Assembly (NCBI GenBank): GCA_021741145.1
Contig: JAIOYK010000002.1
Span: 100,170-164,169, forward strand
DNA from: Rhodospirillum sp.
GTDB lineage: Bacteria; Pseudomonadota; Alphaproteobacteria; Rhodospirillales; Rhodospirillaceae
DNA: 64,000 nucleotides
Direction: 5' to 3'
The notes below the pieces were generated by a model, which saw nothing but the letters and a program-made list of their open reading frames with translations, was not told where the DNA came from and did no database searches. A program made the translations under genes and the position numbers. This document shows positions 1 to 64,000 of this stretch, piece after piece. Numbering within the stretch: the stretch's first letter is position 1; every line of letters starts with the position of its first letter.

Positions 1-164
1 AGACCGCCGTAGCGCTTGGCCACCTTGTCGGCGTCGACGGAGACATCAATGGCCACGACCTTGGCGCCACGCTCCAGCAGGGTCTTGACGAATTGGAAGC
101 CCAGTTGGCCCACGCCGCCGGTGACCACCACCACGCGGTCTTTCACGTCGAACAGATCGGACAT
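1..164 (-). CDS. short-chain dehydrogenase/reductase (SDR), N-terminal fragment; gene runs off the left edge
   Basis: Manual reverse translation from the ATG at 164-162 gives MSDLFDVKDRVVVVTGGVGQLGFQFVKTLLERGAKVVAIDVSVDADKVAKRYGG. This is a TGGxGxxG Rossmann start. The fragment is too short to appear in the ORF track. Confidence 0.6.
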   Translation of the reverse strand, partial: MSDLFDVKDRVVVVTGGVGQLGFQFVKTLLERGAKVVAIDVSVDADKVAKRYGG

Positions 165-236
165 CTTGTTTCCTAACACCCGTTGGCGGGTCGGGATCCG
201 ACGGGCGTCGGCCCTGACCTCCGTTTCTTCATTTCC

Positions 237-298
237 GAAGAAGGACCAAGGACCTTCTTCATTTCATCTCGGAAGAGGGACCAAGGACACTCTTCCGA
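237..298. repeat. two adjacent related hairpins between gmd and the SDR gene
   Basis: GAAGAAGG-n8-CCTTCTTC (237-260) and TCGGAAGAG-n12-CTCTTCCGA (269-298). Both loops contain GGACCAAGGAC and both units are preceded by CTTCATTTC. There is no U-run after either hairpin on the transcribed (minus) strand. Confidence 0.7.
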
Positions 299-306
299 GA
301 TGTGGC

Positions 307-1458
<1,152 letters not shown>

Positions 1459-1513
1459 CTACTGTCTCGGGAAGGGATGGACAAGCCGGGAACTGGCCCG
1501 CCGGTTCATCCTC

Positions 1514-2464
1514 CTATACCTTCATGCGGGCCGCTGGAATGCGGTTGTCGGCTTCCAGCAATTGGTCCACCAACTTGCCCCAGCTGAAGCTCTCCGCGGC
1601 GACCTTGCCCGCCTCGGCGATACGGGCAAGCACGTTCGGATCCGTCGGCAGGTCCTCGAGCTGGTTGATGTCCAGCACCGTCTCCATGTGCTTGTACACT
1701 GGGGGCGAGTTTTCATCGAGGTTGGTGATAACCACCGCGCCGGCGCTCAAGGCCGTGTGCAGGCTGGTGTTGTTGGCCCGCACGCCCTTGGGGAAGAAGG
1801 CCGCGAAAAAGGTCGTGGTCTGGAGATAGTGGTTCACCGCGGTGTCGGAGATGAACCCCAGGAAGTGGACGGGGCCGTCGTAATTGGAGCGGATCCCCTT
1901 CACCGCGCCGGTGAAGGCGCTTTCGATGGCCGTGCCCTCGTGCAGGGCGGTCGACAGGTACAGGGAGTGGCTTTTTCCCGTCTTGTTCAGCAGGGCTTCC
2001 AGTGCGCGGTAGTTGTCGCCGCGCACCTTGTGGGCCATGCCGAAGGTGAAGACGGAGATATCCGTCGGCGTAAAATCGTCCACGTCGAACAGGACGCCCG
2101 GGCACCAGCTTTCCACCACGTCCGGGCAAATGGGTTTCAGGCGGTTGGCCAACTCCACATTGCCCACGTAGACGATGTCGGATTCCGCGATCAACTTGTG
2201 CTCGATGGGGGTGTCATCATAGGCGTGCAGGAACAGACGCAGGGACTGGGTGGCGGGACGGTCGTCCAGGAAGCGCTCCAGGTCCCGGGCATGGGCCTTG
2301 GTGAACTCGCTGATCTTGATCGACAGCAAGGGGCGGCTCATGCGCGCCACCGATGGGTCGAACAGGGACAGGTGGGGAACGGCCAGTTCCTCGGCGAGCG
2401 CCTGATTGAACTTGGCGATGCCGCAGGACAGCGGATTCAAGTGATAGCCGACGATGCAATCCAT
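1514..2464 (-). CDS. putative divergent GT-B-fold glycosyltransferase-like protein
   Basis: 316-aa soluble ORF in the glycan operon. The C-terminal FFAAFFPKGVRANNTSLHTALSAGAVVITN resembles the GT4-type donor-binding region but lacks the usual EX7E glutamates. I could not assign a family by eye. Confidence 0.45.
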   Translation of the reverse strand: MDCIVGYHLNPLSCGIAKFNQALAEELAVPHLSLFDPSVARMSRPLLSIKISEFTKAHARDLERFLDDRPATQSLRLFLHAYDDTPIEHKLIAESDIVYVGNVELANRLKPICPDVVESWCPGVLFDVDDFTPTDISVFTFGMAHKVRGDNYRALEALLNKTGKSHSLYLSTALHEGTAIESAFTGAVKGIRSNYDGPVHFLGFISDTAVNHYLQTTTFFAAFFPKGVRANNTSLHTALSAGAVVITNLDENSPPVYKHMETVLDINQLEDLPTDPNVLARIAEAGKVAAESFSWGKLVDQLLEADNRIPAARMKV

Positions 2465-2534
2465 GGGAAGAGTCCGGTTCGTCCGTGTCGTGGAAATGGG
2501 GAAACAGTCGGGCGGGTTTTCCCGCCCGGACCGG

Positions 2535-3713
2535 TTACAGGACGGGCTTGGCCTTTTCGTAGACCAGCACGCGACCGACGTTGCGCCAATCCATCTTGGC
2601 TTCCAGATCCGGACGGCGCTTGAAGCCCTGTAGGTTGAACATCAGGCGCAGCATATCCTTGTTCATGCAGTTGATATGCGTCGGATCCACATGGAATTCC
2701 GTGGTCACGTCGAACAGGGACCGAGGCTCCGGATGGAAGCGGGTGGTGACGTAGATGTATTTGTTGGAAATTCGGCAGAGGTTCTCCACGGCCTTTTGAA
2801 CCTGCAGCACGGTCAGGTGCTCGAACACCTCGCGGCAGATGATCAGGTCGTAGGCGTTCGCGGGCAGGTCGATGTCGATGATGGAGCCGATCTTGATCTT
2901 GTCGGCCACTTCCTTGGGAGCGATGTCCTTCGACGCCTGGGAGAAATCGACGCCATCGGCATCCACGCCCACTTCCTGGAGCAAGTACATCAAGGCACCA
3001 GGGCCGCAGCCCATGTCGATGGCCTTGGTGGGCTTGAAGGTGTCCGCGATCAGCCGTGGGTTTTTTCCTTCGATGGGGCGTCGTGCCTCGACAGTGTAGC
3101 TGTTGTTTTCGGCTCTCCAGGTATCGTTGAAGTACTCTTCCGAGTAATCGTCCGCGTTGGTTTGTTCCTGAGTCAACAGGAACGTCTCGAAATCCTCGAG
3201 GTCGCCGGGCATTCCGGAGTTGCGGAGGAAGGATTTCAGCAGGTCCGAGGAGCTGTCCAGGACCGTATCCAAATAGACGATCTCAATCCCGAACTCCTGG
3301 CATGCGGCGACCTCGCCCGCGGGAAGGCCTCGGCTTTCCCAATCCTTGCCCTTCACGTAATATTTAGGCTTGAGGTGGCGCAGGACATCCTCGGTCGTTT
3401 TTCCGTTGATGTGCGTATAGGTCACGGGCTTTAGGGCGTCGATGACCTGGGCGCGCTTTTCCTGCGCCAGGAACGGGGGGTGCTTGCTTTTTACATAACC
3501 ATCGCCCGTGATGCTCACCAGCAACGGAACACCGAGTTTCGCGGCCTCCGTGAAATAAGCCGTATGGCCGTGATGCAAGGGGTCGAATCCGCCATCAACC
3601 ATGGCGACGCCTCCCTGATACCCAGGTAGGTCCTCGAAATTCAAAAGCATGCGACGCATCCGAAACTGTGGTATGAGCCGGTCCTTATAACGGAATGTCT
3701 TGGGTCCCGCCAC
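2535..3713 (-). CDS. bifunctional-looking cytidylyl/adenylyltransferase (HxGH family) fused to a class I SAM-dependent methyltransferase
   Basis: The N-terminal VAMVDGGFDPLHHGHTAYF carries an HxGH nucleotidyltransferase signature of the TagD/RfaE-domain-II type. The C-terminal half has AIDMGCGPGALMYLL (SAM motif I) and DLIICREVFEHL. Alternative starts lie at 3659 and 3650 (MRRM). Confidence 0.75.
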   Translation of the reverse strand: MAGPKTFRYKDRLIPQFRMRRMLLNFEDLPGYQGGVAMVDGGFDPLHHGHTAYFTEAAKLGVPLLVSITGDGYVKSKHPPFLAQEKRAQVIDALKPVTYTHINGKTTEDVLRHLKPKYYVKGKDWESRGLPAGEVAACQEFGIEIVYLDTVLDSSSDLLKSFLRNSGMPGDLEDFETFLLTQEQTNADDYSEEYFNDTWRAENNSYTVEARRPIEGKNPRLIADTFKPTKAIDMGCGPGALMYLLQEVGVDADGVDFSQASKDIAPKEVADKIKIGSIIDIDLPANAYDLIICREVFEHLTVLQVQKAVENLCRISNKYIYVTTRFHPEPRSLFDVTTEFHVDPTHINCMNKDMLRLMFNLQGFKRRPDLEAKMDWRNVGRVLVYEKAKPVL

Positions 3714-3745
3714 ACACTTAAGCGGTGGGGTTCTAATCTTTCGTC

Positions 3746-5092
3746 ATGGCGGAATCCGATCCTCTCGATCGGAAACCTTTGTATTTGGTGGGTGGCGTGA
3801 TGGGGACGATGGGCCGGATGGAACGCGCGATCAGAACGTCATTGGTCCGTCTGGCCTTGACCCGCGCGGCTCCCGACGAGGCCCTGGCCGTCGCGCGGCG
3901 TGGTCTGGATGCCGCCCTGAGCAAGAAGGTCCGACCGCGGCGTCTGTGGGAGCACCTGACCGAAACCCTCCGCCAGGGTCTGCTTGCCTCGCCCCCCGAG
4001 CGTCGGGCCGCGCTGCTGGCGGGCGCGGTGGAGGAGGCCGTACCCGGCTTCGAAGGGGACCGGGAGAGCCTTTACAGTCTTTACCGGCGGCTCGTTGACT
4101 TGGGCACGGCTCCCACGTCCCTGGAGCCCGCGCCCACCCAGTTCGAGGTGAGGGCTGGGGCGGGGGACACCCTGGTCGTTGGTCCTTGGACCATGGAAGT
4201 CGGTTTTGAATTGCTATACTGGATCCCGTTTCTGCGCGCCAAGCTGGCGGAATCTGGTCCGGGCACCGATCGGATCACCGCCGTTGGGCGGGGCATCGCC
4301 CCCAGCTGGTACGAAGGGATCGCCGACAATACCGTCGACATCCTTGATCATTGGACTCCAGAAACCTTTCGGGACCGTGTGGAAGCCCAGGTCCGAAACG
4401 GCGGTCTGCGGAAGCCCTTCGGCATGGGAGACTTGGAACGGGATCTTTTGACCGATATTCTGGGATCCCCACCGGAGGATGGGACCTATGAGCTGATCGC
4501 CCCACCCACCCTATTCGCCCGTTTTCGGAATGTCTGGGGAAGCCGTATCGCCGGTCCCGGGGTTATCGAACACCTTCGGTTCGCGTCGGTAACCCCCCCC
4601 CCGCCGCCAGTTGGTCTGCCATCGGAGCCCTTTTTGACGGCGAAACTCTACTTTTCCGAAGCGTTCCCGGACACGGAGCGGAATCGGGCTTTCCTGCGGG
4701 ATGTCCTGGATGGCGCGCGGAGCGAAATGCCTGTTGTGCTCCTCGGTCTGCCCGACCGGTTGGACGATCACCAGTCCTTCCGCCTTGATGCTCCCGGTCT
4801 CATCGATGGGACTGTTTTCTATGGCAGCAAGGGAAATCTGGAGGTTCAAACCGCCATTGTGGGGGCGTCCCGAGGGTTGATCTCCGTCTACGGCGGTTTC
4901 ACCTATCTGGGGGGGCTATTGGGAAAGCCGGGACTGGCATTGGTGGATGATGCCTCCGAAGTCAATCCGGTCCATTTTGCCGTGGAGCATGCCATGCTTT
5001 CGGCCCTTGGGGCCCCCGGCCGGATCCTGCTTCCACCCGGCACCGGGGGTGGGGGCGTGGCCGGGGCCTTCGCGGTTGGGGTCAAAGAGTGA
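3746..5092 (+). CDS. uncharacterised protein; last ~300 aa paralogous to the C-terminal half of ORF 52713-55283
   Basis: 448-aa ORF. Shared blocks with the other copy are VVGPWTMEVGFELLYWIPFLR / IIGPWMSEVGFEILYWIPLVR, SWYEGI / RWYEGI, FSEAFPDTERNRAFLRDVL / YSRETFADTNENRDFVRGVL and NLEVQTAIVGASRGLISVYGGFTYLGGLLGKPGLAL / NLDVQTRIIAKSRGFIGTYGGLSYIAPLVGRPAFAF. Confidence 0.6.
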   Translation: MAESDPLDRKPLYLVGGVMGTMGRMERAIRTSLVRLALTRAAPDEALAVARRGLDAALSKKVRPRRLWEHLTETLRQGLLASPPERRAALLAGAVEEAVPGFEGDRESLYSLYRRLVDLGTAPTSLEPAPTQFEVRAGAGDTLVVGPWTMEVGFELLYWIPFLRAKLAESGPGTDRITAVGRGIAPSWYEGIADNTVDILDHWTPETFRDRVEAQVRNGGLRKPFGMGDLERDLLTDILGSPPEDGTYELIAPPTLFARFRNVWGSRIAGPGVIEHLRFASVTPPPPPVGLPSEPFLTAKLYFSEAFPDTERNRAFLRDVLDGARSEMPVVLLGLPDRLDDHQSFRLDAPGLIDGTVFYGSKGNLEVQTAIVGASRGLISVYGGFTYLGGLLGKPGLALVDDASEVNPVHFAVEHAMLSALGAPGRILLPPGTGGGGVAGAFAVGVKE

Positions 5093-5292
5093 CGAAGAGG
5101 AAGCGCGGGGTCCCAAGGAACGGTGGGAGGGGTTGAACGGCTTCCCCTTTCGTGGAAATCCCAAAAGACGTCGTGTTTGATATGTGGGACAACCGCTCCG
5201 CTGGCGAGTCCATGGTCCCTGCTGGTGGGCGTGACGGTAATAATGGATCTTCTTCGTTCTGGACGAAGAAAGCAACTAGGGTAGGATACGTG

Positions 5293-6435
5293 ATGCTGAC
5301 CTCCGCTCGGATTCTTTCTCTTATCGAAGAGAAAAGAAGTTCCCAACAGTACAGGAATTATCTGACTGTCCGTGACGCGGTTCTGAAGATGCGGGAGGTA
5401 CCGCTGGAGCGCATTCCGGAAACCGCGCTCCCCAGCGCCTATTGGACAGAAGAACTGTCACGTTTTCTGTATATGTTCGACGCGTCGCCCCTTGTCATCG
5501 ATCAATTGCGTCACCACACCTATCATATTACGGGTATCCAGGTTTATGGCTATCGGACGGGCGCCAGTTCCGCGCCCCTATTCGCCGAGAAACTGGAAGC
5601 CTTGAAGCGATTGGATGAGACGGGTTTGTTCGTTCCCGAGGCGGAGAACCTGGGGGGCTTTGGCCATTTAATCGATGGCCAACTCGTCAATATTGATACG
5701 CTGAAATATTATGAATCGATGGTCGCGATGGGGCGTGGTGGCGCGCTGGAGGCTTTTGGTGGTGAGATGCGCCGGACGGTCATGGAGATCGGTTCGGGAT
5801 GGGGCGGTCTGGCCCATGTGTTCAAGAGGCTGTTCCCCAACACGACTTACATTTGCGTCGATCTGGCCGAATTGTTCCTGTTTTCAGCCACCTATCTGAT
5901 GTCCGTGTTCCCCGAGGCGAAGGTTGCCTTCCTGGACGCGGACGGCAATGGGGTGGAAGGGGCTTGGTCGGATTACGACTTCATCTTCGTGCCCAATACA
6001 CTAGCGCATGAGATCAAGGGGGAGTCCCTGGACCTGTGCATGAACACGGTGTCCTTCCAGGAGATGACCACGGCGCAAGTGACGGAGTATGTCGCCCTTG
6101 CCGACCGACTGGGTGCCCCCCTTCTGTATAGTCTCAACAGGAAGCGGTCGGTCTATTCGACCGAACTGACCGATGTGCACGAAATCATCGGCGAACGCTA
6201 CGATACCACCGAAATTCCAATGCTGCCCGTTCCCTATACGAAGATGATGGATAGTCTTCGTAAGAAGGAAAAGGTGAAAGAAAAGAAGGAAAAGGGTGAT
6301 AAGAAAGAAAAGGTAAAGTTTGAAGTTGATAAGGGCGGTCTCTCTCTGGAAAAATCCGCTATCTCCGCCGCTAAAGCCGAAAAGGAAAGCATGAACTATA
6401 AGCACGTTGTCGGTCGACGCAAAATTGTAAGCTGA
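5293..6435 (+). CDS. class I SAM-dependent methyltransferase (sugar O-methyltransferase-like) with Lys/Glu-rich C-terminal tail
   Basis: VMEIGSGWGGLAHVF is a glycine-rich SAM motif I, followed by ICVDLAE and a later NTVSFQEM block. The start is moved to the ATG at 5293, which has AGGA 6 nt upstream. The gene is visibly lower in G+C than its flanks. Confidence 0.7.
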   Translation: MLTSARILSLIEEKRSSQQYRNYLTVRDAVLKMREVPLERIPETALPSAYWTEELSRFLYMFDASPLVIDQLRHHTYHITGIQVYGYRTGASSAPLFAEKLEALKRLDETGLFVPEAENLGGFGHLIDGQLVNIDTLKYYESMVAMGRGGALEAFGGEMRRTVMEIGSGWGGLAHVFKRLFPNTTYICVDLAELFLFSATYLMSVFPEAKVAFLDADGNGVEGAWSDYDFIFVPNTLAHEIKGESLDLCMNTVSFQEMTTAQVTEYVALADRLGAPLLYSLNRKRSVYSTELTDVHEIIGERYDTTEIPMLPVPYTKMMDSLRKKEKVKEKKEKGDKKEKVKFEVDKGGLSLEKSAISAAKAEKESMNYKHVVGRRKIVS

Positions 6436-7030
6436 GAATGGATTGGGTCAAGAATAGAGGAGACTCTGGTCGGATCGAATCCATTCGCGATGAATTTGCC
6501 GCCGTTCGGGGCGAGCGGCTTTCCGAGTACGAGAGATGCTCGGCTTCGCCGCTCGACGGCCGAGGGAGCTGAACTTGGATGGCAAGATGGGCGCGGCCCG
6601 TGGGCGAGCGTTCAGGGGATCGCTTGGCCTCGGCACGATGGCTCCCGGGACAGGACTTGGGAAACCAAGGTGGGACACCGATTGACCCGTGCAGTCCGAA
6701 GAAGGACGCAAGAACCTGCCCCCGCCAAGGCAGGAACACCCCTGCTCGGACGTCATGGAGGCAAGGCGTATGGGCGAGAAGGCGCTTAGCACGGTCTTCC
6801 GGAGAGCCTAAATCCCCGGGATTTCCATGGTGAATAGCCTGGACCTGGACTCTGGTCCCGGATCCGGGACCCGAACGGAGTGTGCTGGGCGGTCGCGCGC
6901 GGGCGTGAATGGTGAACCCGGATGCCGGGTTATACCAAGGTGCATGGGTCGAAACCCAAGCCCCTTGTATCACGTTCAAACGCCATACGGGCTTAACGCG
7001 CCATGGGGCGCGGGGCCGGTCAGCCGCTTC

Positions 7031-7063
7031 CAGCCCGCGATGAGTCACGCTCATCGCGGGCTG
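7031..7063. terminator. GC-rich hairpin directly after the stop of the KdsC-like gene
   Basis: CAGCCCGCGATGAG-n5-CTCATCGCGGGCTG forms a 14-bp stem and ends 4 nt from the TAA at 7067-7069. No clear U-tract follows on either strand, so it is terminator-like only. Confidence 0.4.
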
Positions 7064-7066
7064 GTA

Positions 7067-7606
7067 TTAGCCGGATTGGGGTTCCGTCTCCCTCACCCGC
7101 GCGAGACTATCACAAACCTCGCGAACGGCGCCCCGTCCCCCAAGCCATTGGGTCACGTAGCGAGCATATTCCATCACGTCGGGATGACCATCCCGGACGA
7201 CAATGGGCAGGCCTACGGCGCGCAGGCAATCCAAGTCATTAATGTCATTGCCCACGTAGGCCACGGCTTCCAGGCCGATGTTTCGTTCGGCGCAGAGGGT
7301 CTTCAGGGCGGGCAACTTGTTCTCGACCCCCTGGGTCGCTTGAATCTTGAGCTTGGCGGCCCGGGCGGCCACCACCGGATTGACCTCGGTGGAAAGGATC
7401 ATGCATTCGATGCCGGTCTTGGTGACGCGGCGCAGCCCATATCCATCCAGGCGCGAGCAGGTGACCGCTTCGCGGCCATCCTCGAACACATGGACGGTAT
7501 TGGCGGTAAAGACACCATCGAAATCGAAGACCAAAAGCCGCAGCCCTCGGATCCGGGCAATCAGGTCCGGATCCGAGGGTGGCGTGACGGGAGTCAGAAC
7601 CGTCAT
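7067..7606 (-). CDS. HAD-superfamily KdsC-type phosphatase (candidate KDN-9-P / Neu5Ac-9-P phosphatase)
   Basis: LLVFDFDGVFT (DxDG motif I), ILSTE (motif II) and VGNDINDLDCL (motif IV) follow the KdsC layout. The start is set to the ATG at 7606 (MTVL), 8 nt downstream of the synthase stop. Confidence 0.8.
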   Translation of the reverse strand: MTVLTPVTPPSDPDLIARIRGLRLLVFDFDGVFTANTVHVFEDGREAVTCSRLDGYGLRRVTKTGIECMILSTEVNPVVAARAAKLKIQATQGVENKLPALKTLCAERNIGLEAVAYVGNDINDLDCLRAVGLPIVVRDGHPDVMEYARYVTQWLGGRGAVREVCDSLARVRETEPQSG

Positions 7607-7613
7607 GGACCGA

Positions 7614-8693
7614 TCAGGACTTCGCCAGATCGACCGGGGCGGTCTCGCCAACGAGTTCGAAGGTCAGGTCTCCGTCCTTCTTCACCGCCGCATTGATGGT
7701 CTTGCCCAGGAAGTCCTCGAAGTAGTAGGGGGGCACGCCATCATTGGGCACTTTGAAGGTGATATCCTCGGCGGTCAGGACATGACCCGCCGGCAGGTCC
7801 CGGTTGGCCACCAGCTTCTTGGCCATCTTGAACAGCGGCTTCTTCTCACTTTCGAAGCACCGCTTGACGCCATCGCCGATGGCGATGCGGGTGCGCTCCA
7901 AGTCACGGACGACCTTCTTCAGGCCAGGGGGTTCAAGAGAGAAGGCCTGGTCCGTCCCCTTCCAGGCGCGGTTCAGGGTGAAGTGCTTTTCGAAAACCCG
8001 CGCGCCGAACATGTAGCCGACGATGGGCATGGCCACGCCGCTGTCGTGACTGGAGAAACCGATCACGATGTCCGGGAAGGCGTTGAAATAGGTCTCGATG
8101 ACCTTCAGGTTCAACTCCTCGTGCTCGGGCGGATAGCCGGAGGTGCACTGCATGATGCAGAGGTTTTGGTTGATCGGCATGATGGCGTCATAAGCACGCT
8201 GGGCATCGGCCATGGTGCCGCCACCGGTGGACACGATCATTGGCTTGCCGAAGCTGGCCACATATTTCAACAGCGGCGTGTTGGTCAGGTCGCCCGAGGC
8301 GATCTTGTAGCCGGAGATGTCGATGTCTTCCAGGAAGTCCGCGGATGGGTGATCGAAGGCGGTGGAGAAAAACAGGACGCCCAGTTCCTCGGCGTACTTC
8401 TTCAGCTCCAGATACTCGTCCCGTCCGAATTCCAGGAACTCGCGGTGCGCGCCGTAGGTGGGGGCGTAGGCGTTCTCGGAGTTGTAAGGGCTATTGTACA
8501 TTTCCTCGGTGAAGAGAGCGCGGTTGTCGCGCTTCTGCAGCTTCACCGCATCGGCGCCCACTTCGGCCGCGGCCTTGAACAAGGCCTTGCACTTTTCCAG
8601 ATCGCCCTGGTGGTTGTGGCCGATTTCGGCGATCACGTAACTGGGGCTGTCCTGGGTGACAACCTTATTGCCAATCTTGAACTCACGCGCCAT
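7614..8693 (-). CDS. neuB: nonulosonic acid synthase of the NeuB family, animal-NANS-like (probable 9-phosphate-forming)
   Basis: IAEIGHNHQGDLEKCK, TYGAHREFLEFGRDEYLELKKYAEELGVLFF, CIMQCTSGYPPEHEELNLKVI, IGFSSHDSG and FEKHFTLNRAWKGTDQAFSLEP. A C-terminal SAF-like domain is present. The blocks resemble human NANS as I recall it more than E. coli NeuB. Confidence 0.9.
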   Translation of the reverse strand: MAREFKIGNKVVTQDSPSYVIAEIGHNHQGDLEKCKALFKAAAEVGADAVKLQKRDNRALFTEEMYNSPYNSENAYAPTYGAHREFLEFGRDEYLELKKYAEELGVLFFSTAFDHPSADFLEDIDISGYKIASGDLTNTPLLKYVASFGKPMIVSTGGGTMADAQRAYDAIMPINQNLCIMQCTSGYPPEHEELNLKVIETYFNAFPDIVIGFSSHDSGVAMPIVGYMFGARVFEKHFTLNRAWKGTDQAFSLEPPGLKKVVRDLERTRIAIGDGVKRCFESEKKPLFKMAKKLVANRDLPAGHVLTAEDITFKVPNDGVPPYYFEDFLGKTINAAVKKDGDLTFELVGETAPVDLAKS

Positions 8694-8753
8694 GGATCGA
8701 AACCTTCTACCTTATCCGTGTCGGTCCCATCATCGGGACTTTGACTCGCACAT

Positions 8754-8803
8754 CCCGCCACCGGGATGATGCCTCTTGTGGCCCGCCACCGGGACGATGC
8801 CTC
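8754..8803. promoter_or_regulatory. two 22-bp direct repeats in the neuB upstream leader
   Basis: CCCGCCACCGGGATGATGCCTC (8754-8775) and CCCGCCACCGGGACGATGCCTC (8782-8803) differ at one position and repeat with a 28-bp period. They lie 60-110 bp upstream of the neuB ATG. Each contains a CCCG-n4-CGGG hairpin core. Confidence 0.3.
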
Positions 8804-9167
8804 CGCGAAAGGGTGATCGCCCAATCCGCCCGAACAGTACGTTTTTGCCTTGCCTGGGTTCAGCCCGCGTACCGCTTCGGAAAGTGATCCTGTACGACCG
8901 CTCGAAATGGGTGAACCGGAGAGGATGGTCCGGTTCGTGGTCGCGGGACGCGCTTTCCGTCGATCAACCGTTCTCCCCATATCCAGGATGGTAGACGCCA
9001 TCCTCGGTACCTTGGCGGACGGTGTTCGGAATGCTGTTGTCGTGTTCCCTCGTATCCGAATGCATGCGCCTTCTATGGACAACCGGTCGGTAAAGGTCAA
9101 GCGGGGATTCCCCATGGAAGAAGTGTTTTATCCCATGGTCACATCGCGCGAGAATGTCGATGTCCCC

Positions 9168-10157
9168 TCATCCCCCGTATAGGGCGAAGCGAAACCGTCG
9201 TCCCCAAAGGAGTTTTCCGAGCCCGCCGTGGAGGTTGGCCAGGTGTCCCGCGGCCCGATGTCCCCCCAGGGGGAGGGTCAGCAGCCAACCCAAGCCATGA
9301 ACCGCGACCTGGGCGGCTCCCACGGCCATCCACTTGAGAACTTCTCCTCCGTTGTGCCGCCCCAGGCGGGTACAGGCCAAGACCCGGATCTGGCCATCCC
9401 GAAAGCGGCGCTTGCGCAGGTAGGCGAGCGTGCAACGGTCCGCGGGGACGGACTCGGACACCAGGGCGTCCGCCGCCCAGGCCAGGCGCGCGCCCTGTGT
9501 CACCAGTCGACGCAACAGCACGCTGTCCTCGCCCCCCACCTTGCCCAGGTCGACGTCGAAAGGGAGGGAGGGGAGGGGGGCGGTTTCCCGGTCGAACAGG
9601 CTGTTCTGGGTTCCCATCGAAGCCACCAATGGGGTGATGTCCTCGCCGGTCTCGAGGCCCAGGACCCGGGAGAAATAGGCCATGAAGAGAGGCCGGAGCG
9701 GGTCGTCCTCGGCGCAGTGGAGGTTGGGGGTGACCGGTCCGAAGACCGCTCCGGCGCGACTGTCTCGCGCGGTCTTCCACAGGGCGGCGAGCCAGCCATG
9801 GATCGGGCATTGGTCATCGTCCAGGAACACCAGATAGCGCCCCCGGGCCATGGCCACCGCGGTATTGCGGGCATGGCTGATGCCTGGACGGGGCTCATGG
9901 AAGGCGTGGAGGATTGGCCCGGTCCACCCCTCCTTGACGGCGTCCAGGACGGGTCGGGCGGAGGCGTCCGGATCGTTGTCCACGACCAGGATTTCCACAT
10001 GGGTGAAATCCACATCCCTCTGTTCGGCGCAGGCCCGCAAGGCGCGGCGCAACAAGTCCGGGCGTTTGTAAGTGGGGATGAGGATGCTAACCTCGATCTC
10101 CGTGGGCGGAATCGCTCGAGGCGGAACGACCTTGGGTCCGTCGATGTGCGGTGTCAT
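9168..10157 (-). CDS. family 2 glycosyltransferase (GT-A fold)
   Basis: VSILIPTYKRPDLL, ILVVDNDPD, the FLDDDQ (DxD) motif, GGEDSVLL, and a hydrophobic C-terminal segment. The start is set to the ATG at 10157, which overlaps the upstream TGA (ATGA). Confidence 0.85.
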   Translation of the reverse strand: MTPHIDGPKVVPPRAIPPTEIEVSILIPTYKRPDLLRRALRACAEQRDVDFTHVEILVVDNDPDASARPVLDAVKEGWTGPILHAFHEPRPGISHARNTAVAMARGRYLVFLDDDQCPIHGWLAALWKTARDSRAGAVFGPVTPNLHCAEDDPLRPLFMAYFSRVLGLETGEDITPLVASMGTQNSLFDRETAPLPSLPFDVDLGKVGGEDSVLLRRLVTQGARLAWAADALVSESVPADRCTLAYLRKRRFRDGQIRVLACTRLGRHNGGEVLKWMAVGAAQVAVHGLGWLLTLPLGGHRAAGHLANLHGGLGKLLWGRRFRFALYGG

Positions 10158-11557
10158 TGGGGCGTGGAGTCCTCGCCAAGAATGCTGAACCATGTCTTCG
10201 CGACCTCCATGGCCGGTTTGCCCGCCACGTCGAAGTCATCGACATTCGGAATTTGGTCAACGCCCTTGTAAGGTTCCGGATCCCAGTCCCAAAAGAATAT
10301 TCCCTCCAGCCAGTCGGCCCGCACTTCGGTCATGGCGGTGAAGACGGCCTCGTAAAGCAGGGCCTGTTCGGCCAGATCGACGGTCACCTCCCGGGCGCTG
10401 TCCCCCAGGCCGGTGCCTCCCCCATCGATGGAGCGGTAGCCGATTTCCGTGAACAGGATTTTCTTGTCCTCATGGATCGACAAGCGGCGCATGGCCTCGG
10501 TGATGGGGAGGCCGCTCCAGACCTCGGCGGTGACGCTGTTGGTGGGATCCCGGTTCCATCCCGCTACCGCTTCCGCCAGAGTCGGGTCGTTGCCCTTGGT
10601 GATGGGGGCGTACATGTCCACGCCGATGTAGTCCAGGGCGTCCCAGAAGGGCACCTGCAATTCCTCTCCCCAGTTGGCCGAATAGGTCAGCTTGCCCGGG
10701 TAAACGGCCCGCACGGCGGCGATCACCTTCAACCAGCGGTCCCGGTTGGCGGGCCGGGTCAAACCCACCAACTCTCCGGTCAGGGACATCAACTCCACCC
10801 CTTCCTCCGCGGCCATGGTTGCGTAGTGGACCATCACCGTTTCGAAATCGGCGAAGAAGGTATCCAGTTCATCGGGTACAATGAGCTGGTGGGGGCCGAA
10901 ATCCTCCAGATGGACTTGGGGCTTGAGCATCACGATCAGACCGAGGTCCTTGGCCTTTCGGATCATCGTACGGACATTTTCGTCCGTTTCCGTCTGCTGG
11001 TTCCGGAAGATGCGGGAGGCGTGGATGTCCTTGATGTATTGGGTGGGCACTATGGCCACGGCGTTGGCATTGCTTTCGGCCAATTCCGTCAAGGCGGTGA
11101 TCGCCTTGTCTGAGCCGAAGATCCCCTTCCACCAGGATCCCATATTGAACCCCATGTATCGGGGCGCGAAAGGGCCGGGGGGGTTGGTCGTGCCAGGAAT
11201 GGGGGCGAGGCGGGCCAGATCCTTCTCGATGGTTTGGTGGGCCTCGTCCTTGTTGACCACCATGCCCCAGGTGATCTGGCCCCGGGCCGGAATGATCCCG
11301 GTCCCGGCCTCGGGCTGGACGCGAAGGGACCCGGGACGCGCGCCCTCGCTCACCATGGCGCCCCAGCTTCTCGAAACGGTCCATCCCTTGGGTAGGTAGA
11401 GGGTCAAGGACCAATTCGCGGCGCCGTCCTTGCCCGGCGCCGTGACGGTCACCTCGCCCCAATACCCATTGCCCCATTGCTCCTTCATCTCGAATTCGGC
11501 GAGGACTTGGGGGTTGGGTCCAAAGAGCGGAAGGGCGTCGAGGAGGGCCGCGTCCAT
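10154..11557 (-). CDS. putative glycanase: CBM2-like beta-sandwich plus TIM-barrel clan GH-A-like hydrolase
   Basis: The N-terminal WGNGYWGEVTVT...ANWSLTLYLPKGW...ITWGMVV is a carbohydrate-binding-module-like Trp pattern. The C-terminal part has NAVAIVP, VMLKPQVH and ILFTEIGYRS (candidate nucleophile Glu). The start is set at MDAALL (11557). No signal peptide is visible. Confidence 0.6.
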   Translation of the reverse strand: MDAALLDALPLFGPNPQVLAEFEMKEQWGNGYWGEVTVTAPGKDGAANWSLTLYLPKGWTVSRSWGAMVSEGARPGSLRVQPEAGTGIIPARGQITWGMVVNKDEAHQTIEKDLARLAPIPGTTNPPGPFAPRYMGFNMGSWWKGIFGSDKAITALTELAESNANAVAIVPTQYIKDIHASRIFRNQQTETDENVRTMIRKAKDLGLIVMLKPQVHLEDFGPHQLIVPDELDTFFADFETVMVHYATMAAEEGVELMSLTGELVGLTRPANRDRWLKVIAAVRAVYPGKLTYSANWGEELQVPFWDALDYIGVDMYAPITKGNDPTLAEAVAGWNRDPTNSVTAEVWSGLPITEAMRRLSIHEDKKILFTEIGYRSIDGGGTGLGDSAREVTVDLAEQALLYEAVFTAMTEVRADWLEGIFFWDWDPEPYKGVDQIPNVDDFDVAGKPAMEVAKTWFSILGEDSTPQ

Positions 11558-11725
11558 CGGTGTCGTTTCCCTAGAGTAATCCGAGATCACGTTGGACCGC
11601 GTCGTGCTAAAAGGACGCCTTTGGCGTGACGCGGACCAACTTGGCCTCGACGATACTCCAAAGTCTATATTAACGAGAGTGAAACTGGGCCAGCATGACC
11701 CAAGCTGATCAAGTTTCACTCTTGT

Positions 11726-13837
11726 TCAGGTGCTGTCGCCCGCGCGGTTGAGCACCGCGCCCACCAGCCTGGAGCGCAGGCCACGCAGGACGCGCAGGGA
11801 TCCGGTGACCTGGGCCTGGCGGGTCCGGCCCGTGTCGAGCACCATCAGGATCTTGTCGCTGATCCCCGCCCAGGCGGTGGCGTCGGCGCTTTCCAAAAGA
11901 CCCGGGCTGTCGATCAACACGGCGTCGTATTTCTCGCGCAGGGCCTGAGCTAGTCCGCGCATCTGCAGGTCATGTAGGCGCATGGTCGCCCCCTGCATGG
12001 GACCCATGGGCAAGAGGTGAAGGGGCGAGGTGGGATCTTTCTGGATCGCCCGCTCCAAATCGGCGCCATCACGGACCATGTCCACCAGTCCGAAGTCATT
12101 GGCGCACCCCGTGGCCCGGTGCAGGGTGGGCGTCGTCCTGTCACCGTCGACCACGAGTGTCCGCAATCCGGCTTCCAGGGCCAGCGCGCGACCGATGGAG
12201 ACGGCCATGGTGGTCTTGCCCTCGCCGCTGTCCGGCGCGGTCACCAGGATGATCCCTGGCTTTTCCGAACTGTCCGGCGGCGCGAGGGAAAGGTGCAGGG
12301 CGCGGATGGAGTCGCTGAAGGGAGAGGTCGGCTTGTCGACGATATACAGCTGGGGAGGCAGGGCGGCCACTTGTTCCGCGGACAGGCGCGGTGTCAGGGT
12401 CAAGACCGGCGCGCGGAGCCAGGCCTCCGCCTGTTCCAGGGTCATCAGGCGGGTATCGGTCTGCTCCATCCACAGCACCAGGAGGAGGGCGACGAACAGC
12501 GCCGCCATGCCTCCTCCGGCGACGATCATTTTGCGCTTGGGCGCGGCCCGGACTTCCGGGGGGATGGCCGATGAGACCACCCTGCCGTCGGCCCGTTCCG
12601 TCCCCCGGACCTCCTGAACCTGGGCCAGCCGGTTCAGGAAATCCTCCAGGATGCGCCGCGCGGAATCCGCGTCCCGTTCCATGGCCCGCAGGTCCACCTG
12701 GGCGTCGCTTAGCTGTCTTTCCTCGCCCTTTAGGGTGGCCAAGGCGGCCTCCAGAGAGGAAACCCGCGCCTGGAGACTTTCCACGGAGAGCCGCAATTCG
12801 GCGCGGATGGAGCGGGTTTCGTTCCGCATCTGCTCCGTCAGGGCGCGGACCACGTCCTGGGCCGCCGTGATGGCCCGGTGGCCGGGTTGGTATCGGGCCA
12901 TGGCCGCGGCCAGATTGGCCATGGCCATGGCTTTCTGCTGACGCAGGGCGCCCATGATTTCCGTGTTGGCCGCGGCGGTGGGGATGTCGGCGTCGGCGCT
13001 GGAAAGAACCCGCTCGATTTCCGTGAACTGCGCCTTGATGGAGGCGAGGTCGGCCCGGGCCTCCGTCAGGCTTTGGTTCAGGGTGGCGATCTGGTCGCTG
13101 ACCGCTTGCAGACCGGCCCCTTCCACCAATCCTGCGCTGCTTCGGAAGGCAGCCACCTTCTCCTCCCGGGCCGTGACGTTCTTGCGCAATTCAGTGATGC
13201 GCTCCGACAGGGCCGCGATCAGGGTTTCGTTTTCCTGGATCTTTTCGTCCACCTGTCGTTCCAGGTAGGCATGGACCGCGGCATTGGCGATATCCGCGGC
13301 CTCTTGTGGGGTGGAGGCGGTGGCCGATACATCGATGATCTTGGACCGGCCAACGGGGGAGACAAAAAGGCCGCCCCGCAGATTTTCCGTCACCCGGGTC
13401 ATCATGGTTTCCCGCGTGGCGACACCGGTGGCCTTGGGGTCGGGCTTCCAGCCGAGTTCCGGGTTTAGTTTGGGGTCGTAGAGCAGTCCCATGTTTTCGA
13501 TAACCCGCTCGGTCACGGCACGGGAGCGGATGATCTGGGTTTCGCTTTCGAGAAGAATATCATTGCCGAAGGGGTTGCTGTCGCCGCCTCCCTGGTCCAG
13601 CAGGGTTCGCCCTTCGTCGCGGACCAGGACCGAGGCGATGGCGATGTATTTTGATGGCAGGGTCAAGGAATAGGCGGCGGAAGCGAGCACGCCCACCGTG
13701 ACGACGGCCAGGATGAGCCAGCGGTTACGGATCAGGGCCTGTAGGGCGGCCTTGATGTCGGTCATCAGATCGTGGCCGCCCGGACCCCCATGGGGGCCGT
13801 CCCCCATCGGGCCATAGCCCAGTTGGGTCGTGGACAT
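11726..13837 (-). CDS. polysaccharide co-polymerase with C-terminal BY-kinase-type P-loop ATPase (Wzc/GumC/ExoP-like, PCP-2a)
   Basis: TM helix WLILAVVTVGVLASAAYSL, a long coiled-coil periplasmic region and a second TM helix. The ATPase has Walker A VTAPDSGEGKTT, Walker A-prime LVVDGD and Walker B VLIDSPG. Only the C-terminal ~703 aa of the 1174-aa track ORF is used. The start is ambiguous among 13837, 13807 and 13765. Confidence 0.85.
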   Translation of the reverse strand: MSTTQLGYGPMGDGPHGGPGGHDLMTDIKAALQALIRNRWLILAVVTVGVLASAAYSLTLPSKYIAIASVLVRDEGRTLLDQGGGDSNPFGNDILLESETQIIRSRAVTERVIENMGLLYDPKLNPELGWKPDPKATGVATRETMMTRVTENLRGGLFVSPVGRSKIIDVSATASTPQEAADIANAAVHAYLERQVDEKIQENETLIAALSERITELRKNVTAREEKVAAFRSSAGLVEGAGLQAVSDQIATLNQSLTEARADLASIKAQFTEIERVLSSADADIPTAAANTEIMGALRQQKAMAMANLAAAMARYQPGHRAITAAQDVVRALTEQMRNETRSIRAELRLSVESLQARVSSLEAALATLKGEERQLSDAQVDLRAMERDADSARRILEDFLNRLAQVQEVRGTERADGRVVSSAIPPEVRAAPKRKMIVAGGGMAALFVALLLVLWMEQTDTRLMTLEQAEAWLRAPVLTLTPRLSAEQVAALPPQLYIVDKPTSPFSDSIRALHLSLAPPDSSEKPGIILVTAPDSGEGKTTMAVSIGRALALEAGLRTLVVDGDRTTPTLHRATGCANDFGLVDMVRDGADLERAIQKDPTSPLHLLPMGPMQGATMRLHDLQMRGLAQALREKYDAVLIDSPGLLESADATAWAGISDKILMVLDTGRTRQAQVTGSLRVLRGLRSRLVGAVLNRAGDST

Positions 13838-14203
13838 GGCCGAGGATTGGGATATGGCGGGTAAGGGAGAGATCACGACCGCGCGCTCCACGGCAAGTCG
13901 GTGGAACAACTGGTCTTGGGAGTCCAGATGGGGCGGCGATCGGCACGGTGCGTCGTCATGGATCCCGTTATTTCCCTGGAATTCTTTGGTACGCTTCCGA
14001 CATCTTAGCGTATGACGTCGCGGCATGCACGGCCAAGGATGGCTTTTCACCTTGCCATCCAATTGAGATAGCATGATTCTGTCGCCGGACAAATGGATCG
14101 ATACTCCCTTCCCCGTGGCCAAGGTGGCCCCTTCGTCAAGGCCTGGAGAGGGGGTGAATGTCAACGCTGACCCGGGGTTCCACCCCGCGGGAGTCTCCTG
14201 ACC

Positions 14204-15463
14204 ATGAACGCACCAGCGCGGGGATCGGATGATGGGCTGGAAGAGACCGGCGGGGCCAAAGGGCAGGCCTCGGCCAATGGGTCTCCCTCCAGAGGGGGCA
14301 TAACCGAGGATCGGATCCCCTACGCGCCGGAACACCCCACCGGGGACGGGGCCAAGGGGTCCGGCGCGGGCGCGCAACGGCGGCACGAACGGGTCACCGC
14401 CCCCCTGGATATCATTTTCCAGCGGAAGATCTATAAGGCCAAGGACTGGTCCATGACCGGTTTCGCCCTCGAGCCGGATGCGTTCGACCTGCCCGTGGGC
14501 CAGCGCTTCCGGTTCCACGCCCGTTTCCACCTGCGGGGCGCCCAGATGGCCGCCGAATTCCAGGCGGAAGTCGCCCGCCGTACCAGCGAGCGGACGGGAT
14601 GCCGGTTCGTTGAGACGACCCCCGACCAGATCCAGGTTCTGCGCATGCTGCTCGCCGCCTATCGATCGGGTCGGGTGCCCGCGTGGGAAGCCATGATGGC
14701 CATGGACGAGGACGGTCCTCTGAGGGGGGCCCCCCGCCGGGCCGTGACCCCCACGGGCGAGGATCGGTTCGAGGACGCCGACGCGGGCGAGCAGCGCGCC
14801 GGAGGGCGCCTGTCCTGGCGTCCCTCTGTTCGAATGATCTATGGAATCCTTGCCATCGTGGCGTTGGTGGCGGTCACCCTGGTCGGAATCACCCGCCTGT
14901 CCCATGACCTGGAAAGCGCCTTCGCCGCGGTGTCCCTGCCCGGGGGGCAAACCCTGGCCGCGGATCGGGAGGGCATCGTCGCCGAGGTTCTGGCCGCGCC
15001 CGGTGATCTCGTCGGCGCGCGGACCCTGGTCTTGCGGCTGACACCCACGGGCGCGGAAGCGAGTGACCCGGTACCGGTTCTGAGCCCCTGTGCCTGTTCG
15101 GTGCTTTCCCTGGCCGTTTCCCCCGGGGATAGGGTGGCGCTGGGGGATCCCCTGATGTCCCTGGGGCCGATCAATGGCGCCAAGGACGGCCTTTTCGTCG
15201 AAGCCCTGTTCCCCATGGAGGATCTGGAGGACCTGCCGTCTGGAACCCAATTGGAGGTACGGTTGGCTGGGACGAACCGTCTGGTCCCTGGTCGGGTGGT
15301 CACGCTCGAGGCGTCCCTCTCGGCCCTGCCCGCCGTCCTGGTGGAGCGGGGAGGGTTGGGGGTCGTGCAGGTGCGCCTAGACCAGGCGCCGGAGGGTTTA
15401 TACAACGGCCAGCCGGCCCGGGTCCGACTGCGCCGGTCGCCCCTGGTGCTCTTGGGGCTGTGA
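14204..15463 (+). CDS. Alg44-like protein: PilZ (c-di-GMP-binding) domain, one TM helix, periplasmic HlyD/membrane-fusion-like domain
   Basis: RRHER (aa 59-63) and DWSMTG (aa 81-86) fit the PilZ RxxxR...DxSxxG signature. The TM helix is MIYGILAIVALVAVTLVGITRL. Lipoyl-like halves GIVAEVLAAPGDLV and CSVLSLAVSPGDRVALGDPL are followed by a beta-barrel-like tail. Confidence 0.8.
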   Translation: MNAPARGSDDGLEETGGAKGQASANGSPSRGGITEDRIPYAPEHPTGDGAKGSGAGAQRRHERVTAPLDIIFQRKIYKAKDWSMTGFALEPDAFDLPVGQRFRFHARFHLRGAQMAAEFQAEVARRTSERTGCRFVETTPDQIQVLRMLLAAYRSGRVPAWEAMMAMDEDGPLRGAPRRAVTPTGEDRFEDADAGEQRAGGRLSWRPSVRMIYGILAIVALVAVTLVGITRLSHDLESAFAAVSLPGGQTLAADREGIVAEVLAAPGDLVGARTLVLRLTPTGAEASDPVPVLSPCACSVLSLAVSPGDRVALGDPLMSLGPINGAKDGLFVEALFPMEDLEDLPSGTQLEVRLAGTNRLVPGRVVTLEASLSALPAVLVERGGLGVVQVRLDQAPEGLYNGQPARVRLRRSPLVLLGL

Positions 15464-15582
15464 CCGTTTGGTCTTCGCGGCATCGTTCGCGAAATCGGTA
15501 TCCGCGGCCACGAGCGATGCTCCATCGCGTCCGAAGCCACACCGGGGAAAGGGAAGGGAATTTGGAAGCAGGATCCAGCGGC

Positions 15583-16362
15583 ATGGTGTCGGAGGTGGGA
15601 GAGCCAGGGGCGGGAGAACAGCAACGGCGGCGCTTCCTAGGTTTGGATTTTAATCCCTTGACACTGGACGAGGCCTTGGAGGTTTGCGTGGCCCGGGCGG
15701 GGGCCAAGGCGCCTTTCGTCTATGTGGTGACGCCCAACGCCGACCATGTCCAGCGCCTCCATCGTTCGGGGGAGGCCATTTGGGCCCTCTATCGGGGGGC
15801 ATGGCTTTGTCTGAATGACAGCAAGATCATTGGGCTACTGGCCCGCTTGCGGGGCTTAACCTTGCCCGCCGTGCCCGGATCCGATTTGACCGAGCAGTTG
15901 TTCATGCGCGGCCATGTGAAACCCGATGATCCGGTCACCCTGATTGGCGGGACGAAGGCCATCGCCGAAACCCTGCGGAGCCGCTTCGGCCTGACCCGCC
16001 TGACCCATCATGACCCGCCCATGGGCTTTATCAAGGATCCGGCGGAGGTGGAGACATGCGTGCGGTTGATCCTGGAGACCCCCGCCGCCTTCGTCTTCCT
16101 GGCCGTGGGTTCGCCCCGTCAGGAAATCGTGGCCGATGCCGTCACGCGGACCGGACAGGGAGAGGGTGTCGGGTTTTGCATTGGAGCCAGTTTTGAGTTC
16201 CTCACCGGGATAAAGGCCCGGGCACCCAAGTGGATGCGGGTGATGAGTTTGGAGTGGTTTCACCGTCTGCTCAGCGAACCTCGGCGCATGTGGCGACGCT
16301 ATCTGTTAGATTCACCGAGAATTTTTCTGGTTTTCCTGAAGACGGAAATCCTCGGGAAGTAG
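15583..16362 (+). CDS. WecG/TagA/CpsF-family glycosyltransferase (GT26)
   Basis: YVVTPNADHV, VPGSDL, FVFLAVGSPRQE, CIGASFEFLTGIKARAPKWM and LEWFHRLLSEPRRMWRRYL are the typical GT26 blocks. The start is set at the ATG at 15583. Confidence 0.85.
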   Translation: MVSEVGEPGAGEQQRRRFLGLDFNPLTLDEALEVCVARAGAKAPFVYVVTPNADHVQRLHRSGEAIWALYRGAWLCLNDSKIIGLLARLRGLTLPAVPGSDLTEQLFMRGHVKPDDPVTLIGGTKAIAETLRSRFGLTRLTHHDPPMGFIKDPAEVETCVRLILETPAAFVFLAVGSPRQEIVADAVTRTGQGEGVGFCIGASFEFLTGIKARAPKWMRVMSLEWFHRLLSEPRRMWRRYLLDSPRIFLVFLKTEILGK

Positions 16363-16441
16363 GGCGCCATTTCCGTATCGAGGCTGAGTGCGGGATGCCC
16401 ACGTCGGCCTTAGCTTTGATGGAGACATCCGTGGCGCGGCG

Positions 16442-17992
16442 TCACTGTGTCTTGGCGCCTTGGCTTTCCATGGCTTCCAAGCTTTGCTTGGCCAGGGGAT
16501 GCCCATTGGCGGCGGCGACGTTGAGCCAATGGAGGGCCTGCTCTTTGTCCGGCATAACCCCAATTCCTTTGAGGTACATGACCCCTAGATTGTTCTGGGC
16601 GCTGACGAATCCCTTGCGCGCGGCCCGTTCGGTCAGTTGGAACGCCCGTTGGGGGTCGCGGGGAACGCCCTGTCCAGCGGCGTAGAGAACCGCGAGGTTG
16701 TACAGGGCCAGGGGATCGTCTTTCTCGGCCAGGGGTTCGAGAAGTTGGGCGGCCAGAGTGAAATTCCCGGCCTGAGCCGCCGCGGTGGCCGCGGTCATGG
16801 GATCCCGATTGGCCGGGGTCGCGGGCGGGTTCACCCTTGCGGGCGGCGGTGCGGTGGCGGGGGCTGTCGCGGGCGCGGGTGCCGGATCCACCCTGACCGC
16901 GGGGGGAGCCGTCACGACAGGGAGAGGCGCGGGAGCCGGTTCCAGCGCGGCTGCCGGACGAGGAGACGGCGGGGCCGCCTGGGCCTCGGGCGACGGTCCT
17001 GGTTCGGGTCTTTTATCCATGGTCGGGGGAATGCTCAATTCCTGACGGGTCAGGGACCCCGTTTCCCGATCCTTGGTCGCGGCGGCTTGCTCCGGTTCGG
17101 TCCGATCCGTTTCCGGGGAAGGCCGGATGGTTTTGGTCGCCGAGGGACCTTCGAATAGCGTCGCCGCGGTGGAGGGAAGGAACTCCTTCGGCGACCGGGA
17201 TTCAAGGACAGGTGCTCCCTCCGGTACGGGGGAGACCGTCGCGGTGTCGGAGGGTGGGGACACCGAGGCGGGCGCTGGAGGTGGTTCCGGATCCACCGCT
17301 TTGGCGGGCGTGGTGCTGGCGACGGGTGCTTCTGGCGCGCTCACCGGCTCGGCGGGGGGGGCTGGCGCGTTGAGGGGACGGTATCCCGTGGGGGGGACCG
17401 TCCGGTTCAAGGGGGATTGCCACGTCGTCCGGTCCGATGCCTTCAAGGCGGACGCCGCGGCCCTTTGGGTGGGGTCGGTCACCGAAGTCGGCGCCGTCCC
17501 GTTGTCTCGCGGGGCGACGACGGGGGGTGGGGACGGGCTCGGAGGCCGCGGCGCGGTCGATGCCCCTGCTCCGGTCGAGGTCATGCCGATGGGATGGACC
17601 ATGTTCGCGCAAGCCATGGGAACGACCGCGCAGGTCAGGCCAGCGGTGCCGGCGGCGGCGCAGAAGGCATGGGCCTGGGATGTGCTTTCCGCGGGAAGCA
17701 GGATCCGCCGTGTCTGGCCTTCGGTACAGTCGAGGGCCATCTGGCCGGGTGCCTTGAGGGAAAAGGCCCGCCACGCATTCAGCTGCGCGGATTCCGAGGG
17801 GAAGGGACCCAGTTGGGCCGCTGGTGTCGATCCGTCGGTCCGATTCTGGGCAAGGGCAACCCCCGCGGAGGTCACACAAGTCCCGACGCTCAGGCTCAAG
17901 GCCAACCGCAAGGCCAGTCCCAAGGCAAGCCGGGGACCAATCAAGGCGATCTGCTTGGAAACCTCAAGCACCGTTTTGCCTGAACAACTCAT
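16442..17992 (-). CDS. secreted Sel1-like-repeat protein with long Pro/Ala/Ser-rich linker
   Basis: The N-terminal hydrophobic signal-like segment is LALGLALRLALSLSVG. About 250-300 aa of PAP/PPA-rich low complexity follow. The C-terminal Sel1 repeats are LALYNLAVLYAAGQGVPRDPQRAFQLTERAARKGFVSAQNNLGVMYLKGIGVMPDKEQALHWLNVAAANGH. Confidence 0.75.
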   Translation of the reverse strand: MSCSGKTVLEVSKQIALIGPRLALGLALRLALSLSVGTCVTSAGVALAQNRTDGSTPAAQLGPFPSESAQLNAWRAFSLKAPGQMALDCTEGQTRRILLPAESTSQAHAFCAAAGTAGLTCAVVPMACANMVHPIGMTSTGAGASTAPRPPSPSPPPVVAPRDNGTAPTSVTDPTQRAAASALKASDRTTWQSPLNRTVPPTGYRPLNAPAPPAEPVSAPEAPVASTTPAKAVDPEPPPAPASVSPPSDTATVSPVPEGAPVLESRSPKEFLPSTAATLFEGPSATKTIRPSPETDRTEPEQAAATKDRETGSLTRQELSIPPTMDKRPEPGPSPEAQAAPPSPRPAAALEPAPAPLPVVTAPPAVRVDPAPAPATAPATAPPPARVNPPATPANRDPMTAATAAAQAGNFTLAAQLLEPLAEKDDPLALYNLAVLYAAGQGVPRDPQRAFQLTERAARKGFVSAQNNLGVMYLKGIGVMPDKEQALHWLNVAAANGHPLAKQSLEAMESQGAKTQ

Positions 17993-19097
17993 AGGAGAAC
18001 GATCCCGAGAAGCCTTGGAAAAAGAGGATTTGGCGCAGCACCTGATCCATCAGGCGACCGGCCTGGGCCAGCTTGGAGGGCGGCACGTAGACGATGGCGT
18101 TGTCCGGCAGGGTGATGTCCTCCTCCAACGCCAGATTGGTCAGAACATTGGACAGGTTGACCCGTCGGAGATGGGGCTGACCCTGGTCGTCCACGTAGAG
18201 TACCCGCACATTGGTCAGGTTGCCCGTCGTTTCGATGCCTCCGGCCCGGGCGATGCTCATCAAAACGGTTTGGGGACGGTTGGTTTCCACCATGCCAGGG
18301 TTCCGGACCTCGCCGAACACGAAAAGGCGGTCGCCGCCGGTCTGCTTGGGCAGGATGCTGACGTCGATGTTCAGACCCGATCTGGCGTAGGCGGTGCTCA
18401 CCTCCTCCGTCAGCTTGTCCAAGGTCTTGTCCGTGGCTTGGATGGGCGACAAGTAGGGGAGCGCCAACATACCGTCGGAGGTGACGGGGACGACCTTTGC
18501 CCGGCCCTGGGTGATGGATTCAATGTCTTGGATAAACCGATCCTCGGGCAGGATCCAGCCTTCCAGGGATACGGACGGGTTACTATTCTGGAAAACCTCG
18601 CCGTACTTGGCGCGAACCGCGGCGTTCAGGGAGCGAACGTCCCGGCCCGCGGCCATCACTTCGCCCGTTTCCGGCAGGCTGATCCACCCGTCCGGGCGGA
18701 CTTTCGCCGTGGTATTCAAGGCGGTATCGCCGGGGAAAGTGATCGCGACCTGATCCCCCACCTGCAGGTCATAGGTCTTCACCGTGGTGGGACGGGCGTG
18801 GAACAGGACTTCCAACTGGTCGCCGATGCGCGGCGTGTATTGGGCGCGGCCCCGTTGGAGACTCTTGACCAGGGTTTGGCGCATGACCTCCTTTTCCGCA
18901 TCGGAGAATTCGGAGATATAGACGGGATCCTCTCCGGTTGTCTGGTCAAAGGTTGGGCCACCACAGGCCGATAACAGCACCATCAACCCCAGCAGGCCAA
19001 ACAGCACAAGGCCAAGACCGAGTCGGTCATTTCGCGACCGGTTGTTTCGTGGAGACCGCTTTCCTTCGTCCCCAATCAAACGTCTCAAGGTCCGCAT
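17964..19097 (-). CDS. outer-membrane polysaccharide export lipoprotein (Wza/GumB/ExoF family)
   Basis: Lipobox LLSAC after a hydrophobic signal. Poly_export-like PRIGDQLEVLF..., repeated SLBB-like segments (VFGEVRNPG, VRVLY) and a hydrophobic C-terminus. The start is trimmed to MRTLRRL at 19097. Confidence 0.85.
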   Translation of the reverse strand: MRTLRRLIGDEGKRSPRNNRSRNDRLGLGLVLFGLLGLMVLLSACGGPTFDQTTGEDPVYISEFSDAEKEVMRQTLVKSLQRGRAQYTPRIGDQLEVLFHARPTTVKTYDLQVGDQVAITFPGDTALNTTAKVRPDGWISLPETGEVMAAGRDVRSLNAAVRAKYGEVFQNSNPSVSLEGWILPEDRFIQDIESITQGRAKVVPVTSDGMLALPYLSPIQATDKTLDKLTEEVSTAYARSGLNIDVSILPKQTGGDRLFVFGEVRNPGMVETNRPQTVLMSIARAGGIETTGNLTNVRVLYVDDQGQPHLRRVNLSNVLTNLALEEDITLPDNAIVYVPPSKLAQAGRLMDQVLRQILFFQGFSGSFSYELFRQNGA

Positions 19098-19242
19098 GCT
19101 TCCTCGGTTTTTCGCGGCGATGTGGTCGGGGCTGTCATCTCCTCGCGTCGCGTCACGCTTTCGTGTAGGTATCGTAAGGTATGGGGATTCGCGAAAAACA
19201 CAACCGTTACCAAGACGTGACTCTCCCTTTGGAGCAAATGGG

Positions 19243-20619
19243 ATGACCGGTCGTGGGGTGCTGGGCCGACTGCGCGACCTTATGGGGGACGGCGCGTCGG
19301 ACCGGCGGTATTTGTTGGGTAAGGGAGGACTGGACCTGTCCGCCAGGGTTCTCGGCGTGGTCCTTGTTCTCGGCTGGTCGATCATGCTGACCCGCATCAT
19401 GGGACCCACGGACTATGGCCGATATGTCTATGTCATGTCGGCGGTCTTCTTCTCCTCCCTGGTGGGGGGGCTTGGGATGCCGGTGGCGACGTCCTATTAT
19501 ATCCAGCGATATATCCGCACGCGGGGGTGGCGTATGGCGGGCTACCTCTGGACCGCCTTTTCCATCACCATTCTTGGGCCGAGCCTGACGACACTGGGCG
19601 TGTGGGCGGCGGTGCGCCTGTACGGTGGAACCATGTTTGATGGGTTCACCCTGGTTGGTGTGTTGGTGTTTGGCGTCGGTACGGCCGCGGTGACTCTGCT
19701 GACCTACGCCAATCGGGCTTTGGAGGAATCCACCTTCAGCGCCTTTTGCGAACAGGTCTGGCAAAAGATCGCCAGTTTTATTTTTATCGCGGGCGTCTTC
19801 CTGGTGGGGGCTTCCCTTTCACCGGAGGTCGCGCTGGCGGCATCCACCTTTGGGGCTTGGCTTGCCGCCCTTCCCCTTTTGCGGGTGGTCTGGCGCAAGG
19901 CCATGGCCGGGCGCCCCAGCGCGACCTCTCGACAGGTGAAGCGCCTGCTTCCCCTGTGGATGCGTCGGTCGATGATCATGATGATCACACCGCTCTATTT
20001 CATTGTCCTCTCTGAAACGGATGTATTGATGCTGGGGGCCATCACCACCCCGGCCATGGTCGCCATCTACCATGTGGCCCGTCGGGTGGCGATCTTGGTT
20101 CGATTCGTCCAGATCGCCGTGGTGGGCGTGGGCATGCACCGCTTTGCCGCGGCCCATATGGACCAGGATGGCAAACGGTTGCAGGACCTGCTGGATTCCA
20201 TGACCCTGATCGCATTGGTGCCCGCGCTGATCGGATGGGTGAGCTTCCTGGTGCTCGGCCCCTTCCTGTTGAGCCTGTTCGGCCCGGAAATGAAGGCCGG
20301 ATATGTCGCCTTGATGCTGCTTGCCACCGCGGGCGTCTATGACATCGCCATGGGACCGTCCACGGAGCTTTTAATGATGACCGGTCAGGAAAAGATCGTT
20401 GGCATGGTCAATATTGGTGCCGGAGTGTTGAATATCCTGGCCAATTTTCTGCTGATCCCGTCCCTCCAATTTGAGGGCGCGGCCCTCGCCACCCTGCTTT
20501 GTGTGCTTCTGTGGAAGGGAAGCTTGGCCTGGGTGGCTTGGCGTCGCCTGGGTGTCATTACGCCCGTCTTGTTGCGCCTTCCCATCCTGTTGAGCCAGTT
20601 TCGCGCGGCGAGGGGGTAA
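19243..20619 (+). CDS. Wzx-type polysaccharide flippase (MOP superfamily)
   Basis: 458 aa with about 12 predicted hydrophobic helices. The N-terminus has the LLGKGGLDLSARVLGVVL...MGPTDYG pattern typical of polysaccharide biosynthesis (PST) proteins. The start at 19243 has GGAG 9 nt upstream. Confidence 0.8.
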   Translation: MTGRGVLGRLRDLMGDGASDRRYLLGKGGLDLSARVLGVVLVLGWSIMLTRIMGPTDYGRYVYVMSAVFFSSLVGGLGMPVATSYYIQRYIRTRGWRMAGYLWTAFSITILGPSLTTLGVWAAVRLYGGTMFDGFTLVGVLVFGVGTAAVTLLTYANRALEESTFSAFCEQVWQKIASFIFIAGVFLVGASLSPEVALAASTFGAWLAALPLLRVVWRKAMAGRPSATSRQVKRLLPLWMRRSMIMMITPLYFIVLSETDVLMLGAITTPAMVAIYHVARRVAILVRFVQIAVVGVGMHRFAAAHMDQDGKRLQDLLDSMTLIALVPALIGWVSFLVLGPFLLSLFGPEMKAGYVALMLLATAGVYDIAMGPSTELLMMTGQEKIVGMVNIGAGVLNILANFLLIPSLQFEGAALATLLCVLLWKGSLAWVAWRRLGVITPVLLRLPILLSQFRAARG

Positions 20620-20622
20620 GCC

Positions 20623-22011
20623 ATGGGGACGGCTTGGCAAGGCAATGGTTTGGGGCGGGGGGAAACCGAAAGAGAGTTTGCCCCCCGGCGGCGGGGCATT
20701 GGACGGGTCGACCCCCTCCGTCTTCTGGCCGATGCCACGCTTGTCCTGGGGCTTGCCTATACCATCTGCGGCGCCATGCCCTTCAGTGGGGGCCTTGGCG
20801 GGGACCAATCCCAGGGGAATGCGTTGCTCCGGCTGATTCCCATCAGTCTTTTCGCCATGGCGGTTCCTCTCCTGATCGTCCGCTGGCCCTTGGTGCGGGT
20901 GATGCTGACGCGGAATTGGGTGATGGTGGTCACGCTTGGTTGGTTGGTCCTATCCATCGGGTGGTCCGACCTGCCCGGTTTGAGTGTGCGCCGTGTCGGC
21001 TTTCTGATCGTCGGCTATTTGACGGCGTTGGGCGTGGCGGCCTGGGCCGACGACATCGAGCGGACGACCAAGATCATGGCGGCTCTTTTGACCATTGTCG
21101 TTCTCATCGACTTGGCCTCGGTTCCCCTGGTGCCTCACCTGGCCATGAGCGACGAAGGGGCTCGGGGCATGCATTCACAAAAAAACCAAGCCGGCGCGGT
21201 CTGTTTGCTGGCCATCATTGCTCTTTCCTTTTGTCTGCCCTCCATGCGTCGCCTTTTCGGGGTGGCCATGGTGGTCGGTCCGATGGTGCTGACCGTGGTC
21301 TTCCTGGTCCTGACCCGATCCAAAACCTCGATGGCCTTGGTGGGGCTTTACATGGTGTTTCTCCTGCCCCTTTGCGCCGGTTTGGCTTGGGAGCGGGGGA
21401 AGGGGGTCGTTCTGGTACTTTTCGCCGGGGTCGTGGTGTCCCTGTTTGTCCTGACCATTGGTGTCGAGGGCTGGACTCTGCCCGACGTGCTGACGCTGAT
21501 TTTCGGGGATCCGACCTTCACGGGGCGGACCGATATCTGGGATTTTGCCTTCGACCAGATCGCCCAAAGGCCCGTCTTCGGAACCGGTTATGGCGCCTTC
21601 TGGGATGCGGGAGAGGCCCATGACTACCTTCGGCATGCCAATAACTGGTTGCGTTTCACACCCGTGGGCGTCATCAACCAAACCCACAATGGCTATATTG
21701 ATCTGTGGGTCCAGGCGGGGCTTCCCGCCATGGTTGGGGGAGTCATGGTGATGGTCCGCCCCCTTGTGCTGGCGGGTCTCGGTTTGGCCCGGGACAGTTG
21801 GGGCCGCGCTCAGTGGATCGGCTATGCTCAGCTTTTCTGCCTGATGATGCTGTTTCTGGTCTACAACCTCATGGAAAGCGCCGTGCTCAGCCGGGTACAC
21901 TTTTTCGGGTATATTATTTTCCTCTATGCGCTTTTCGCGGAGCGGTGGACCATGCCCGATATCGCCCTTTCGCGGCGGGCCCCTTCTCCGGGCTGGGGAG
22001 AGACCGGATGA
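20623..22011 (+). CDS. O-antigen ligase/polymerase-family membrane protein (Wzy_C-like), probable repeat-unit polymerase
   Basis: Polytopic membrane protein with MHSQKNQAG...LTRSKTSM and a large loop containing FGTGYGAFWDAG...THNGYIDLWVQAGL. This is the typical Wzy_C arrangement. The gene starts 3 nt after the wzx stop. Confidence 0.75.
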   Translation: MGTAWQGNGLGRGETEREFAPRRRGIGRVDPLRLLADATLVLGLAYTICGAMPFSGGLGGDQSQGNALLRLIPISLFAMAVPLLIVRWPLVRVMLTRNWVMVVTLGWLVLSIGWSDLPGLSVRRVGFLIVGYLTALGVAAWADDIERTTKIMAALLTIVVLIDLASVPLVPHLAMSDEGARGMHSQKNQAGAVCLLAIIALSFCLPSMRRLFGVAMVVGPMVLTVVFLVLTRSKTSMALVGLYMVFLLPLCAGLAWERGKGVVLVLFAGVVVSLFVLTIGVEGWTLPDVLTLIFGDPTFTGRTDIWDFAFDQIAQRPVFGTGYGAFWDAGEAHDYLRHANNWLRFTPVGVINQTHNGYIDLWVQAGLPAMVGGVMVMVRPLVLAGLGLARDSWGRAQWIGYAQLFCLMMLFLVYNLMESAVLSRVHFFGYIIFLYALFAERWTMPDIALSRRAPSPGWGETG

Positions 22012-22460
22012 TCCCGCGTCCCCTGATGCGCCATCCACTGCCCCAATGGTTGATCCGTCTTGTCGCTGGCGCGCTGATGCTGGTCGCCCTGGTGGGCTCG
22101 CTTTCGCCGGGGTTGGGCCCATCGAATGCCTACGGCATCGACAAGATGGTTCATGTTCTTGGTTACGCGGTCCTGGCCTTTTCCCTGGGGGAAGTCCGGG
22201 GCATACGCTGGCCTCTGGCGCTGACCTTGGCCATCACCATGGGCGGTTTGACGGAAGGGCTGCAGACCGCGGTCCCGGAGCGGAGTGGGTCCTGGGCGGA
22301 TTTCTTCGCGGGTGGACTGGGCGCCATTCTGGGGTTGGCCGGTCGGGCCGCCCTGTCCCACGCTCGGACCCAAGCCCGGAACGTCGCCGAGACCAAGGGT
22401 GTCTTGCCAGCGGGTGGGGCACCCGATCCGGTGCCCCACGATTCAGGAATGCAACCATGA
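22008..22460 (+). CDS. VanZ-like membrane protein
   Basis: 150 aa with four hydrophobic segments and DKMVHVLGYAVLAFSL...EGLQ...R..SWADFFAGGLGAILG, a VanZ-like pattern. The ATG overlaps the wzy stop (ATGA at 22008-22011). Confidence 0.7.
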   Translation: MIPRPLMRHPLPQWLIRLVAGALMLVALVGSLSPGLGPSNAYGIDKMVHVLGYAVLAFSLGEVRGIRWPLALTLAITMGGLTEGLQTAVPERSGSWADFFAGGLGAILGLAGRAALSHARTQARNVAETKGVLPAGGAPDPVPHDSGMQP

Positions 22461-23443
22461 CCTTCGCCCGGCCCGATCTGTCCGTTCTGGTTTGCACCTA
22501 TGACCGCACCGATCCCCTGAAGACCTGTCTGACCCATGTGCGGGACCAACGCGCCGTGGACGGCGGCCCGCTGGGCCTCGCCCTGGAGGTGATCGTCGTT
22601 GACAATGGACCGCTGGGCCATTCCCAGGCCATCGTCGAGGCGGTCTTCGCCGAAAGCGCCATCCCCGCCCGGCGGGTCGCCACCGCGCCGCCCAATATTT
22701 CCATCGCGCGGAATCGATGCCTGGCCGAGGCCCGGGCACCCCTGGTCCTGTTCCTGGACGATGACCAGAATTTGGCGCCCGATGCCATCGCCCAGGCCTT
22801 GGCGGTATTGGACGAGACCGGCGCGGACATCGTTCTAGGGCGGGTCAAGGCCGTGGACTTGGCGGGAACGCCCATCTCCAACCCTCTGCTCGGTGACATC
22901 TTCGGCCGCCGGTCGGCCCTGCCCCGGGGCGCGGCCTTGGCCGTCTACAGACCCCGTCGAACCCCTGGATTCACGCCTGGCACGGGCTTGAGTCTCTGGC
23001 GCGTGTCCCCTTGGCTGGAAGGCGCGGAACCCTTCGATCCTGCCTTTGGCGCCTGCGGCGGCGAGGATCTGGACCTGCTTATGCGCGTCGAGGCGGCGGG
23101 GGCTAAAATCCACTGGGCACCGGACTCCGTTGCCCTGGAAGGGGTGCCCGGAGATCGCATGACCGAACGCTATCTGATCACACGGGCTTATAGCGGCGCC
23201 CAGGTCTATGCCGCCGTCGCGGTGAAGAATACGCCGGAAACTCCGGGCCTCGCCCGGATCCTGGCGGTGAAGGGAGCGATCCAGGCCGCGGTCTGGGGAT
23301 CGCTGGCCCTGCTTCTGACCGTCGGTCCCAAGGGGCCTCGCCTGAAGGCCCGGGTGAAGGTGGCGTTGGCGCTGGGCAAACTGTTCTGGCGGAAACGGAT
23401 CCCGCTCTATCAGATGACCTTCGACGGGGAGAGCAAGGCATGA
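22457..23443 (+). CDS. family 2 glycosyltransferase (paralog of 9168-10157)
   Basis: LSVLVCTYDRTD, VIVVDNGP, ISIARNRCL, FLDDDQ (DxD) and GGEDLDLLMR, with a hydrophobic C-terminal segment. An ATGA overlap with vanZ lies at 22457-22460. Confidence 0.85.
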   Translation: MTFARPDLSVLVCTYDRTDPLKTCLTHVRDQRAVDGGPLGLALEVIVVDNGPLGHSQAIVEAVFAESAIPARRVATAPPNISIARNRCLAEARAPLVLFLDDDQNLAPDAIAQALAVLDETGADIVLGRVKAVDLAGTPISNPLLGDIFGRRSALPRGAALAVYRPRRTPGFTPGTGLSLWRVSPWLEGAEPFDPAFGACGGEDLDLLMRVEAAGAKIHWAPDSVALEGVPGDRMTERYLITRAYSGAQVYAAVAVKNTPETPGLARILAVKGAIQAAVWGSLALLLTVGPKGPRLKARVKVALALGKLFWRKRIPLYQMTFDGESKA

Positions 23444-25620
23444 CGACGGTTCTGGTCACCGGATCCGCGGGTTTCCTGGGAAGCACCGTCACCCGGACAT
23501 TGGCGAAGCGGGAAGGCTGGACCATTCGCGCCGGATACCGAGCCGGTGGTCACCTCCCACCGGAGGGAGAGGGTATCCAGCCCGTTTCCGCGGATGTTCT
23601 GGACCGCGCCGCCTTGGCCAAGGCCTGCGAGGGTGTGGATGCGGTCGTGCATTGCGCCATCGGCGACCGGAAAGTCACCGTGGAGGGGACTCGGATCCTG
23701 CTTGCCGCGGCCAAGGCGGCGGGCGTGCGCCGGGTGGTTCATGTCAGCACCATCGCCGTTTATGGACCCGCCGAGGGCGATGTGACCGAAGAGGTTCCCC
23801 TTGTCGGTCCCGTGGGGGCGGACTATTCCGCCGTCAAATCCGCGGCCGAGGCTGTCTGCCGGGAGGCTGTGTCGAGCGGCCAGGACGTTGTCATTCTGCG
23901 CCCATCCATTATCTACGGACCCGGGAGTGACCTTGGAGTCACGGCGCTCGTGAAACGTCTGGCTTCGGGCCGCTGGGGCACCTTCGGTTCGGGGGGCATG
24001 GGTGTCTGTGCCCTAATCCATGCCCGGGACATGGCCGGGGCCTGCGCCGCGGCCGTAGAAAATGCCTTTGGACCCACGCCCGTGGCGCCGGGGAGTGTCT
24101 ATACGATAGCCGGTCAGGATAGCCCCACGTGGAACGCCTATTTCACGGCCCTGAACACCGCCCTGGGCTTACCCCCTTTAAGGGAGATCTCGCCCCTGGC
24201 CCTGACCGTCCGTCTGGCCTTGGGTTTGCCCCTGAAGGCCTTGGGAAAGGTTCTCCCCAAGACTCGGGAAATGACGGGGCAGTTCCTGATGGGGGTTCCC
24301 GCCCTGTCGGAAATTGCCTTGTTCAAGCGCAAGGCCATCTACCGGCCCGACAAGGCGACGCGGGAATTGGGCTGGACTGGGACCATCGGCATGGAAGACG
24401 GACTCGCGGAGTCCGCGGTCTGGGTGAAGGACGCGGGCATCCTTCCCGCCCGGGCACGGTGGGGCATAGGAATAGCCTTCGTCGGGGGGGGCTTCGTCGC
24501 CGATCTGTATATGCAGACCCTGGGGGACCATCCGGAGCTGACTCTGGTGGGGGTCCATGACAGGGATCCAAAACGCCTGAAGGCATTCACCGAGCACCAT
24601 GGCTTAAAGGCCTACGACAGTCTGGAATCCCTGCTGGTCGATCCGAAGGTGGCCATCGTCGTCAATCTGACCAATCCTCGAAACCATGTGGAGATCTCCC
24701 GGGCCGCCCTGGAGGCGGGCAAGCATGTCTATTCGGAAAAGCCCTTGGCCATGACCCTGGAGGAGGCCAAGGCGTTGGCTTCGCTGGCCCGGGACAAGGG
24801 GCTCCTTCTGGCCGCGGCGCCCTGTAACCACCTGTCGGAATCCATCCAGACCTTGGCCCAGGCCCTTGGTAAAGGCTGGCTGGGACGCGCCCTGTTGGTT
24901 CAGGCGGAAATGGACGATGGCATGATTCCGGCGCTCGATCACGGCCATTGGCGGAGCATCTCCGGTGCTCCCTGGCCCTCGCGCGATGAGTTCGAGGTGG
25001 GGTGCACCATGGAGCACGCGGGCTACCAGATTGGTCCGTTGATCCACTTGTTCGGCCCCGTGCGCAAGGTAACCTCCCTCAACGCCTGCCGCCTCCCCGA
25101 CAAGGGCAAGGATGTCGGCGTTTCCGTGCTGTCACCGGACCTGTCCATCGGCTTGTTGGAATTCGATGATGGGGTGGTGGCACGCTTGACCAATAGTATT
25201 CTCGCGCCCCAGGACCGGTCCTTGCGGGTGGTGGGAGAGGCGGCCACGGCCTGGGTCCACGACGTTTGGGAATACGACGCGCCGGTCCGAATCGCGCCGG
25301 TGGGGGCCTCGGTCAAGCATAAGGTCGTTCGCAAGATCGAGAAGGCGCTGAACCGATGGGTCCCTGGCCTGATGCTCGGGCGCGCCCTGGCTTCGGTCCG
25401 TCCGGTGGTCGCGACCCGGCCCAAGGGTGGGGGGCACTTGATGGACTTCTCCCGGGGTATCGTGGCCCTGGCCGAACATCTGAACGGTGGTCCCAACCAG
25501 GTCCCCACGGACATGGCCCTGCATGTGACGGAAGTGGTCCTGGCCCTACAGATGCCCCCGGGCACGGCCATGCCCCTCACGATGACCACGACCGTGGATC
25601 GACAGCTTTCCAGGGGATGA
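23440..25620 (+). CDS. two-domain oxidoreductase: extended-SDR NAD-dependent epimerase/dehydratase fused to a Gfo/Idh/MocA-type dehydrogenase
   Basis: The N-terminal half has VLVTGSAGFLGS (GxxGxxG) and YSAVKSAAE (YxxxK). The C-terminal half has IAFVGGGFVADLYMQTL...VGVHDRD...YSEKPLA, a Gfo/Idh/MocA Rossmann plus EKP motif. An ATGA overlap with the GT2 lies at 23440-23443. Confidence 0.8.
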   Translation: MTTVLVTGSAGFLGSTVTRTLAKREGWTIRAGYRAGGHLPPEGEGIQPVSADVLDRAALAKACEGVDAVVHCAIGDRKVTVEGTRILLAAAKAAGVRRVVHVSTIAVYGPAEGDVTEEVPLVGPVGADYSAVKSAAEAVCREAVSSGQDVVILRPSIIYGPGSDLGVTALVKRLASGRWGTFGSGGMGVCALIHARDMAGACAAAVENAFGPTPVAPGSVYTIAGQDSPTWNAYFTALNTALGLPPLREISPLALTVRLALGLPLKALGKVLPKTREMTGQFLMGVPALSEIALFKRKAIYRPDKATRELGWTGTIGMEDGLAESAVWVKDAGILPARARWGIGIAFVGGGFVADLYMQTLGDHPELTLVGVHDRDPKRLKAFTEHHGLKAYDSLESLLVDPKVAIVVNLTNPRNHVEISRAALEAGKHVYSEKPLAMTLEEAKALASLARDKGLLLAAAPCNHLSESIQTLAQALGKGWLGRALLVQAEMDDGMIPALDHGHWRSISGAPWPSRDEFEVGCTMEHAGYQIGPLIHLFGPVRKVTSLNACRLPDKGKDVGVSVLSPDLSIGLLEFDDGVVARLTNSILAPQDRSLRVVGEAATAWVHDVWEYDAPVRIAPVGASVKHKVVRKIEKALNRWVPGLMLGRALASVRPVVATRPKGGGHLMDFSRGIVALAEHLNGGPNQVPTDMALHVTEVVLALQMPPGTAMPLTMTTTVDRQLSRG

Positions 25621-25621
25621 A

Positions 25622-25661
25622 ACGATGTGGAATATCATTCTAGAATGATATTCCACATCGT
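25622..25661. repeat. perfect 40-bp AT-rich palindrome between convergent genes
   Basis: ACGATGTGGAATATCATTCTAGAATGATATTCCACATCGT is its own reverse complement. It is nested inside a 9-bp inverted repeat, GATGAAACG (25616-25624) and CGTTTCATC (25677-25685). No flanking U-tract is present. Confidence 0.95.
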
Positions 25662-25702
25662 CTCCCGTTGGACCGGCGTTTCATCCGTGGAGACAGCCGG
25701 TC

Positions 25703-26644
25703 TTAGGTCCCTTGAGTCAGGCGGACCGCGTCCTGCTCGATGGCCCGGGCCTGGAGGGCATCAAGCAGGGCGTTGCGGACTGTAACGTCCAAATGTTCGT
25801 AGGACTGGATGGAAACGGCCACCTTGTCGGGGCTCAGGGCTTCGACGAAGGCCGCCCGACCCGCGTCGGTATGGACATCGCCGTACCAACTGCTGTGGTG
25901 CAACAGCGCGTCCGTGGGGGTTTGATCATCGACGCCCCCCAAGGCATTGGTCACATAAACCCCATATAGGGTGTATTCGGACAGGGTGGTGCTGGCGGCC
26001 AGGGCTTTCCACCAGGGTTTGCCGGTGACCGTTTCGACGCGGTCCATGGTGCCTTGGGCATGGCTCCGCCGCCAAGTGATCAAATCATTGATATAGTTAT
26101 CCCCCCAGAAGGGATCCGTCGACGGGAGGTCAAGGAGTTTCGCGGTCTTTTCGTACCACTTTTGATGGGATGGCAAGTCGCCGCAGACGGCTTTTTCGTA
26201 ATAGAGCCGCAGACGCCCGTCGGGTGTCTTGAAGCTGTCTTCGTTCACGGGACGGATGAACATGACATCACTGTCCACGAAGGCGATGGAGTCCGTTGGC
26301 GCCGCGATGGCCGCCCCAAACTTGACCAATTGTTGAAGGATCCAACCCCGCACGGGTATCCAGAGTCCGGGGTGGATGAACAGATCCTGGCGGGCCCGCA
26401 AGGGGTTGAGCCAAGTCGGAACCCTATGGAAGCGGGCGGGGATCACGTCTTCGGTCGAGGCCAATAGGGTTCGCGCGTGACAGGCCGTCCGGAAGAGCTC
26501 GATGTCGTCCGGAGGGACAATCACCATATGGAGAACCCCCGGACCCGCGTGGCGCTCCACGCTTTTGGAGAGGCGTTCGAAGAGGGGGAAGTCACCGCGA
26601 TAGGACGGGGTGATCAGGGTGAGAGTCATGGATTGGTCGATCAT
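25703..26644 (-). CDS. hypothetical protein with GT-A-like features
   Basis: LTLITPSYRGD resembles the first beta-strand of GT-A enzymes, and IAFVDSDVMF is a DxD-like motif. No TM segment is visible. The start is set at 26644 (MIDQS), downstream of the stop at 26697. I could not assign a family by eye. Confidence 0.55.
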   Translation of the reverse strand: MIDQSMTLTLITPSYRGDFPLFERLSKSVERHAGPGVLHMVIVPPDDIELFRTACHARTLLASTEDVIPARFHRVPTWLNPLRARQDLFIHPGLWIPVRGWILQQLVKFGAAIAAPTDSIAFVDSDVMFIRPVNEDSFKTPDGRLRLYYEKAVCGDLPSHQKWYEKTAKLLDLPSTDPFWGDNYINDLITWRRSHAQGTMDRVETVTGKPWWKALAASTTLSEYTLYGVYVTNALGGVDDQTPTDALLHHSSWYGDVHTDAGRAAFVEALSPDKVAVSIQSYEHLDVTVRNALLDALQARAIEQDAVRLTQGT

Positions 26645-26696
26645 CGGGGGTGTTCCAAATGGCCGTGGACCCACGATTCGGGTTCGGTTGGGGGCG

Positions 26697-28310
26697 TCAA
26701 TAGGCCTGGGGATCACGGAAGATCAGCCTTGCCGTCCGCCAGATGATCTTCAGATCCAAAAGGATGGACCAGTTGTCCACGTAATAGATGTCCAGGCGCA
26801 GCCGCTCCTCGGCTTGTTCCTGGGTCTCCACTTCGCCCCGCGACCCATTGACCTGGGCCCAGCCGGTGATGCCGGGTTTGACCCGGTGGCGGGATTGGTA
26901 TTCGGACACGGCCTCGTAGTAGTAGCGTCCGCCAACGGCCATGGCCACCGCGTGGGCACGGGGGCCAATGATCGACATGTCCCCCTTAAGGACGTTGAAG
27001 ATCTGCGGCAATTCGTCGATGGAATAGCGGCGCATGACGCGGCCGACAGGGGTGACGCGGGGGTCGTCCTTGACCGTGCGCTGGCGACCGGAGGAATCTC
27101 CTTGGTCGGTGTACATGGTGCGGAATTTCAGGACCTTGATGGCCTGACCATTGAAGCCGAAGCGGTCCTGGGTGAAGAGCAGGGGCCCCTTGCTGGTGAC
27201 CTTCACCAGGATGGCGGCGACCAGCATGATGGGAACCGCCACGATCAATGCGGCCAAGGCGACCCCCTTATCCTCGAACCACTTGATCACCATCTGTTGT
27301 TCGGACAGGGGGCGGCGGCTGACCAGGACGGTAGGCATACCGCCAAGCCAAAGGATTCCCCGGGGCGGAAGCAGGTTCATGTCCATGTCCGGCACCAGAG
27401 AAATGTCCACGGGCAACTCGCGCAATTGGCGAATGATCTGGATGTTGCGGTCCTCCGCCGCCCAGGGGAGGGCGATGACGATCACATCAAGCAACTGGCG
27501 GCGGCAATAGGAGATCAGGTCGGGTACCGTTCCAACCACGGGAATGCCCGCCACCACCTTGGGCACACGGTTGATGCGGTCGTCGAAAATGCCCACCACG
27601 TCGTAATCGGAGGATTGGGTGGACGCGGTGAATCTGGCCAACAGATCCATGACCCGAGGGGTCGCGCCGACCACCGCCACCCGCTGGCGGAAGATGCCCA
27701 GTCGGGTCGCCCAGCGGATGGCCATGGACGCGCCGATGTGGTTAACCGTCAAGAGAATCGCGACAGCGCCCGACCATGGCAGGGTGAGGGATCGGGGATA
27801 TTTGTCACCGTAGTCGAACATGTAGGCCAAGGCCATCATGACCACCAGACAGACGCTCCAAGTCAGAAGAACGCCGAGCACCGATCGGGTCGGTCTCGAC
27901 AGCTCTCCAAAGCGATATTGACGGGTGGCATTCATGCCGATCCATAGGAGAAGGGCACCCAGAATCCCTACGGGAAGGGCGTGGACGATGCCATGCGTGG
28001 CTTCGGGCATGAACAGGTAATGAACATGCCGGGCGGCGAAAGCCGAGCCCATGATCACAAGGGCATCGAAGAGGGGGACGAGGAGGCTGAAGGCCTGTCT
28101 CCTGCTCCAGCGGTTGATGGATGGCGCCGACACAAGGGTGTCGGAAATTGATAGGGCGGCCAGTTGGTCGAGAGCGGCTTTCCCGTCATTCTTCCGGGGG
28201 CCAGTCGGATCTGGATTTTCGGCGCCCGTCTCCGGTTTGGCGTTTCCGGATGATGGGCGTGGAGTCCCCTCGTCATCGGAAGATGCTTCCTTGATCAAGA
28301 TATCCACCAT
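26697..28310 (-). CDS. undecaprenyl-phosphate hexose-1-phosphate transferase (large polyprenyl phosphoglycosyltransferase, WcaJ/ExoY-type priming enzyme)
   Basis: N-terminal TM helices are followed by a central Rossmann-like RVAVVGATP...DVVGIFDD segment. The C-terminal bacterial sugar-transferase domain carries KRFEDK-like WFEDKG, LFTQDRFGFNG, KFRTM, DELPQIFNVLKGDMSIIGPR and PGITGWAQV. Confidence 0.9.
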   Translation of the reverse strand: MVDILIKEASSDDEGTPRPSSGNAKPETGAENPDPTGPRKNDGKAALDQLAALSISDTLVSAPSINRWSRRQAFSLLVPLFDALVIMGSAFAARHVHYLFMPEATHGIVHALPVGILGALLLWIGMNATRQYRFGELSRPTRSVLGVLLTWSVCLVVMMALAYMFDYGDKYPRSLTLPWSGAVAILLTVNHIGASMAIRWATRLGIFRQRVAVVGATPRVMDLLARFTASTQSSDYDVVGIFDDRINRVPKVVAGIPVVGTVPDLISYCRRQLLDVIVIALPWAAEDRNIQIIRQLRELPVDISLVPDMDMNLLPPRGILWLGGMPTVLVSRRPLSEQQMVIKWFEDKGVALAALIVAVPIMLVAAILVKVTSKGPLLFTQDRFGFNGQAIKVLKFRTMYTDQGDSSGRQRTVKDDPRVTPVGRVMRRYSIDELPQIFNVLKGDMSIIGPRAHAVAMAVGGRYYYEAVSEYQSRHRVKPGITGWAQVNGSRGEVETQEQAEERLRLDIYYVDNWSILLDLKIIWRTARLIFRDPQAY

Positions 28311-28649
28311 ACCCTTCGGCCCCCCTCAATCATTGTCGTCCCGATATATTGTTGTGTCCTTAGTGACCGATGACCAGAAAAATGCCGGAGGTGCCCAGAT
28401 CCAAACTTTCAGTCCGCGACGATATTATAACCTGACCGGAACGGAAAGCGAATAGAACACCAAAAACATTAAGAATTTTCTGGCCTTTTTACCTACCTGG
28501 AGGCGTGGTCGTGGCGATCGCCAACCGTGAATCAATAGGGAAAAGCCAAGAGATGCCGGTGGCTTCCCGTATCCCTGCCGTGCCGGTTCCAGACCAACGT
28601 CTTGACCAAGGCAGGCGAGATAGGACACAACTTTGTCTTGGGAGACCCG

Positions 28650-29174
28650 ATGCGCTGGGACCTAATATCGACGTTGTGTCAGGTGGAATGGGACAAGGGT
28701 GATCCGGTGTCGGGACAAGATCAGGATGCGTTTCCGGGCAACCTGTCGGAGGAGGTACAACGGAGTGATACCCTGGATATCGATACTATGGCTTTGGAGA
28801 ACGCGGATCGGATGATCATGGAAATGCGGGAAGATTATCTGCGTTGGGCCGCGGACGACCTGATTGTCCTGGCGGCGATTTTCCATGAGTTGGAGGCGGA
28901 TCCCAGGAAGCACGACGTTTTGCTTCCCGAAATCTTTCGCATTTCCCACGACATCAAGGGGCAGGGTGGCAGTTTCGGATTCGACCTGATGACCCGCATC
29001 GGCAACCAACTTTGTCGCTTTTTGGAAACCCTTGACGACCAGCCTTGCGCGGACCATTTGGTGCATATTCGCAAGCACATGGATGCCATGCGCGCGATCA
29101 TCGCCAACCGTCTGAGTGGAGACGGGGGCGAGGAAGGGCGCATCCTTATCTCGGACCTGGCCCAACTGGATTGA
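28650..29174 (+). CDS. single-domain histidine phosphotransfer (Hpt) protein
   Basis: ISHDIKGQGGSFG is the HxxKG Hpt signature, with the His codon at 28947-28949 in a helical context. The start is uncertain: the ATG at 28650 has GGAGA 4 nt upstream, while the track ORF begins at 28602. Confidence 0.65.
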   Translation: MRWDLISTLCQVEWDKGDPVSGQDQDAFPGNLSEEVQRSDTLDIDTMALENADRMIMEMREDYLRWAADDLIVLAAIFHELEADPRKHDVLLPEIFRISHDIKGQGGSFGFDLMTRIGNQLCRFLETLDDQPCADHLVHIRKHMDAMRAIIANRLSGDGGEEGRILISDLAQLD

Positions 29175-29315
29175 AGGATTTCGACGAGGATCCGGAGCAT
29201 CGTTCCCTTTGTTGAGCCCGTGGATCAAAATGTCGAACGATTCGTGGTGCCCGCCAACCCGGCCCAATCCGCCGCGGATCACCATGGTATCCCGGACCCC
29301 CTGCCGGACTCCCGA

Positions 29316-30443
29316 ATGGATGACTCACTGACCCCCCTTTCCCCCTCGCCGACGGGGTCCTCGTCGGACTCCGCGCTCTCTCGCTTCCATTGGCATGGCG
29401 GTGCCCTGACCCGGGCCACGGAGCGGTTCGGCGATCCGGGGCCGGAGGGCTGGCTGGATCTTTCCACGGGAATCGCGCCCGTCGCCTATCCCCTGGGGCA
29501 ACTCACGCCCACGGCCTGGACAACGCTGCCCGACGAGGGCGCAGTGGACGCCTTCAAGCGCGTGGTCCGCGCCATCCACGGTCTTCCAATGGAGGCGGGG
29601 ATCTTACCGGTGGCCGGGGAGCAGGCGGCCCTGCAATGGATGCCCTATTGCCATTCCCCTTTGGGAGGGGTGGTGCCAGCCGGGTCCGTTCTGGTGCCTG
29701 ACCCGGGATATGGAGGCCATGGGGAGGCCTGGGCCATGGCGGGCCATTCCGTGGAGCGTCGGACCGACCCCCTCGAGGGGGAAGGGCGGGCATCGGTGAT
29801 CGTGGTGATCAACCCGAATAATCCCGATGGCCGCCAATGGTCGCCCCCGCGCCTGCTTGAGGCCGCGCGGCGTCAGGCCATGATCGGTGGACTGTTGATC
29901 GTCGACGAGGCCTTTTGCGAGGTTACGCCGACCTTGTCCCTTTTGCCCCATGCCGGGACACCGGGGTTGGTGATCCTTCGCTCCCTTGGCAAGTTCTTTG
30001 GCCTGCCCGGCGTCCGGATGGGGTGGGTCGCGGGGCCTCGTGCCTTGCTCGAAACCCTGGCCCGGAGGATGGGTCCCTGGGCGGTTTCCGGCCCCGCCCT
30101 GGAGATTGGTGCCCGGGCGGAAGGCGACGTGCCATGGCGGGCCGCCCAGATGCGCCGTTTGCGTCGACGGGCGGGGGCGCTCGAACGGATCCTATCCACG
30201 GCGGGGTTCACCGTGCTGGGAGGGACGGACTTGTTCAAATTGGTCGAGGCACCCCCACTGCCCGAAGGTCGGGAGTCCGCGGTCTGGTGGTGGGAGGCTC
30301 TGGCCGCGCGGGGGATCCTGAGCCGTCCTTTCACCGACCAACCCGGTTGGTTGCGCTTCGGCTTGCCCCCAGACCGCGCCGGGGAAGCCCGGCTGAGCCG
30401 CGCCCTGGACACCCTCGGGGAACGGGCCAGGAACACGGTATAA
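29316..30443 (+). CDS. threonine-phosphate decarboxylase-like class I/II aminotransferase (CobD/CobC type)
   Basis: FHWHGG near the N-terminus, INPNNPDG, LIVDEAF and SLGKFFGLPGVRMG (PLP-lysine context) give an overall CobD/CobC-like layout. The start is set at MDDSL (29316). Confidence 0.7.
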   Translation: MDDSLTPLSPSPTGSSSDSALSRFHWHGGALTRATERFGDPGPEGWLDLSTGIAPVAYPLGQLTPTAWTTLPDEGAVDAFKRVVRAIHGLPMEAGILPVAGEQAALQWMPYCHSPLGGVVPAGSVLVPDPGYGGHGEAWAMAGHSVERRTDPLEGEGRASVIVVINPNNPDGRQWSPPRLLEAARRQAMIGGLLIVDEAFCEVTPTLSLLPHAGTPGLVILRSLGKFFGLPGVRMGWVAGPRALLETLARRMGPWAVSGPALEIGARAEGDVPWRAAQMRRLRRRAGALERILSTAGFTVLGGTDLFKLVEAPPLPEGRESAVWWWEALAARGILSRPFTDQPGWLRFGLPPDRAGEARLSRALDTLGERARNTV

Positions 30444-30935
30444 TATGCCGTTATTGGAAGGGTTTAAGTCTTTCCAGGAAGAATTCACGCCACCGTCATC
30501 GAAGGCCTGTTACAACCCGGGGACTCCCCATCGGGGGGGCTAGCGGAAATGAGGCCTTCAACCTTGGCGTTTTGCGGCGCAGCATGAATGGATTGAAATC
30601 ATTGGTCTTTTTTCGGATGGCCCCAAATTAATTGTTTTTATGGCGTGGTGGCTATGCAAGTATCAGTACGCAATGGTGGCGGGTCCAAACAGGGGACTCT
30701 GGCACGGGTGAATTGGGCTTCGCCGACAATCGGCACCCCGAAAGGACCGGAAACCGGTTGCGGAGGAGAAAAGGCCCTGGCGGAAGAGACGACCCAGAAA
30801 AGGGGACCTTCCGTTCGCTGGGAGACACGGCGCCCGACGGGCGCGGGGAGGTAATGCATGGAAGGTTATGGCGGGGGCGCCGCTGGTCGCGCGCGACCCG
30901 AGGGAACCCGATATTGTGTTGGTGTGTATAACGCC

Positions 30936-31163
30936 ATGGTGCGGGCTCTCGTTCGGGAACTTGGTGACGATTTGGAGTGCGACGCAGGCACGAACGCCGA
31001 CGCGGATACGAACGGACATCTAGGATCTTACTGGGCCGAACTCCACCATGAGGAAGTGATCGCGGAAAGCGTGGAGCAGGCCCGGCGTCTGGCCTCGCGT
31101 CTTTACCCTTCCGCCGATGGCTTCGTGATCACCGAGGTCCGCGCCATCGATGCCGCCGCCTGA
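30936..31163 (+). CDS. hypothetical small acidic protein (75 aa)
   Basis: ORF MVRALVRELGDDLECDAGTNADADTNGHLGSYWAELHHEEVIAESVEQARRLASRLYPSADGFVITEVRAIDAAA. Third codon positions are mostly G/C. An intrinsic terminator lies about 100 nt downstream on the same strand. I recognised no family. Confidence 0.3.
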   Translation: MVRALVRELGDDLECDAGTNADADTNGHLGSYWAELHHEEVIAESVEQARRLASRLYPSADGFVITEVRAIDAAA

Positions 31164-31260
31164 GAGACCCGCGCGCGCCAAAAGCGGAGAGGCGGGTCGG
31201 CAAGCAGAGGGACCGCGACGCGCTTAGGGGACGTGCTTAGGGAAAGTAATGAAAAGGGAA

Positions 31261-31291
31261 GGTCACGGCCAGATAGGTCGTGGCCTTTTTC
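31261..31291 (+). terminator. rho-independent terminator (possibly bidirectional)
   Basis: GGTCACGGCC-AGATA-GGTCGTGGCC forms a 10-bp stem with two G-U pairs, followed by TTTTTCG. On the opposite strand the hairpin is followed by TTCCCTTTTCATT, 45 nt after the acyl-CoA synthetase stop. Confidence 0.6.
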
Positions 31292-31335
31292 GTTGGAGGG
31301 AAGGGGTTTGGTTAAGGGCGGGAATGCTCGTCCCG

Positions 31336-32997
31336 TCAGGTCAATTCCCGTAAATCCTTGCGGCGGATTTTTCCCGTCGCCGTGGTGGGCAGGGCCTCGA
31401 GGAAAGCGATCTGGCGGGGATAGGCGTGGGCCGCGTGGCGGGTCTTGGCGAAGTCCTGGATCTCCCGGCCAAGGCGGGCCGCCCGCTCCGGATCGTCCAG
31501 GACCTTGAGATCCTTGGGCACGATGAAGGCCTTGACCACCTCGGTCCGCTCGGGGTCGGGCATTCCGACCACGGCCACCTGGGCGACCGCCGGATGGGTG
31601 GAGAGGACGTCCTCGACCTCGCCCGGACCAATACGGTAGCCCGCGGAGGTGATCACATCGTCGTCCCGTCCCTTGAACCACAGATACCCTTCCGGATCCC
31701 GATGACCCATGTCCCCGGTGACCAACCAATCGCCAATGAATTTTCCGGCGGTGGCTTCGGGATTGTTCCAATATTCCAGGAATATGACCGGGTCGGGCCG
31801 AGCTATGGCGACCAGTCCCAGCTCGCCATCGGCCTTTTCCCGGCCATCCTCGCCGATGATGGCGACCCGGTGGCCGGGCACGGCCTTGCCCATGGCGCCG
31901 GGCCGAGTGGGGAAGAGGGCGGCGTTGTTCGCCACCACCAGATTGCATTCGGTTTGGCCGTAGAACTCATTAATGGGCACACCCAGAACCTCCGTGCCCC
32001 AGTCCAGCAGGTCCCGCCCAAGGGTTTCTCCGCCCGACCCCAGGGAGCGCAGGGCGACCCGGCCACGGACTCGCTCGTCGGGGAGGTGGCGGATCATGCG
32101 CAGGGCCGTTGGGGGCATGAAGACGTTGCGTACCCTGTGGCGGGCCATGAGGTCGAGGGCGGCGTCCGGGTCGAATTTGGCGGCCCGGTGGGCGAGGACC
32201 GGCTTGCCGTGGAACAGCGAGGGAAGCAGCACGTCGAGCAATCCACCGATCCAGGCCCAGTCCGCCGGGGTCCAGAACAGGTCGCCCTCCCGTGGGAAGA
32301 AGTCGTGGGGCATCTCGACGCCCGGAAGGTGCCCCAAGAGAACGCGATGGGCATGCAGGGCGCCCTTTGGTTTGCCGGTGGTACCCGAGGTGTAGATGAT
32401 CAGCGCCGGATCGTCGGCCGCCGTGTCCACGGGAGAGAAGTCGGAGGCGGAGCGGGCCAGCAGGTCGGCCAGATCAATGGCGCCCGCCGGGCCTCCGGGA
32501 TCGACGACCACCACTTTGGGCCGGGGGGAGAGGGGGGCGATGGCCTCCATCAGTCGCGCGGCGTTGGCCCCATCGGTGAGGACCACGCTGGCGCCGCAAT
32601 TGCCCAGGCGATAGGTCAGGGCGTCCTGGCCGAAGAGGGTAAAGAGGGGGACGGCGACCGCGCCCATTTTGTAGATAGCCACATGGGCGGCCACGGTTTC
32701 CCGCCGCTGGGGCAGCAGGATGGCGACCCGGTCGCCTCGCTTTACGCCAAGGCCCGCCAATCCGTTGGCGACCCTGTCGCTTTCAACCTTCAAGGCGGCG
32801 AAGGTGGTGATCTGGGTCGTGCCGTCGGTTCCTTCGACAATCAGGGCCGGAGAGGAAGCCGTCGTTGGGTTCAGGGCCCAGCGGTCGCAAACGGCGACGC
32901 CGATGTTGAAGCGCGGTGGGATGTCCCAGCGGAACCCCTGGCTGATGGCCTCATGGGATCCCAGGCTCGCATCGAGCGCCATGTCCGTTTTCTCCAT
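31336..32997 (-). CDS. AMP-forming acyl-CoA synthetase/ligase (ANL superfamily)
   Basis: LIIYTSGTTGKPKG (AMP-binding motif), EFYGQTE, VTGDMG, GRDDDVI and the terminal TATGKIRR. The start is set at MEKTD (32997); an alternative is 32982. Confidence 0.85.
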   Translation of the reverse strand: MEKTDMALDASLGSHEAISQGFRWDIPPRFNIGVAVCDRWALNPTTASSPALIVEGTDGTTQITTFAALKVESDRVANGLAGLGVKRGDRVAILLPQRRETVAAHVAIYKMGAVAVPLFTLFGQDALTYRLGNCGASVVLTDGANAARLMEAIAPLSPRPKVVVVDPGGPAGAIDLADLLARSASDFSPVDTAADDPALIIYTSGTTGKPKGALHAHRVLLGHLPGVEMPHDFFPREGDLFWTPADWAWIGGLLDVLLPSLFHGKPVLAHRAAKFDPDAALDLMARHRVRNVFMPPTALRMIRHLPDERVRGRVALRSLGSGGETLGRDLLDWGTEVLGVPINEFYGQTECNLVVANNAALFPTRPGAMGKAVPGHRVAIIGEDGREKADGELGLVAIARPDPVIFLEYWNNPEATAGKFIGDWLVTGDMGHRDPEGYLWFKGRDDDVITSAGYRIGPGEVEDVLSTHPAVAQVAVVGMPDPERTEVVKAFIVPKDLKVLDDPERAARLGREIQDFAKTRHAAHAYPRQIAFLEALPTTATGKIRRKDLRELT

Positions 32998-33133
32998 TGA
33001 TTTTTTATGGCGGCGTGGTCGCGCCAAAGCTTACGTTTACGTTAAGGGAAGTAGTTGGGGCCGGTCAAGGGCGATCAAGGAGCGGTCCTGAATGTGGTCG
33101 CGGAAGCACTGTAAATCCTTGCACTGAAAGGAC

Positions 33134-34279
33134 TCACATGGGCATCAAGGCCTCGTCTCGGAGGATCGCGGTGACCCCGTCCAGCAGAACGCCGTCATAG
33201 CCTTGCTCGACGATGGCGGCGAAGGTCTTGCCGACGATGTCCAACCATTGGGGATGGGTGTAATCCACCCAATAGAGGCCCGAGACTCCGGGCACGAAGC
33301 CGACGATCCAGGGCGGATTTCCGACGGTCCATTCAGGCTTCCAGTAGAAGCGGGTATCGTCGGCCAACCCGATGGTCAACCGGGCCAGGACCAGCCGGGT
33401 GGCGCCCAGGGCCTTGAACTTCAGGGAATGGATCTGCTGTTTGGTCAGAGGCTGGTTGCCGTTGAATAGGGGGTCGACGATCAGCATGTCATGGTTGGTC
33501 TGTCGCAGGGCGGCGATCATTTCTCCAGGGCTTTGGAAGTCTCGGGTATCGAGCAGGGCCAAAACATTCTGGGAATCACCCAATTCTTTGATATTGTTTG
33601 AGTTTTCGCCAGAGGGAAGCCCCTTCGGAATGCGATCGAAAGCCATGTCTCCTTCCGTGGCGGTGGCGACTAAAATGGACTGCGCGCGCCCCTCGACCAC
33701 GACTTTCCGAGCGTCTTCCGGTTTGGCGCAGCGTTCCAGGGAGAGGAAATGGAATCCGTCCTGGATCAGGGCGGCGATCCCGTCCTTGGTTTCCTTGGAG
33801 GTCCGCGGTTCGCAGAAGTACTGATCCATGGCGAAGCCATCGACGGCCTTGGCGAAGCGGCGGTGGAGGCTGCCCAAAGGGAGGAGGACTTCCTGGCTGA
33901 GGGGTTCGCCTGGGGGGATCTTGAGCAGAGCAATGTCCCTTTCCCGCTGCCCCTGGGTCGCCAGGAAGGCGCCGCCCCGCACGATGACCCGGAAGGCCGG
34001 ATTCTTCTGACGGGCGAAGTCGGACATCTTGGCGATGATGTCGCGCATGATGGCCCGGTGGTTGGGGATATCTTCCGGCCTGATGTCCTTCGGTGGTTCC
34101 TCGTAGACATTCTCGGTCAGATCCCGGCCGTCCAGGACCACGGGAGGCCGATGGGTGTCCTGGGCCTGGGCCTGCTTGGGCACGGACCCAGCCCCAGCCC
34201 CCAGGGTCACGAGGACGAGGGCCGCGACTTTCGATATGGAAACCAGGTCAAGACGCGGCACGGACTCCCTCCGCCACAA
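33134..34279 (-). CDS. secreted protein, possibly GH114/TM1410-like polysaccharide hydrolase
   Basis: Signal-like VAALVLVTLGAGAGS. The C-terminal YWVDYTHPQWLDIVGKTFAAIVEQGYDGVLLDGV resembles the GFDGVFLD region of the endo-alpha-1,4-polygalactosaminidase-like TIM-barrel family. This is a weak assignment made by eye. Confidence 0.45.
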   Translation of the reverse strand: MWRRESVPRLDLVSISKVAALVLVTLGAGAGSVPKQAQAQDTHRPPVVLDGRDLTENVYEEPPKDIRPEDIPNHRAIMRDIIAKMSDFARQKNPAFRVIVRGGAFLATQGQRERDIALLKIPPGEPLSQEVLLPLGSLHRRFAKAVDGFAMDQYFCEPRTSKETKDGIAALIQDGFHFLSLERCAKPEDARKVVVEGRAQSILVATATEGDMAFDRIPKGLPSGENSNNIKELGDSQNVLALLDTRDFQSPGEMIAALRQTNHDMLIVDPLFNGNQPLTKQQIHSLKFKALGATRLVLARLTIGLADDTRFYWKPEWTVGNPPWIVGFVPGVSGLYWVDYTHPQWLDIVGKTFAAIVEQGYDGVLLDGVTAILRDEALMPM

Positions 34280-35426
34280 GGTCGGCGATGGCCAGACTGG
34301 AGGTCAGGCCCGGTGACTCTATCCCATAGAGGGCGAAATATCCGTTAACACCCGTTCGTGTCGATGTTTGGAATAGGAAATCCTTGGCGGCTTCCCCGGG
34401 GGCTTGGATTTTGGGCCGCATACCCGCGTAGTCCGGGCTCAGGCGGTCGGCGCTCAGGCCCGGCCAATAGCGTTGGATCGCCTCGATGAAGCCCAAGGCA
34501 CCGGCGGGGTTCACGGTGTAGTCGAAATGGGGGGAAGTGACGGTCCCCTCGTCGATCCATTCCGCGTCCGGGCCAAAGCGGCCCCGGCCCCCCAGATCCC
34601 GGGTGTAGTGCAGGCCAAGGGAGGCCTCTCCGGGGGTCGGGTAGATCAGCCGCTCGAAGGGTGGGCGACCGGAGAGGGAGAAATAGGAGCCCTTGCAGAA
34701 ATATTGAGGTGGGATGGTCGCCGGATCCAACCCGGCCAGGGCCCGGGCCAGGGGTTGGGCGCCATGACCGGCGGCGTTGACAACGGTCCTGGCCCGCAGG
34801 GTCAGGGGGTCCGCGCCGCCCGTGGTCAATTCCACGCCCCCGTCCACGGCGCGCCCGCCAAGCACGGGGGTGTTGAGCGCCAGCGCCGCTCCCTTGGCCT
34901 GGGCGTCGCCCAGCAGGGCCAACATATAGCCGTGGCTGTCGATGATCCCCGTTTGGGGCGAGTGCAGGGCCGCCACGCAGCGCAGATCCGGCTCCATGGT
35001 CCGGGCCTCGGCCGCTCTCAGCCAGACCAGTTCCACGCCCGCGGCCTTGGCCCGGGCCTGGACGGCCTTGAGGCGGGCAATCTCGGTCTCGCCCCCTTCC
35101 TTGGTGGCGACGATCAACTTGCCACAGCCGATGTGGGTGATCCCATGGGACCGGCAGAAGGCGTAAAGCTTGTCCCGTCCCTCCACGCAAAGACGGGCCT
35201 TCAGGCTGCCCTCGGCATAGTAAACCCCGGCGTGGATGACCTCGCTGTTCCGTGCCGAAGTGATCGTGCCAAAGGCGTCCTCCGCCTCCAGGATCAGGAC
35301 TTCCCGTCCTTCCAGCGCCAGGGCGCGGGCGACGGCCAGGCCGACCACGCCAGCGCCGACCACGATGGCGTCGACCGTTTCAACGGGGGCGGCGGTTTCG
35401 GGGGGAACGGAAAGGGCGTCGGTCAT
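34248..35426 (-). CDS. FAD-dependent oxidoreductase (DAO family, L-2-hydroxyglutarate oxidase-like)
   Basis: DAIVVGAGVVGLAVARALA (GxGxxG), SARNSEVIHAGVYY and the C-terminal GIESPGLTSSLAIA. The gene overlaps the downstream gene by 32 nt. Confidence 0.75.
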   Translation of the reverse strand: MTDALSVPPETAAPVETVDAIVVGAGVVGLAVARALALEGREVLILEAEDAFGTITSARNSEVIHAGVYYAEGSLKARLCVEGRDKLYAFCRSHGITHIGCGKLIVATKEGGETEIARLKAVQARAKAAGVELVWLRAAEARTMEPDLRCVAALHSPQTGIIDSHGYMLALLGDAQAKGAALALNTPVLGGRAVDGGVELTTGGADPLTLRARTVVNAAGHGAQPLARALAGLDPATIPPQYFCKGSYFSLSGRPPFERLIYPTPGEASLGLHYTRDLGGRGRFGPDAEWIDEGTVTSPHFDYTVNPAGALGFIEAIQRYWPGLSADRLSPDYAGMRPKIQAPGEAAKDFLFQTSTRTGVNGYFALYGIESPGLTSSLAIADLVAEGVRAAS

Positions 35427-35575
35427 GGGGCGCGTCCGTGCGGGTGGCTTGCGGGATGGTGGGAATCCGGGGGGCGGGAATGCGGCTCACGCATGGGAAT
35501 GCCCCTTGCCCAGGGCGCGGGAGCATGCCTTATTGGGGTCAAGCCCCCGTTGAATGCAAGCCGAAAGGTAAGCGC

Positions 35576-36622
35576 ATGCGCCTCTCCCGATATTCGTCGT
35601 CCCTGATTCTTGGGGCTTTCCTGGCCTTGTCCACACCCCAGGCCCAGGCCCAGACCGAGGATAAGGGAGCCGAGGCGAGCGCGGCGACGTCCCGCCCGGA
35701 CGTGCCCTATGCCTGGACCCAGGAGTTTCCTAAAACCGATTGGTTCACCCTGGACATGGATCCAAAGGATATCACCGATGGTGGTCCCACCCGGGACGGG
35801 ATCCCGGCCATCGACGAGCCCGTTTTTCGGCCCGCGAGCCAAATTCGTAAGGGTCAGATCGGCGACCAGGAGCCGGTGATCGGCGTCACGGTCGGCAAGG
35901 AGACCCGGGCCTATCCCCTGTCGGTGCTGATTTGGCATGAGGTGGTCAACGACACCTTGGACGGCGAGCCCATCGCCGTGACCTACAGCCCCCTGTGCAA
36001 TCTGACGGTGGTCTTCGACCGGAGGATGGACGGGCGGGCCCTGGATTTCGGCGTGACCGGCCGCCTGATCCATTCCTGCCAAATCCTCTACGACCGGGAG
36101 ACGGAATCCTGGTGGGAGCAGATGACCGGAGAGGCCATCGCCGGGGCGCATACCAGACAGATGCTACGGGAATTGCCTTCGCGCCTGGAAAGCTTCGGCG
36201 ACTTCAAGGAGCGGGCGGGACCCAATGCCCTGGTGCTGATTCCCTCCGAACCGAGCAAGCGCCAATACGGCACCAACCCCTATTGGGGCTATGACCGTTC
36301 CACCCAACCCATGCTTTACAAGGGCGACCTGCCCGAGGGAATCGCGCCGCTCAAGCGGGTGGTCTTCGTCGGCGAAAGGGCCTGGTCCCTGGATCTGCTC
36401 AGGGAGAAGGGCGAGATTGTCGAGGGGGATGTCGTGATTACTTTCGTCCCCGGTCAGGTCAGCATGGTCGACGCGCCAGACATTTCCCGCAGCCGCCCCG
36501 TGGGTGGGGTGACCGTCCAGCGGCGGAAGGCGGACGGGAGTCTGGTCGATATCCACCACGGCGTGGTCTTCGCCTTCGTCTTCCACGCCTTCTTTCCCGA
36601 AGGCGAGATCGTTACCGAGTAG
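35576..36622 (+). CDS. secreted DUF3179-like protein
   Basis: Signal peptide MRLSRYSSSLILGAFLALSTPQAQA. RDGIPAIDEPVF, AYPLSVLIWHEVVND, VTYSPLC and ESWWEQMTGEA fit the DUF3179 pattern as I recall it. The start is trimmed to 35576. Confidence 0.7.
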   Translation: MRLSRYSSSLILGAFLALSTPQAQAQTEDKGAEASAATSRPDVPYAWTQEFPKTDWFTLDMDPKDITDGGPTRDGIPAIDEPVFRPASQIRKGQIGDQEPVIGVTVGKETRAYPLSVLIWHEVVNDTLDGEPIAVTYSPLCNLTVVFDRRMDGRALDFGVTGRLIHSCQILYDRETESWWEQMTGEAIAGAHTRQMLRELPSRLESFGDFKERAGPNALVLIPSEPSKRQYGTNPYWGYDRSTQPMLYKGDLPEGIAPLKRVVFVGERAWSLDLLREKGEIVEGDVVITFVPGQVSMVDAPDISRSRPVGGVTVQRRKADGSLVDIHHGVVFAFVFHAFFPEGEIVTE

Positions 36623-37157
36623 CTTGGGACGGCGTGGAGGCCAGCATCAGGGAGACCAGGGCGCGGAAGGGGGCGACGAGCACGAGGCCCATCGCCAGCT
36701 TGACCCCGAAATCACCGAGCGCCCAGGTTACCCAGGGCAAGTCCTTTCCGGCGAAGGCCAGGGAGAAGAACAGGCTGGTGTCGACGATGGATCCCAGGAC
36801 CGTGGAGACGAAGGGCGGCATCCACCAGACCCGGTCCCGCAGACGATTGAAGACAAGGACGTCCAGAAGCTGGGCGCATAGGAAGGCCGTGCCGGAGGCC
36901 AGCGCGATGCGCGGACTGGCCAGTAGGAAACTCAGCAGGACCGCGCAGGTGAAACCCGCGTAGACCACCATGCGGGCCCTGGCTGGACCATGGACACGGT
37001 TGGTGACGTCGGTCACGAGGAATGCCACCGGATAGGTGAGCGCCCCCCAGGTCAGCCAGTCGTTGATGGGCAACTGGACGAGGTAGTTGGAGGCGGCCAC
37101 GACCACGGTCATGACCGAGACGGCCACGAACAAAGGCGCGGAAATCCGTGCGGGCAT
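36612..37157 (-). CDS. yhhQ: queuosine-precursor transporter (YhhQ/VUT family)
   Basis: 181 aa with 5-6 hydrophobic helices. The motifs are TYPVAFLVTDVTNRVHG, AQLLDVLVFNRLR and SIVDTSLFFSLAF. Confidence 0.8.
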   Translation of the reverse strand: MPARISAPLFVAVSVMTVVVAASNYLVQLPINDWLTWGALTYPVAFLVTDVTNRVHGPARARMVVYAGFTCAVLLSFLLASPRIALASGTAFLCAQLLDVLVFNRLRDRVWWMPPFVSTVLGSIVDTSLFFSLAFAGKDLPWVTWALGDFGVKLAMGLVLVAPFRALVSLMLASTPSQATR

Positions 37158-37448
37158 CGGCTGTATCCTGAATGAGAGCAGACTCCTGATTACCGCGGCT
37201 TGCGCGGGGCAGGCAAGGAAAAGCCGATTCTGGGCATGGCGGTTCTGGGGGAGCGGCCGGACCCCTCGGTTCTCTTGGCCCCGCCCTTGATCGTCGCGGC
37301 CGTGGGTCTGGTGGTCTTTCGCCCGGCGGTGACGGGGAAACCTTAGGTTTTTTGAGGCTTAGCCCAAGATCTCCCAGGGTGTTCATCGGGACGGCGGATG
37401 GGTATTCTCTGGACCCAGGCACTCCCGATACAAAAGGCCCCCCAAACC

Positions 37449-39518
37449 ATGCGCGCCGAATTGCCCCTGTCGACCTGTCCCCACGATTGCTTCAGCGTCT
37501 GCGGCCTGGAGGCCGAGATCTCCGACGAGGGGAAGATCACCCGGCTGCGGGGATCCCGGGCGAACACCTATACCGAGGGCGTGATCTGCGCCAAGGTCGC
37601 CCGCTATGACCAGCGCATCAACCACCCGGACCGCTTGACCGAGCCCCTGCTGCGCGTCGGTCCGAAGGGATCGGGCCAGTTCACGTCCATCTCCTGGGAC
37701 GAGGCTCTGGACCGGACCGCGGAGGGCTTCCTGCGCGCCGCCCAGACCCATGGGGCGGAGACGGTCTGGCCCTACAACTACGCGGGCACCATGGGGCTGG
37801 TGCAGCGGGACGGCTTGATCCGCCTGACCAACGCCATGGGCTATTCCAAGCAGTTGGGAACCATCTGCATGGGCTTCGGTTCGCCGGGTTGGGCCGCGGG
37901 CGTGGGTCATGGGGTGGGCGTCGATCCGCGAGAGATCGCCAAGTCCGAGCTTCTGGTCTTCTGGGGCCTGAACGCCGTTCACACCCAGGTCCAACTCATG
38001 AACTGGGCCAAGAAGGCCAAAAAGAGCCAGGGCGCCCCGCTGGTGGTGATCGACCCCTACCGCAACGCCACCGCCGAGAAGGCCGATATCCACCTGATGC
38101 TCCGCCCGGGCACCGATGGGGCGCTGGCCTGCGCGGTCCTGCATGTGCTGCTCAAGGAAGGCTTCGCCGACCGGGACTACATGGCCCGCCACACGGACAA
38201 TCCCGCCGAACTGGAGACTCACCTGGAAAGCCGCACGCCCGCCTGGGCCGCGGCGATCACCGGATTGAGCGAGGCGGAAATCGTCGACTTCGCGCGGCTC
38301 TACGGGCGAACCAAGCGGTCCTATATTCGATTCGGGGTCGGATTCACCCGCCAGCGCAACGGCTCCGCGGCCATGCACGCGGCGAGTTGCCTACCCGCGG
38401 TCAGCGGCGCCTGGGCCCATGAGGGGGGCGGTGCCTTGTTCTCCCACAGCGGTCTGTTCAAGATCGATTCGGGTCTGATACAAGGCTCGGACCTGGCCGA
38501 TCCCAGGGTCCGAACCCTGAATATGGTGGACCTGCCCGCGGTGCTGGAGGGCGACGCCAAGGCCCTGAAGGGGGGGCCTCCAGTCACCGCCATGATCATC
38601 CAGAACACCAATCCCATGGTGGTCAATCCCGACAGCGGCCGAGTCCACGCCGGATTCGCCCGGGAGGATCTGTTCACCGTGGTGCATGAGCAGTTCATGA
38701 CGGAAACCGCGGCCATGGCCGATATTGTTTTACCGGCCACCATGTTCCTGGAGCATCCGGACCTCTACAAGGCCGGAGGGCACTCCTATTTGCAGGTGGC
38801 CAAGGCGCTGGTGGACCCGCCGGGGCAATGCCGCTCCAACCATGAGGTGGTGTGTGCCCTGGCCAAGCGGTTGGGGGCGGACCATCCGGGGTTCGATATG
38901 TCCGCCTGGGACATCATCGAGGCGACTCTGGCGGCCTCCGGCCTGCCGGAAGCGGAGGAAATCTATCGGCGCGGCGGTCTGGATGGTCAACCCGAGGCCT
39001 TCGAGGACGCCCATTTCCTGTCGGGTTTTCCGACCAACGACGGGAAATTCCACTTCCGGCCCGATTGGAAGGGGGACTTGGCCGACGTGATGCCCGCGCT
39101 GCCCGACCACATGGCGGTGATCGAGGAGGCGGACTCGGACTATCCCTTCCGCCTGGTGACGGCTCCGGCACGGAATTACCTGAACAGCAGCTTCACCGAG
39201 ACTCCCGAGTCCATCCGCAATGAGAAGCGCCCGGAACTGATGGTTCATCCGAAGGACGCCGCCGCTCTGGGCCTGGGTGACGGAGACCTTGCCCGGGTGA
39301 CAAGCCGAAGAGGCTATATTGACATCCACCTCCGCTTGTTCGAGGGATTGTCCCGGGGCGTGATGGTCACGGAGACCCTTTGGCCGAACCGGGCGTTTGT
39401 CGGCGGCAAGGGAGTCAACCACCTGACCAACGCGGACCCCGGGCCTCCCTTGGGTGGGGCGGCTCTCCATGATACCGCCGCGCGGCTGGAAAAGAGTCCC
39501 CTCGACCCGGACTTCTGA
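37449..39518 (+). CDS. molybdopterin-dependent oxidoreductase (MopB superfamily)
   Basis: N-terminal Cys cluster STCPHDCFSVCGL...ICAK (Fe-S motif). LVVIDPYRN, GTDGALA and the C-terminal molybdopterin-binding barrel FRLVTAPARNYLNSSF...VHPKDAAALGLGDGD. The start is trimmed to MRAEL (37449). Confidence 0.85.
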   Translation: MRAELPLSTCPHDCFSVCGLEAEISDEGKITRLRGSRANTYTEGVICAKVARYDQRINHPDRLTEPLLRVGPKGSGQFTSISWDEALDRTAEGFLRAAQTHGAETVWPYNYAGTMGLVQRDGLIRLTNAMGYSKQLGTICMGFGSPGWAAGVGHGVGVDPREIAKSELLVFWGLNAVHTQVQLMNWAKKAKKSQGAPLVVIDPYRNATAEKADIHLMLRPGTDGALACAVLHVLLKEGFADRDYMARHTDNPAELETHLESRTPAWAAAITGLSEAEIVDFARLYGRTKRSYIRFGVGFTRQRNGSAAMHAASCLPAVSGAWAHEGGGALFSHSGLFKIDSGLIQGSDLADPRVRTLNMVDLPAVLEGDAKALKGGPPVTAMIIQNTNPMVVNPDSGRVHAGFAREDLFTVVHEQFMTETAAMADIVLPATMFLEHPDLYKAGGHSYLQVAKALVDPPGQCRSNHEVVCALAKRLGADHPGFDMSAWDIIEATLAASGLPEAEEIYRRGGLDGQPEAFEDAHFLSGFPTNDGKFHFRPDWKGDLADVMPALPDHMAVIEEADSDYPFRLVTAPARNYLNSSFTETPESIRNEKRPELMVHPKDAAALGLGDGDLARVTSRRGYIDIHLRLFEGLSRGVMVTETLWPNRAFVGGKGVNHLTNADPGPPLGGAALHDTAARLEKSPLDPDF

Positions 39519-39550
39519 TCCGTCGACGCCGGAGAGGGGCACGAGACGGA

Positions 39551-40360
39551 ATGGATGAAGTGACCGGCGGAACGGGCAAAGCCCGTGTGATTGTCATCGG
39601 CAACCAGAAGGGGGGCTCGGGCAAGTCGACGGTGGCCATGCACTTGGTCGTGGGGCTGGCCCGCGCGCGCTATCGCGTTGGCTCCATTGATCTGGATGCC
39701 GGGCAGGCAACCCTGACCCGCTATATCGAGAACCGCCGGGCCTTTGGCGAGAAGCGGGACATGGACCTGCCCGGGCCGGAGCACATGCCCCTCGCCCCGG
39801 GCACCAGTGCCGAGGCCGACGAGCGCCGCCTGGAACAGGCCATGTTGGCCTTCGACGAACAGGTGGACGTGGTGGTGATCGACACACCGGGAACGGACAC
39901 GCCGCTGAACCGGGCGGCCCACGGGCTCGCGGATATTCTGGTCACGCCCCTCAACGACAGCTTCGTGGACCTGGATGTGCTCGCCCGGGTGGATGGAGAG
40001 ACCTTGAACATCACCGGCCCGAGCCCTTATGCCCAAACGGTTTGGGAAGCCAAGATGGCCCGGGCCCGGCGCGATGGCACGACCATGCGCTGGATCGTGT
40101 TGCGCAATCGCCTGTCGCACCTGGACGCGCGGAACAAGCGAGAGATGGAAGAGGCCCTGAACGACCTTGCCAAGCGCATTGGCTTCACGGTCATTCCCGG
40201 CCTGGGCGAACGGGTGATCTACCGTGAGATGTTCCTGAACGGCCTGACCCTGCTGGACCTGAAGGACAAGGGGTCTGGCGTGGACATGAAAATGTCCCAT
40301 GTGGCCGCCCGCAATGAGCTGCGCGGTGTGTTGCAGGCACTGGGGGTGGACGCGGGATAA
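39551..40360 (+). CDS. mipZ: division-plane positioning ParA-like ATPase MipZ
   Basis: VIVIGNQKGGSGKSTVAMHLVVGL (deviant Walker A), IDLDAGQATLTRYIENRRAF, VVIDTPG, TPLNDSFVDLDVL, WIVLRNRL, RIGFTVIPGLGERVIYREMF. The protein is collinear with Caulobacter MipZ as I recall it. Confidence 0.9.
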   Translation: MDEVTGGTGKARVIVIGNQKGGSGKSTVAMHLVVGLARARYRVGSIDLDAGQATLTRYIENRRAFGEKRDMDLPGPEHMPLAPGTSAEADERRLEQAMLAFDEQVDVVVIDTPGTDTPLNRAAHGLADILVTPLNDSFVDLDVLARVDGETLNITGPSPYAQTVWEAKMARARRDGTTMRWIVLRNRLSHLDARNKREMEEALNDLAKRIGFTVIPGLGERVIYREMFLNGLTLLDLKDKGSGVDMKMSHVAARNELRGVLQALGVDAG

Positions 40361-40363
40361 GTC

Positions 40364-41317
40364 CTACTTCGCCGCGCTCAGTTCCCCTTCGAAATAGGCG
40401 ATGGTCTTCTTCAGTCCCTCGACCACGGGCACCTTGGGTTCCCAGCCGAGCAAGGCCCGGGCCTTGGTGATATTCGGTTGGCGCTGGCGGGGGTCGTCCT
40501 CGGGCAGGGGTCTGTGGATCAGCGTCGACTTTGATCCCGTCAGCGTGATGACCGTTTCCGCCAACTCGCGGATGGTGATCTCGTGGGGATTGCCCAGGTT
40601 CATCGGCCCCGTCTCCGAGGCATCCGTGTCCATGAAGGCGGTCATGCCCGCCAGCAGGTCGTCCACGTAGCAGAAGGACCGGGTCTGGTCGCCCTCGCCA
40701 TAAAGGGTGATGGGCTCGTTCTTGAGCGCTTGGATGATGAAGTTCGACACCACCCGGCCGTCGTTGGGGTGCATGCGCGGGCCATAGGTGTTGAAGATCC
40801 GGATGACCTTGATCTCCACCCCGAATTGCCGGTTGTAATCGAAGAACAGGGTTTCGGCGCAGCGTTTGCCCTCGTCGTAGCAGGCCCGGGGGCCGATGGG
40901 GTTCACGTTGCCGCGGTAGTCTTCCGTCTGGGGGTGAACCGTGGGGTCGCCATAGACCTCGCTGGTCGAGGCCTGGAGGATCCGCGCCTTGGTCCGCTTG
41001 GCCAGTCCCAGCATGTTGATCGCGCCGTGGACGCTGGTCTTCGTGGTCTGCACCGGATCGAATTGGTAATGGATGGGGCTCGCCGGGCAGGCCAGATTAT
41101 AAATCTCGTCCACCTCGACATAAAGGGGGAAGGTCACGTCGTGGCGCATCAGCTCGAAATAGGGGCTTCCCATCAGGTGGGCGACATTGGCCCGTTGGCC
41201 GGTGAAGAAGTTGTCGACGCAGAGCACGTCGCAATCCCGTGACAGCAGCAACTCGCAGAGGTGGGACCCCAGGAACCCAGCGCCGCCGGTGACCAAAACC
41301 TTCTTCCGAGTCTTCAT
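40364..41317 (-). CDS. uxs: UDP-glucuronate decarboxylase (UDP-xylose synthase)
   Basis: [54 protein letters not shown] (YxxxK) and IFNTYGPRM are classic UXS blocks. Confidence 0.9.
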
Positions 41318-41496
41318 AACCGCAACCCCTTCTGGATCCCAATGCCGACCATCGCGGGGTCGGAGAATGGGAAATCTTAAGTCGCCAAAGGTTGATCAAA
41401 GGTGAAGCCGCCCCGGGAGGACCGATAAAACTTGCCCGAATCCGGTGGCGAAACCATCTTGGAAGAAGGCATTCGAACCATACTCCCAGGGACTTC

Positions 41497-42234
41497 ATGA
41501 CCGACCTCCCCCGCGAAACCGCGCCCCCCGCATCGAAGCCACCGGTCTCGAAAACGGACAGTGCCGTATCGGCCTTCCTGGAGCAGGTGGCGCGTCTGCC
41601 CGCCAAGGGGGCGGGCGGTCTTCCAAGGGGGCGGCTGCTTTTCGCCCTGGACGCCACCGCCAGCCGAGAGCCCACCTGGGACATGGCCTGCTCCCTGCAA
41701 GCCGACATGTTCACCGAAACCGCCGGGATCGGCGGCCTGGACGTGAGCTTGGCCTTCTACCGGGGATTTGGAGAATGCAAGGCCGGTCCCTGGGTTTCCG
41801 ATCCCCGGGCCTTGCTGAGCTTGATGGGAAAGGTGCGGTGCGCCGCGGGGCGGACCCAGATTGGCCGGATCCTCGACCATGCCCTGTCGGAAACCCGGAA
41901 GGACAGGGTGAATGCCCTGGTCTTCGTCGGGGACCGCATGGAGGAAGACGCCGATTCCCTCGCCGATCAGGCGGGGCGGCTGGGACTGTTGGGCCTGCCC
42001 ATTTTCCCCTTCCTGGAGGGCTTTGATCCGGGAGCCGAGCGGAGCTTTCGCCAGATCGCCAAGGTTTCCGGGGGCGCCTTCTGTCGCTTCGACGCCGGAG
42101 CCGCGACACAATTGAGAAGCCTGCTGCGCGCCGTCGCCATCTATGCCGCGGGCGGACGAAAAGCCCTGGAAGACTACGGGAGCCGGGGCGGGGAAGGCGC
42201 GCGCCTGCTGCTTCCGTCCTTGGCCAAACACTAG
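41497..42234 (+). CDS. VWA (von Willebrand factor A)-like domain protein
   Basis: LLFALDATASREPTWD is a DxTxS-type MIDAS-like start. GRTQIGRILDHAL and ALVFVGDRMEED follow the VWA beta-alpha alternation. The start is trimmed to MTDLPRE (41497). Confidence 0.6.
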   Translation: MTDLPRETAPPASKPPVSKTDSAVSAFLEQVARLPAKGAGGLPRGRLLFALDATASREPTWDMACSLQADMFTETAGIGGLDVSLAFYRGFGECKAGPWVSDPRALLSLMGKVRCAAGRTQIGRILDHALSETRKDRVNALVFVGDRMEEDADSLADQAGRLGLLGLPIFPFLEGFDPGAERSFRQIAKVSGGAFCRFDAGAATQLRSLLRAVAIYAAGGRKALEDYGSRGGEGARLLLPSLAKH

Positions 42235-42244
42235 GGGCGGAGCC

Positions 42245-43024
42245 ATGTTTCCAGCCTTTCTCTTTGGTCTGTTGCTGCTGGTGGGGCTGACCCTATTGGC
42301 CAAATGGTTCGTCAATACCGAGCCCCGACAGGTCTTGCGTGCCCTCTATTGGGTCGTGGGCATTTTGATTCTCGCGTCTGGTCTGTTTCTGGCCTTGACC
42401 GGGCGCCTGGGTTGGGCCGCGGCGGCCTTGGGGGCGACCCTGCCCTGGGGGGTACGGATCCTCAGGGCCGCCGGGGTGATCCAGGTCTTGCGAGGTCTGT
42501 TCGGTGGCGTCGGCTCCTTCGGAAGTGGTCCGGGACGAGGGGAAGGGGCCTCCACCGGGGGGCGGACGTCCGAAGTGTCGTCTCCGTATCTGCGAATGAA
42601 GTTAAGCCATGACACAGGCGAAATGATGGGGGTGGTGCGAACCGGTCCCCTGGCCGGGCGGACCCTGGACAGTCTGGATGAGGGAGAACTTAAGGCCTTG
42701 ATTCAATTTGTTTCCGATGATCCGGACAGCTGGGCTCTTCTGGAAAGTTGGCTCGACAGGGAACGGTCCGGATGGCGGGAGTCCGGGACCGGACAGGGAT
42801 CGGACACCCGCGCGGGACCGGACAGCGGCGGCGCCATGACCCGGGTCGAGGCGCTCTCCATCCTCGGCCTGGAGGACCCCGTGGATGGGGAGGCCGTCCG
42901 CGCCGCCTACCGTCGTCTGATGCGTCGGGCGCACCCGGACCATGGGGGAAGTACCTGGCTGGCGGCCAAGGTCAATCAGGCGCGGGAGGTACTGGTGAAC
43001 GGCGAGACGCGCAATTCCCCTTGA
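42245..43024 (+). CDS. membrane-anchored protein with C-terminal J domain (DnaJ-like co-chaperone)
   Basis: Two N-terminal TM helices (FLFGLLLLVGLTLLA, VVGILILASGLFLAL). The C-terminal ALSILGLEDPVDGEAVRAAYRRLMRRAHPDHGGS carries the HPD J-domain motif. The gene starts 11 nt after the VWA stop. Confidence 0.7.
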   Translation: MFPAFLFGLLLLVGLTLLAKWFVNTEPRQVLRALYWVVGILILASGLFLALTGRLGWAAAALGATLPWGVRILRAAGVIQVLRGLFGGVGSFGSGPGRGEGASTGGRTSEVSSPYLRMKLSHDTGEMMGVVRTGPLAGRTLDSLDEGELKALIQFVSDDPDSWALLESWLDRERSGWRESGTGQGSDTRAGPDSGGAMTRVEALSILGLEDPVDGEAVRAAYRRLMRRAHPDHGGSTWLAAKVNQAREVLVNGETRNSP

Positions 43025-43248
43025 ACCAAAGGGGCAATGGCGCGTTTCCTTGGAAGCCCCCTTCGAGGGGGTGGCGGTTCCCATTGGCGTAACCCTTTCG
43101 TAACATGGAGAATCGGTCATGTTTGCCAGGAAACCTCGCTTGCGGTTCCTCGGTTGGCGTGGCATTAACGGCAATGCTGGTCGCTTGGTCGAACCCACTC
43201 CCAGGGGGTCCCGATGCGTCCCCAGCTCGAACTGAGAGAGGTCGTATT

Positions 43249-44127
43249 ATGTCCCGACGCGTGCGCAAGGCCGTCTTCCCCGTCGCGGGAATGGGTACTC
43301 GCTTCCTGCCCGCCACCAAGACCATGCCCAAGGAAATGCTGCCCGTCGTTGATAAGCCCCTGATTCAATACGCCGTCGAAGAAGCCGCGGCCGCGGGGAT
43401 CGATAATTTCATCTTCGTGACCGGTCGGGGCAAACATGTCCTGATGAGCCACTTCGATCACATGCCCGAGCTTGAGGCCATGCTCGAGGAGAAGGGCAAA
43501 ACCGATATCCTCGAAAATCTGCTGGGTTCGATGCCGGCACCGGGCAAGGTCTTCGCCACCCGCCAACAACAGCCCCTTGGTTTGGGGCACGCGGTGTGGT
43601 GCGCCCGAGCTTTCGTTGGCGACGAACCTTTCGCCGTTCTTCTGCCAGACGATCTCGTTTTATCCGAGAAACCTTGCATCGGACAGTTGATCGAGGCCTA
43701 TGAGGCCACCGGTGGCAATGTGGTCGCCGTGGAAGACGTCCCCCGGGGTCGCACCAACAAATACGGTATCCTCGATGTGGTCGAGGACGATGGGCGATTG
43801 GCCCGCGCCAAGGGTCTGGTGGAAAAGCCTGAACCCGACGCGGCGCCCTCGACCATGGCGATCATTGGCCGCTATGTCCTGGATCCGGGTATTTTCGATC
43901 TTCTGGAAAATCTGCCCCGGGGAGCGGGCGGAGAGATTCAGTTGACCGATGCCATGAACGCTCAGATCGCGGATGTTCCCTTCCACGGCCTGCGCTACGA
44001 GGGGACCCGCTACGACTGCGGCGATAAGGTCGGGTTCCAGCAGGCAAACATCGCCTATGCCCTGGCCCGACCGGACATGCGCGAGGCCATGAAACAGGTT
44101 CTGCGGGGGTTCGCCAAGGACCTGTAG
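43249..44127 (+). CDS. galU: UTP--glucose-1-phosphate uridylyltransferase
   Basis: KAVFPVAGMGTRFLPATKTMPKEMLPVVDKPLIQY, GLGHAV, LLPDD, VEKP and GRYVL are canonical GalU blocks. GAGAGAGG precedes the ATG at 43249. Confidence 0.92.
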   Translation: MSRRVRKAVFPVAGMGTRFLPATKTMPKEMLPVVDKPLIQYAVEEAAAAGIDNFIFVTGRGKHVLMSHFDHMPELEAMLEEKGKTDILENLLGSMPAPGKVFATRQQQPLGLGHAVWCARAFVGDEPFAVLLPDDLVLSEKPCIGQLIEAYEATGGNVVAVEDVPRGRTNKYGILDVVEDDGRLARAKGLVEKPEPDAAPSTMAIIGRYVLDPGIFDLLENLPRGAGGEIQLTDAMNAQIADVPFHGLRYEGTRYDCGDKVGFQQANIAYALARPDMREAMKQVLRGFAKDL

Positions 44128-44170
44128 GAGGACAACCGGAGTGGCGCCCTGGGACGCAGCTCTTTTTCCA

Positions 44171-44289
44171 TCGAAGGCGTCTCCGCGCCTTGCTTCTTAA
44201 TCGAAGGCGTCTCCGCGCCTTGCTTTTAATCGAAGGCGCCCCTGTGCCTTCCGTTTTAATCGAAGGGGCGGCCGCGCCTTCTTCCCCAG
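44171..44289. repeat. four tandem ~30-bp units, each a small GC hairpin plus T-rich tail
   Basis: Units start at 44171, 44201, 44230 and 44260: TCGAAGGCGTCTCCGCGCCTTGCTTCTTAA, TCGAAGGCGTCTCCGCGCCTTGCTTTTAA, TCGAAGGCGCCCCTGTGCCTTCCGTTTTAA, TCGAAGGGGCGGCCGCGCCTTCTTCCCCAG. Each has an AAGGCG...CGCCTT stem. There are no unique spacers between units. Confidence 0.9.
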
Positions 44290-44329
44290 ACGCGCTCCAA
44301 TGGGGCGCTCGCCATTGCGGAGTACGACA

Positions 44330-47368
<3,039 letters not shown>

Positions 47369-47369
<1 letters not shown>

Positions 47370-48754
47370 TGAACATGCACAGCTTCCACCCCACCATCCT
47401 GCGCGCCTATGACATCCGCGGCATTGTTGGCGAAACCCTGTTCGAGGCCGACGCCGAGGCGATCGGCGCCGCCTATGGGACCCTTGTCAGGCGGGGCGGT
47501 GGCTCGGTGGTCTGCGTGGGCTACGACGGACGGGTCAGCTCTCCGGTCCTGGAAGCCGCGGTGGTGGCGGGTTTGACGTCCACCGGTGTGACCGTTCGCC
47601 GGGTGGGTCGGGGGCCCACGCCCTTGCTCTATTTTTCCGTCAAGCATACGGGCGCCGACGCGGGCATCATGATCACCGGATCCCATAATCCACCCACCCA
47701 TAACGGCTTCAAGATGTTGCTGAAGGCCCGTCCCTTCTATGGAGACGACATCACCCAAATCGGTGTCTTGGCCGCCAAGGGAGACTATGACGTCGGGGAG
47801 GGGGCCGTGGAGGACCTGGACCTGATGGACACCTATGTCGAACGGCTGGTCCAGGACTTCACCGGCGGACCCGAGGCTGACATTTCCGTGGTCTGGGACG
47901 CGGGCAATGGCGCCGCGGGCGAGGCCATGGTCAAGCTGGTGGAGAAGCTGCCGGGCAAGCACCGTTTGCTGTTCCAAGACATCGACGGATCCTTCCCCAA
48001 TCACCATCCGGATCCCACGGAGCCGGAGAACCTTGAGGACCTGATCGCCGCGGTGGCCGAGGAAAGGGCCAATCTTGGCATCGCTTTCGACGGGGACGGC
48101 GACCGGATCGGGATCATCGACGGAGCGGGCAAGGTTCTCTGGGGCGACCAGATCCTGATGCTGTTGGCCCGGGAAGTTCTGGCGGAGCGCCCGGGAGCGA
48201 CCATCATCGCCGACGTGAAGGCCAGCCAAGCCCTGTTCGACGAAATCGCCCGTCTGGGCGGCCAGCCCTTGATGTGGAAGACCGGCCATTCCCTGGTGAA
48301 GGTGAAAATGGCCGAGACCGGGTCTCCGCTCGCCGGGGAAATGAGTGGTCATATTTTCATGGCCGATACCTATTACGGCTATGACGACGCCCTCTATGCC
48401 GCGGTGCGCATGCTCAACGTGGTTCTCGGCCTGAAGGACCAGGATCTGGCCGCGGCCCATGCCGCCCTGCCCAAGGCCGTCAATACCCCGGAGTTGCGGT
48501 TTGACTGCCCCGACGAGCGGAAGTTTTCCGTCATGGCCGAGGTGGCCGAGCGGTTGAAGGCGGAAGGGGCCACGTTCTCGGATGTGGACGGGGTTCGGGT
48601 GAATACGGACAAGGGGTGGTGGCTGCTGCGGGCCTCCAATACCCAGGCGGTCCTGGTGGCCCGGTGCGAGGCTCCCACGGAAGCGGACCTCGAGTGTCTG
48701 AAAGTCACCCTGTCCAGCCATTTGGAGCGGGCGGGTTTGGCCCTTCCGGCGTGA
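47369..48754 (+). CDS. phosphomannomutase/phosphoglucomutase (AlgC/ManB type)
   Basis: [21 protein letters not shown] (active-site Ser), [12 protein letters not shown] and GEMSGH. The ATG shares one base with the pgm TGA (TGATG). Confidence 0.88.
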
Positions 48755-49019
48755 TGGTGTCCTGGTCGGACAGTCCAGCGATTGAAGGGGAAAACCCCCT
48801 CGAAATGCTTTCCCCGATGGGCGGGATATGGTCTAACCAGGATCCAGAGTGCAAGCCGCCCCAACCGTCCAAAAAAGGTTGGGGCCAAGGCATATTTGGG
48901 ATGGACCGCCCGGGTAGGGTCCCGGACGGGGCGCGCGCGGTCGTTGCCGGTCCCTTGCGATCCGACCGTTCATACTGTTCAGAGAAAGCCCCCGTGCCGT
49001 GAAGCCCGAATCGCCACGT

Positions 49020-50339
49020 ATGGGATCGAAACCAAGGGATGCCATTGTTCTGGCGTCCTTGGTCAGTCTTCCCTTTGTCGCCCTGTTCGCCCATAGCCAA
49101 GTCATCATTCCCATCGGGCTTCTCGCTCTCATGGGGGGGTGGGTTCTGTGGGAGGATCGGCGAGACGCTGGATCCCGAGGGGACCCCTACCTGATCCTTC
49201 CGTCCCGCCCCTCCGTCCTGTTCATGGTGGGCGTGGCCTTTCCCCTCTGGGCCTTGGTGACGCTCGCCTGGTCGCCGTCGCCAACCGCGGGTGCCCGGGG
49301 CGCGATATCCATGGTCGTCATCGCCCTTGGGGGTGTCCTGTGCGTCCGTTGCTTGAACTCCCTATCCGATCCCATTCACAAGCGCCGTCTTGTCGGCCTT
49401 CTTTCAGCGGCGGTGCTTGCCGGGGCTACGGTCGTGATCCTGGAAGCCCTATCGGGCGGGCTGCTTCTGCCGCTGATCAAACCCAGTCTGTTGAGTTTGG
49501 AGGATCGGGTATCCAGCCTGAATTCGGGGGTTATCATCGGATTTCTGCTGGCCTGGGTTCTGGTCATGGGCGCCCTGGAACAAGGACGGCGTCCCCTCGC
49601 CGGGGGCTTGGCCGTTGGCATGGTCCTGATGGTTTTTCTCTCGAATTCGGAAAGTGCGAAGGCGGCCCTGATCATGGCCATATCCACGGGGGTCGCGTCG
49701 TTGCTGCTGGGGCGTTGGGCCTTGCGACTGGTCTTCTTGGGGTACGGGATGGTTCTCGTCCTTACGCCGTTCGTCTTCAGGCATATTCTGACCGATACCC
49801 TATTCCGTGAGATGGCGCCGAGCCTGCCCTTTTCCCTGCAGCATCGGTTCATCATGTGGCGCCATGTGAGCGAATGGGTTTTCGAGCACCCCATCCTGGG
49901 GTGGGGAATCGGATCCAGCCGGTCCTTCGAGCATGAACGGGTGGTGCGGGACTTCTTCCTTGGGGAATTCGGCTGGGTTCAGAAATCCCTGCAGGTCATG
50001 CCGATCCACCCCCATAACGCATCCTTGCAGATCTGGCTTGACCTTGGTGTGGTGGGGCTGGTCATTGTCATCCTCTTCCTGTTTCTGTCCCTCGCTTTCT
50101 TGGAGCGGCGTGAACGCTCCCGTTGGCACCAAGCGGGGGTTACGGGTCTGACCGCTGGCGGGCTGGTGGTGACCTTGGGGACGTTCAGCATGTGGCAAGG
50201 GTGGCTGATGGCAAGCGCGGCCTTGGTTGGCTGCCTGAGCTGGATGCTGCTAAAGGATAGGGAGTCCGCCAGTCAGACCACGGACTCTCCGTCGGCCGTC
50301 ATACCTTCCCCGACGACCGAGGCAATGGGGGGCCAATGA
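49020..50339 (+). CDS. O-antigen ligase/polymerase-family membrane protein (Wzy_C-like), second copy
   Basis: Polytopic membrane protein with NSESAKAALIMAI, a loop HPILGWGIGSSRSF and HPHNASLQIWLDLGVVGL. The start is set at MGSKPRD (49020); the track ORF begins at 48999. Confidence 0.7.
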   Translation: MGSKPRDAIVLASLVSLPFVALFAHSQVIIPIGLLALMGGWVLWEDRRDAGSRGDPYLILPSRPSVLFMVGVAFPLWALVTLAWSPSPTAGARGAISMVVIALGGVLCVRCLNSLSDPIHKRRLVGLLSAAVLAGATVVILEALSGGLLLPLIKPSLLSLEDRVSSLNSGVIIGFLLAWVLVMGALEQGRRPLAGGLAVGMVLMVFLSNSESAKAALIMAISTGVASLLLGRWALRLVFLGYGMVLVLTPFVFRHILTDTLFREMAPSLPFSLQHRFIMWRHVSEWVFEHPILGWGIGSSRSFEHERVVRDFFLGEFGWVQKSLQVMPIHPHNASLQIWLDLGVVGLVIVILFLFLSLAFLERRERSRWHQAGVTGLTAGGLVVTLGTFSMWQGWLMASAALVGCLSWMLLKDRESASQTTDSPSAVIPSPTTEAMGGQ

Positions 50340-50370
50340 AGGGATTGGATGGGATAGGTGGGGGCGTCCC

Positions 50371-52665
50371 ATGACGGGATCCAACCAGATAGATCCGGGT
50401 CAAGGGCCTCACTCCATTCTGACGCGCGCGCGGGACATGACCGCACGGAAAGTCCTTTTGGCGCTTCTGTCCCTGCTGCTCGTCGGAGCGGCTTTCACCG
50501 TTGCTGGCGTCGACGGTGTGCTTGTGCGGCTCCGCTCTTACTCCCTGGAAACCCTGGTCTTGGCCACCGGCTTTCTGGCGGTGAACCAGATCCTTGGGTC
50601 CTTGCGGTTTCATTTCATGGTGCGTTTGTTGGGTATCGAGCAATCCCTTTGGCGGTCTCACGTCGTGAATGTCTACTCCCTGATCGGGGGGGTTCTGCTG
50701 TTTAATTTCCTGGGCCAGAGCGTGGCCCGGACCGGCATGTTCAAGATGGACCGAAAGGGAGGCGCGGCTCAGGGGTTCGCTTCGACGGTTCTGGAGCGGG
50801 CTCTGTCCCTGGTCCTGCTTGTCGCATTGCTCGTGGGATTGGTGATCCAGTACACGGACGGCATCAGCACCTACCGGGGTCATGTGAACGCCTACCTGAC
50901 TCTGTCCGTGATGGTCGGTGTGGTGGTCGCGGTGGTTTTCCGGTGGGGGTTGGGGCGTCACCGGTGGGCCTATCTGGCGCGACTGCTCAATGGGCGGGTT
51001 CTCACGGCGCTCATTCTGTCCACGGTGGTGACGGCCCTGATGCTGGCGACAATGTTGGCGGCCTATGTGGTGTTGGCGCGGGAGCTGTTGCCCGGAGTCC
51101 CATGGACGGCTCTTCCCCTGCCCGCCGTGGTGTCCATGTTGGGGGCCTCCGTTCCCATCGGCGTCGCCGGTTGGGGCGTGCGGGAACTGGCGGCCTCTCA
51201 GGCCTTCTCCTATATCGGTATGGATCCGGCGGCGGGCGTGGGCATGGCGCTGGCCGTGGGTGCGCTCTCGCTGGTCGCCCTGGGATTGAATACCCTCGTG
51301 GTTCTCCTGTTCCGGCGGGAACGGACCCTTACTCAAGTCAAGGATTCGCGCTCTGGCGGGGGGAGGCAATATCTGCGGTTCTTAACCTGGGCGTTGCCAA
51401 TTCTTTGCGTCGCCCTTCTGGTCTTCCGTCTGCCCGTTCCCACGCAGACAGGCTTCACCAATATCAACTTGGCCGATCCCTTTGTCCTGGTTTCAACGGT
51501 TCTGCTTCTTGTGGGGGCCTGGGGCGCCATTGGGCGGATCTGGCGGGTACCTGGCATGTGGGCTACGGTCGCGGCCATGGTGGGCGTGGTCTGCCTGTCA
51601 TTCGTGCTTGGGTGGATCCGGTTTGGGCTGCTGGATTGGGCCTTTTTTAACCGGTTCTGCGGTGTCTGGGTGTTGTTGTCCATGATGCTGGCCGGGGCCT
51701 TCGTGACCAATACCCTTGGGCGCGCGGGTACGGTCATGGTCGCCCGCTCCTATGTTCTGGCCGTTGTGGTTGTTCTGCTCTTCGAACTCCTGCTCCGCGC
51801 CGTCGAAGGGGGAAATCCCTTTTCCCTGTTACCCTGGAATGGGGAGGCATTCAGCGGGTTCAGTGGGGGAGCCACGGCCTATGCCTACGAGATTTCGCTT
51901 GCCCTGATTCTGGTTTTGTCGGGGCTTCCGTTGTTTTCCAACACCAAGGCACCGGTTTTTGTCCATGGAATCGCCGGAATTCTGGCTTTAGGCCTATGGC
52001 GGGCGGAATCACCATCCGCCATGGTCTCGATGTCGGTGATACTGGTGGTTTTCGCCTTGGCCAAACGCTTTTCCCCTTGGCGGTTTCTTCTGGCTCTGAC
52101 CATTGCTTGGGGAGGGATCGAGGGTCTGACGTTGGTCAGGGAGTGGCTGGGGACAGGAGCGGTTTTTCGTGTGGCGACGTCTCCCTTCTCCAACCGCCTC
52201 GCCGATTGGCCTCCACCTGTCTGGGCTGGAGAGGGTTACGATACCGTGCGTGCGGCCTTGTCCCTTTGGCTCGAAAACCCGCTGTTTGGAGCTGGTTTGG
52301 GGGCCTATTTGGACGGGCGTCTCAATGCGGGTCTTCCCTTGATGGTCATAAGGGGAACCTATGCCTGGGCTCTGGGTGAAATGGGGTTGATTGGACTAAT
52401 TTTGTTCCTTTCCCCCGTTTTCCTTGGTGTCCTGGCAATGGTGCGACTACTCACGAAGACTGTTGGGCCGGGAAGTGACATGATGGACCGGCGGATCGCC
52501 ACCGCCTGCCTTGGCATGATCTTCGTCACCCTGGTGATGTCGGTTTTTCACGATTTGGCCTATCAACGGGACTTCTGGCTGTTACTGGGAGCTTTCCTGG
52601 CGACGCCGGGGGCGCTCGCGTGGACATTCCGCCGGACCGCCCCTGGTCCGGATGCCCAGCGGTAA
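50371..52665 (+). CDS. large polytopic membrane protein: flippase-like (UPF0104/LPG-synthase-TM-like) N-half fused to an O-antigen-ligase-like C-half
   Basis: The N-half has RFHFMVRLLG...NVYSLIGGVLLFNFLGQSVAR and about 8 helices. The C-half has further helices and the loop ENPLFGAGLGAYLD, typical of Wzy_C proteins. An alternative start is MTARK at 50437. Confidence 0.65.
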   Translation: MTGSNQIDPGQGPHSILTRARDMTARKVLLALLSLLLVGAAFTVAGVDGVLVRLRSYSLETLVLATGFLAVNQILGSLRFHFMVRLLGIEQSLWRSHVVNVYSLIGGVLLFNFLGQSVARTGMFKMDRKGGAAQGFASTVLERALSLVLLVALLVGLVIQYTDGISTYRGHVNAYLTLSVMVGVVVAVVFRWGLGRHRWAYLARLLNGRVLTALILSTVVTALMLATMLAAYVVLARELLPGVPWTALPLPAVVSMLGASVPIGVAGWGVRELAASQAFSYIGMDPAAGVGMALAVGALSLVALGLNTLVVLLFRRERTLTQVKDSRSGGGRQYLRFLTWALPILCVALLVFRLPVPTQTGFTNINLADPFVLVSTVLLLVGAWGAIGRIWRVPGMWATVAAMVGVVCLSFVLGWIRFGLLDWAFFNRFCGVWVLLSMMLAGAFVTNTLGRAGTVMVARSYVLAVVVVLLFELLLRAVEGGNPFSLLPWNGEAFSGFSGGATAYAYEISLALILVLSGLPLFSNTKAPVFVHGIAGILALGLWRAESPSAMVSMSVILVVFALAKRFSPWRFLLALTIAWGGIEGLTLVREWLGTGAVFRVATSPFSNRLADWPPPVWAGEGYDTVRAALSLWLENPLFGAGLGAYLDGRLNAGLPLMVIRGTYAWALGEMGLIGLILFLSPVFLGVLAMVRLLTKTVGPGSDMMDRRIATACLGMIFVTLVMSVFHDLAYQRDFWLLLGAFLATPGALAWTFRRTAPGPDAQR

Positions 52666-52712
52666 GATGACACTCTGCTGCTCTTATTAAGAATCCTGTA
52701 TTCGAGGACCCT

Positions 52713-55283
52713 ATGACGATCACTTTTCTCGTGCGCCACCCTCTCTATCTTCGGAACTACGAAAGCGTTTTGCGGGGCTTGGCGGACCGGGGCCATCGGA
52801 TACAGCTAGTCTTTTCGCCCATAGAAAAGGCTGTCGACCGGACCCTCGTCGACTCCCTGACCGCCGATTTTCCGGATCGGATCACGGAAGTCACCATCGC
52901 GCCCCGCAAGGGCTGGTGGTGGCCGGTTTCCGACGCCCATCGTATGATCCGCGATTACCTGCGCTATCTGGAGCCCGAATACAGCCAGGCCCAATCCCTC
53001 GTCGCGCGTGGGGGGAAGCGTCTTCCGCCTCTAATCCAAGCCATTTTCCGCCGGGTTTCCGTCCTGCGGTCCAAGCCTGGCCGGGTCGTTCTCCATGGTC
53101 TTTGCCGAATGCTGGAGCGGGCGACCCCCGCGGATCCCGGCTGTCTGGAAGCGCTGCGCGCCTGGAAGCCGGACTTGGTGATTTTCACCCCGCTGATCGA
53201 TTTCACCTACAACCAGATGGACTATCTGAAGGCGGTCAAGGCCCTGGGGATTCCTTCGGTTTTGGCAGTGGCGAGTTGGGATAACCTGACCAATAAGGGG
53301 CTGGTTCAGATCGCGCCGGACCGGGTGTTGTTGTGGAACGACATTCAGCGGCGGGAAGCCCTGTCCATGCATGGGTTGAAGGACGAGACCATTCGTTCGA
53401 CCGGTGCTCAGTTGTTCGACCACTGGTTCGAAATGGCTCCTTCCGTCGACAGGGCGGGATTTTGTGATCGGGCCGCGGGAGGTCTGTTCGATCCCGCCAA
53501 GCCCATTCTGCTCTATCTCTGCTCGTCCACCTTCATCTGTCGGGACGAGGTCTCCTTCGCCAAGGAATGGCTGACTTCCCTGCGGTCCAGCGCCGATTCC
53601 CTGGTGCGCGAGGCCAGTGTGATCATCCGACCCCACCCGGCCCATGTGAAGCAGTGGATCGGGGTCGACCTGTCGGAGGATTTCGGTTCCGTCGTGGTCT
53701 GGCCCCGGGCTGGGGGCGTGCCCGTGGACGACCAGCGTAAGCGGGATTATTTCGACAGCCTACATCACGCCGCCGCCGTGATCGGCATCAACACCAGTGG
53801 CTTCCTTGAGGCCGGAATTCTTGGACGTCGGACCCTGACCCTACAGACCGAGCATTTTCGGGCCACCCAGGACGGGACTTTGCATTTCCACTATCTGACC
53901 GAAGGGGGACTGCTGACCAGCGCGGCGACCTTCGAGGAGCATCTGGCGCAATTGTCCGAAACCCTCGCCGATCCAGAGGGAACCAGTCGGCAAGTGGGCG
54001 CATTCATTGAATCTTTTCTACGGCCCAACGGCCTCGACAAGCCCGCCACGCCGATTTTCATCGATGCGGTCGAGGAGGCCCTGACCCTCTCTCCGAAGCC
54101 CGAAAGTCCGCCGGTTTGGGCGGCCCTTTTCAGGGGACTCGTGTTCCCTGCCGCCTTTTACGCCCGCCGACTGATGCTGCGGCGGACCAATAAGGGCATG
54201 TGGAAAGGTGTGGAGGCCGTACGCGGCGCCCGCTTCGCCCGCCCCAAGGGGCAGTCGACGGAACATTCCGATCGCAAGGTCCGCAAGTTTGTCAAGGAAA
54301 GTGGCGCGACTCTGGCCTCCATTGCCCGGGACGACAAGCCGATCATCATAGGCCCTTGGATGTCCGAGGTGGGATTCGAGATCCTCTATTGGATCCCTTT
54401 GGTCCGCTGGATGGTGCACCAATATGGACTGTCCCCGGAGCGCATCGTCGTCGTCTCCCGGGGCGGTGTCTCCCGTTGGTACGAGGGGATCGGCACCCGT
54501 TACCTGGATCTCTTCGATCTCTATTCTCCGGAGGAGTACTTGGCGGTGAATGCCCGCCGACAGGAAGCCTCCAACATGCAAAAGCAGAAGGCGGTTTCTC
54601 CGGTTGAAATGGAAATTGTCGAGGCGGTGAAGGGACGGTTGGGGATTACGGGTCCAGTCAACATGATCCATCCGGCCCTGATGTACAGCGGTTATCTGCG
54701 CTATCATTGGAGCCAGCGAAGCAGCATGGACCATCTGCTGCTGCACGCCTTTTACGATCCCATCCCCGAACCCAACGCCCCCATGCCTTTCGAAAAGGAA
54801 CTGCCCGAGGATTATTGGGCCGTTCGCTTCTATTCCCGGGAAACCTTCGCCGATACCAATGAGAACCGGGATTTCGTCCGAGGCGTGCTAGAGCGGCTTC
54901 TTAAGTCGGCGAGCGTCGTTCTTTTGGACAGTCCATTCACCGTCGACGACCACGCCAACGTGGAGTGGATCAAAAGTGGCGCGGCCCAGGGTAAAGGCGG
55001 CAACAGACTTGTGGTGGCCGGAGGCTGGATGACACCAGCCAATAACCTCGACGTGCAGACTCGGATCATCGCCAAGTCTCGCGGGTTTATTGGAACCTAT
55101 GGGGGGCTCAGCTATATCGCGCCCCTCGTGGGGAGGCCCGCCTTCGCCTTCCACCAGGGAGAGGGGGACCTGTCCGATGCCCATATCAATACGGCCCAAA
55201 CGGTTTTCCGGGATATGGGGCAAAGCTATGTTCTCATTGATAGGAATGCCGCAAAGAAACTACCGATGGTTTTACCTGAGTGA
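52713..55283 (+). CDS. 856-aa two-part protein: GT-B-like glycosyl/phosphotransferase N-half plus uncharacterised C-half paralogous to 3746-5092
   Basis: The N-half has KPDLVIFTPLIDF...GIPSVLAVASWDNLTNKG, ILLYLCSS, IIRPHPAH and VIGINTSGFLEAGILGRRTL, a two-Rossmann GT-B-like order. The C-half, from about aa 545, has IIGPWMSEVGFEILYWIP and the other shared blocks listed for 3746-5092. Confidence 0.65.
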   Translation: MTITFLVRHPLYLRNYESVLRGLADRGHRIQLVFSPIEKAVDRTLVDSLTADFPDRITEVTIAPRKGWWWPVSDAHRMIRDYLRYLEPEYSQAQSLVARGGKRLPPLIQAIFRRVSVLRSKPGRVVLHGLCRMLERATPADPGCLEALRAWKPDLVIFTPLIDFTYNQMDYLKAVKALGIPSVLAVASWDNLTNKGLVQIAPDRVLLWNDIQRREALSMHGLKDETIRSTGAQLFDHWFEMAPSVDRAGFCDRAAGGLFDPAKPILLYLCSSTFICRDEVSFAKEWLTSLRSSADSLVREASVIIRPHPAHVKQWIGVDLSEDFGSVVVWPRAGGVPVDDQRKRDYFDSLHHAAAVIGINTSGFLEAGILGRRTLTLQTEHFRATQDGTLHFHYLTEGGLLTSAATFEEHLAQLSETLADPEGTSRQVGAFIESFLRPNGLDKPATPIFIDAVEEALTLSPKPESPPVWAALFRGLVFPAAFYARRLMLRRTNKGMWKGVEAVRGARFARPKGQSTEHSDRKVRKFVKESGATLASIARDDKPIIIGPWMSEVGFEILYWIPLVRWMVHQYGLSPERIVVVSRGGVSRWYEGIGTRYLDLFDLYSPEEYLAVNARRQEASNMQKQKAVSPVEMEIVEAVKGRLGITGPVNMIHPALMYSGYLRYHWSQRSSMDHLLLHAFYDPIPEPNAPMPFEKELPEDYWAVRFYSRETFADTNENRDFVRGVLERLLKSASVVLLDSPFTVDDHANVEWIKSGAAQGKGGNRLVVAGGWMTPANNLDVQTRIIAKSRGFIGTYGGLSYIAPLVGRPAFAFHQGEGDLSDAHINTAQTVFRDMGQSYVLIDRNAAKKLPMVLPE

Positions 55284-55378
55284 ATTAATATCGTTTCTAA
55301 AAAAAAATGAATTAGATAGAAATCCTGATAATCGTTCTTAATACTGGCGATTTTTACCGGATGGTCTAAATAAAGGCG

Positions 55379-55412
55379 TATAATAATCGATGCCCTTACC
55401 CAACCTGGGAGG
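55379..55412 (+). promoter_or_regulatory. -10-like hexamer and Shine-Dalgarno in the AT-rich spacer ahead of acuI
   Basis: TATAAT lies at 55379-55384 inside a 134-bp strongly AT-rich spacer. GGGAGG at 55407-55412 is 5 nt before the ATG at 55418. No convincing -35 element was seen. Confidence 0.3.
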
Positions 55413-55417
55413 CATAA

Positions 55418-56401
55418 ATGTTTCGCGCTCTTTACTTGGAAAAGGGAGATCCAACTCCCTTGGTCGCGGTCCACCGTGTGGAACACGCGCGCTTGACGGA
55501 CGGCGATGTCACCGTCGCCGTGACACATTCAACGATTAACTACAAGGATGCTTTGGCGATCACGGGCCAAGCGCCCGTTGTCCGCTCCTATCCCATGATC
55601 CCCGGAATTGATTTCGCCGGAATCGTGGAGGAAAGCGATCACCCCGGTTTCAAGGCAGGGGATCCCGTTCTCTGCAATGGCTGGGGTCTCGGGGAAAGTC
55701 GTTGGGGTGGGCTTTCCACCTTGGCCCGGGTGTCCGGTGATTGGCTGGTGCCCCTGCCCAAAGGCAAGACGGCGGCTTGGGCCATGGCGCTTGGGACCGC
55801 GGGATATACCGCGGGACTTTGCGTCCTCGCCCTGGAGAGCGTCGGACTCAAACCCGATATGGGAGATATTCTCGTCACTGGCGCCTCGGGGGGCGTGGGA
55901 AGCGTGGCCATCGCCCTCTTGGCCCACCGTCGATATGGGGTTACCGCCTTAACCGGAAAATTGGACCAGGAGGCCTATTTGAAGAGTCTGGGGGCCAAGT
56001 CCATCAAGGCTCGCGATACCTATGAACTGCCGCCTAATCTTCTGGGCAAGGAGCGGTGGGCCGGAGTGATCGATAGTTGTGGCGGGGTGATCTTGGCGAA
56101 TGCCCTGTCGGAGACTCGCTACGGTGGGGTGGTGGCCGCGTGTGGTTTGGCCGCGGGCATGGATCTGCCCACTTCCGTCGCGCCCTTCATCCTGCGGGGG
56201 GTGTCCCTATTGGGCGTGGAGAGCGTGTACGCCAACCTGGGGCGTCGGATCAAGGTTTGGGATCGCCTTGCCCATGATATTCGGGATGACCTGCTGGATA
56301 CCATGGTCGAGACTATTTCCTTGGGCGAGGTGCCCGCGGCCGCGAAGCGCTTGCTCACCGGTCAGGTGCGGGGTCGGTTGGTGGTGGATGTGACCGCCTG
56401 A
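55418..56401 (+). CDS. acuI: YhdH/AcuI-type MDR oxidoreductase (acrylyl-CoA reductase-like)
   Basis: GDVTVAVTHSTINYKDALAITG, PMIPGIDFAGIV and VTGASGGVGSVAIALL are collinear with E. coli YhdH as I recall it. Confidence 0.85.
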   Translation: MFRALYLEKGDPTPLVAVHRVEHARLTDGDVTVAVTHSTINYKDALAITGQAPVVRSYPMIPGIDFAGIVEESDHPGFKAGDPVLCNGWGLGESRWGGLSTLARVSGDWLVPLPKGKTAAWAMALGTAGYTAGLCVLALESVGLKPDMGDILVTGASGGVGSVAIALLAHRRYGVTALTGKLDQEAYLKSLGAKSIKARDTYELPPNLLGKERWAGVIDSCGGVILANALSETRYGGVVAACGLAAGMDLPTSVAPFILRGVSLLGVESVYANLGRRIKVWDRLAHDIRDDLLDTMVETISLGEVPAAAKRLLTGQVRGRLVVDVTA

Positions 56402-56414
56402 CATGCCGATTGGT

Positions 56415-57077
56415 TCAGCCTGGATCGCCCGCCGTCAGGTAGTCCCACATGCGCTCGAAGATCAGCCCGGCGTCGGTGGCGCGCCGGGAGGCTTCGGCCT
56501 CGCTCAGGATGGGCGCGCTGTCCGAGAGACCGCATTTCAGGGCCTCCAATTCCACCCGGCAGGCATCCTCGAGATAGAACGCAAGGCCCACGGCCTTTTC
56601 CAGACTGTCCCCCGCGACCACGGCGCCATTTCCACGCATGAGTACAGCGCGGTTGTGGCCCATGGCGGCGACCACGCCCCTGGCCTTTTCATCGTCTCGG
56701 ACCAGTTGGGGATCATCCCAAAGGCCGGGAGCCGGGGCGAAATAGGCGCCGAAGCCATGGCGGGGGCGCGGAACCCGCCCCAATGCGGCCAGCGCCATCA
56801 TGTTCGGGGACATGAACCGGACCACCCCCTTTATATCCGGCCGCGTCCGGTAGATATGTTGGTGGATCCGCACTTCGCCCAGGATCCCATCAGGGAGCGG
56901 ATCATGGATTGGCACCCTGGGGCATGTGTCGTCTTCGGTGGTCAACCCGGGGGGCTTGGCGGGGGAGACAAGGAAGGCGTTGTCATCGATGCGGCTGGAA
57001 CAATGGCCGTAGGCATGAGCAAGGCCATGGCGACCCAGGGCGCGGGCGGCCTTTCGGACGGTGGCGTCGCGTGTCAT
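56415..57077 (-). CDS. class II aldolase/adducin-family protein
   Basis: GHCSSRI, GEVRIHQHIY (metal His context) and AVLMRGNGAVVAGDSLEKAV. The start is trimmed to MTRDATV (57077). Confidence 0.75.
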   Translation of the reverse strand: MTRDATVRKAARALGRHGLAHAYGHCSSRIDDNAFLVSPAKPPGLTTEDDTCPRVPIHDPLPDGILGEVRIHQHIYRTRPDIKGVVRFMSPNMMALAALGRVPRPRHGFGAYFAPAPGLWDDPQLVRDDEKARGVVAAMGHNRAVLMRGNGAVVAGDSLEKAVGLAFYLEDACRVELEALKCGLSDSAPILSEAEASRRATDAGLIFERMWDYLTAGDPG

Positions 57078-57104
57078 TGGAGAGGTTCCGGAAAAGGTTG
57101 ATGG

Positions 57105-57160
57105 GTTTGGGAAGCCAGCTTCCCAAACGGAGGGGGGGGGGTGGGGGGCTGAAGCCCCCC
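57105..57160. repeat. two palindromic hairpins flanking a G10-T-G6 homopolymer run
   Basis: The first hairpin is GTTTGGGAAGC-CA-GCTTCCCAAAC (57105-57128). A run of ten G lies at 57132-57141. The second hairpin is GGGGGGCT-GA-AGCCCCCC (57143-57160). The element sits between dctP and the aldolase gene, both on the minus strand. Confidence 0.8.
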
Positions 57161-57260
57161 AAAGTGACCGGCTCGAGAATTTTGACATTGAAGCAATTCG
57201 TCACGCCAAAGGTGTGCGCTCCACCCGTCGCGATCTGTTCCAGATTGCTCGGGATTTTCT

Positions 57261-58265
57261 CTAATCCAGAAGGGCGGCTTCAGCCTCCAACTCCTTGAGC
57301 AGGGGCGCGCGTTCCCGCCATTCGGTGTACCAGTCGTCGATGGCGGTACCGAAGAAGGACCGGTCCACCGAAAGGACGGGAACATCGGTTCCCTTCAGCT
57401 TTGCCAGGTAGTCGGCGTCGATGGCCCCATAGGACCCGATCAAGCTGTCCAGGCGGGCGGAGATGGTCTCCCGGATCATGGTCTGGTCGGCGGGATCGAT
57501 GGAGGCCCAATTGCGGGCGGACCCCACGGCGATCAAGGGGAACATCATGTGGTCGGAGTGGATGATGGTTCCCGCGTGGTCGTAATATTTCGAATTCCAG
57601 GTGCCCTCGAAGTCAATTTGCATGCCGTCGATCTGGCCATTGGCGAAGGCGTCATAAAGGGCGGGGAGGGGCATGGGCGTGGGCGCGGCGCCCAGCTTGA
57701 CCCAAAAATCCAGTTCGGGCTTGAAGGGAACCGTGCGGATCTTCTTTCCGGACAGGTCCTTGCTGTCGGTCACGGTGTCGCGGGTGGCGATTTCCCTCAA
57801 CCCGGCCATGCCGTAGCCAAAGCCGACCAATCCCAATTTGGATACGCTCGCCAACAGCTTTTGGGCGGTGGGACCCGACAGCAGCTTTCGGGCCTGTTCC
57901 GTATTCTTGGCGATATAGGGCGCGAGGAAAATGCCGTACTTGTCATCTCGGTTCGCGAACTCGCCCAGGGTCAGAAAGGCGAAATCCAGGGCACCGCTTT
58001 GCAACTGCCGCATCATTTCCGCTTCCGATCCCAATTGGCCGCTTGGGAAAACGGACAGCGTGATTCGATCCTCGCTTCTGGTTTTCAAGGTGTCGGCCAC
58101 GTCTTGGGCGGCCTTGGTCCATTGGTGGGGCGGTGGGGTGATCAGGCCGATACGGTATTCCTTGGCCTGGGCTGATAAGCCCGTGAAGGCCAAGAGGGGC
58201 AGGGCCAGGACCAGGGTTGGGGCCGAGACCGCGAGACGACGAATGGATCCGCGGAAAAAAGACAT
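57261..58265 (-). CDS. dctP: TRAP transporter substrate-binding protein (DctP family)
   Basis: Signal peptide ...LLAFTGLSAQA, then YRIGLITPP, FPSGQLGSEAEMMRQLQSGALDFA and other typical DctP blocks. Confidence 0.88.
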   Translation of the reverse strand: MSFFRGSIRRLAVSAPTLVLALPLLAFTGLSAQAKEYRIGLITPPPHQWTKAAQDVADTLKTRSEDRITLSVFPSGQLGSEAEMMRQLQSGALDFAFLTLGEFANRDDKYGIFLAPYIAKNTEQARKLLSGPTAQKLLASVSKLGLVGFGYGMAGLREIATRDTVTDSKDLSGKKIRTVPFKPELDFWVKLGAAPTPMPLPALYDAFANGQIDGMQIDFEGTWNSKYYDHAGTIIHSDHMMFPLIAVGSARNWASIDPADQTMIRETISARLDSLIGSYGAIDADYLAKLKGTDVPVLSVDRSFFGTAIDDWYTEWRERAPLLKELEAEAALLD

Positions 58266-58300
58266 GAAGACCTCCTGTTAGCGTGCTTTTTCATTTTGGA

Positions 58301-59563
58301 TTAGGGAAACAAGGACATGAGGTTCGGGAAGAGAACCAAGAGAAGAATCACCACGCCCGCCGAGGCGAGAAAGGGAGCGAGAAGCACCGCGATGCGCTCC
58401 GCTCTGACTCCGCTCATGAGGGAGGCGGCGAACAGTCCCGTGCCGACCGGGGGCGTGAGCAGACCCACCGACAGGTTGAGGCACAGGATCACGCCGAAGT
58501 GGATGGGATCGATGCCGTAGACCGAGGTCGCGACGGGCATCAGGACCGGCACGATGAGGATCAAGGCCGGGATGGGATCAAGCACCATGCCAACGATCAG
58601 CAGCAATCCATTGAGGATCAGAAGGAAGAGGGTGGGATCGCTGGTCAGGGCCTGAAGCCAGTCCGCCACGGCTTGGGGAATGTTCTCAAAGGTGATGGCC
58701 CAACTGAAAACCCCGGCCGCGGCGATGATGAACAACACCGCGGCCGAGTTGCGCGCCGCGCGGACGAATGCCGGGAACAAATGGCGGAATTCCAGGTCCT
58801 TGTAGACGTATTTGCCCACCAGGATCGAAATCACCGCCGCCAGCGCCGCGGCTTCCGTCGGGGTCGCCAGCCCACCGAGGATCCCGCCGACGATGGTCAG
58901 GGGGATCAAACCCGCTGGCAGGGCATCGCGGAGCGCGGAGACCCTTTCCCTCGGCGCCATGGGAGCCGTTTTTGGAAAGCCATGGATCCGCCCCAGAAGC
59001 GCGAGTACCGCAAGGAAGGAACAGGCCAGGAGAAGACCGGGAACGATGCCCGCGATGAACATGTCGCCGATGGAGATTTGGGCGATCACGCCGAAAATGA
59101 TGAACAGCATGGACGGTGGAATGATGGGGGCGAGCATGCCGCCGGCCGCGGTGATGGCGATGGAAAGATCCCGGGGATACCCGGCGCGCTCCATCTCGGG
59201 AACCGATAGGCGGCTCATGACGACGATCTGGGCGACGGTTGACCCAAGGATCGAGGCCATCATGACATTGGCCATCAGGTTCACATAGGCCAACCCCCCC
59301 CGAATGGACCCGATAAGGGCGAGGGCGACGGTCATCAGGCGCCGTCCGATCCCTCCGTCGTTCATGAGTTCGCCGAGAAGGATGAACATGGGGAGAGCCA
59401 TCAAGCCGTAATTCTCCAACCCGCCGAAGAACTGGCCAGGGAAGGAGAGAAACAGGGCTTCGTTTCCGCTGTTGGCCACCTGGATCAGACCGGCGCCCGC
59501 CAGGGCGATGGCGATGGGAAGGCCAAGGATGAGCAGGATCGAGAAGGAGGCGAGGACGATCAT
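58301..59563 (-). CDS. dctM: TRAP transporter large permease (DctM family)
   Basis: MIVLASFSILLILGLPIAIALAG, LMALPMFILLGELM and 420 aa of polytopic sequence. The track ORF is trimmed to the ATG at 59563, which overlaps the dctQ stop (ATGA). Confidence 0.9.
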   Translation of the reverse strand: MIVLASFSILLILGLPIAIALAGAGLIQVANSGNEALFLSFPGQFFGGLENYGLMALPMFILLGELMNDGGIGRRLMTVALALIGSIRGGLAYVNLMANVMMASILGSTVAQIVVMSRLSVPEMERAGYPRDLSIAITAAGGMLAPIIPPSMLFIIFGVIAQISIGDMFIAGIVPGLLLACSFLAVLALLGRIHGFPKTAPMAPRERVSALRDALPAGLIPLTIVGGILGGLATPTEAAALAAVISILVGKYVYKDLEFRHLFPAFVRAARNSAAVLFIIAAAGVFSWAITFENIPQAVADWLQALTSDPTLFLLILNGLLLIVGMVLDPIPALILIVPVLMPVATSVYGIDPIHFGVILCLNLSVGLLTPPVGTGLFAASLMSGVRAERIAVLLAPFLASAGVVILLLVLFPNLMSLFP

Positions 59564-60123
59564 GGCCTGCCCCCGCCGTGGCGAAGCGCGCCAAGGCTGC
59601 CCGTCAGGTTGCGGAGACCATGGCAGAACGAGGTCAGGCAAAAGGCGGGCAGGATCAGCCAGGTCCAGATTTTTCGGACACCCAGGGTGGTGGTCGGTTC
59701 CTGGTAAATGAAGTTGAAGTCCATCAAACTGAAGGCATCCAAGTCCGGCGCCATCCAAGCGGTGATCGGATCGAACCAGCGCCAGACAAGAACCGCCAGC
59801 ACCAGGATGAAGGCCAGCGTAAGGCCGTCGATTATCGCCATGGCCAACCGTCCGGCGGACCCCTTCAGGGCGTCGGACAGCAGGGTCATGGCGATATGGC
59901 CCCGATGGTGGAGCCCGAGGGAGGCTCCCACCAAGGCCATCCAAACCATCGTGAAAATGGCCAGTTCATCGACCCAGAGCAGGGGCGCGCCCGCGGCGCG
60001 TGTGATGACGTTGAGCAGAAGCAAGCCAAGCAAAAGGACGCAGAGCATCCCCGCGGCAAGGGATTCACCCTTGGCCAGAACGCGGCTGAGGGTCTCGAGT
60101 GGGGGATCCGTGGCGGTGGCCAT
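59560..60123 (-). CDS. dctQ: TRAP transporter small permease (DctQ family)
   Basis: 187 aa with four hydrophobic helices, WVDELAIFTMVWMALVGASLG, and a position directly upstream of dctM. Confidence 0.8.
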   Translation of the reverse strand: MATATDPPLETLSRVLAKGESLAAGMLCVLLLGLLLLNVITRAAGAPLLWVDELAIFTMVWMALVGASLGLHHRGHIAMTLLSDALKGSAGRLAMAIIDGLTLAFILVLAVLVWRWFDPITAWMAPDLDAFSLMDFNFIYQEPTTTLGVRKIWTWLILPAFCLTSFCHGLRNLTGSLGALRHGGGRP

Positions 60124-60197
60124 GGTGGGTACCTCGTCTCCGGACAGAGTCCGGGCATCAAGGGAAGGGTAGGGTCGGATGGAAAAGGCCGAGGGAC

Positions 60198-61058
60198 TCA
60201 GCGCCTGAATTCGAGAATATCCGGCTTGGCTCCGAACAGGCAGAAGGACTCGTTTTCCATGGCGAACTGACGGGGTCGATAGTCGCCATCCCCCTCGATC
60301 ACCATGCGGTCGCTGGTGGAGTATTCGAATGTGAACCCGTCGTGCCCCTCGAAGTAGAGGAAATACCCGCCCGAGGTGGCATGGCGACCGGGGCCGAAGA
60401 CAATGCGAACCTGCTTATCCTGAAGGAAATAGGCGGCCTTCAGCAGGTCGTCGATGCTCTCCACCTGGTGGTTGATATGTTGGACGCCGGGCTTGGTGGT
60501 GGGGAACAGGGCGATTTGGTGATGGCGGGGGTTGATGCGCATCAGAGGCGCCGGGCCGATCCAGTCGGAGATCCGCGCGTTAAAGTGGGTGAGCCAGAAC
60601 TCCTGATCCCGCTTCGGATCGGTGGTGTTCATGCCAACGTGACCCAGACCGGTAATGCCCGTGGGCCGGTTGGGGTGGTAGGGGCGATTGGCCTCGAAGG
60701 GGCGCACCACCACCTCATAGCGGTTGCCCGTGGGATCGATGAACCAGACGAAGTCGTGGACGAACCGATCCGCGGCTTCCTCCGACGTCCCCCGACCACA
60801 GGGAATCGCCGCGGCCTCCAATTCGGCCTGGGCGGCGTCCAGGGCCGACCAATCCTTGAGTTCGAAGGCCACGGTGCTTTCCGACGGATCCCCGAGGAAA
60901 TAGGACAGGGAATGGTGGCGCCAATCGGCGCGGAGGTACAGCCGGTCCTCCCCGCGCAGGATGGGTTGGAGACCGAGGATGTCGGCGCCAAACCGTTCCG
61001 CGCCGTCCAGATCGCGGGTGCCGAGGCGCACATTGGCGATATCGCGTAATTCAATCAT
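60198..61058 (-). CDS. two-domain VOC-superfamily extradiol ring-cleavage dioxygenase-like protein
   Basis: A duplicated glyoxalase/VOC module (IANVRLGTRDL...FYADILGL-like, and GLGHVGMNT...). His/Glu metal-ligand contexts are HINHQV and FEYS. The size and layout match type I extradiol dioxygenases. Confidence 0.7.
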   Translation of the reverse strand: MIELRDIANVRLGTRDLDGAERFGADILGLQPILRGEDRLYLRADWRHHSLSYFLGDPSESTVAFELKDWSALDAAQAELEAAAIPCGRGTSEEAADRFVHDFVWFIDPTGNRYEVVVRPFEANRPYHPNRPTGITGLGHVGMNTTDPKRDQEFWLTHFNARISDWIGPAPLMRINPRHHQIALFPTTKPGVQHINHQVESIDDLLKAAYFLQDKQVRIVFGPGRHATSGGYFLYFEGHDGFTFEYSTSDRMVIEGDGDYRPRQFAMENESFCLFGAKPDILEFRR

Positions 61059-61250
61059 GGATTGTTGTCCTCCCAGGACCCTGTGACGTGTTGGTTCCGG
61101 CGCTTTGTCGCCCCGTGTTGCGAAGGATTAGAAGTTCCGTAAATCGAGAAGTCAACATTTTATCGATAAAAATATATTTCCTCGATAATGGGGTGATCGT
61201 GCTATGAATGGGGAGGTGCAAGTGGATGAGAGAGGCGGCAAGGTTCGCGC

Positions 61251-61928
61251 ATGACATTGGTCGAGACGGTTTACGAGGCGATACGCGAAGGGATTGTCCT
61301 GGGACGGTATGCGCCGGAATCCCGCCTGAAAGTCGAGCCCATGAAGGCCGAGTTCGGCGTGAGTGGAACCATTGTGCGCGAGGCCCTGAATCGGCTGATT
61401 TTCGAGGGTCTGGTGATCGCCAACGGACGTCGGGGGTTTTCCGTGGCGCCCTTTTCAGCGGAGGATCTGGCCGATATCATCCGGGCCCGCCTCTTGATCG
61501 AGGTGGAGGTGGTTCGGCTGTCCGTGGCCCATGGGACCGAGGACTGGGAGGTGGCGCTGGTGGGCGCCCACCATGGCCTGACCCGGCGGGAGGCCACCGT
61601 TGATATCGCCGATGAGGCCAGTATCCGGGCGCTGGAGGCGGCGAACCGGGCGTTTCATGATCAATTGGGCGCGGCTTGCCCAAGCCCGACCCTCTTCCAG
61701 TTTTATAGCCAGCTCTTCACCCGGCACTACCGGTACCGTCGGGTGGCTTTGAGGGAAAAGGTCATCTTGCGGGAAGCCAGGGAGGATCACCAGGACCTGT
61801 TGGACGCGGCCTTGGTGCGGAATGTGGAGCGTGTCGCGGATATCACCCGCGCCCATATCGAGCGCACCCAAAGGTTTTCGGATCAGTTGATCACCGCATT
61901 TGATCGGGCCGTTCCGGCGACCGACTAG
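61251..61928 (+). CDS. GntR-family transcriptional regulator (FadR/FCD subfamily)
   Basis: The winged-HTH is VYEAIREGIVLGRYAPESRLKVEPMKAEFGVSGTIVREALNRLIFEGLV. An all-helical C-terminal FCD-like domain follows. The gene is divergent from the dioxygenase-TRAP operon. Confidence 0.85.
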   Translation: MTLVETVYEAIREGIVLGRYAPESRLKVEPMKAEFGVSGTIVREALNRLIFEGLVIANGRRGFSVAPFSAEDLADIIRARLLIEVEVVRLSVAHGTEDWEVALVGAHHGLTRREATVDIADEASIRALEAANRAFHDQLGAACPSPTLFQFYSQLFTRHYRYRRVALREKVILREAREDHQDLLDAALVRNVERVADITRAHIERTQRFSDQLITAFDRAVPATD

Positions 61929-61934
61929 GGGAAA

Positions 61935-63950
61935 TCAGGTGTTTCCCATGCCGTTGTCGTCCGGGCTCCAATTGGCCAGGGCGACACGGGCCGCCTCCTC
62001 GCCGATGGCGGCGATGGCTCGGGCTTTTCCATAGGCGATCAGGGGAAATTGGGAGACCGGAGGCTCCAGGTAGAGGTCGGCCAAACCCTTGGTGCGATCC
62101 CGGTGGGCGATGCCGCCGACGATGCCTGCCCGGACCAGGATTTCCGGCAGGGTCGGCAGGAGCGATTGGCGGCGGAAGATCATGCGGAACAGGGCGTCGA
62201 GCCCAGACAATCGGCGCAGGGTCGGATCCACCGCCAATTCCTGGCGGGGGTTTACGTCCGCGGCGATGACGGTACCTTTGCCCACCCGGTCGCGCATGAC
62301 ATCGACGGGGACGTTGTTCAGGATCGCGCCGTCGACGAGAAGGTGACCGTCGATCAGGGTGGGCGGAAAGATGCCCGCGGGGGAATTGCTGGCCCGGACG
62401 CCCAGGTGCAAGGGGCCACTGTCCAGAACCCGGGTTTCGGCCGTGGTCAAGTCGCAAGCCACGGTGAAGAAGGGGATCCACAGGTCCTCGAAATCCAATC
62501 CTCCGCAGAGCTCCTCGGTGGCCCGGGCATAACGCTTGCCGACAAGCAAGGACACAATGGGCAGGGTCGGAAAGTCCCCGTTGTGGGCGAAGGTCACCGT
62601 TCGGGTCAGAATGGTTTCCAGGTCATCGCCCCGGGCGAACTGGGCACCGAGCAGGGCGCCCATGCTGTTGCCCCCAACCACGTCCACGTCGATGCCCTTT
62701 TCCTGGAGGACTCGCAGCAGGCCCAGGTGGGCGAACCCCCGGGCTCCCCCACCGCCGAGAACCACTCCCCGGGCCCGGCCGACCAAACTTCGAGCCACCC
62801 GTCCCGCGTCCGAGGCGACGCCCAGGCGCAGGTGGTGGGGGGTGATGTCCTTCCGCCCCTTGCGCCAGTCCGCGGCGCGACGCGGCTTTGGCGCGTCGGC
62901 GGGGTGGAGGACCAGCAGGCCGTGGCCCTTCATGGACAGGGTCCGGTCCTGGATCTGTCGGATCTCGATGGGCCGAAGCGCGCTGTCGTCTTCCCATTCG
63001 GCGACAAAAAGGATGTGATCGGCCTGCCGGAGGCAGCGATCTTTCCAGGGGCCTTCCATCTCGTCGGCGATATACAGCAGCAGGTCGACCGATTGCTCGA
63101 TGGCGTTGAAATGGGCCGTTTCGACGCCTTTGCCAAACTCGGCCATGGCCTCGCTGTCCTCGCGGGTCAGGGTGCCGATCCGGCCCAGGAAGGAGAAGGC
63201 CGGAGAGAGCTCCCGGGCGGCCACCATGGCGAGGGCGGGATCTCCCAGGGAGACCAGGGCGAGCGTGGAGGGGCGGGTGCCGCCCCTCTCGTTCGATGGC
63301 TTGCTCAAGTGGTCGCGGATCGCCTTGCTGAAGATCCGGTTCATCTCCAGGGGATGGGTGGTCAGCAGCGCCTCGTAGGTTGCCTTGTCCATGACCAGGG
63401 TCTCGCAGTCGCGCACCGCGGTCAGGTCCGCGCCGCGGACATCCCCCAGGATCACGCCCATTTCGCCGACCGTCGTGCCGGGGCCGATGGGCGGGAAGAC
63501 CACGACCCGTCCGGACGGGTCGGTCACGGAGGCCCGGACCATGCCTGAAACCAGGATCAGCAGGTGGTCCGACGCATCCCCCTGGACGAAAATCCGCTCT
63601 CCCCCGGCTTGGATACGCACAGACAACTGGGTTTCCAAGTCGCTCAGCAGGGCTTCCGACGCGTCCCGGAACACGGACCTGCGGCGCAGCATGGAGGAAA
63701 TCCGGCTTTGTAGGGCGCAGGCCTCCGCGTGATCGCCATGGGTCCGAAAGGCGCCCGGCGCGACCTGATAGGCCCGGCGCAGGGTTAGGCCATCAATGGC
63801 GAGGAGGGGACGATCCACCGGGAGGATCATCCCTTCAGGCCATGTCGCGTCGCTTCGGATGTCGTGGGGGGCAAGGGCCTGGAACGCCGGGCTCTCTCCG
63901 GAGGGGCGGCGGGGGGCGAAGAGGAGCCCGTCGCGGGTGGAGAGATCCAC
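61935..63950 (-). CDS. cyclic-nucleotide-binding domain plus patatin-like phospholipase (NTE/RssA-like)
   Basis: The cNMP-binding part is FVQGDASDHLLILVSGMV...GEMGVILGDVRGADLTAV. The patatin part has VVLGGGGARGFAHLG (oxyanion GGxR) and GNSMGA (GxSxG), with a later DG dyad context. The true N-terminus may lie nearer the window edge. Confidence 0.8.
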   Translation of the reverse strand: MDLSTRDGLLFAPRRPSGESPAFQALAPHDIRSDATWPEGMILPVDRPLLAIDGLTLRRAYQVAPGAFRTHGDHAEACALQSRISSMLRRRSVFRDASEALLSDLETQLSVRIQAGGERIFVQGDASDHLLILVSGMVRASVTDPSGRVVVFPPIGPGTTVGEMGVILGDVRGADLTAVRDCETLVMDKATYEALLTTHPLEMNRIFSKAIRDHLSKPSNERGGTRPSTLALVSLGDPALAMVAARELSPAFSFLGRIGTLTREDSEAMAEFGKGVETAHFNAIEQSVDLLLYIADEMEGPWKDRCLRQADHILFVAEWEDDSALRPIEIRQIQDRTLSMKGHGLLVLHPADAPKPRRAADWRKGRKDITPHHLRLGVASDAGRVARSLVGRARGVVLGGGGARGFAHLGLLRVLQEKGIDVDVVGGNSMGALLGAQFARGDDLETILTRTVTFAHNGDFPTLPIVSLLVGKRYARATEELCGGLDFEDLWIPFFTVACDLTTAETRVLDSGPLHLGVRASNSPAGIFPPTLIDGHLLVDGAILNNVPVDVMRDRVGKGTVIAADVNPRQELAVDPTLRRLSGLDALFRMIFRRQSLLPTLPEILVRAGIVGGIAHRDRTKGLADLYLEPPVSQFPLIAYGKARAIAAIGEEAARVALANWSPDDNGMGNT

Positions 63951-64000
63951 CGCGGGTCCGTCGAGGACCCGGATCTGCTCGAGGAGGACCTCCCACGCTT

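Follow-up and report, generated by a model that had tools for sequence, protein, structure and literature searches.

Within a 64,000-nucleotide stretch of Rhodospirillum sp. DNA (hereafter the window), two distant open reading frames encode the same uncharacterised domain, once alone and once behind another module. The locus thus raises the question of what kind of domain this is, and what it may contribute to the glycan loci in which it is found.

Two Copies of the Domain in the Window

ORF A (3746..5092, + strand, 448 aa) is a standalone member of the family, and ORF B (52713..55283, + strand, 856 aa) fuses two GT-B modules. The domain of about 300 aa common to both is referred to below as FAM, FAM residue n being ORF A residue n+136. 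It occupies 4163..5035 (+, about aa 140-430) in ORF A and 54330..55232 (+, about aa 540-840) in ORF B. Both ORFs are present as given by an earlier, sequence-only reading of the window, and the repeated domain which it described is real. When the two proteins (448 vs 856 aa) are aligned by BLASTP, one collinear match is obtained between residues 143-422 of A and 544-836 of B (E = 4e-41, 29% identity, 46% positives, 13 gap positions), a likeness that, judged from the sequences, is far above chance. Every motif block previously named can be found in both copies, namely GPW(T/M)(M/S)EVGFE(L/I)LYWIP (A 146-161, B 547-562), (S/R)WYEGI, F(S/Y)(E/R)xFxDTxxNRxFxRxVL and NL(E/D)VQTxIxxSRGxIxxYGGxxY.

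Residues 1-136 of ORF A form a variable N-terminal extension, which appears coiled-coil-like in many relatives (coiled-coil-type Pfam noise). The protein corresponds to the identical NCBI record MCF8479059 from a Rhodospirillum sp. MAG ("hypothetical protein K9H25_01380"), where the start is Met25 of ORF A (nt 3818), a minor correction to the ORF start. Regarding genomic context, methyltransferase genes do lie on both sides of ORF A (2535-3713 and 5152-6435), and a Wzy_C protein (48999-50336) is encoded upstream of ORF B; the second Wzy_C-like protein assumed there is instead an LPG_synthase_TM protein (50371-52662), encoded between the Wzy_C gene and ORF B. The two-module architecture of ORF B, of about 850 aa, is found again in many genomes.

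Fold of the Domain and Relationship to GT9 Enzymes

The AF2 model of FAM (pLDDT 91.8, pTM 0.92) displays beta-alpha alternation in two blocks, with strands at residues 7-12, 41-45, 59-62 and 113-115 in the first, strands at 161-164, 194-197, 216-218, 242-245, 260-263 and 290-293 in the second, and a terminal helix at 299-311. Two Rossmann-like domains thus face a cleft, as in the GT-B fold. While a Rossmann-like transferase half had been suspected, the model fits the whole of a compact GT-B enzyme, with two such halves, into about 300 aa. With FAM being a whole GT-B fold, ORF B would consist of two complete GT-B enzymes in tandem. A Foldseek search of the PDB with the FAM model returned 28 matches at E ≤ 1e-3, nearly all of those listed being GT-B proteins. 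The best are GT9 enzymes (3tov; WaaC 2h1f, 2gt1 and 6dfe; WaaF 1psw; TibC 4rap), matched with E = 1.6e-5, TM 0.41-0.45 and 12-15% identity, followed by GT9-like subunits of the NDH-PSI complex and other GT-B proteins. The structure search assigns the GT-B fold, with GT9 nearest at the fold level.

As anticipated from the letters alone, FAM lies outside any annotated sequence family. No significant Pfam or NCBIfam family was found for the FAM domain of ORF A or ORF B, nor a Pfam family for FAM in 41 fusion proteins and 112 standalone relatives, and FAM profiles built from 20 and from 112 sequences found no significant match in the PDB. PF01075 (Glyco_transf_9) does not match ORF A or ORF B at E ≤ 1. 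It is the sole GT family weakly matched by the 112 standalone members, in three of them below threshold (best E = 0.0035), and one of the 41 fusions matches it likewise (0.0084). WaaC and WaaF queries retrieved no FAM ORF by phmmer among all locus ORFs.

Profile comparison brings the two groups somewhat closer. Using hhalign, 112 FAM sequences align with E. coli WaaC, WaaF, WaaQ and WaaU in the donor-binding half, across 88 columns (probability 45%, E = 2e-4; just 8% with a smaller FAM profile), while the N-terminal half has no profile alignment to GT9 and the region of WaaC Asp13 and Lys192 is left unaligned. In the aligned half, columns invariant in FAM coincide with columns invariant in GT9 (H206 on E222, Y246 on D261, G248 on G263, Y251 on H266), and GT9 Glu222, Asp261 and His266 are replaced by His, Tyr and Tyr. 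In this alignment, FAM retains none of the catalytic and donor-binding residues of WaaC (Asp13, Lys192, Glu222, Asp261); a Glu of the β1-α1 loop is analogous by position. As the sugar-binding Asp261 is exchanged for an almost invariant Tyr, the donor chemistry must differ. GT9 enzymes thus appear, from model and profile, to be the nearest relatives of FAM, the relationship being weak (10-15% identity, TM at most 0.45) and situated at the level of fold or remote homology; no search placed FAM confidently in a characterised GT family. A literature search on GT9-like or heptosyltransferase-like families returned nothing relevant.

Family Size and Conserved Residues

FAM is a large family used many times over by soil and water bacteria in surface-polysaccharide gene clusters. 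It comprises 1683 clusters at 50% identity (representatives, E ≤ 1e-3), or 896 at 1e-30, and 344 matches in GTDB species genomes from at least six phyla; the names of 10 clusters are all "hypothetical protein". Among 112 diverse members with a mean identity of 25%, 11 columns are invariant and about 29 nearly so. R46, G47, W52, Y53, K87, Y166, H206, N228, Q232, G247 and H274 are invariant or almost invariant, and G10, P11, E15, G17, E19, D204, Y246, G248 and Y251 are further conserved columns. In ORF A, the N-terminal half accordingly exhibits the β1-α1 loop GPWTMEVGFE (Glu151, Glu155), Arg182, Trp188/Tyr189 and Lys223, and the C-terminal half Asp340-x-His342, Asn364/Gln368, Tyr382-Gly-Gly384, Tyr387 and His410; the counterparts in ORF B include Glu552, Glu556, Asp745, His747, Tyr796-Gly-Gly798 and His824. 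In the model, the invariant polar residues sit at C-terminal strand ends and helix starts, the places at which donor and acceptor are bound in GT-B enzymes. Together with the AF2 model, the Foldseek matches and the hhalign alignment to GT9, the invariant columns characterise the domain of ORF A as a complete compact GT-B fold. The earlier view of a conserved glycan-building or glycan-decorating domain is supported, and this domain is very probably catalytic. Since the GT-B fold is found as well in 2-epimerases and in transferases of non-glycosyl groups, such as the TagF-type phosphotransferases, the activity has to be viewed with caution.

The Partner Module

The gene neighbourhoods of FAM were compared in 80 loci with 10-kb flanks, 39 of them long (at least 18 kb). 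The ORFs were labelled from seeds; single-linkage clustering gave one giant component owing to fusion proteins.

The N-terminal module of ORF B (Bnterm; 52713..54152, +, aa 1-480) represents a second unannotated GT-B family. The sequence-only reading had taken this part of ORF B for a GT-B-like module, and both the AF2 model (pLDDT 90.7) and Foldseek agree, the matches being NeuC/WecB epimerases and GT1/GT4 enzymes (E about 1e-11). By Pfam, only sub-threshold matches to GT4, Epimerase_2 and Glyphos_transf are obtained. Invariant motifs are SWDNLTNKG, RPHP and NTS...E, RPHP being located in the C-terminal half. Of 168 FAM ORFs, 54 are fusions with Bnterm, and 42 of the 114 standalone ones have it as a neighbour; in the long loci, it accompanies FAM in one or the other manner in 36 of 39. 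Besides Bnterm, FAM can be found fused to GT2 domains, to a Wzt-like ABC ATPase, or to itself in FAM-FAM tandems.

Such a near-constant association could also be expected if FAM were a GT-B-like scaffold or a module for carbohydrate binding, aiding Bnterm or an exporter without catalysis of its own. Some Wzt proteins carry C-terminal glycan-cap-binding domains, and the FAM-ABC ATPase fusion might be read along these lines, with FAM placed at the opposite, N-terminal end. This explanation is, however, highly improbable considering that members from different phyla keep 11 invariant and many near-invariant polar residues in the canonical places of a GT-B cleft, that standalone FAM is translationally coupled to a nucleotidyltransferase gene, and that FAM-FAM tandems and FAM-GT2 fusions exist without Bnterm.

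Nucleotidyltransferase and Proposed Donor Cassette

Divergent from ORF A, a gene at 2535..3713 (- strand) encodes a PF01467 nucleotidyltransferase (NT; aa about 36-156) fused to a class I SAM methyltransferase (aa about 220-365). The NT is of the HldC/RfaE-domain-II-like type, closest to heptose-1-P adenylyltransferases (TIGR02199 1.3e-18, below its cut-off; PDB 5x9q 9e-9), and scores less well against TagD (1.9e-5; PDB 1coz 9e-4). Members of the same NT subfamily, mostly at 150-250 bits, are encoded no more than 10 kb from FAM in 45 of the 80 loci (27 of the 39 long ones), usually paired with a SAM methyltransferase. The NT gene often overlaps FAM or lies directly downstream (L002, L010, L015, L024, L042, L048, L065, L071) and is divergent from FAM in the window, L001, L004 and L039. 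This linkage can be observed in Alphaproteobacteria, Acidobacteriota, Actinomycetota, Planctomycetota, Verrucomicrobiota and Nitrospinota. In about 30% of the long loci (e.g., Tistlia, L014), no NT is encoded up to 10 kb from FAM, and the NT product is thus not a universal donor.

In the window, the NT-methyltransferase gene is followed on the same strand by U316 (1514..2464, -), a conserved 316-aa protein that travels with the NT/methyltransferase pair in 22 of 80 loci, and by a GDP-mannose 4,6-dehydratase (307..1386, -; TIGR01472 452 bits, cut-off 415). U316 has no Pfam, NCBIfam or PDB match. It was considered as a GT4-like half on account of similar motifs and rejected, hhalign being not significant against WaaG/WaaB (E = 0.14) or FAM (E = 0.08). 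The cassette of GMD-like gene, U316 and NT-methyltransferase facing FAM is conserved in L001, L004 and L039, and B-type orthologues (P0178, 63% identity; L039) can be found at it exactly in the slot of A. On the other side, 60 bp downstream of ORF A, a NanM-type putative sugar O-methyltransferase is encoded (5152..6435, +; TIGR04371 107 bits, cut-off 44), homologues of which are present in 18 of 80 FAM loci.

Heptose-1-P adenylyltransferases serve GT9 enzymes. An HldC-like NT next to a domain whose best structural matches are GT9 enzymes could therefore point to a true but divergent GT9 heptosyltransferase using ADP-heptose or GDP-heptose, and L033 indeed has a genuine bifunctional HldE and GmhA beside FAM. 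However, with E. coli K-12 seeds for GmhA, GmhB and the HldE kinase domain, searched in 10-kb neighbourhoods rather than whole genomes, these functions are missing from the other 79 loci. As GmhA and the HldE kinase domain occur in L033 alone, the canonical ADP-heptose pathway was discarded as a general donor source, and canonical ADP-heptose as the FAM donor is not supported. Considering also that PF01075 is above threshold in none of 112 members, that WaaC and WaaF retrieve nothing, and that the heptose-binding Asp261 is lost, it is hardly credible that FAM is a GT9 heptosyltransferase.

The NT also belongs to the family (PF01467) of TagD, ECT and the Fom1 CyTase domain (PDB 3elb, 5x3d, 2b7l, 1coz). 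FAM could accordingly be envisaged as a phosphotransferase resembling TagF or MeOPN transferases, which would use a CDP-activated donor to place a phospho-linked substituent on a glycan (glycerol phosphate, a methylated phospho-alcohol or a methyl-phosphate-type cap), possibly as chain terminator in ABC-transporter-dependent synthesis. The fusion or adjacency of NT and methyltransferase, the APH-type kinases flanking FAM in L002, L033 and L065, the Wzm/Wzt exporter genes in 17 of 80 loci together with the single FAM fusion to a Wzt-like ATPase, and two invariant His (H206, H274) reminiscent of the catalytic His pair of TagF are all consistent with such a role. It is nevertheless judged unlikely. 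The NT scores far better on heptose-1-P adenylyltransferase models than on TagD, no TagF chain is among the best 50 Foldseek matches of FAM or Bnterm, and PF04464 does not match FAM, a weak match in 3 of 41 fusion proteins not being mapped to a module. The likeness to the MeOPN system (Cj1415-1422) is a weak analogy: glutamine kinase and amidotransferase genes for MeOPN were not found in the annotated neighbourhoods, and a literature search on Cj1421/22 yielded no usable fold or sequence information. Finally, several FAM paralogues per locus suit chain building more than capping.

Ulosonic-Acid Genes

A NeuB-family ulosonic-acid synthase (7614-8693, -) and a HAD (Hydrolase_3) phosphatase-like gene (7067-7651, -) are encoded 2-3.5 kb from ORF A. 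NeuB homologues occur in 35 of 80 FAM loci and 23 of 39 long loci, and CTP_transf_3 in 19 of 39 long loci. As immediate neighbour of standalone FAM, CTP_transf_3 (directly upstream, 16 of 114) is slightly more frequent than the NT (11 of 114), and the order NeuB, NeuC-like epimerase, methyltransferase, CTP_transf_3, FAM, FAM is recurrent. From these genes it can be hypothesized that FAM is a transferase of CMP-ulosonic acids (sialic-acid-like or Kdo-like), with a donor made by NeuB and CTP_transf_3 and not by the HldC-like NT. This possibility is rather improbable: the best 50 Foldseek matches of FAM contain no sialyl- or Kdo-transferase structure (GT80, GT52, GT38, GT99, GT107, KpsC). In GT-B sialyl and Kdo transferases, the HP motif lies in the C-terminal nucleotide-binding half, whereas FAM has its near-invariant H116-P117 in the N-terminal half, with Ala-Pro at this place in ORF A. 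Bnterm, with its invariant RPHP in the C-terminal half, is a better candidate for such a role, and about half of the loci (e.g., Tistlia consotensis) lack NeuB and CTP_transf_3 within 10 kb.

Proposed Role

The reading favored here, which is reasonably probable, is that FAM constitutes the catalytic domain of a GT-B transferase family not annotated before and GT9-like in its donor-binding half, and that it probably uses a nucleotide-activated donor from the neighbouring NT and builds a heteropolysaccharide with its partner module. The C-terminal half (in ORF A, D340-x-H342, N364/Q368, Y382-G-G, Y387 and H410) would bind this donor, made by the adjacent PF01467 NT and methylated and/or 4,6-dehydrated by co-encoded enzymes, and the N-terminal half would bind the growing glycan. 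The GPWxGEVGFE loop may provide a carboxylate as general base, Glu151 or Glu155. Its place, that of the G-D catalytic loop of GT9, would imply direct-displacement (inverting) transfer; since the N-terminal half is unaligned by profile, the choice of base follows from position in the modelled fold. FAM and Bnterm could act in turn, in the manner of the polymerising GTs with two modules by which O-antigens and capsules are made in ABC-transporter-dependent pathways, and the resulting heteropolymer would often contain a NeuB-derived ulosonic acid. In this genome, the standalone form (ORF A) would belong to the donor cassette and the fused form (ORF B) to a second locus; as orthologues of B fill the slot of A in other genomes, both probably use the same donor.

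A bolder and more tentative proposal would make FAM and Bnterm the founders of two new GT families, which, with NT-methyltransferase and U316, might represent a new route to a nucleotide-activated donor. A methylated 6-deoxy sugar linked to ADP or CDP could serve as this donor, or else a non-sugar group, and the products might be surface polysaccharides with ulosonic acids, widespread among the uncultured Acidobacteriota, Alphaproteobacteria, Actinomycetota and Planctomycetota of soils. Should FAM prove to be an active transferase, a new CAZy family would be justified, probably with a second one for Bnterm, and a first functional handle would be gained on at least 1,683 clusters at 50% identity now named "hypothetical protein", which lie in polysaccharide loci of soil and freshwater bacteria that are abundant yet little studied. 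The close linkage of FAM with a dedicated HldC-like NT-methyltransferase points to an undescribed nucleotide-activated donor, for which the window offers a short gene set (307-6435). FAM is a good candidate for a new GT family and not for a new kind of system; no concept is overturned, and unannotated GT-B families are to be expected in metagenomic sequence.

Comparison with Known Systems

Like GT9 enzymes (PF01075; WaaC, WaaF, WaaQ, TibC), FAM is a compact GT-B of about 320 aa with a Gly-acidic loop after β1, a donor half that aligns weakly by profile (NLxVQTxxxAxAxxxxxTYGGxSYL in FAM, ...L.......AK.VV.VDTGL.HL in GT9) and a partner NT of the HldC/HldE-II type. Unlike them, it has no significant sequence match to the family and carries its own motifs (GPWxGEVGFELLYWIP, SRGG..WY, DDH). 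Its loci, except L033, are devoid of heptose pathway genes, and its context is that of exopolysaccharide or O-antigen-like loci, in contrast to the LPS core.

With regard to two-module polymerising GTs of capsule and O-antigen synthesis, such as WbdA, WbbB, NmW/Y SiaD and TagF-like capsule polymerases, the similarity lies in FAM and Bnterm being joined in one polypeptide or encoded by adjacent genes, near Wzm/Wzt and ulosonic-acid genes. By sequence, however, both modules stand outside GT4, GT1, GT99, GT97 and Glyphos_transf. As for the pairs HldE domain II/HldC with GT9 and TagD with TagF, FAM shares with them a small HIGH-motif PF01467 NT gene beside the gene of a GT-B enzyme, which here would be the consumer of the NT product. 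Unlike the NT of these pairs, the FAM-linked NT has a SAM methyltransferase and U316 as fusion partners or neighbours, and, outside L033, is not accompanied within 10 kb of FAM by the kinase, isomerase and phosphatase partners of the heptose route.

The repeated domain and its relatives

ORF A (window 3746-5092, forward strand, 448 aa) and ORF B (52713-55283, forward strand, 856 aa) share a domain of about 300 aa with the GPWxxEVGFE motif, here called FAM, which forms the C-terminal part of ORF B. All the motif blocks listed in the sequence-only reading are found in both ORFs, and BLASTP aligns A 143-422 with B 544-836 in a single long collinear stretch (29% identity, 46% positives, E = 4e-41); the repeat is therefore real and far beyond chance. 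With 29% identity, the two copies are old paralogues rather than the result of a recent duplication. A protein identical to ORF A is recorded as 'hypothetical protein K9H25_01380' from a Rhodospirillum sp. MAG, its start corresponding to Met25 of ORF A.

That reading could assign the domain to no known family, and this holds for the databases searched. Neither FAM copy has a Pfam-A or NCBIfam match, even at E <= 1, and no PDB sequence is matched at E <= 10 by profiles of 20 or of 112 family members. When the 112 diverse relatives were scanned singly against Pfam, no significant family appeared; the only recurrent glycosyltransferase signal, PF01075 (GT9), was sub-threshold (3 of 112, best E = 0.0035), and the remaining weak matches were coiled-coil noise out of variable N-terminal extensions. 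Source names among the FAM records looked up are 'hypothetical protein' throughout.

Searched exhaustively with HMMER, 1.84 billion cluster representatives yield 1683 FAM proteins at E <= 1e-3, and 896 when the limit is tightened to E <= 1e-30. Scanning GTDB with a single genome for each species gave 344 relatives, which belong mostly to Vicinamibacterales and other Acidobacteriota, with further carriers in Alphaproteobacteria (including the cultured Tistlia consotensis), Actinomycetota, Planctomycetota, Verrucomicrobiota, Nitrospinota and Bdellovibrionaceae. Many FAM proteins share the layout of ORF B, with a C-terminal FAM and a length of 850-920 aa; FAM-FAM tandems (such as P0028, 729 aa) and fusions to GT2, sulfotransferase or Wzt-like ABC ATPase domains can also be found. 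In P0025 (L084 2500-4542), a Pro/Lys-rich linker connects the FAM domain to a C-terminal Wzt-like ABC ATPase, a fusion which could be an assembly or frameshift artefact.

Fold of FAM and of its partner module

Residues 137-448 of ORF A were modelled with AlphaFold2 from an alignment of 20 sequences. In this confident model (mean pLDDT 91.8, pTM 0.92), two beta-alpha-beta blocks are followed by a terminal helix, which places both Rossmann-like halves within about 300 residues. The initial proposal of a conserved glycan-building catalytic domain is retained, whereas that of a single Rossmann-like transferase half gives way to a whole GT-B enzyme. Foldseek returns 28 PDB matches at E <= 1e-3, nearly all GT-B proteins, headed by the GT9 enzymes 3tov, WaaC, WaaF and TibC together with the GT9-like subunit of plant NDH-PSI complexes, and followed by UDP-GlcNAc 2-epimerases and GT1 enzymes; similarity to the nearest structures is at the fold level only (E ~1e-5, TM <= 0.45, identity 10-15%).

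Across 112 members, with a mean identity of 25%, 11 columns are invariant (R46, G47, W52, Y53, K87, Y166, H206, N228, Q232, G247 and H274, in domain numbering, to which 136 is added for ORF A) and roughly 29 others reach 90% conservation or more. In the model, the conserved residues occupy strand ends and helix starts, the cleft-facing positions of GT-B enzymes, a placement that favours an active enzyme over a scaffold; these same cleft residues speak against FAM being a non-catalytic module.

Bnterm, the N-terminal module of ORF B (52713-54152, forward strand, aa 1-480), had been read as GT-B-like, and its model (pLDDT 90.7) indeed has a GT-B fold. ORF B consequently comprises two complete GT-B enzymes in tandem, both without annotation. 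Structural matches of Bnterm are generic (NeuC/WecB epimerases, GT1, MshA, E ~1e-11), its Pfam matches are all sub-threshold (GT4 N-domain, Epimerase_2, Glyphos_transf), and its invariant motifs are SWDNLTNKG, RPHP and NTS...E. Bnterm is itself a large unannotated GT-B family, with standalone proteins of 500-600 aa and up to about 8 paralogues per locus (L003, L008, L014, L032, L072, L077, L079). A Vicinamibacterales chromosome (OZ252042.1) carries two radical-SAM/SPASM genes (L081 2182-4222) upstream of Wzt/Wzm and of a protein of 1092 aa that contains Bnterm. The gene immediately upstream of ORF B encodes a 764-aa LPG_synthase_TM-type protein (50371-52662, forward strand) with its membrane domain at aa 32-303; the following ~460 residues have no Pfam match.

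Genomic neighbourhood

Eighty loci (the window, 6 from exact-protein look-up and 73 from the GTDB scan) were labelled by phmmer with seeds drawn from Pfam-annotated examples. Bnterm is the strongest FAM partner: it is fused to 54 of 168 FAM ORFs, adjoins 42 of the 114 standalone ones and occurs in 36 of the 39 loci that span 18 kb or more, often with several Bnterm and FAM paralogues in a single locus (e.g., L079, L032). The second partner is one subfamily of PF01467 nucleotidyltransferases (NT), present in 45 of 80 loci and 27 of the 39 long ones, with scores mostly of 150-250 bits against a five-sequence HMM. The linkage is seen in at least 6 phyla; NT often overlaps FAM or comes directly after it in the same orientation (L002, L010, L015, L024, L042, L048, L065, L071) and is divergent from it in the window, L001, L004 and L039. 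In 37 loci from several phyla, NT is fused to or adjoins a class I SAM methyltransferase, as in the HldC/RfaE-II-like fusion of the window (NT-MT, 2535-3713, reverse strand), and a GMD-like 4,6-dehydratase is frequently alongside. Nearly always beside this pair, the 316-aa protein U316 (1514-2464, reverse strand) is conserved in 22 of 80 loci; it has no Pfam, NCBIfam or PDB match. Four motifs are invariant in it, FGMAHK, SxAxHE, FLGxLSD and GxRANNT...TNLDxxSP; the final one resembles a GT4 C-terminal half, a likeness that is not significant by hhalign (E = 0.14). Both the ORF B orthologue of CP030885.1 (L004, 63% identical) and the fused L039 protein are located at a GMD-like/U316/NT-MT cassette, exactly in the position of ORF A in the window; since B-type proteins stand where ORF A stands, standalone and fused forms fill the same functional slot.

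Other frequent neighbours are NeuB (35 loci), CTP_transf_3 (32), GT2 (27), NanM-type sugar O-methyltransferases (18) and Wzm (17), as well as SDR, transketolase and aldehyde dehydrogenase. In the window, the stretch separating NeuB from the NanM-type methyltransferase contains a HAD (Hydrolase_3) phosphatase-like ORF (7067-7651, reverse strand), which would suit a route through a phosphorylated ulosonate; overlapping ORFs without family match lie in the same interval (6827-7696, forward; 6371-7054, reverse), and no CTP_transf_3 gene was found near NeuB. That CTP_transf_3 adjoins FAM elsewhere would suit FAM itself being a CMP-ulosonate transferase, but sialyl or Kdo transferase structures are absent among its top Foldseek matches and its HP dipeptide is in the wrong half. 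The RPHP of Bnterm lies in the C-terminal half and resembles the HP motif known in sialyl and Kdo transferases, a motif resemblance that makes Bnterm the better lead for this activity. Within the polysaccharide locus of the window, a GH113 glycoside hydrolase with a CBM2 domain (10154-11719, reverse strand) adjoins an unusually long Wzz/GNVR/tyrosine-kinase protein (11726-15250, reverse strand, 1174 aa), whose first ~490 residues have no match.

Donor and proposed mechanism

The best NT matches are heptose-1-phosphate adenylyltransferases (TIGR02199, 1.3e-18, under cut-off; PDB 5x9q, 9e-9), with lower scores for TagD (1.9e-5) and ECT. A TagF-like or MeOPN-like phospho-substituent transferase would find a PF01467 partner, a methyltransferase, occasional APH kinases and an ABC context around it; against this, NT is closer to the heptose-1-phosphate enzymes and TagF is missing from the top 50 structural matches. 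As a GT9-like enzyme adjoins an HldC-like one, ADP-heptose is the obvious candidate donor. E. coli GmhA, GmhB and both HldE domains were searched against all locus ORFs: the HldE nucleotidyltransferase domain matches NT in 45 of 45 loci (~1e-12), but GmhA and the HldE kinase domain are confined to L033 among the 80 loci, so that, within these 10-kb neighbourhoods, canonical heptose activation is not the general donor source. In L033 (12472-15588, Vicinamibacterales), the sole locus with the canonical heptose-nucleotide route, a GMD-like dehydratase, a genuine bifunctional HldE (kinase and adenylyltransferase) and GmhA lie directly downstream of a FAM and Bnterm pair, showing that such a pairing is possible.

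To the observed fold, conservation and gene linkage, we add the following steps by inference. The C-terminal half of FAM would bind a nucleotide-activated donor supplied by the NT-methyltransferase cassette, and the N-terminal half the acceptor glycan. The GPWxGEVGFE loop, at what would be the beta1-alpha1 position of the GT9 catalytic Gly-Asp, may provide the carboxylate base (ORF A: Glu151 or Glu155; ORF B: Glu552 or Glu556). FAM and Bnterm might take turns extending a heteropolymer, often with a NeuB-derived ulosonic acid, whose export would depend on Wzx (19042-20619) and Wzy-like proteins (20623-22011 and 48999-50336) in the window, where Wza, Wzz/BY-kinase and a Bac_transf initiating transferase are also found, or on Wzm/Wzt elsewhere.

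FAM in relation to GT9

FAM is a new sequence family within a well-known enzyme class and is not conceptually surprising; it has a distinctive, testable gene partnership, and makes a solid candidate both for a new GT family and for an undescribed activated donor. Compared by hhalign with E. coli K-12 WaaC, WaaF, WaaQ and WaaU, the 112-sequence profile matches GT9 at E = 2e-4 (probability 45%) along 88 columns in the C-terminal half; with 20 sequences the probability is just 8%. Membership tests stand against a true GT9 heptosyltransferase, and we read FAM as a GT-B enzyme, probably a distant relative of GT9 through its donor-binding half, but no GT9 member. In the 112-sequence alignment, FAM invariants fall onto GT9 invariants (H206/Glu222, Y246/Asp261, G248/Gly263, Y251/His266), and the Tyr found where GT9 has its sugar-binding Asp suggests that FAM uses a different donor. 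Between FAM and these four GT9 enzymes, the conserved positions coincide but the residues differ.

Follow-up and report, generated by a model that had tools for sequence, protein, structure and literature searches.

This locus raises the question of which sugar is made by two adjoining minus-strand genes, a NeuB-family synthase gene (7614-8693) and a phosphatase gene (7067-7606), in the 64,000-nucleotide stretch of Rhodospirillum sp. DNA that we analyzed (the window). The preliminary description placed both genes correctly, as open reading frames and profile scores confirm, and read them as a 9-phosphate route to a nonulosonic acid, with KDN favored as the end product. Our analysis leads to a different answer for that product. 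We think it reasonably probable that the pair provides the two initial steps of a conserved ulosonic-acid cassette, which is split in two in this genome, and we consider it likely that the sugar is tailored and not used as plain KDN, a KDN-9-P-like compound being at best an intermediate.

The 359-aa synthase (P0001) belongs to the NeuB family with a SAF domain: it matches Pfam NeuB (PF03102) with 246.1 bits over profile positions 3-241 of 241, its C-terminal SAF/AFP-like domain matches Pfam SAF with 35.4 bits (gathering cut-offs 22.1 and 21, respectively), and the metal-site and active-site motifs AEIGHNH, SSH, and EKH are present. It scores below the cut-offs of the NCBIfam models NeuB_NnaB (TIGR03569; 277.7 bits, cut-off 399.65) and PseI (TIGR03586; 223.6 bits, cut-off 340.25), and by BLASTP it lies nearer to mammalian NANS (P0294; 38% identity over 341 residues, 3 gaps, 268 bits) than to the canonical NeuB of its own genome (161 bits, 26 gaps), which reaches 432.8 bits on TIGR03569 and so exceeds the cut-off. 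The preliminary description had set the locus apart from typical bacterial NeuB systems, and these scores agree. The canonical NeuB is part of a NeuC-NeuB-NeuD set on another contig (C70); the organism has up to four separate NeuB-family pathways, of which the cassette pathway is one.

The NANS blocks named in the preliminary description (TYG.H...LEF, QCTS.YP, and E(K/R)H.TL...WKG(T/S)D...SLEP) all align between the synthase and real NANS sequences from the database. These blocks are kept in the clade of the synthase and in NANS, whereas canonical NeuB/LegI-type enzymes have xGPD instead, and the clade also has its indel pattern and length in common with animal Neu5Ac-9-P/KDN-9-P synthase (NANS). 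In maximum-likelihood trees, which include neither BT1714 nor the Prymnesium KDN-9-P synthase, the window enzyme and its relatives form a clade (support 100/100) that stands apart from that of animal NANS (96/98). The phylogeny that the preliminary description had proposed as a check thus keeps the synthase apart from NeuB, PseI, and LegI, and it does not place it inside the NANS clade. The two clades are sisters only when the root is set among canonical NeuB, and strict sisterhood is not settled by these trees. The comparison representatives include arachnid NANS and Paenibacillus NeuB/LegI. Together, these sequence comparisons support the view of the synthase as a NANS-like enzyme distinct from canonical NeuB, PseI, and LegI.

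Seven nucleotides, not eight as first described, separate the synthase stop codon (TGA, 7616-7614) from the ATG (7606) of the phosphatase gene, which ends at 7067 and encodes 179 aa. The assignment of this protein to the KdsC/YrbI-type HAD (C0) phosphatases stands: it scores 108.9 bits on the TIGR01670 KdsC/YrbI subfamily model (cut-off 106.95), and its HAD motifs DxDGV and GNDxND are intact (DFDGV and GNDIND). It remains below the cut-offs of the KdsC equivalog (NF007019; 131.9 bits, cut-off 208) and of the Bacteroides thetaiotaomicron KDN-9-P phosphatase model (NF058599; 87.5 bits, cut-off 180). Its best solved relative in a search of PDB sequences is 3mmz (4e-36, 128 bits), and the same search gives E. 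coli KdsC 103 bits versus 66 bits for BT1713 (3e81). Directly after the phosphatase stop codon lies a 15-bp GC-rich hairpin without a U tail (7030-7064, minus strand); the fold of 7010-7075 on that strand has an energy of -39 kcal/mol (z = -4.6 versus shuffles). A consensus terminator scan did not call this hairpin because it has no T run. It is probably the 3' end marker of a two-gene transcript, or its stabilizer. In this genome the two genes make up a transcription unit apart from the rest, equipped with a leader and a 3' hairpin of their own, and we infer their coupling to the upstream cassette block from other genomes.

The remainder of that block lies across the left edge of the window. 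Neither neuC nor neuA is found within the window, as had been noted, and the proposed search of the rest of the genome located a NeuA-type CTP_transf_3 gene (C41:97191-97961) 2.2 kb beyond this edge. The CMP-activating enzyme is accordingly not missing, as had been supposed, its apparent lack being an effect of the window edge. This gene is one of four partners on the same strand as the pair, encoding an SDR, an aldehyde dehydrogenase (ALDH), the NeuA-type enzyme, and a transketolase-like (TK-like) enzyme (L010:11037-16179, minus strand, gaps of 21-127 nt), which are followed by a gene for a KpsC-like glycosyltransferase. The SDR gene (L010:15349-16179, equivalent to window positions -651..179) has only its 5' end, the first 59 codons, inside the window (1-179, minus strand); its product matches Pfam adh_short_C2 with 148.8 bits and has the YxxxK motif. 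Its best NCBIfam match is PRK09186, followed by matches that include gluconate 5-dehydrogenase and D-mannonate oxidoreductase, all far below their cut-offs. The catalytic motifs of the ALDH are intact, as are those of the SDR, phosphatase, and synthase, and the best solved relatives of the NeuA-type enzyme are CMP-sialic acid synthetases. All five cassette genes (synthase, SDR, ALDH, NeuA-type, and TK) lie within 13 kb on contig C41. With an activating enzyme and a likely transferase present, the pathway appears from its genes to be complete in this genome.

The same genes travel together elsewhere. Synthase orthologues of 58-71% identity occur in 80 loci from about eight phyla, and tblastn finds an aldehyde dehydrogenase (Aldedh) in 62 of these loci, a NeuA-type gene in 59, an SDR in 57, a TK in 55, and the phosphatase in 25. 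Among the 45 loci with full flanks, the corresponding counts are 40, 38, 34, 34, and 15. The cassette genes of related loci form tight same-strand operons, their products are 42-76% identical to those of the window genome, and SDR orthologues (42-66% identity) come after the synthase. Partner association extends to synthase relatives of 46-50% identity, including versions with a split TK and phage contigs, and is also seen on a Streptomyces replicon. The window genome thus carries a NeuB-SDR-ALDH-NeuA-TK cassette whose TK lacks the phosphate site, here interrupted by two plus-strand genes, so that it stands as two units. The cassette also has variants: the SDR is missing from Chloroflexota versions; the ALDH is missing from those of SAR202, Streptomyces, and phage contigs; and in the relative on phage contig L095 both TK and SDR are absent. 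Because SDR or ALDH is absent there, a simple SDR-TK-ALDH order fails for such variants without the help of unlinked enzymes. The phage-contig synthase has no homologue in deposited phage genomes, and a search of Sinorhizobium plasmids for the cassette found only canonical-type (34%) homologues; a thiamine-auxotroph Sinorhizobium strain reportedly makes a KDN polysaccharide. Judged by gene content, the pair is the entry part of a larger multi-phylum cassette, of which the literature searched holds no description. This tie of the synthase subfamily to SDR, ALDH, and a remodelled TK across phyla is the reason why KDN can no longer be favored as the end product.

The phosphatase is a less constant member. 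Its orthologues (46-59% identity) directly adjoin the synthase in 13 of the 15 full-flank loci that have one, the other two having the KpsC-like gene or about 2 kb in between; loci in Chloroflexota, Acidobacteria, and Desulfobacterota have it adjoining. About two-thirds of the full-flank loci have no phosphatase within 6 kb, and a search with the window phosphatase found no homologue in one cassette-carrying alphaproteobacterial genome; for these reasons the phosphate route is not established across the clade. Two Chloroflexota genomes without an adjacent copy have homologues that were rejected, these being CMP-transferase-phosphatase fusions of a different NeuB locus and not of the cassette.

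The alignment of the TK-like enzyme with human TKT (206 bits; PDB 4KXU/3MOS) runs the full length of both, and a single phmmer alignment was used to map its residues to human TKT numbering. His37, His77, His110, His258, Asp155, Asn185, and Glu366 are invariant in 45 TK-like orthologues. The canonical residue is found in none of the 45 at Arg318, Ser345, His416, or Arg474, which, from the known human TKT structure, we take to be the sugar-phosphate ligands; Asp424, presumably the residue that reads an acceptor or donor hydroxyl, is Pro in the TK-like orthologues. That the substrate site has been remodelled in so conserved a way speaks for a step specific to this pathway. The start codon is a GTG at L010:12947 with a GAAGGAG Shine-Dalgarno sequence, giving 636 aa as in the orthologues; a 140-aa N-terminal extension was rejected, as the longer ORF overlaps the NeuA-type gene.

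Several other genes in the window accompany the cassette to varying degrees. A 316-aa protein without an assigned family (1514-2464, minus strand; GC3 0.87) has no match in Pfam or among PDB sequences and travels with the cassette, homologues of 44-51% identity being encoded directly upstream of the synthase in seven related loci. Next to it, a fusion of an HxGH-type cytidylyl/adenylyltransferase-like domain and a class I methyltransferase (2535-3713, minus strand; Pfam CTP_transf_like and Methyltransf_23/11) has homologues of 55-57% identity in L019, L031, and L037, at a distance of 1 kb on the upstream side of the synthase, and is an accessory partner of the cassette. The two plus-strand genes that part the pair from the rest encode a 448-aa protein (3746-5092) without a Pfam or NCBIfam match, weak homologues of which (28-32%) lie beside the cassette in L031, L037, and L070, and a NanM-type putative sugar O-methyltransferase (5152-6435; TIGR04371, 107.4 bits, cut-off 44), a homologue of which (50% identity) adjoins the cassette in L031; the GC3 of the latter gene is lower than that of its neighbors and fails a filter of GC3 >= 0.68. 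An ORF at 6371-7054 (minus strand) was treated as non-coding because it has no family match and a low GC3. Further genes had been taken as signs of a mannose supply. GDP-mannose 4,6-dehydratase (Gmd; 307-1386, minus strand, within the same minus-strand gene string; Pfam GDP_Man_Dehyd, 444 bits) and a PGM/PMM-family gene (47369-48754) are indeed present, but they are weak evidence for such a supply: the latter is 39 kb from the pair, and Gmd consumes GDP-mannose and supplies no Man-6-P. Of the 80 related loci, just 3 have a Gmd homologue (about 50% identity), and the enzyme probably serves a 6-deoxyhexose of the polysaccharide and not the ulosonic acid.

The 592-aa KpsC-like protein has a weak Pfam Capsule_synth match. 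In structure comparisons, its AF2 model (pLDDT 92) best matches the KpsC beta-Kdo transferases, with Z 14.4-15.0 at rmsd 3.7-4.0 Å; these Z values are about 2 above those of generic GT-B matches, and WbbB has a Z of 12. Homologues of the protein co-occur with the cassette. On the strength of this model, it is likely that the glycosyltransferase next door transfers the cassette sugar.

From these genes we can propose a pathway, all chemical steps of which we infer from the gene complement. The synthase would be the entry enzyme, converting PEP and an aldose, probably an aldose phosphate, to a 2-keto-3-deoxy acid, and a phosphate-type route is likely for it, the only support for a 6-phosphorylated hexose (Man-6-P or ManNAc-6-P) as its substrate being indirect, through the adjoining phosphatase. 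We lean towards a condensation of PEP with a terminally phosphorylated aldose, for which Man-6-P to KDN-9-P would be the simplest guess, and we find it comparably plausible that the phosphatase would strip the terminal phosphate from the product. Given the linkage to SDR, ALDH, and TK and the remodelled TK site, we take a tailored ulosonic acid as the probable end product, perhaps a di-acid with a shortened chain. In the most economical chemistry, the SDR would oxidize the penultimate hydroxyl to a ketol, the TK-like enzyme, having lost its sugar-phosphate site, would cut off the two terminal carbons, and the aldehyde dehydrogenase would oxidize the resulting aldehyde to a second carboxylate, giving a 3-deoxy-heptulosaric-type di-acid; we offer this sequence tentatively and at somewhat less than even chance. 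The NeuA-type enzyme would then make the CMP-sugar, the KpsC-like transferase would add it to a polysaccharide exported by the Wzx/Wzy machinery of the locus, and O-methylation is likely. In its fullest form, the proposal is that a transketolase in which a new pocket has replaced the sugar-phosphate site breaks a C-C bond in a KDN-type nonulosonic acid, within its side chain, and an aldehyde dehydrogenase caps the stump, yielding an undescribed CMP-activated 3-deoxy-heptulosaric sugar in the surface polysaccharides of bacteria of many phyla, with some phages carrying it too; stated so broadly, it is doubtful.

Other readings of the same genes have to be weighed against this pathway. The pair and the CMP-transferase might make plain KDN or CMP-KDN from Man-6-P as in B. 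thetaiotaomicron, while the SDR, ALDH, and TK act elsewhere. A NANS-like synthase with an adjoining KdsC-type phosphatase and a NeuA-type enzyme nearby would suit this, as would the separate transcription unit of the pair and the relatives without TK and SDR (phage contig L095), and KDN is known from bacterial glycans, including those of the alphaproteobacterium S. fredii (PMC9000132). However, across phyla the closest orthologues belong to operons that also encode SDR, ALDH, and TK, the sole NeuA-type gene near the pair sits inside the SDR-ALDH-TK block, and the substrate site of the TK is remodelled in a conserved manner, so that we regard plain KDN as unlikely. Alternatively, SDR and TK might act before the synthase, turning a ketol-ended sugar acid (for example, a 5-keto-aldonate or keto-uronate) into a four-carbon aldehyde-acid that is joined with PEP, its carboxylate occupying the NANS-like anion site and the phosphatase acting on a precursor such as 6-phosphogluconate. 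The loss of the TK phosphate site with retention of the ketol-handling histidines, the NCBIfam matches of the SDR to sugar-acid enzymes (gluconate 5-dehydrogenase and D-mannonate oxidoreductase), and the many loci without a phosphatase are in keeping with this order of events, but under it the aldehyde dehydrogenase, which is the partner found most often (in 40 of 45 loci), would have nothing essential to do. Where a phosphatase is present it nearly always directly adjoins the synthase, and since the SDR matches are also so far below their cut-offs, we consider a precursor-side role quite improbable.

Two further explanations concern the pair itself. The phosphatase could be a housekeeping Kdo-8-P phosphatase (KdsC) for LPS that stands beside the synthase by chance, as the sole TIGR01670-family gene in a 99% complete genome and as a protein that KdsC models score higher than the KDN-9-P phosphatase model does. 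We judge this very unlikely in view of its score below the KdsC equivalog cut-off, the mere 7 nt to the synthase, and the adjoining orthologues in Chloroflexota, Acidobacteria, and Desulfobacterota; moreover, the control alphaproteobacterium Caulobacter is without a TIGR01670 match, which means that alphaproteobacteria can lack KdsC. More improbable still is an animal-like route in which the two enzymes turn ManNAc-6-P into Neu5Ac by way of Neu5Ac-9-P: the NANS-like character of the synthase would fit, but neither this locus nor the related cassettes contain genes for GNE, NeuC, ManNAc kinase, or aminosugar enzymes, and the NeuC of this genome stands elsewhere with the canonical NeuB. We therefore retain the tailored ulosonic acid as our preferred reading.

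Sialic-acid-like sugars shape the recognition of bacterial surfaces by phages, hosts, and neighboring cells. A cassette in which an animal-type synthase is paired with a repurposed transketolase, found in about eight or more phyla and on phage contigs, points to a class of acidic surface sugars that compositional analyses have perhaps missed, or mislabelled as KDN or "sialic acid". If true, our proposal would extend the transketolase family by a novel type of reaction and would be the first route described for the biosynthesis of a Dha-like sugar, and with it a model for heptulosaric acids such as plant Dha, for which both the biosynthetic route and the nucleotide form are still unknown in plants (PMC12168206).

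Compared with known systems, the cassette combines familiar parts in an unfamiliar way. The KpsC/KpsS and WbbB retaining beta-Kdo transferases (GT107/GT99) are the nearest fold to the 592-aa protein, which keeps an invariant HP motif but is only about 12-13% identical and is a single long protein. Like transketolase (EC 2.2.1.1, human TKT), the TK-like enzyme keeps the residues for ThDP and metal and the catalytic His and Glu residues; unlike it, it has all four phosphate ligands and the Asp replaced in 45 of 45 orthologues, and its gene lies in a CMP-ulosonic acid operon. The canonical NeuC-NeuB-NeuA, Leg, and Pse pathways have the synthase superfamily and CMP activation in common with the cassette, but the window synthase is below the NeuB_NnaB and PseI cut-offs, is without xGPD and without the 25-residue insert of its own genome's NeuB, and its locus has no NeuC, PseB/C, or LegB/C genes, such a set being on C70. 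Animal NANS is closer, with the same length of 359 aa, the same NeuB plus SAF/AFP architecture, and the common blocks K(F/L)QK, TYGxH..LEF, QCTSxYP, and WKG(S/T)D..SLEP; the window synthase differs in being bacterial, in its own 100/100 clade, and in its operon linkage to SDR, ALDH, and TK, and the animal partner phosphatase NANP is a different HAD type from the KdsC-type enzyme here. The KDN pathway of B. thetaiotaomicron, described in PMC6200933 (citing Wang et al., 2008) as KDN-9-P synthase BT1714, KDN-9-P phosphatase BT1713, and a CMP-KDN synthetase, resembles the cassette in its NeuB-family synthase, KdsC-like C0 HAD phosphatase, NeuA-type cytidylyltransferase, and lack of NeuC. It differs in its phosphatase, as the scores of the window enzyme against the BT1713 model and structure given above indicate, and in being a three-enzyme route, whereas most related loci and this genome have linked tailoring enzymes: the SDR, ALDH, and remodelled TK that accompany the cassette have no role in the three-enzyme KDN route.

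The NeuB-family synthase P0001 (359 aa; 7614-8693, minus strand) combines a complete NeuB domain (246 bits) with a SAF/AFP-like one, and is followed on the same strand by a 179-aa phosphatase (ATG at 7606, end at 7067) that family models assign to the KdsC/YrbI-type HAD group. Both genes lie where the preliminary description had placed them, except that the spacing from the synthase TGA (7616-7614) to the phosphatase ATG is 7 nt, not 8. Because the pair has its own 474-bp leader 5' of the synthase and a 15-bp hairpin directly 3' of the phosphatase stop (7030-7064; -39 kcal/mol, z -4.6, no U tract), it looks like a separate two-gene unit. The hairpin sits at the edge of a 630-bp convergent gap (6436-7066). 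Catalytic motifs are intact in both proteins. P0001 scores below the NCBI equivalog cut-offs for NeuB/NnaB (277.7 vs 399.65) and PseI (223.6 vs 340.25); the phosphatase is narrowly above the YrbI subfamily model (108.9 vs 106.95) and under the cut-offs for the KdsC equivalog (131.9 vs 208) and the B. thetaiotaomicron KDN-9-P phosphatase (87.5 vs 180).

To compare P0001 with NANS, we retrieved NANS sequences with a 76-residue stretch, used as bait only, whose 100% match was a human NANS isoform. By BLASTP, P0001 matches mammalian NANS with 268 bits (38% over 341 residues, 3 gaps) and the C70 NeuB of its own genome with 161 bits (34% identity, 26 gaps), while NANS and the C70 NeuB share 153 bits (35% identity, 27 gaps). 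This C70 protein is a bona fide NeuB (432.8 bits, above the NeuB_NnaB cut-off) that adjoins NeuC and NeuD. The sequence blocks that P0001 was said to share with NANS hold against the real NANS sequences: TYGxH..LEF, QCTSxYP and KG(S/T)D..SLEP, together with K(F/L)QK, are kept in NANS and in 67 representatives of the P0001 clade, unlike canonical NeuB/LegI-type proteins, in which xGPD is present and TYGxH absent. In maximum-likelihood trees, whose representatives were the best matches to P0001 and are biased towards its own clade, the P0001 clade (support 100/100) and a separate animal NANS clade (96/98), which includes an arachnid NANS, meet at a node with the grade leading to canonical NeuB/LegI as third lineage; a quick tree with midpoint rooting made NANS the sister of the P0001 clade (SH-aLRT 90). 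The synthase is therefore NANS-like yet no member of the animal NANS clade.

Across the left edge of the window, in locus L010 (contig C41:84170-102169; window coordinates are L010 coordinates minus 16000), we found one minus-strand gene string with gaps of -59 to 127 nt. It comprises a cytidylyltransferase-like/methyltransferase fusion (2535-3713), a 316-aa protein (1514-2464) that matched nothing in Pfam, NCBIfam or the PDB by sequence, Gmd (307-1386) and an SDR with its first 59 codons inside the window (1-179), followed in order by an aldehyde dehydrogenase (ALDH), a NeuA-type cytidylyltransferase, a transketolase-like (TK-like) protein, a Capsule_synth-like protein, GT4 and an FkbM methyltransferase. 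NeuB has four paralogues in the genome and CTP_transf_3 five matches, of which one falls on C41, the contig of the window. Since the NeuA-type gene lies 2.2 kb beyond the left edge, outside the window, and the best solved relatives of its product are CMP-sialic acid synthetases, not KdsB, the reported lack of a CMP-activating enzyme was a window-edge effect. A sugar-nucleotide supply block lies 39 kb from the synthase (43105-48754), with a nucleotidyltransferase, a UDP-glucose/GDP-mannose dehydrogenase, a eukaryote-type PGM1-like phosphoglucomutase and a PGM/PMM.

Scanning one genome per species, with partners sought by tblastn with this genome's proteins, we found synthase orthologues (58-71% identity) at 80 loci in Alpha-, Beta- and Gammaproteobacteria, Desulfobacterota, Chloroflexota, Acidobacteriota, Cyanobacteria, Vampirovibrionia and Bdellovibrionota. 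Partners at these loci, and in a stricter count of the 45 with full 6-kb flanks, were ALDH (62/80; 40/45), the NeuA-type cytidylyltransferase (59/80; 38/45), SDR (57/80; 34/45), the TK-like gene (55/80; 34/45) and the phosphatase (25/80; 15/45). They form tight operons, usually ordered synthase-(phosphatase)-SDR-ALDH-NeuA-TK; the phosphatase, where present, shares the synthase strand and is its direct neighbour in 13 of 15 full-flank loci (gaps 19-277 nt). Linkage extends to synthase relatives of 46-50% identity, in a split-TK version, in a Streptomyces and on phage-like contigs. On a 1.6-Mb linear replicon of Streptomyces sp. NBC_01237 (NZ_CP108509.1; L106:9001-12783), synthase (49%), SDR and TK-like gene (48%) are consecutive, with no ALDH, NeuA-type or phosphatase match within 9 kb. 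Two kinds of phage-like metagenomic contig carry a clade synthase between large terminase and portal, one (L094:2242-7185) also with SDR, a short transketolase-like gene, CTP_transf_3 and an FkbM methyltransferase, the other (L095:2051-5849) with Cupin_2, CTP_transf_3 and FkbM only; this synthase had no counterpart among deposited phage genomes. In Acidobacteria and Desulfobacterota the cassette is accompanied by homologues of this window's accessory genes, namely the 316-aa protein, the fusion protein, the NanM-type methyltransferase and the 448-aa protein. In seven loci of other phyla a homologue of the 316-aa protein (44-51% identity) immediately precedes the synthase; these proteins form a family, as yet without a name, that is linked to the cassette. 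Among 120 other genomes sampled from the organism's own order, just one has a close synthase orthologue (74%), so the cassette is sporadic, as expected of mobile surface-polysaccharide genes.

The longest TK-like ORF (L010:11037-13370) runs 349 nt into the NeuA-type gene; translation probably begins at a GTG (L010:12947), which has a good Shine-Dalgarno sequence and gives 636 aa, an orthologue-like length. The protein aligns with human transketolase over its full length (206 bits). In all 45 TK-like orthologues the residues for ThDP, metal and catalysis (His37, His77, His110, Asp155, Asn185, His258 and Glu366) are unchanged. None of the four sugar-phosphate ligands of human TKT keeps its canonical residue in any of them (V/S/A/I for Arg318, D for Ser345, Y/L/F for His416 and I/S/P/T for Arg474), and Asp424 is replaced by Pro. 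The protein therefore looks like an active ThDP ketol-transferase with a remodelled, conserved substrate channel. The Capsule_synth-like protein (P0427, 592 aa) recurs in many phyla at 51-58% identity, and several of these homologues share a contig with a synthase homologue. Structure comparison of its AF2 model (pLDDT 92) ranks KpsC beta-Kdo transferases first, at Z 14.4-15.0 and rmsd 3.7-4.0 A over about 280 aligned residues, followed by WbbB at Z 12; generic GT-B proteins reach Z of at most 12.7, at rmsd 7 to 11 A. The modelled fold is consistent with a CMP-ulosonic acid donor, and P0427 is the likely transferase.

The data demonstrate the identities of the genes, the NANS likeness of the synthase, the linkage across phyla and the remodelled TK; from them we infer a chemistry of condensation, dephosphorylation, tailoring, activation and transfer. 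P0001 would condense PEP with a terminally phosphorylated aldose to a 2-keto-3-deoxy acid phosphate, in the simplest case Man-6-P to KDN-9-P, and the KdsC-type phosphatase would remove the phosphate. Such a step sits uneasily with the two thirds of loci that have no nearby phosphatase. A housekeeping KdsC is a very unlikely role for this enzyme: it is the genome's sole KdsC-family gene, as that role would have it, but its orthologues accompany the synthase in phyla such as Chloroflexota, and a control Caulobacter has no KdsC-family match at all. That the pair makes Neu5Ac-9-P we regard as extremely improbable. The observation behind the reading first offered is confirmed, and its interpretation finds support in part; plain KDN as the product of the pair we consider unlikely. 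We favour tailoring of the sugar by SDR, TK-like enzyme and ALDH once the phosphate is off. A possible trimming scheme would give each of them a job: the SDR would oxidise the C8 hydroxyl to a CH2OH-CO- terminus, the TK-like enzyme cleave off C8-C9, and ALDH oxidise the C7 aldehyde to a 3-deoxy-heptulosaric-type di-acid. Transketolase donors require the (3S,4R) configuration, which, we reason, 8-keto-KDN would carry, fitting this scheme; its C6 oxygen would be in the pyranose ring, so that the lost Asp424 contact would be unnecessary. Against trimming, cassette variants without SDR or without ALDH occur. A precursor-side model, with SDR and TK acting before the synthase, seems quite unlikely. 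The NeuA-type enzyme would then activate the tailored sugar, and the KpsC-like transferase add it to a polysaccharide exported by the Wzx/Wzy genes of the window.

The three further NeuB paralogues lie on contigs C70 and C72, giving this one organism up to four ulosonic-acid pathways. C70:616-8622 carries a NeuC-NeuB-NeuD set and a second divergent NeuB beside CTP_transf_3 and an aminotransferase; on C72 a NeuB lies near a PseC/LegC-like aminotransferase and a CTP_transf_3/2-hydroxyacid dehydrogenase fusion. In two Chloroflexota genomes, 410-aa fusions of CTP_transf_3 and a KdsC-like HAD phosphatase (L100:742-1974; L101:1474-2706) stand beside a short NeuB without SAF. This second phosphate-type ulosonic-acid locus is separate from the cassette. 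We found no paper describing the cassette in the literature searched. By our reasoning, a KDN-derived product would differ from the D-lyxo configuration of plant Dha. Bacterial KDN itself is already known from K. ozaenae, S. fredii, B. thetaiotaomicron, Streptomyces and Serratia (PMC9000132; PMC6200933).

Follow-up and report, generated by a model that had tools for sequence, protein, structure and literature searches.

Alg44, the alginate co-polymerase of Pseudomonas and Azotobacter, activates Alg8, and its residue R95 is required for dimeric c-di-GMP binding. In the Caulobacter holdfast, HfsJ is a c-di-GMP effector and a glycosyltransferase. In two papers, post-translational control by c-di-GMP is placed in synthase-dependent systems, and a review has all characterised PilZ-MFPs (Alg44) working with a synthase. 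Among the MFPs found with TolC-like proteins, the bgsBA mixed-linkage glucan system (PMC13438883) provides an example in which a BgsB-type MFP is paired with a GT2 synthase. The Caulobacter holdfast is made by a wzy-type pathway (PMC6372794), and its c-di-GMP effector HfsK (PMC5362036) is an acyltransferase-family protein. No described example of a PilZ-MFP in a Wzx/Wzy-dependent machine was found in our literature search.

Here we report the analysis of a 64,000-nucleotide stretch of DNA from Rhodospirillum sp. (the window) that encodes a PilZ-MFP protein among polysaccharide genes. The best explanation, which we hold with even confidence, is that this protein is an Alg44-type c-di-GMP receptor of synthase-dependent origin that has been co-opted by a Wzx/Wzy-dependent EPS machine.

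Domain architecture and conservation of the PilZ-MFP protein

The protein is encoded by the following gene:

14204..15463, + strand: PilZ-MFP of Alg44-type architecture, 419 aa (Pfam, PDB sequence match, AF2, Foldseek)

Pfam searches placed both PilZ (PF07238; residues 58-151, a modest 33.3 bits against a cut-off of 22.5) and HlyD_3 (PF13437; residues 292-371, 37.3 bits against a cut-off of 22.2) above threshold. A disordered N-terminus (1-57) is followed by the PilZ domain (58-157), a linker, a transmembrane (TM) helix at ~209-232, which falls in the only hydrophobic segment detected by hydropathy (206-236), and a periplasmic barrel-sandwich/beta-barrel domain (~240-410) with an invariant SPCxC motif (C296, C298). 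The AF2 model (mean pLDDT 72, with the PilZ and periplasmic parts at ~76-93) comprises a PilZ barrel, a single long helix (209-232) and an all-beta periplasmic domain devoid of a coiled-coil hairpin; the relative orientation of these domains is left undefined, because the whole-chain model has a pTM of 0.37. Foldseek matched the periplasmic part to the MFP BesA, which likewise has no hairpin (E 3e-8), and the PilZ domain to that of Alg44 (TM 0.77-0.82, rmsd 2.5-3.1 Å), which is also the top PDB match by sequence. The original prediction had read from the sequence an Alg44 architecture with a PilZ signature (R59xxxR63 and D81xSxxG86), one TM helix and a membrane-fusion-like domain without a long coiled coil, and had proposed a PilZ/HlyD profile check; all of these features were borne out, the motifs at the predicted residues, the second reading D81-W-S-M-T-G86, and both profiles above their cut-offs.

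Alignment of nine homologues, down to 33% identity, revealed that R59, R63, S83, G86, R130, C296 and C298 are unchanged in all of them, and both PilZ motifs are kept in 137 of 151 family representatives. R130 aligns with Alg44 R95 in the PDB sequence match. It is very improbable that the PilZ domain has lost c-di-GMP binding and that the protein is a purely structural periplasmic part of the export machine: Pfam and pre-computed PilZ matches are weak to moderate in several homologues, and PilZ domains that do not bind c-di-GMP are known (10.1101/814665), but all binding-motif residues, including R130, are invariant across the PilZ-MFP clade, and PilZ domains in fusion proteins retain both their motifs and c-di-GMP binding (Galperin and Chou, 10.1101/814665).

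Polysaccharide genes surrounding the PilZ-MFP gene

The cluster comprises, besides the PilZ-MFP gene and two GT2 genes described below, the following genes:

10154..11557, - strand: CBM2 + GH113 glycoside hydrolase (Pfam GH113 161 bits, CBM_2 29 bits)
11726..13838, - strand: Wzc-like PCP-2a, divergent from the PilZ-MFP gene; start at 13838 or 13765 (Pfam Wzz, GNVR, AAA_31, CbiA)
15460..16362, + strand: GT26 (WecG/TagA/CpsF) glycosyltransferase (Pfam Glyco_tran_WecG 126.6 bits)
16442..17992, - strand: secreted protein with two Sel1 repeats (Pfam Sel1 76.6 bits, 2 stretches)
17964..19097, - strand: Wza-type OPX lipoprotein, lipobox LLSAC (Pfam Poly_export 73.8 bits, SLBB_2 37.1 bits)
19240..20619, + strand: Wzx flippase, multiple TM segments; ORF opens at 19042 (Pfam Polysacc_synt 37.6 bits)
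20623..22011, + strand: Wzy polymerase (Wzy_C / O-antigen-ligase family), at least ~10 TM segments (Pfam Wzy_C 66 bits)
23440..25620, + strand: fused NAD-dependent epimerase/dehydratase and GFO/IDH/MocA oxidoreductase (Pfam)
26697..28310, - strand: WbaP-type priming phosphoglycosyl transferase (PGT) (Pfam Bac_transf 216.5 bits, CoA_binding_3 90.2 bits)

These assignments support the predicted full Wzx/Wzy/Wzc/Wza set with a priming PGT, as well as the divergent pairing of the PilZ-MFP and Wzc-like genes. The GT26, Sel1 and Wza proteins, predicted to be encoded downstream and to be followed by wzx-wzy, were correctly identified according to Pfam, but the Sel1 and wza genes lie on the opposite (-) strand, convergent with the GT26 gene. 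The latter, directly 3' of the PilZ-MFP gene, likely starts near 15583, and the closest NCBIfam equivalog model for its product, EPS_EpsA, scores far under its cut-off. The N- and C-termini of the Wza-type OPX protein were compared with those of its orthologues.

According to the alignment of its orthologues, the Sel1 protein consists of a signal-like N-terminus, a conserved Cys-containing domain of ~75 aa, a long Pro/Ala-rich linker and two C-terminal Sel1 repeats. Its gene lies downstream of wza, to which it is translationally coupled, and overlaps the wza 3' end by 29 nt. We reject the earlier label of this protein as AlgK-like: its score against the AlgK equivalog is 25 bits where the cut-off is 700, it has only two repeats and no good lipobox, with no clear sign of being a lipoprotein, and the coupling of its gene is with wza instead of an AlgE-type barrel. 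Its PDB matches are generic Sel1 proteins, with AlgK at E 6e-4 over 97 aa, and generic Sel1 proteins, MotX and ExoR score on a par with AlgK. The counterpart at this position in one homologous locus (L016) carries a Pfam SPOR domain.

The PrsDE type I system exports rhizobial EPS glycanases, and the PilZ-MFP, as an MFP homologue, might act as a PrsDE-like, c-di-GMP-controlled secretion adaptor for the CBM2-GH113 glycanase. This enzyme is encoded in the conserved core of the cluster, and neither it nor its six orthologues have a detectable signal peptide (seven N-termini compared; no hydrophobic segment in the window protein), yet it carries a carbohydrate-binding module. Such a role is nevertheless scarcely probable, given that Pfam revealed no ABC, RND or MFS transporter and no TolC-type gene in the cluster, that the PilZ-MFP lacks the alpha-hairpin that contacts TolC, that the GH113 protein has no RTX-type C-terminal region, its Pfam domain ending within 20 aa of the terminus, and that GH113 is absent from two loci harboring a PilZ-MFP (L008 and L017).

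Search for a processive synthase

As originally predicted, no multi-TM GT2 synthase of the Alg8/BcsA type was detected among the ORFs of at least 250 aa scanned with Pfam across the 64 kb. The window encodes two GT2 proteins:

9168..10157, - strand: ExoM-type GT2, 329 aa (Pfam Glycos_transf_2, Glyco_tranf_2_3)
22457..23443, + strand: second ExoM-type GT2, paralogue of the former (Pfam, alignment)

Both (~330 aa) are ExoM-type enzymes, not channel-forming synthases, and share DDD, GGED and RxxF..GQ motifs in their alignment. The first consists of a GT-A domain with three C-terminal helices (AF2 pLDDT 93.7) and has no TM segment at a Kyte-Doolittle hydropathy of at least 1.6; its homologues span 300-350 aa, and many are annotated as ExoM by JGI. 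Its top Foldseek matches are TarP, AvpGT, TarS and PcManGT, and its match to BcsA is confined to the GT-A domain (TMt 0.25).

Recurrence of the PilZ-MFP with Wzx/Wzy-type genes

The co-occurrence survey suggested in the original prediction found the PilZ-MFP in Wzx/Wzy/PCP/OPX clusters at ~10 loci, in two gene orders, from Rhodospirillaceae genomes and metagenome contigs; these loci are a small sample of 5 GTDB species, all Rhodospirillaceae, and several are close relatives. Loci L001, L002, L004, L007 and L016 share the synteny GT2-GH113-PCP and, beside it, PilZ-MFP-GT26, then Sel1/OPX and Wzx/Wzy, whereas L008, like L017 a divergent locus with a changed order, presents the same gene set in another arrangement (Wzx, then PilZ-MFP, then OPX, PGT, Wzy, PCP, GT26 and GT2). 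The fused epimerase/oxidoreductase gene is kept in L001, L002, L004, L007 and L008. In a sister clade, L017 and L018 show the order Wzy, PilZ-MFP, PCP, and in L019 it is GT26 that adjoins the PilZ-MFP. Wherever the flanks are long enough, the PCP is encoded beside or near the PilZ-MFP, and it is the only protein of which this holds; the loci with an adjacent GT26 are as many as those with an adjacent PCP. In Roseospira visakhapatnamensis (L005), the five-gene core of GT2, GH113, PCP, PilZ-MFP and GT26 is present with no Wza, Wzx or Wzy within 10 kb, so that, by gene neighbourhood, the link of the PilZ-MFP to these three is not obligatory. Among outgroup PilZ-MFPs, a 547-aa branch (P0010) adjoins an 876-aa GT2 synthase and an OEP gene, and another distant branch, of 348 aa, lies inside an AlgD-Alg8-Alg44-AlgG-AlgL-AlgK-AlgX-like operon; the Wzx/Wzy context is therefore clade-specific.

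The synthase linkage of these outgroup relatives, together with that of every characterised PilZ-MFP, would also fit an ordinary synthase co-polymerase acting with a GT2 synthase from another part of the genome, its position among Wzx/Wzy genes being incidental or reflecting shared regulation, and the synthase search spanned the 64-kb window and the 10-kb flanks of homologues. We consider this quite improbable. The association with PCP, Wzy and GT26 persists in at least three different gene orders and at identities as low as 29%, which chance placement does not predict, and neither the window scan nor the 10-kb flanks of PilZ-MFP homologues on long contigs (0.24-1 Mb) revealed an Alg8/BcsA-type synthase.

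By analogy with the activation of Alg8 by Alg44, the PilZ-MFP could activate or recruit the co-transcribed GT26, acting at the committed second step on Und-PP, or the membrane-associated ExoM-type GT2, with c-di-GMP gating repeat-unit assembly. GT26 adjoins the PilZ-MFP in 8 loci (immediately downstream in 7, upstream in L019), the L005 core persists without Wza, Wzx and Wzy, GT2 enzymes of the ExoM type also occur fused to GT26 (P0192), PilZ-MFPs ancestrally partner GT2 enzymes, and the three C-terminal helices of the GT2 resemble membrane-bound PcManGT. Control of a glycosyltransferase step, in place of polymerisation or export, is still unlikely: a periplasmic MFP domain of ~170 aa with a conserved SPCxC has no obvious use for a cytoplasmic glycosyltransferase, the PilZ-MFP of L008 lies between wzx and the OPX gene, apart from GT26 and GT2, and in L017 the next gene is that of the PCP, on an 8.5-kb contig without GT26 or GT2.

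The associated PCPs lack a C-terminal tyrosine cluster

The Wzc-like PCP of the window combines a Wzz + GNVR periplasmic domain, flanked by two TM helices, with a C-terminal P-loop ATPase domain (Walker A GEGKT), and falls under the cut-offs of both the NCBIfam eps_transp_fam and Wzc models. Its tail stops 6 aa past the VLNR motif and has no Tyr cluster. As a new observation, all nine PCPs encoded beside PilZ-MFPs are without the C-terminal tyrosine cluster that Wzc kinases carry, with no Tyr in the last 60 aa of eight and a single one in that of L017, while Walker A is retained in eight of the nine. A search of the window for LMW-PTP (Wzb-type phosphatase) motifs gave none.

The BY-kinase-domain homologues retrieved from elsewhere have Tyr-rich tails in the Wzc/CapB-type and none in a stand-alone myxobacterial group. 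The tail has been lost, then, from PCP-like ATPases that are not known to be linked to PilZ as well, which counts against the proposed explanation.

A putative c-di-GMP-gated export machine

Among candidate direct partners of the receptor, the Wzc-like PCP is the most likely, since it accompanies the PilZ-MFP wherever the flanks are long enough and no longer has a Tyr-cluster tail; gene neighbourhood cannot discriminate between this partner and GT26 or GT2. From motifs and gene neighbourhood, we infer that the PilZ-MFP binds c-di-GMP, acts on such a partner and affects EPS. At high c-di-GMP, the nucleotide would be bound by the cytoplasmic PilZ domain, and the signal could travel through the TM helix and periplasmic domain, or by an interaction with the PCP through its cytoplasmic ATPase domain, to switch on the PCP-Wzy-OPX complex, gating polymerisation or export. 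EPS output would then be under post-translational c-di-GMP control, which would replace the tyrosine phosphorylation cycle of classical Wzc.

Comparison with known systems

The window protein resembles Alg44 in the order of its parts (an N-terminal canonical PilZ domain with RxxxR, DxSxxG and an R95-equivalent Arg, one TM helix and a hairpin-less MFP-like periplasmic domain), and no PDB entry matches it better, by sequence or by fold, than the PilZ domain of Alg44. It differs in that PilZ identity is ~25%, that the invariant periplasmic SPCxC is specific to its clade, and that its gene lies among PGT, Wzx, Wzy, PCP and OPX genes, with neither Alg8 nor alginate genes (algD, G, X, L, I, E) present; alginate-like operons hold a different branch of the family (348 aa). 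Like AlgK, a TPR/Sel1-like lipoprotein of ~ten repeats that acts as scaffold of the alginate porin AlgE, the Sel1 protein contains Sel1 repeats and is a predicted exported protein whose gene accompanies that of an outer-membrane export component, but it has two repeats, no convincing lipobox and an OPX protein, instead of the AlgE barrel, as its putative partner; an analogous scaffold role is conceivable.

BgsB-type MFPs are, as in the window, MFP homologues dedicated to polysaccharide production, whereas the PilZ-MFP lacks a hairpin and has neither a synthase nor an OEP gene as a neighbour. With the classical Wzc/Wza/Wzx/Wzy pathway, which makes colanic acid and the group 1 capsule of E. coli, the window shares the full set of PGT, Wzx, Wzy, PCP-2a-like protein with P-loop and OPX lipoprotein, to which it adds the PilZ-MFP and the two-repeat Sel1 protein; unlike that pathway, it lacks the C-terminal Tyr cluster of the PCP and a detectable Wzb-type phosphatase motif. 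Finally, HfsK and HfsJ are cytoplasmic enzymes, unrelated in sequence to the PilZ-MFP and different from a PilZ-TM-periplasmic adaptor, but they provide a precedent for post-translational c-di-GMP action on a Wzy-type polysaccharide pathway.

PilZ-MFP has the architecture of Alg44

The 419-residue protein encoded at 14204-15463 (PilZ-MFP, where MFP stands for membrane-fusion protein) was originally predicted to join a PilZ domain through one transmembrane helix to a periplasmic membrane-fusion-like domain, and Pfam, motif, hydropathy and model analyses bore out that description in every testable detail. Its sequence shows 100% identity to a protein of a 'Rhodospirillum sp.' MAG. Scanning for PilZ and HlyD-type domains returned Pfam PilZ at 33.3 bits (cut-off 22.5) and HlyD_3 at 37.3 bits (cut-off 22.2). 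The R59xxxR63 and D81xSxxG86 motifs are present at the predicted positions, and hydropathy analysis revealed a single hydrophobic segment (206-236). An AlphaFold2 model built on nine homologues (pLDDT 80-93 in the PilZ part and 76-92 in the periplasmic part) contains one long helix, 209-232, that joins PilZ to an all-beta region, 240-409, and shows no coiled-coil hairpin, the periplasmic part included. Foldseek matched the N-terminal part to the Alg44 PilZ domain (4xrn/4rt0, TM 0.77-0.82), while the best fold match of the periplasmic part was BesA, a hairpin-less MFP (E 3e-8). Long family members (P0094, P0114, P0015 and others), checked for Rosetta-stone fusions, contain PilZ and HlyD only, with no partner domain.

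PilZ domains with RxxxR and DxSxxG motifs bind c-di-GMP. The Alg44 PilZ domain is also the top PDB sequence match of PilZ-MFP, in which R130 aligns with Alg44 R95, the residue mutated in 4rt1 (R95A). R130 is invariant across nine PilZ-MFP homologues, which speaks for sequence conservation and not for binding, and one of the weaker alternative readings is that this PilZ domain has lost c-di-GMP binding; PilZ domains in fusion proteins have been reported to retain it (Galperin and Chou, 10.1101/814665).

The periplasmic part also carries an invariant SPCxC motif (C296/C298) in place of the usual 'P-x-d-G' of MFP lipoyl/barrel-sandwich domains, a motif common to both Wzx/Wzy-linked clades of PilZ-MFPs.

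PilZ-MFP lies in a Wzx/Wzy-type cluster

The polysaccharide genes form one large block spanning ~300-28300, in a window that is alphaproteobacterial on account of its MipZ gene.

Features of the window, with Pfam assignments where available
Left end of the cluster: GDP-mannose dehydratase, NeuB and methyltransferases
9168-10157, minus strand: ExoM-type GT2 (GT2a; Pfam)
10154-11557, minus strand: CBM2+GH113 (Pfam)
11726-13838, minus strand: Wzc-like protein (PCP; Pfam Wzz+GNVR, AAA_31)
14204-15463, plus strand: PilZ-MFP (Pfam PilZ, HlyD_3)
15460-16362, plus strand: GT26 (Pfam)
16442-17992, minus strand: Sel1 protein (Pfam)
17964-19097, minus strand: Wza-type export protein (OPX; Pfam Poly_export+SLBB)
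19042-22460, plus strand: Wzx, Wzy and a VanZ-like gene (Pfam Polysacc_synt, Wzy_C)
Between the VanZ-like gene and the next feature: second ExoM-type GT2, fused epimerase/oxidoreductase and DUF6492
26697-28310, minus strand: WbaP-type priming phosphoglycosyl transferase (PGT; Pfam Bac_transf)
39551-40360: MipZ gene

The components that occur together in Wzx/Wzy-dependent pathways (PGT, Wzx, Wzy, PCP and OPX) are all encoded here, each above its Pfam cut-off. The predicted set of neighbours is present, with two amendments: the Sel1 gene and wza lie on the opposite strand, wza first and with a 29-nt overlap, and the 'Wzc' lacks a tyrosine tail. A promoter and terminator scan of 13600-16600 yielded nothing exceeding shuffled expectation, and a motif scan of the window found no GGDEF motif and two EAL-like strings that look incidental.

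The window has several further features. The region 307-8693 encodes a GDP-mannose 4,6-dehydratase, a cytidylyltransferase-methyltransferase fusion, a NeuB-family synthase and several ORFs without a Pfam match, so that the polymer may contain a deoxy or nonulosonic-acid sugar; the orthologous loci that were read lack these genes. The small VanZ-like membrane protein (22008-22460, plus strand) and the DUF6492 protein (25703-26716, minus strand) both recur in the orthologous clusters L002, L004 and L007. A second glycan gene set (43105-55283, plus strand) comprises an NTP-transferase, UDP-glucose dehydrogenase, two phosphogluco/mannomutases, a second Wzy_C protein (48999-50339), a 764-residue LPG_synthase_TM protein (50371-52665) and an 856-residue protein with no Pfam match (52713-55283). 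Near the right end (61935-63950, minus strand), a 671-residue protein combines a cyclic-nucleotide-binding domain, an NTE-type P-loop-like domain and a patatin phospholipase domain.

The CBM2+GH113 protein and its six orthologues (L001, L002, L004, L005, L007 and L016) start with MD(A/P)ALxxALPxF and have no signal peptide or hydrophobic segment. Export of this signal-less, CBM-carrying glycanase by PilZ-MFP is another of the weaker alternatives. MFPs of tripartite efflux and T1SS systems are expected to have an alpha-helical hairpin, whereas the PilZ-MFP model has none, and their genes adjoin those for an inner-membrane transporter and an outer-membrane factor, whereas the cluster has neither (no OEP gene). 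The EmrA model scores PilZ-MFP at 22 bits against a cut-off of 391.

The Sel1 protein falls outside the AlgK family

The Sel1 protein had been labelled AlgK-like, a label that the family models do not uphold: the AlgK equivalog NF038194 scores 25 bits against a cut-off of 700, similar to MerG, MotX and ExoR, and among PDB matches AlgK (7ula) reaches E 6e-4 over 97 residues versus 3e-39 for generic Sel1 proteins. The 516-residue protein consists of a small conserved Cys-containing N-terminal domain, a Pro/Ala-rich linker of ~280 residues and two C-terminal Sel1 repeats (~428-498, Pfam), and inspection revealed no canonical lipobox. AlgK, by contrast, is an outer-membrane lipoprotein made up almost entirely of ~10 TPR/Sel1-like repeats, and is paired with an AlgE-type beta-barrel porin; the window has no Pfam Alginate_exp match, and the Sel1 gene instead overlaps wza, to which it is translationally coupled both here and in the syntenic locus L001. 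The Sel1 protein may assist the OPX protein in the periplasm, a role that would parallel that of AlgK. Assignment of its N-terminal domain to SPOR found no support (BLAST E 0.28; no Pfam match at E <= 10). The protein at the same position in L016 has Sel1 repeats and a true SPOR domain.

No processive synthase found in the window

In agreement with the original prediction, Pfam identified no Alg8- or BcsA-type synthase, nor a PgaC-type one, among the ORFs of at least 250 residues scanned in the 64 kb. GT2 genes are limited to two paralogues of ~330 residues. In synthase-dependent systems a processive multi-TM GT2 forms the inner-membrane channel, whereas GT2a (9168-10157) has no TM segment at a Kyte-Doolittle value >= 1.6. 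Its database homologues, often labelled ExoM by JGI, are 300-350 residues long, and its model (pLDDT 93.7) consists of a GT-A domain followed by three helices. The nearest solved folds are the non-processive transferases TarP, AvpGT, TarS and the membrane-bound mannosyltransferase PcManGT, and BcsA and hyaluronan synthase match through the GT-A domain only. Because of its ExoM-type homologues, missing hydrophobic segment, model and nearest folds, GT2a is predicted to be a repeat-unit transferase and not a channel-forming synthase, and the same evidence rules it out as a hidden minimal synthase.

In a metagenomic protein of 597 residues (P0192; 22 member sequences), an ExoM-type GT2 is naturally fused to a GT26 (WecG/TagA/CpsF) domain, which joins both transferase types that flank the PilZ-MFP core. 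This fusion agrees with the reading of GT2a as a repeat-unit transferase. The GT2 homologue of Pararhodospirillum oryzae stands as an orphan, away from any cluster of this kind.

The Wzx/Wzy context is conserved in one part of the family

Searched with a profile, 1.84 billion representative proteins yielded 459 relatives of PilZ-MFP, only seven of them with E <= 1e-30. Close relatives with readable context all sit in the same type of cluster. The arrangement GT2-GH113-PCP / PilZ-MFP-GT26, followed by Sel1/OPX and Wzx/Wzy, is found in Rhodospirillum sp. A1_3_36, in Rhodospirillaceae bacterium Z3-40, in one Rhodospirillaceae MAG and in two metagenome contigs. A divergent locus (L008, 33% identity) has the same set in another order: Wzx / PilZ-MFP / short OPX, PGT, Wzy, PCP, GT26, GT2. 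In a sister clade (P0012, P0019, P0038 and P0074), which shares the invariant periplasmic SPCxC, Wzy / PilZ-MFP is followed by a 723-residue PCP, 27% identical to the window PCP over its full length, and in another locus of this clade GT26 is the neighbour of PilZ-MFP. Roseospira visakhapatnamensis is an exception, as its five-gene core stands by itself and none of wza, wzx and wzy lies within 10 kb.

Other branches have other partners: a member of the 547-residue branch (P0010) adjoins an 876-residue GT2 synthase and a TolC-like gene, and a member of a 348-residue branch lies inside an AlgD-Alg8-Alg44-AlgG-AlgL-AlgK-AlgX-type operon. The Wzx/Wzy context is hence specific to one part of the PilZ-MFP family and has been kept through rearrangement, which is the main argument for its being functional. 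A synthase encoded elsewhere in the genome is a weaker alternative, and would give PilZ-MFP the kind of partner seen in these branches; no Alg8-like gene was found within 10 kb of the homologues in L001, L004, L005, L007 and L008.

When one genome was scanned for each GTDB species, the close clade turned up in no more than five, every one of them in Rhodospirillaceae. Clade-B sequences retrieved a single metagenome locus (L023), whose similarity is confined to PilZ and which lacks EPS genes. The gene is carried by three named strains (Roseospira visakhapatnamensis JA131, Rhodospirillum sp. A1_3_36 and Rhodospirillaceae bacterium Z3-40), the last two of which are recorded under strain names and not as MAGs, and the claim is therefore open to laboratory test.

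Individual loci show further peculiarities. The OPX of L008 (4055-4690) has just 211 residues (Poly_export and one SLBB) and is of the 'short OPX' kind, for which a study from 2022 describes pairing with a separate beta-barrel (PMC9601211). Mobile or selfish elements interrupt otherwise syntenic clusters in L016, where an IS605 OrfB/TnpB-type gene (9943-11469) lies between wza and wzx, and in L004 (strain Z3-40), where a BrnT-toxin pair (13574-14096) separates the GT genes from Sel1. Directly beside the Z3-40 EPS cluster, L004 also encodes a bacteriophytochrome (PAS_2-GAF-PHY) HWE histidine kinase with a receiver domain (2620-5214), which hints at light-dependent control in this strain.

The linked PCPs lack a tyrosine tail

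Like Wzc BY-kinases (PCP-2a), the window PCP has periplasmic Wzz/GNVR domains between two TM helices (55-82 and 456-479 by hydropathy) and a cytoplasmic Walker A/A'/B domain (Pfam AAA_31; motifs GEGKT, VVDGD and LIDSP). The autophosphorylated C-terminal tyrosine cluster of those kinases is, however, absent from it and from the other linked PCPs. The window PCP ends six residues past its VLNR motif, with no tyrosine in its last 60 residues; all nine PilZ-MFP-linked PCPs stop 3-9 residues past a VLNR-type motif, eight have no tyrosine in the last 60 residues (the divergent locus L017 has one) and eight keep an intact Walker A (GEGKT/S). BY-kinase-domain homologues from elsewhere were drawn from a word-indexed search with the PCP ATPase domain, whose matches were all distant (~30% identity) and serve as a control for tyrosine tails but do not define the PCP subfamily; Wzc/CapB-type proteins among them run into YY-rich tails and a myxobacterial stand-alone group does not. 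Wzc BY-kinases also have a cognate Wzb-type phosphatase encoded nearby, whereas a search restricted to the LMW-PTP motif (CxGNxCRS), which would not detect PHP-type phosphatases, found no match in any frame of the window. Having no tyrosine tail, the linked PCPs cannot use the classical tyrosine-cluster cycle, which fits, but does not prove, the idea that another input, c-di-GMP via PilZ-MFP, regulates the machine.

Discussion

The original prediction was of a hybrid in which PilZ-MFP gates a Wzy-dependent EPS machine. The analysis establishes how PilZ-MFP is built, that its ligand-binding residues and its neighbourhood are conserved, and that no synthase occurs among the ORFs scanned; we infer that EPS production by the Wzx/Wzy machine would depend on c-di-GMP via PilZ-MFP. 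The main rival is that PilZ-MFP controls GT26 or the ExoM-type GT2 instead. Both transferases belong to the syntenic block. The PCP would be the most likely route of control by PilZ-MFP, since no other partner occurs in every locus whose flank is long enough.

We consider it possible, if rather unlikely, that a Wzc-type machine in this clade has come to be switched on and off by c-di-GMP in place of tyrosine phosphorylation. The PCP would have lost its tyrosine-cluster tail and phosphatase, the c-di-GMP-loaded, dimerising PilZ domain would dock onto the ring of P-loop domains and the periplasmic MFP domain would become part of the PCP/OPX conduit. Such a machine would be a genuine hybrid, regulated like a synthase system while polymerising in the Wzy manner.

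No account of a PilZ-MFP encoded among Wzx/Wzy genes turned up in the literature searched. To be controlled directly and post-translationally by c-di-GMP is regarded as a hallmark of synthase-dependent systems (cellulose, alginate, Pel and PNAG), and a review from 2021 on how c-di-GMP controls exopolysaccharides nowhere mentions Wzx/Wzy (PMC8461298). According to a paper from 2025, control by c-di-GMP is well understood for synthase systems, whereas the regulation of Wzx/Wzy pathways is poorly understood. The finding is of interest as it crosses this accepted boundary between polysaccharide pathway classes. If true, the combination of PilZ-TM-MFP and tail-less Wzc-like proteins would provide concrete, testable second-messenger gating of the most widespread pathway class, and a second, simpler context for learning the role of the Alg44-like periplasmic domain. 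Beyond the architecture of PilZ-MFP and the synteny, the case is built on inference from sequence in a small clade, and is limited by narrow distribution.

A precedent for c-di-GMP acting post-translationally on a wzy-type pathway is the Caulobacter holdfast effector HfsK (PMC5362036, PMC6372794), a cytoplasmic enzyme of a type unrelated to PilZ-MFP. In alginate polymerisation, activation by Alg44 requires c-di-GMP (PMC8461298). Alg44 is encoded with, and acts on, the Alg8 multi-TM GT2 synthase in the alginate operon, whereas no such partner was found in the 64 kb around the PilZ-MFP gene. PilZ-MFP shares with Alg44 the N-terminal canonical PilZ domain with RxxxR and D/NxSxxG, the single TM helix and the ensuing periplasmic MFP-like domain without an alpha-hairpin, and its R130 is the probable counterpart of the third arginine (R95) that Alg44 uses for dimeric c-di-GMP. 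In cellulose secretion, the BcsA PilZ domain is enclosed by a BcsQ/BcsE vestibule, an arrangement that the proposed docking of PilZ onto the PCP P-loop ring would resemble.
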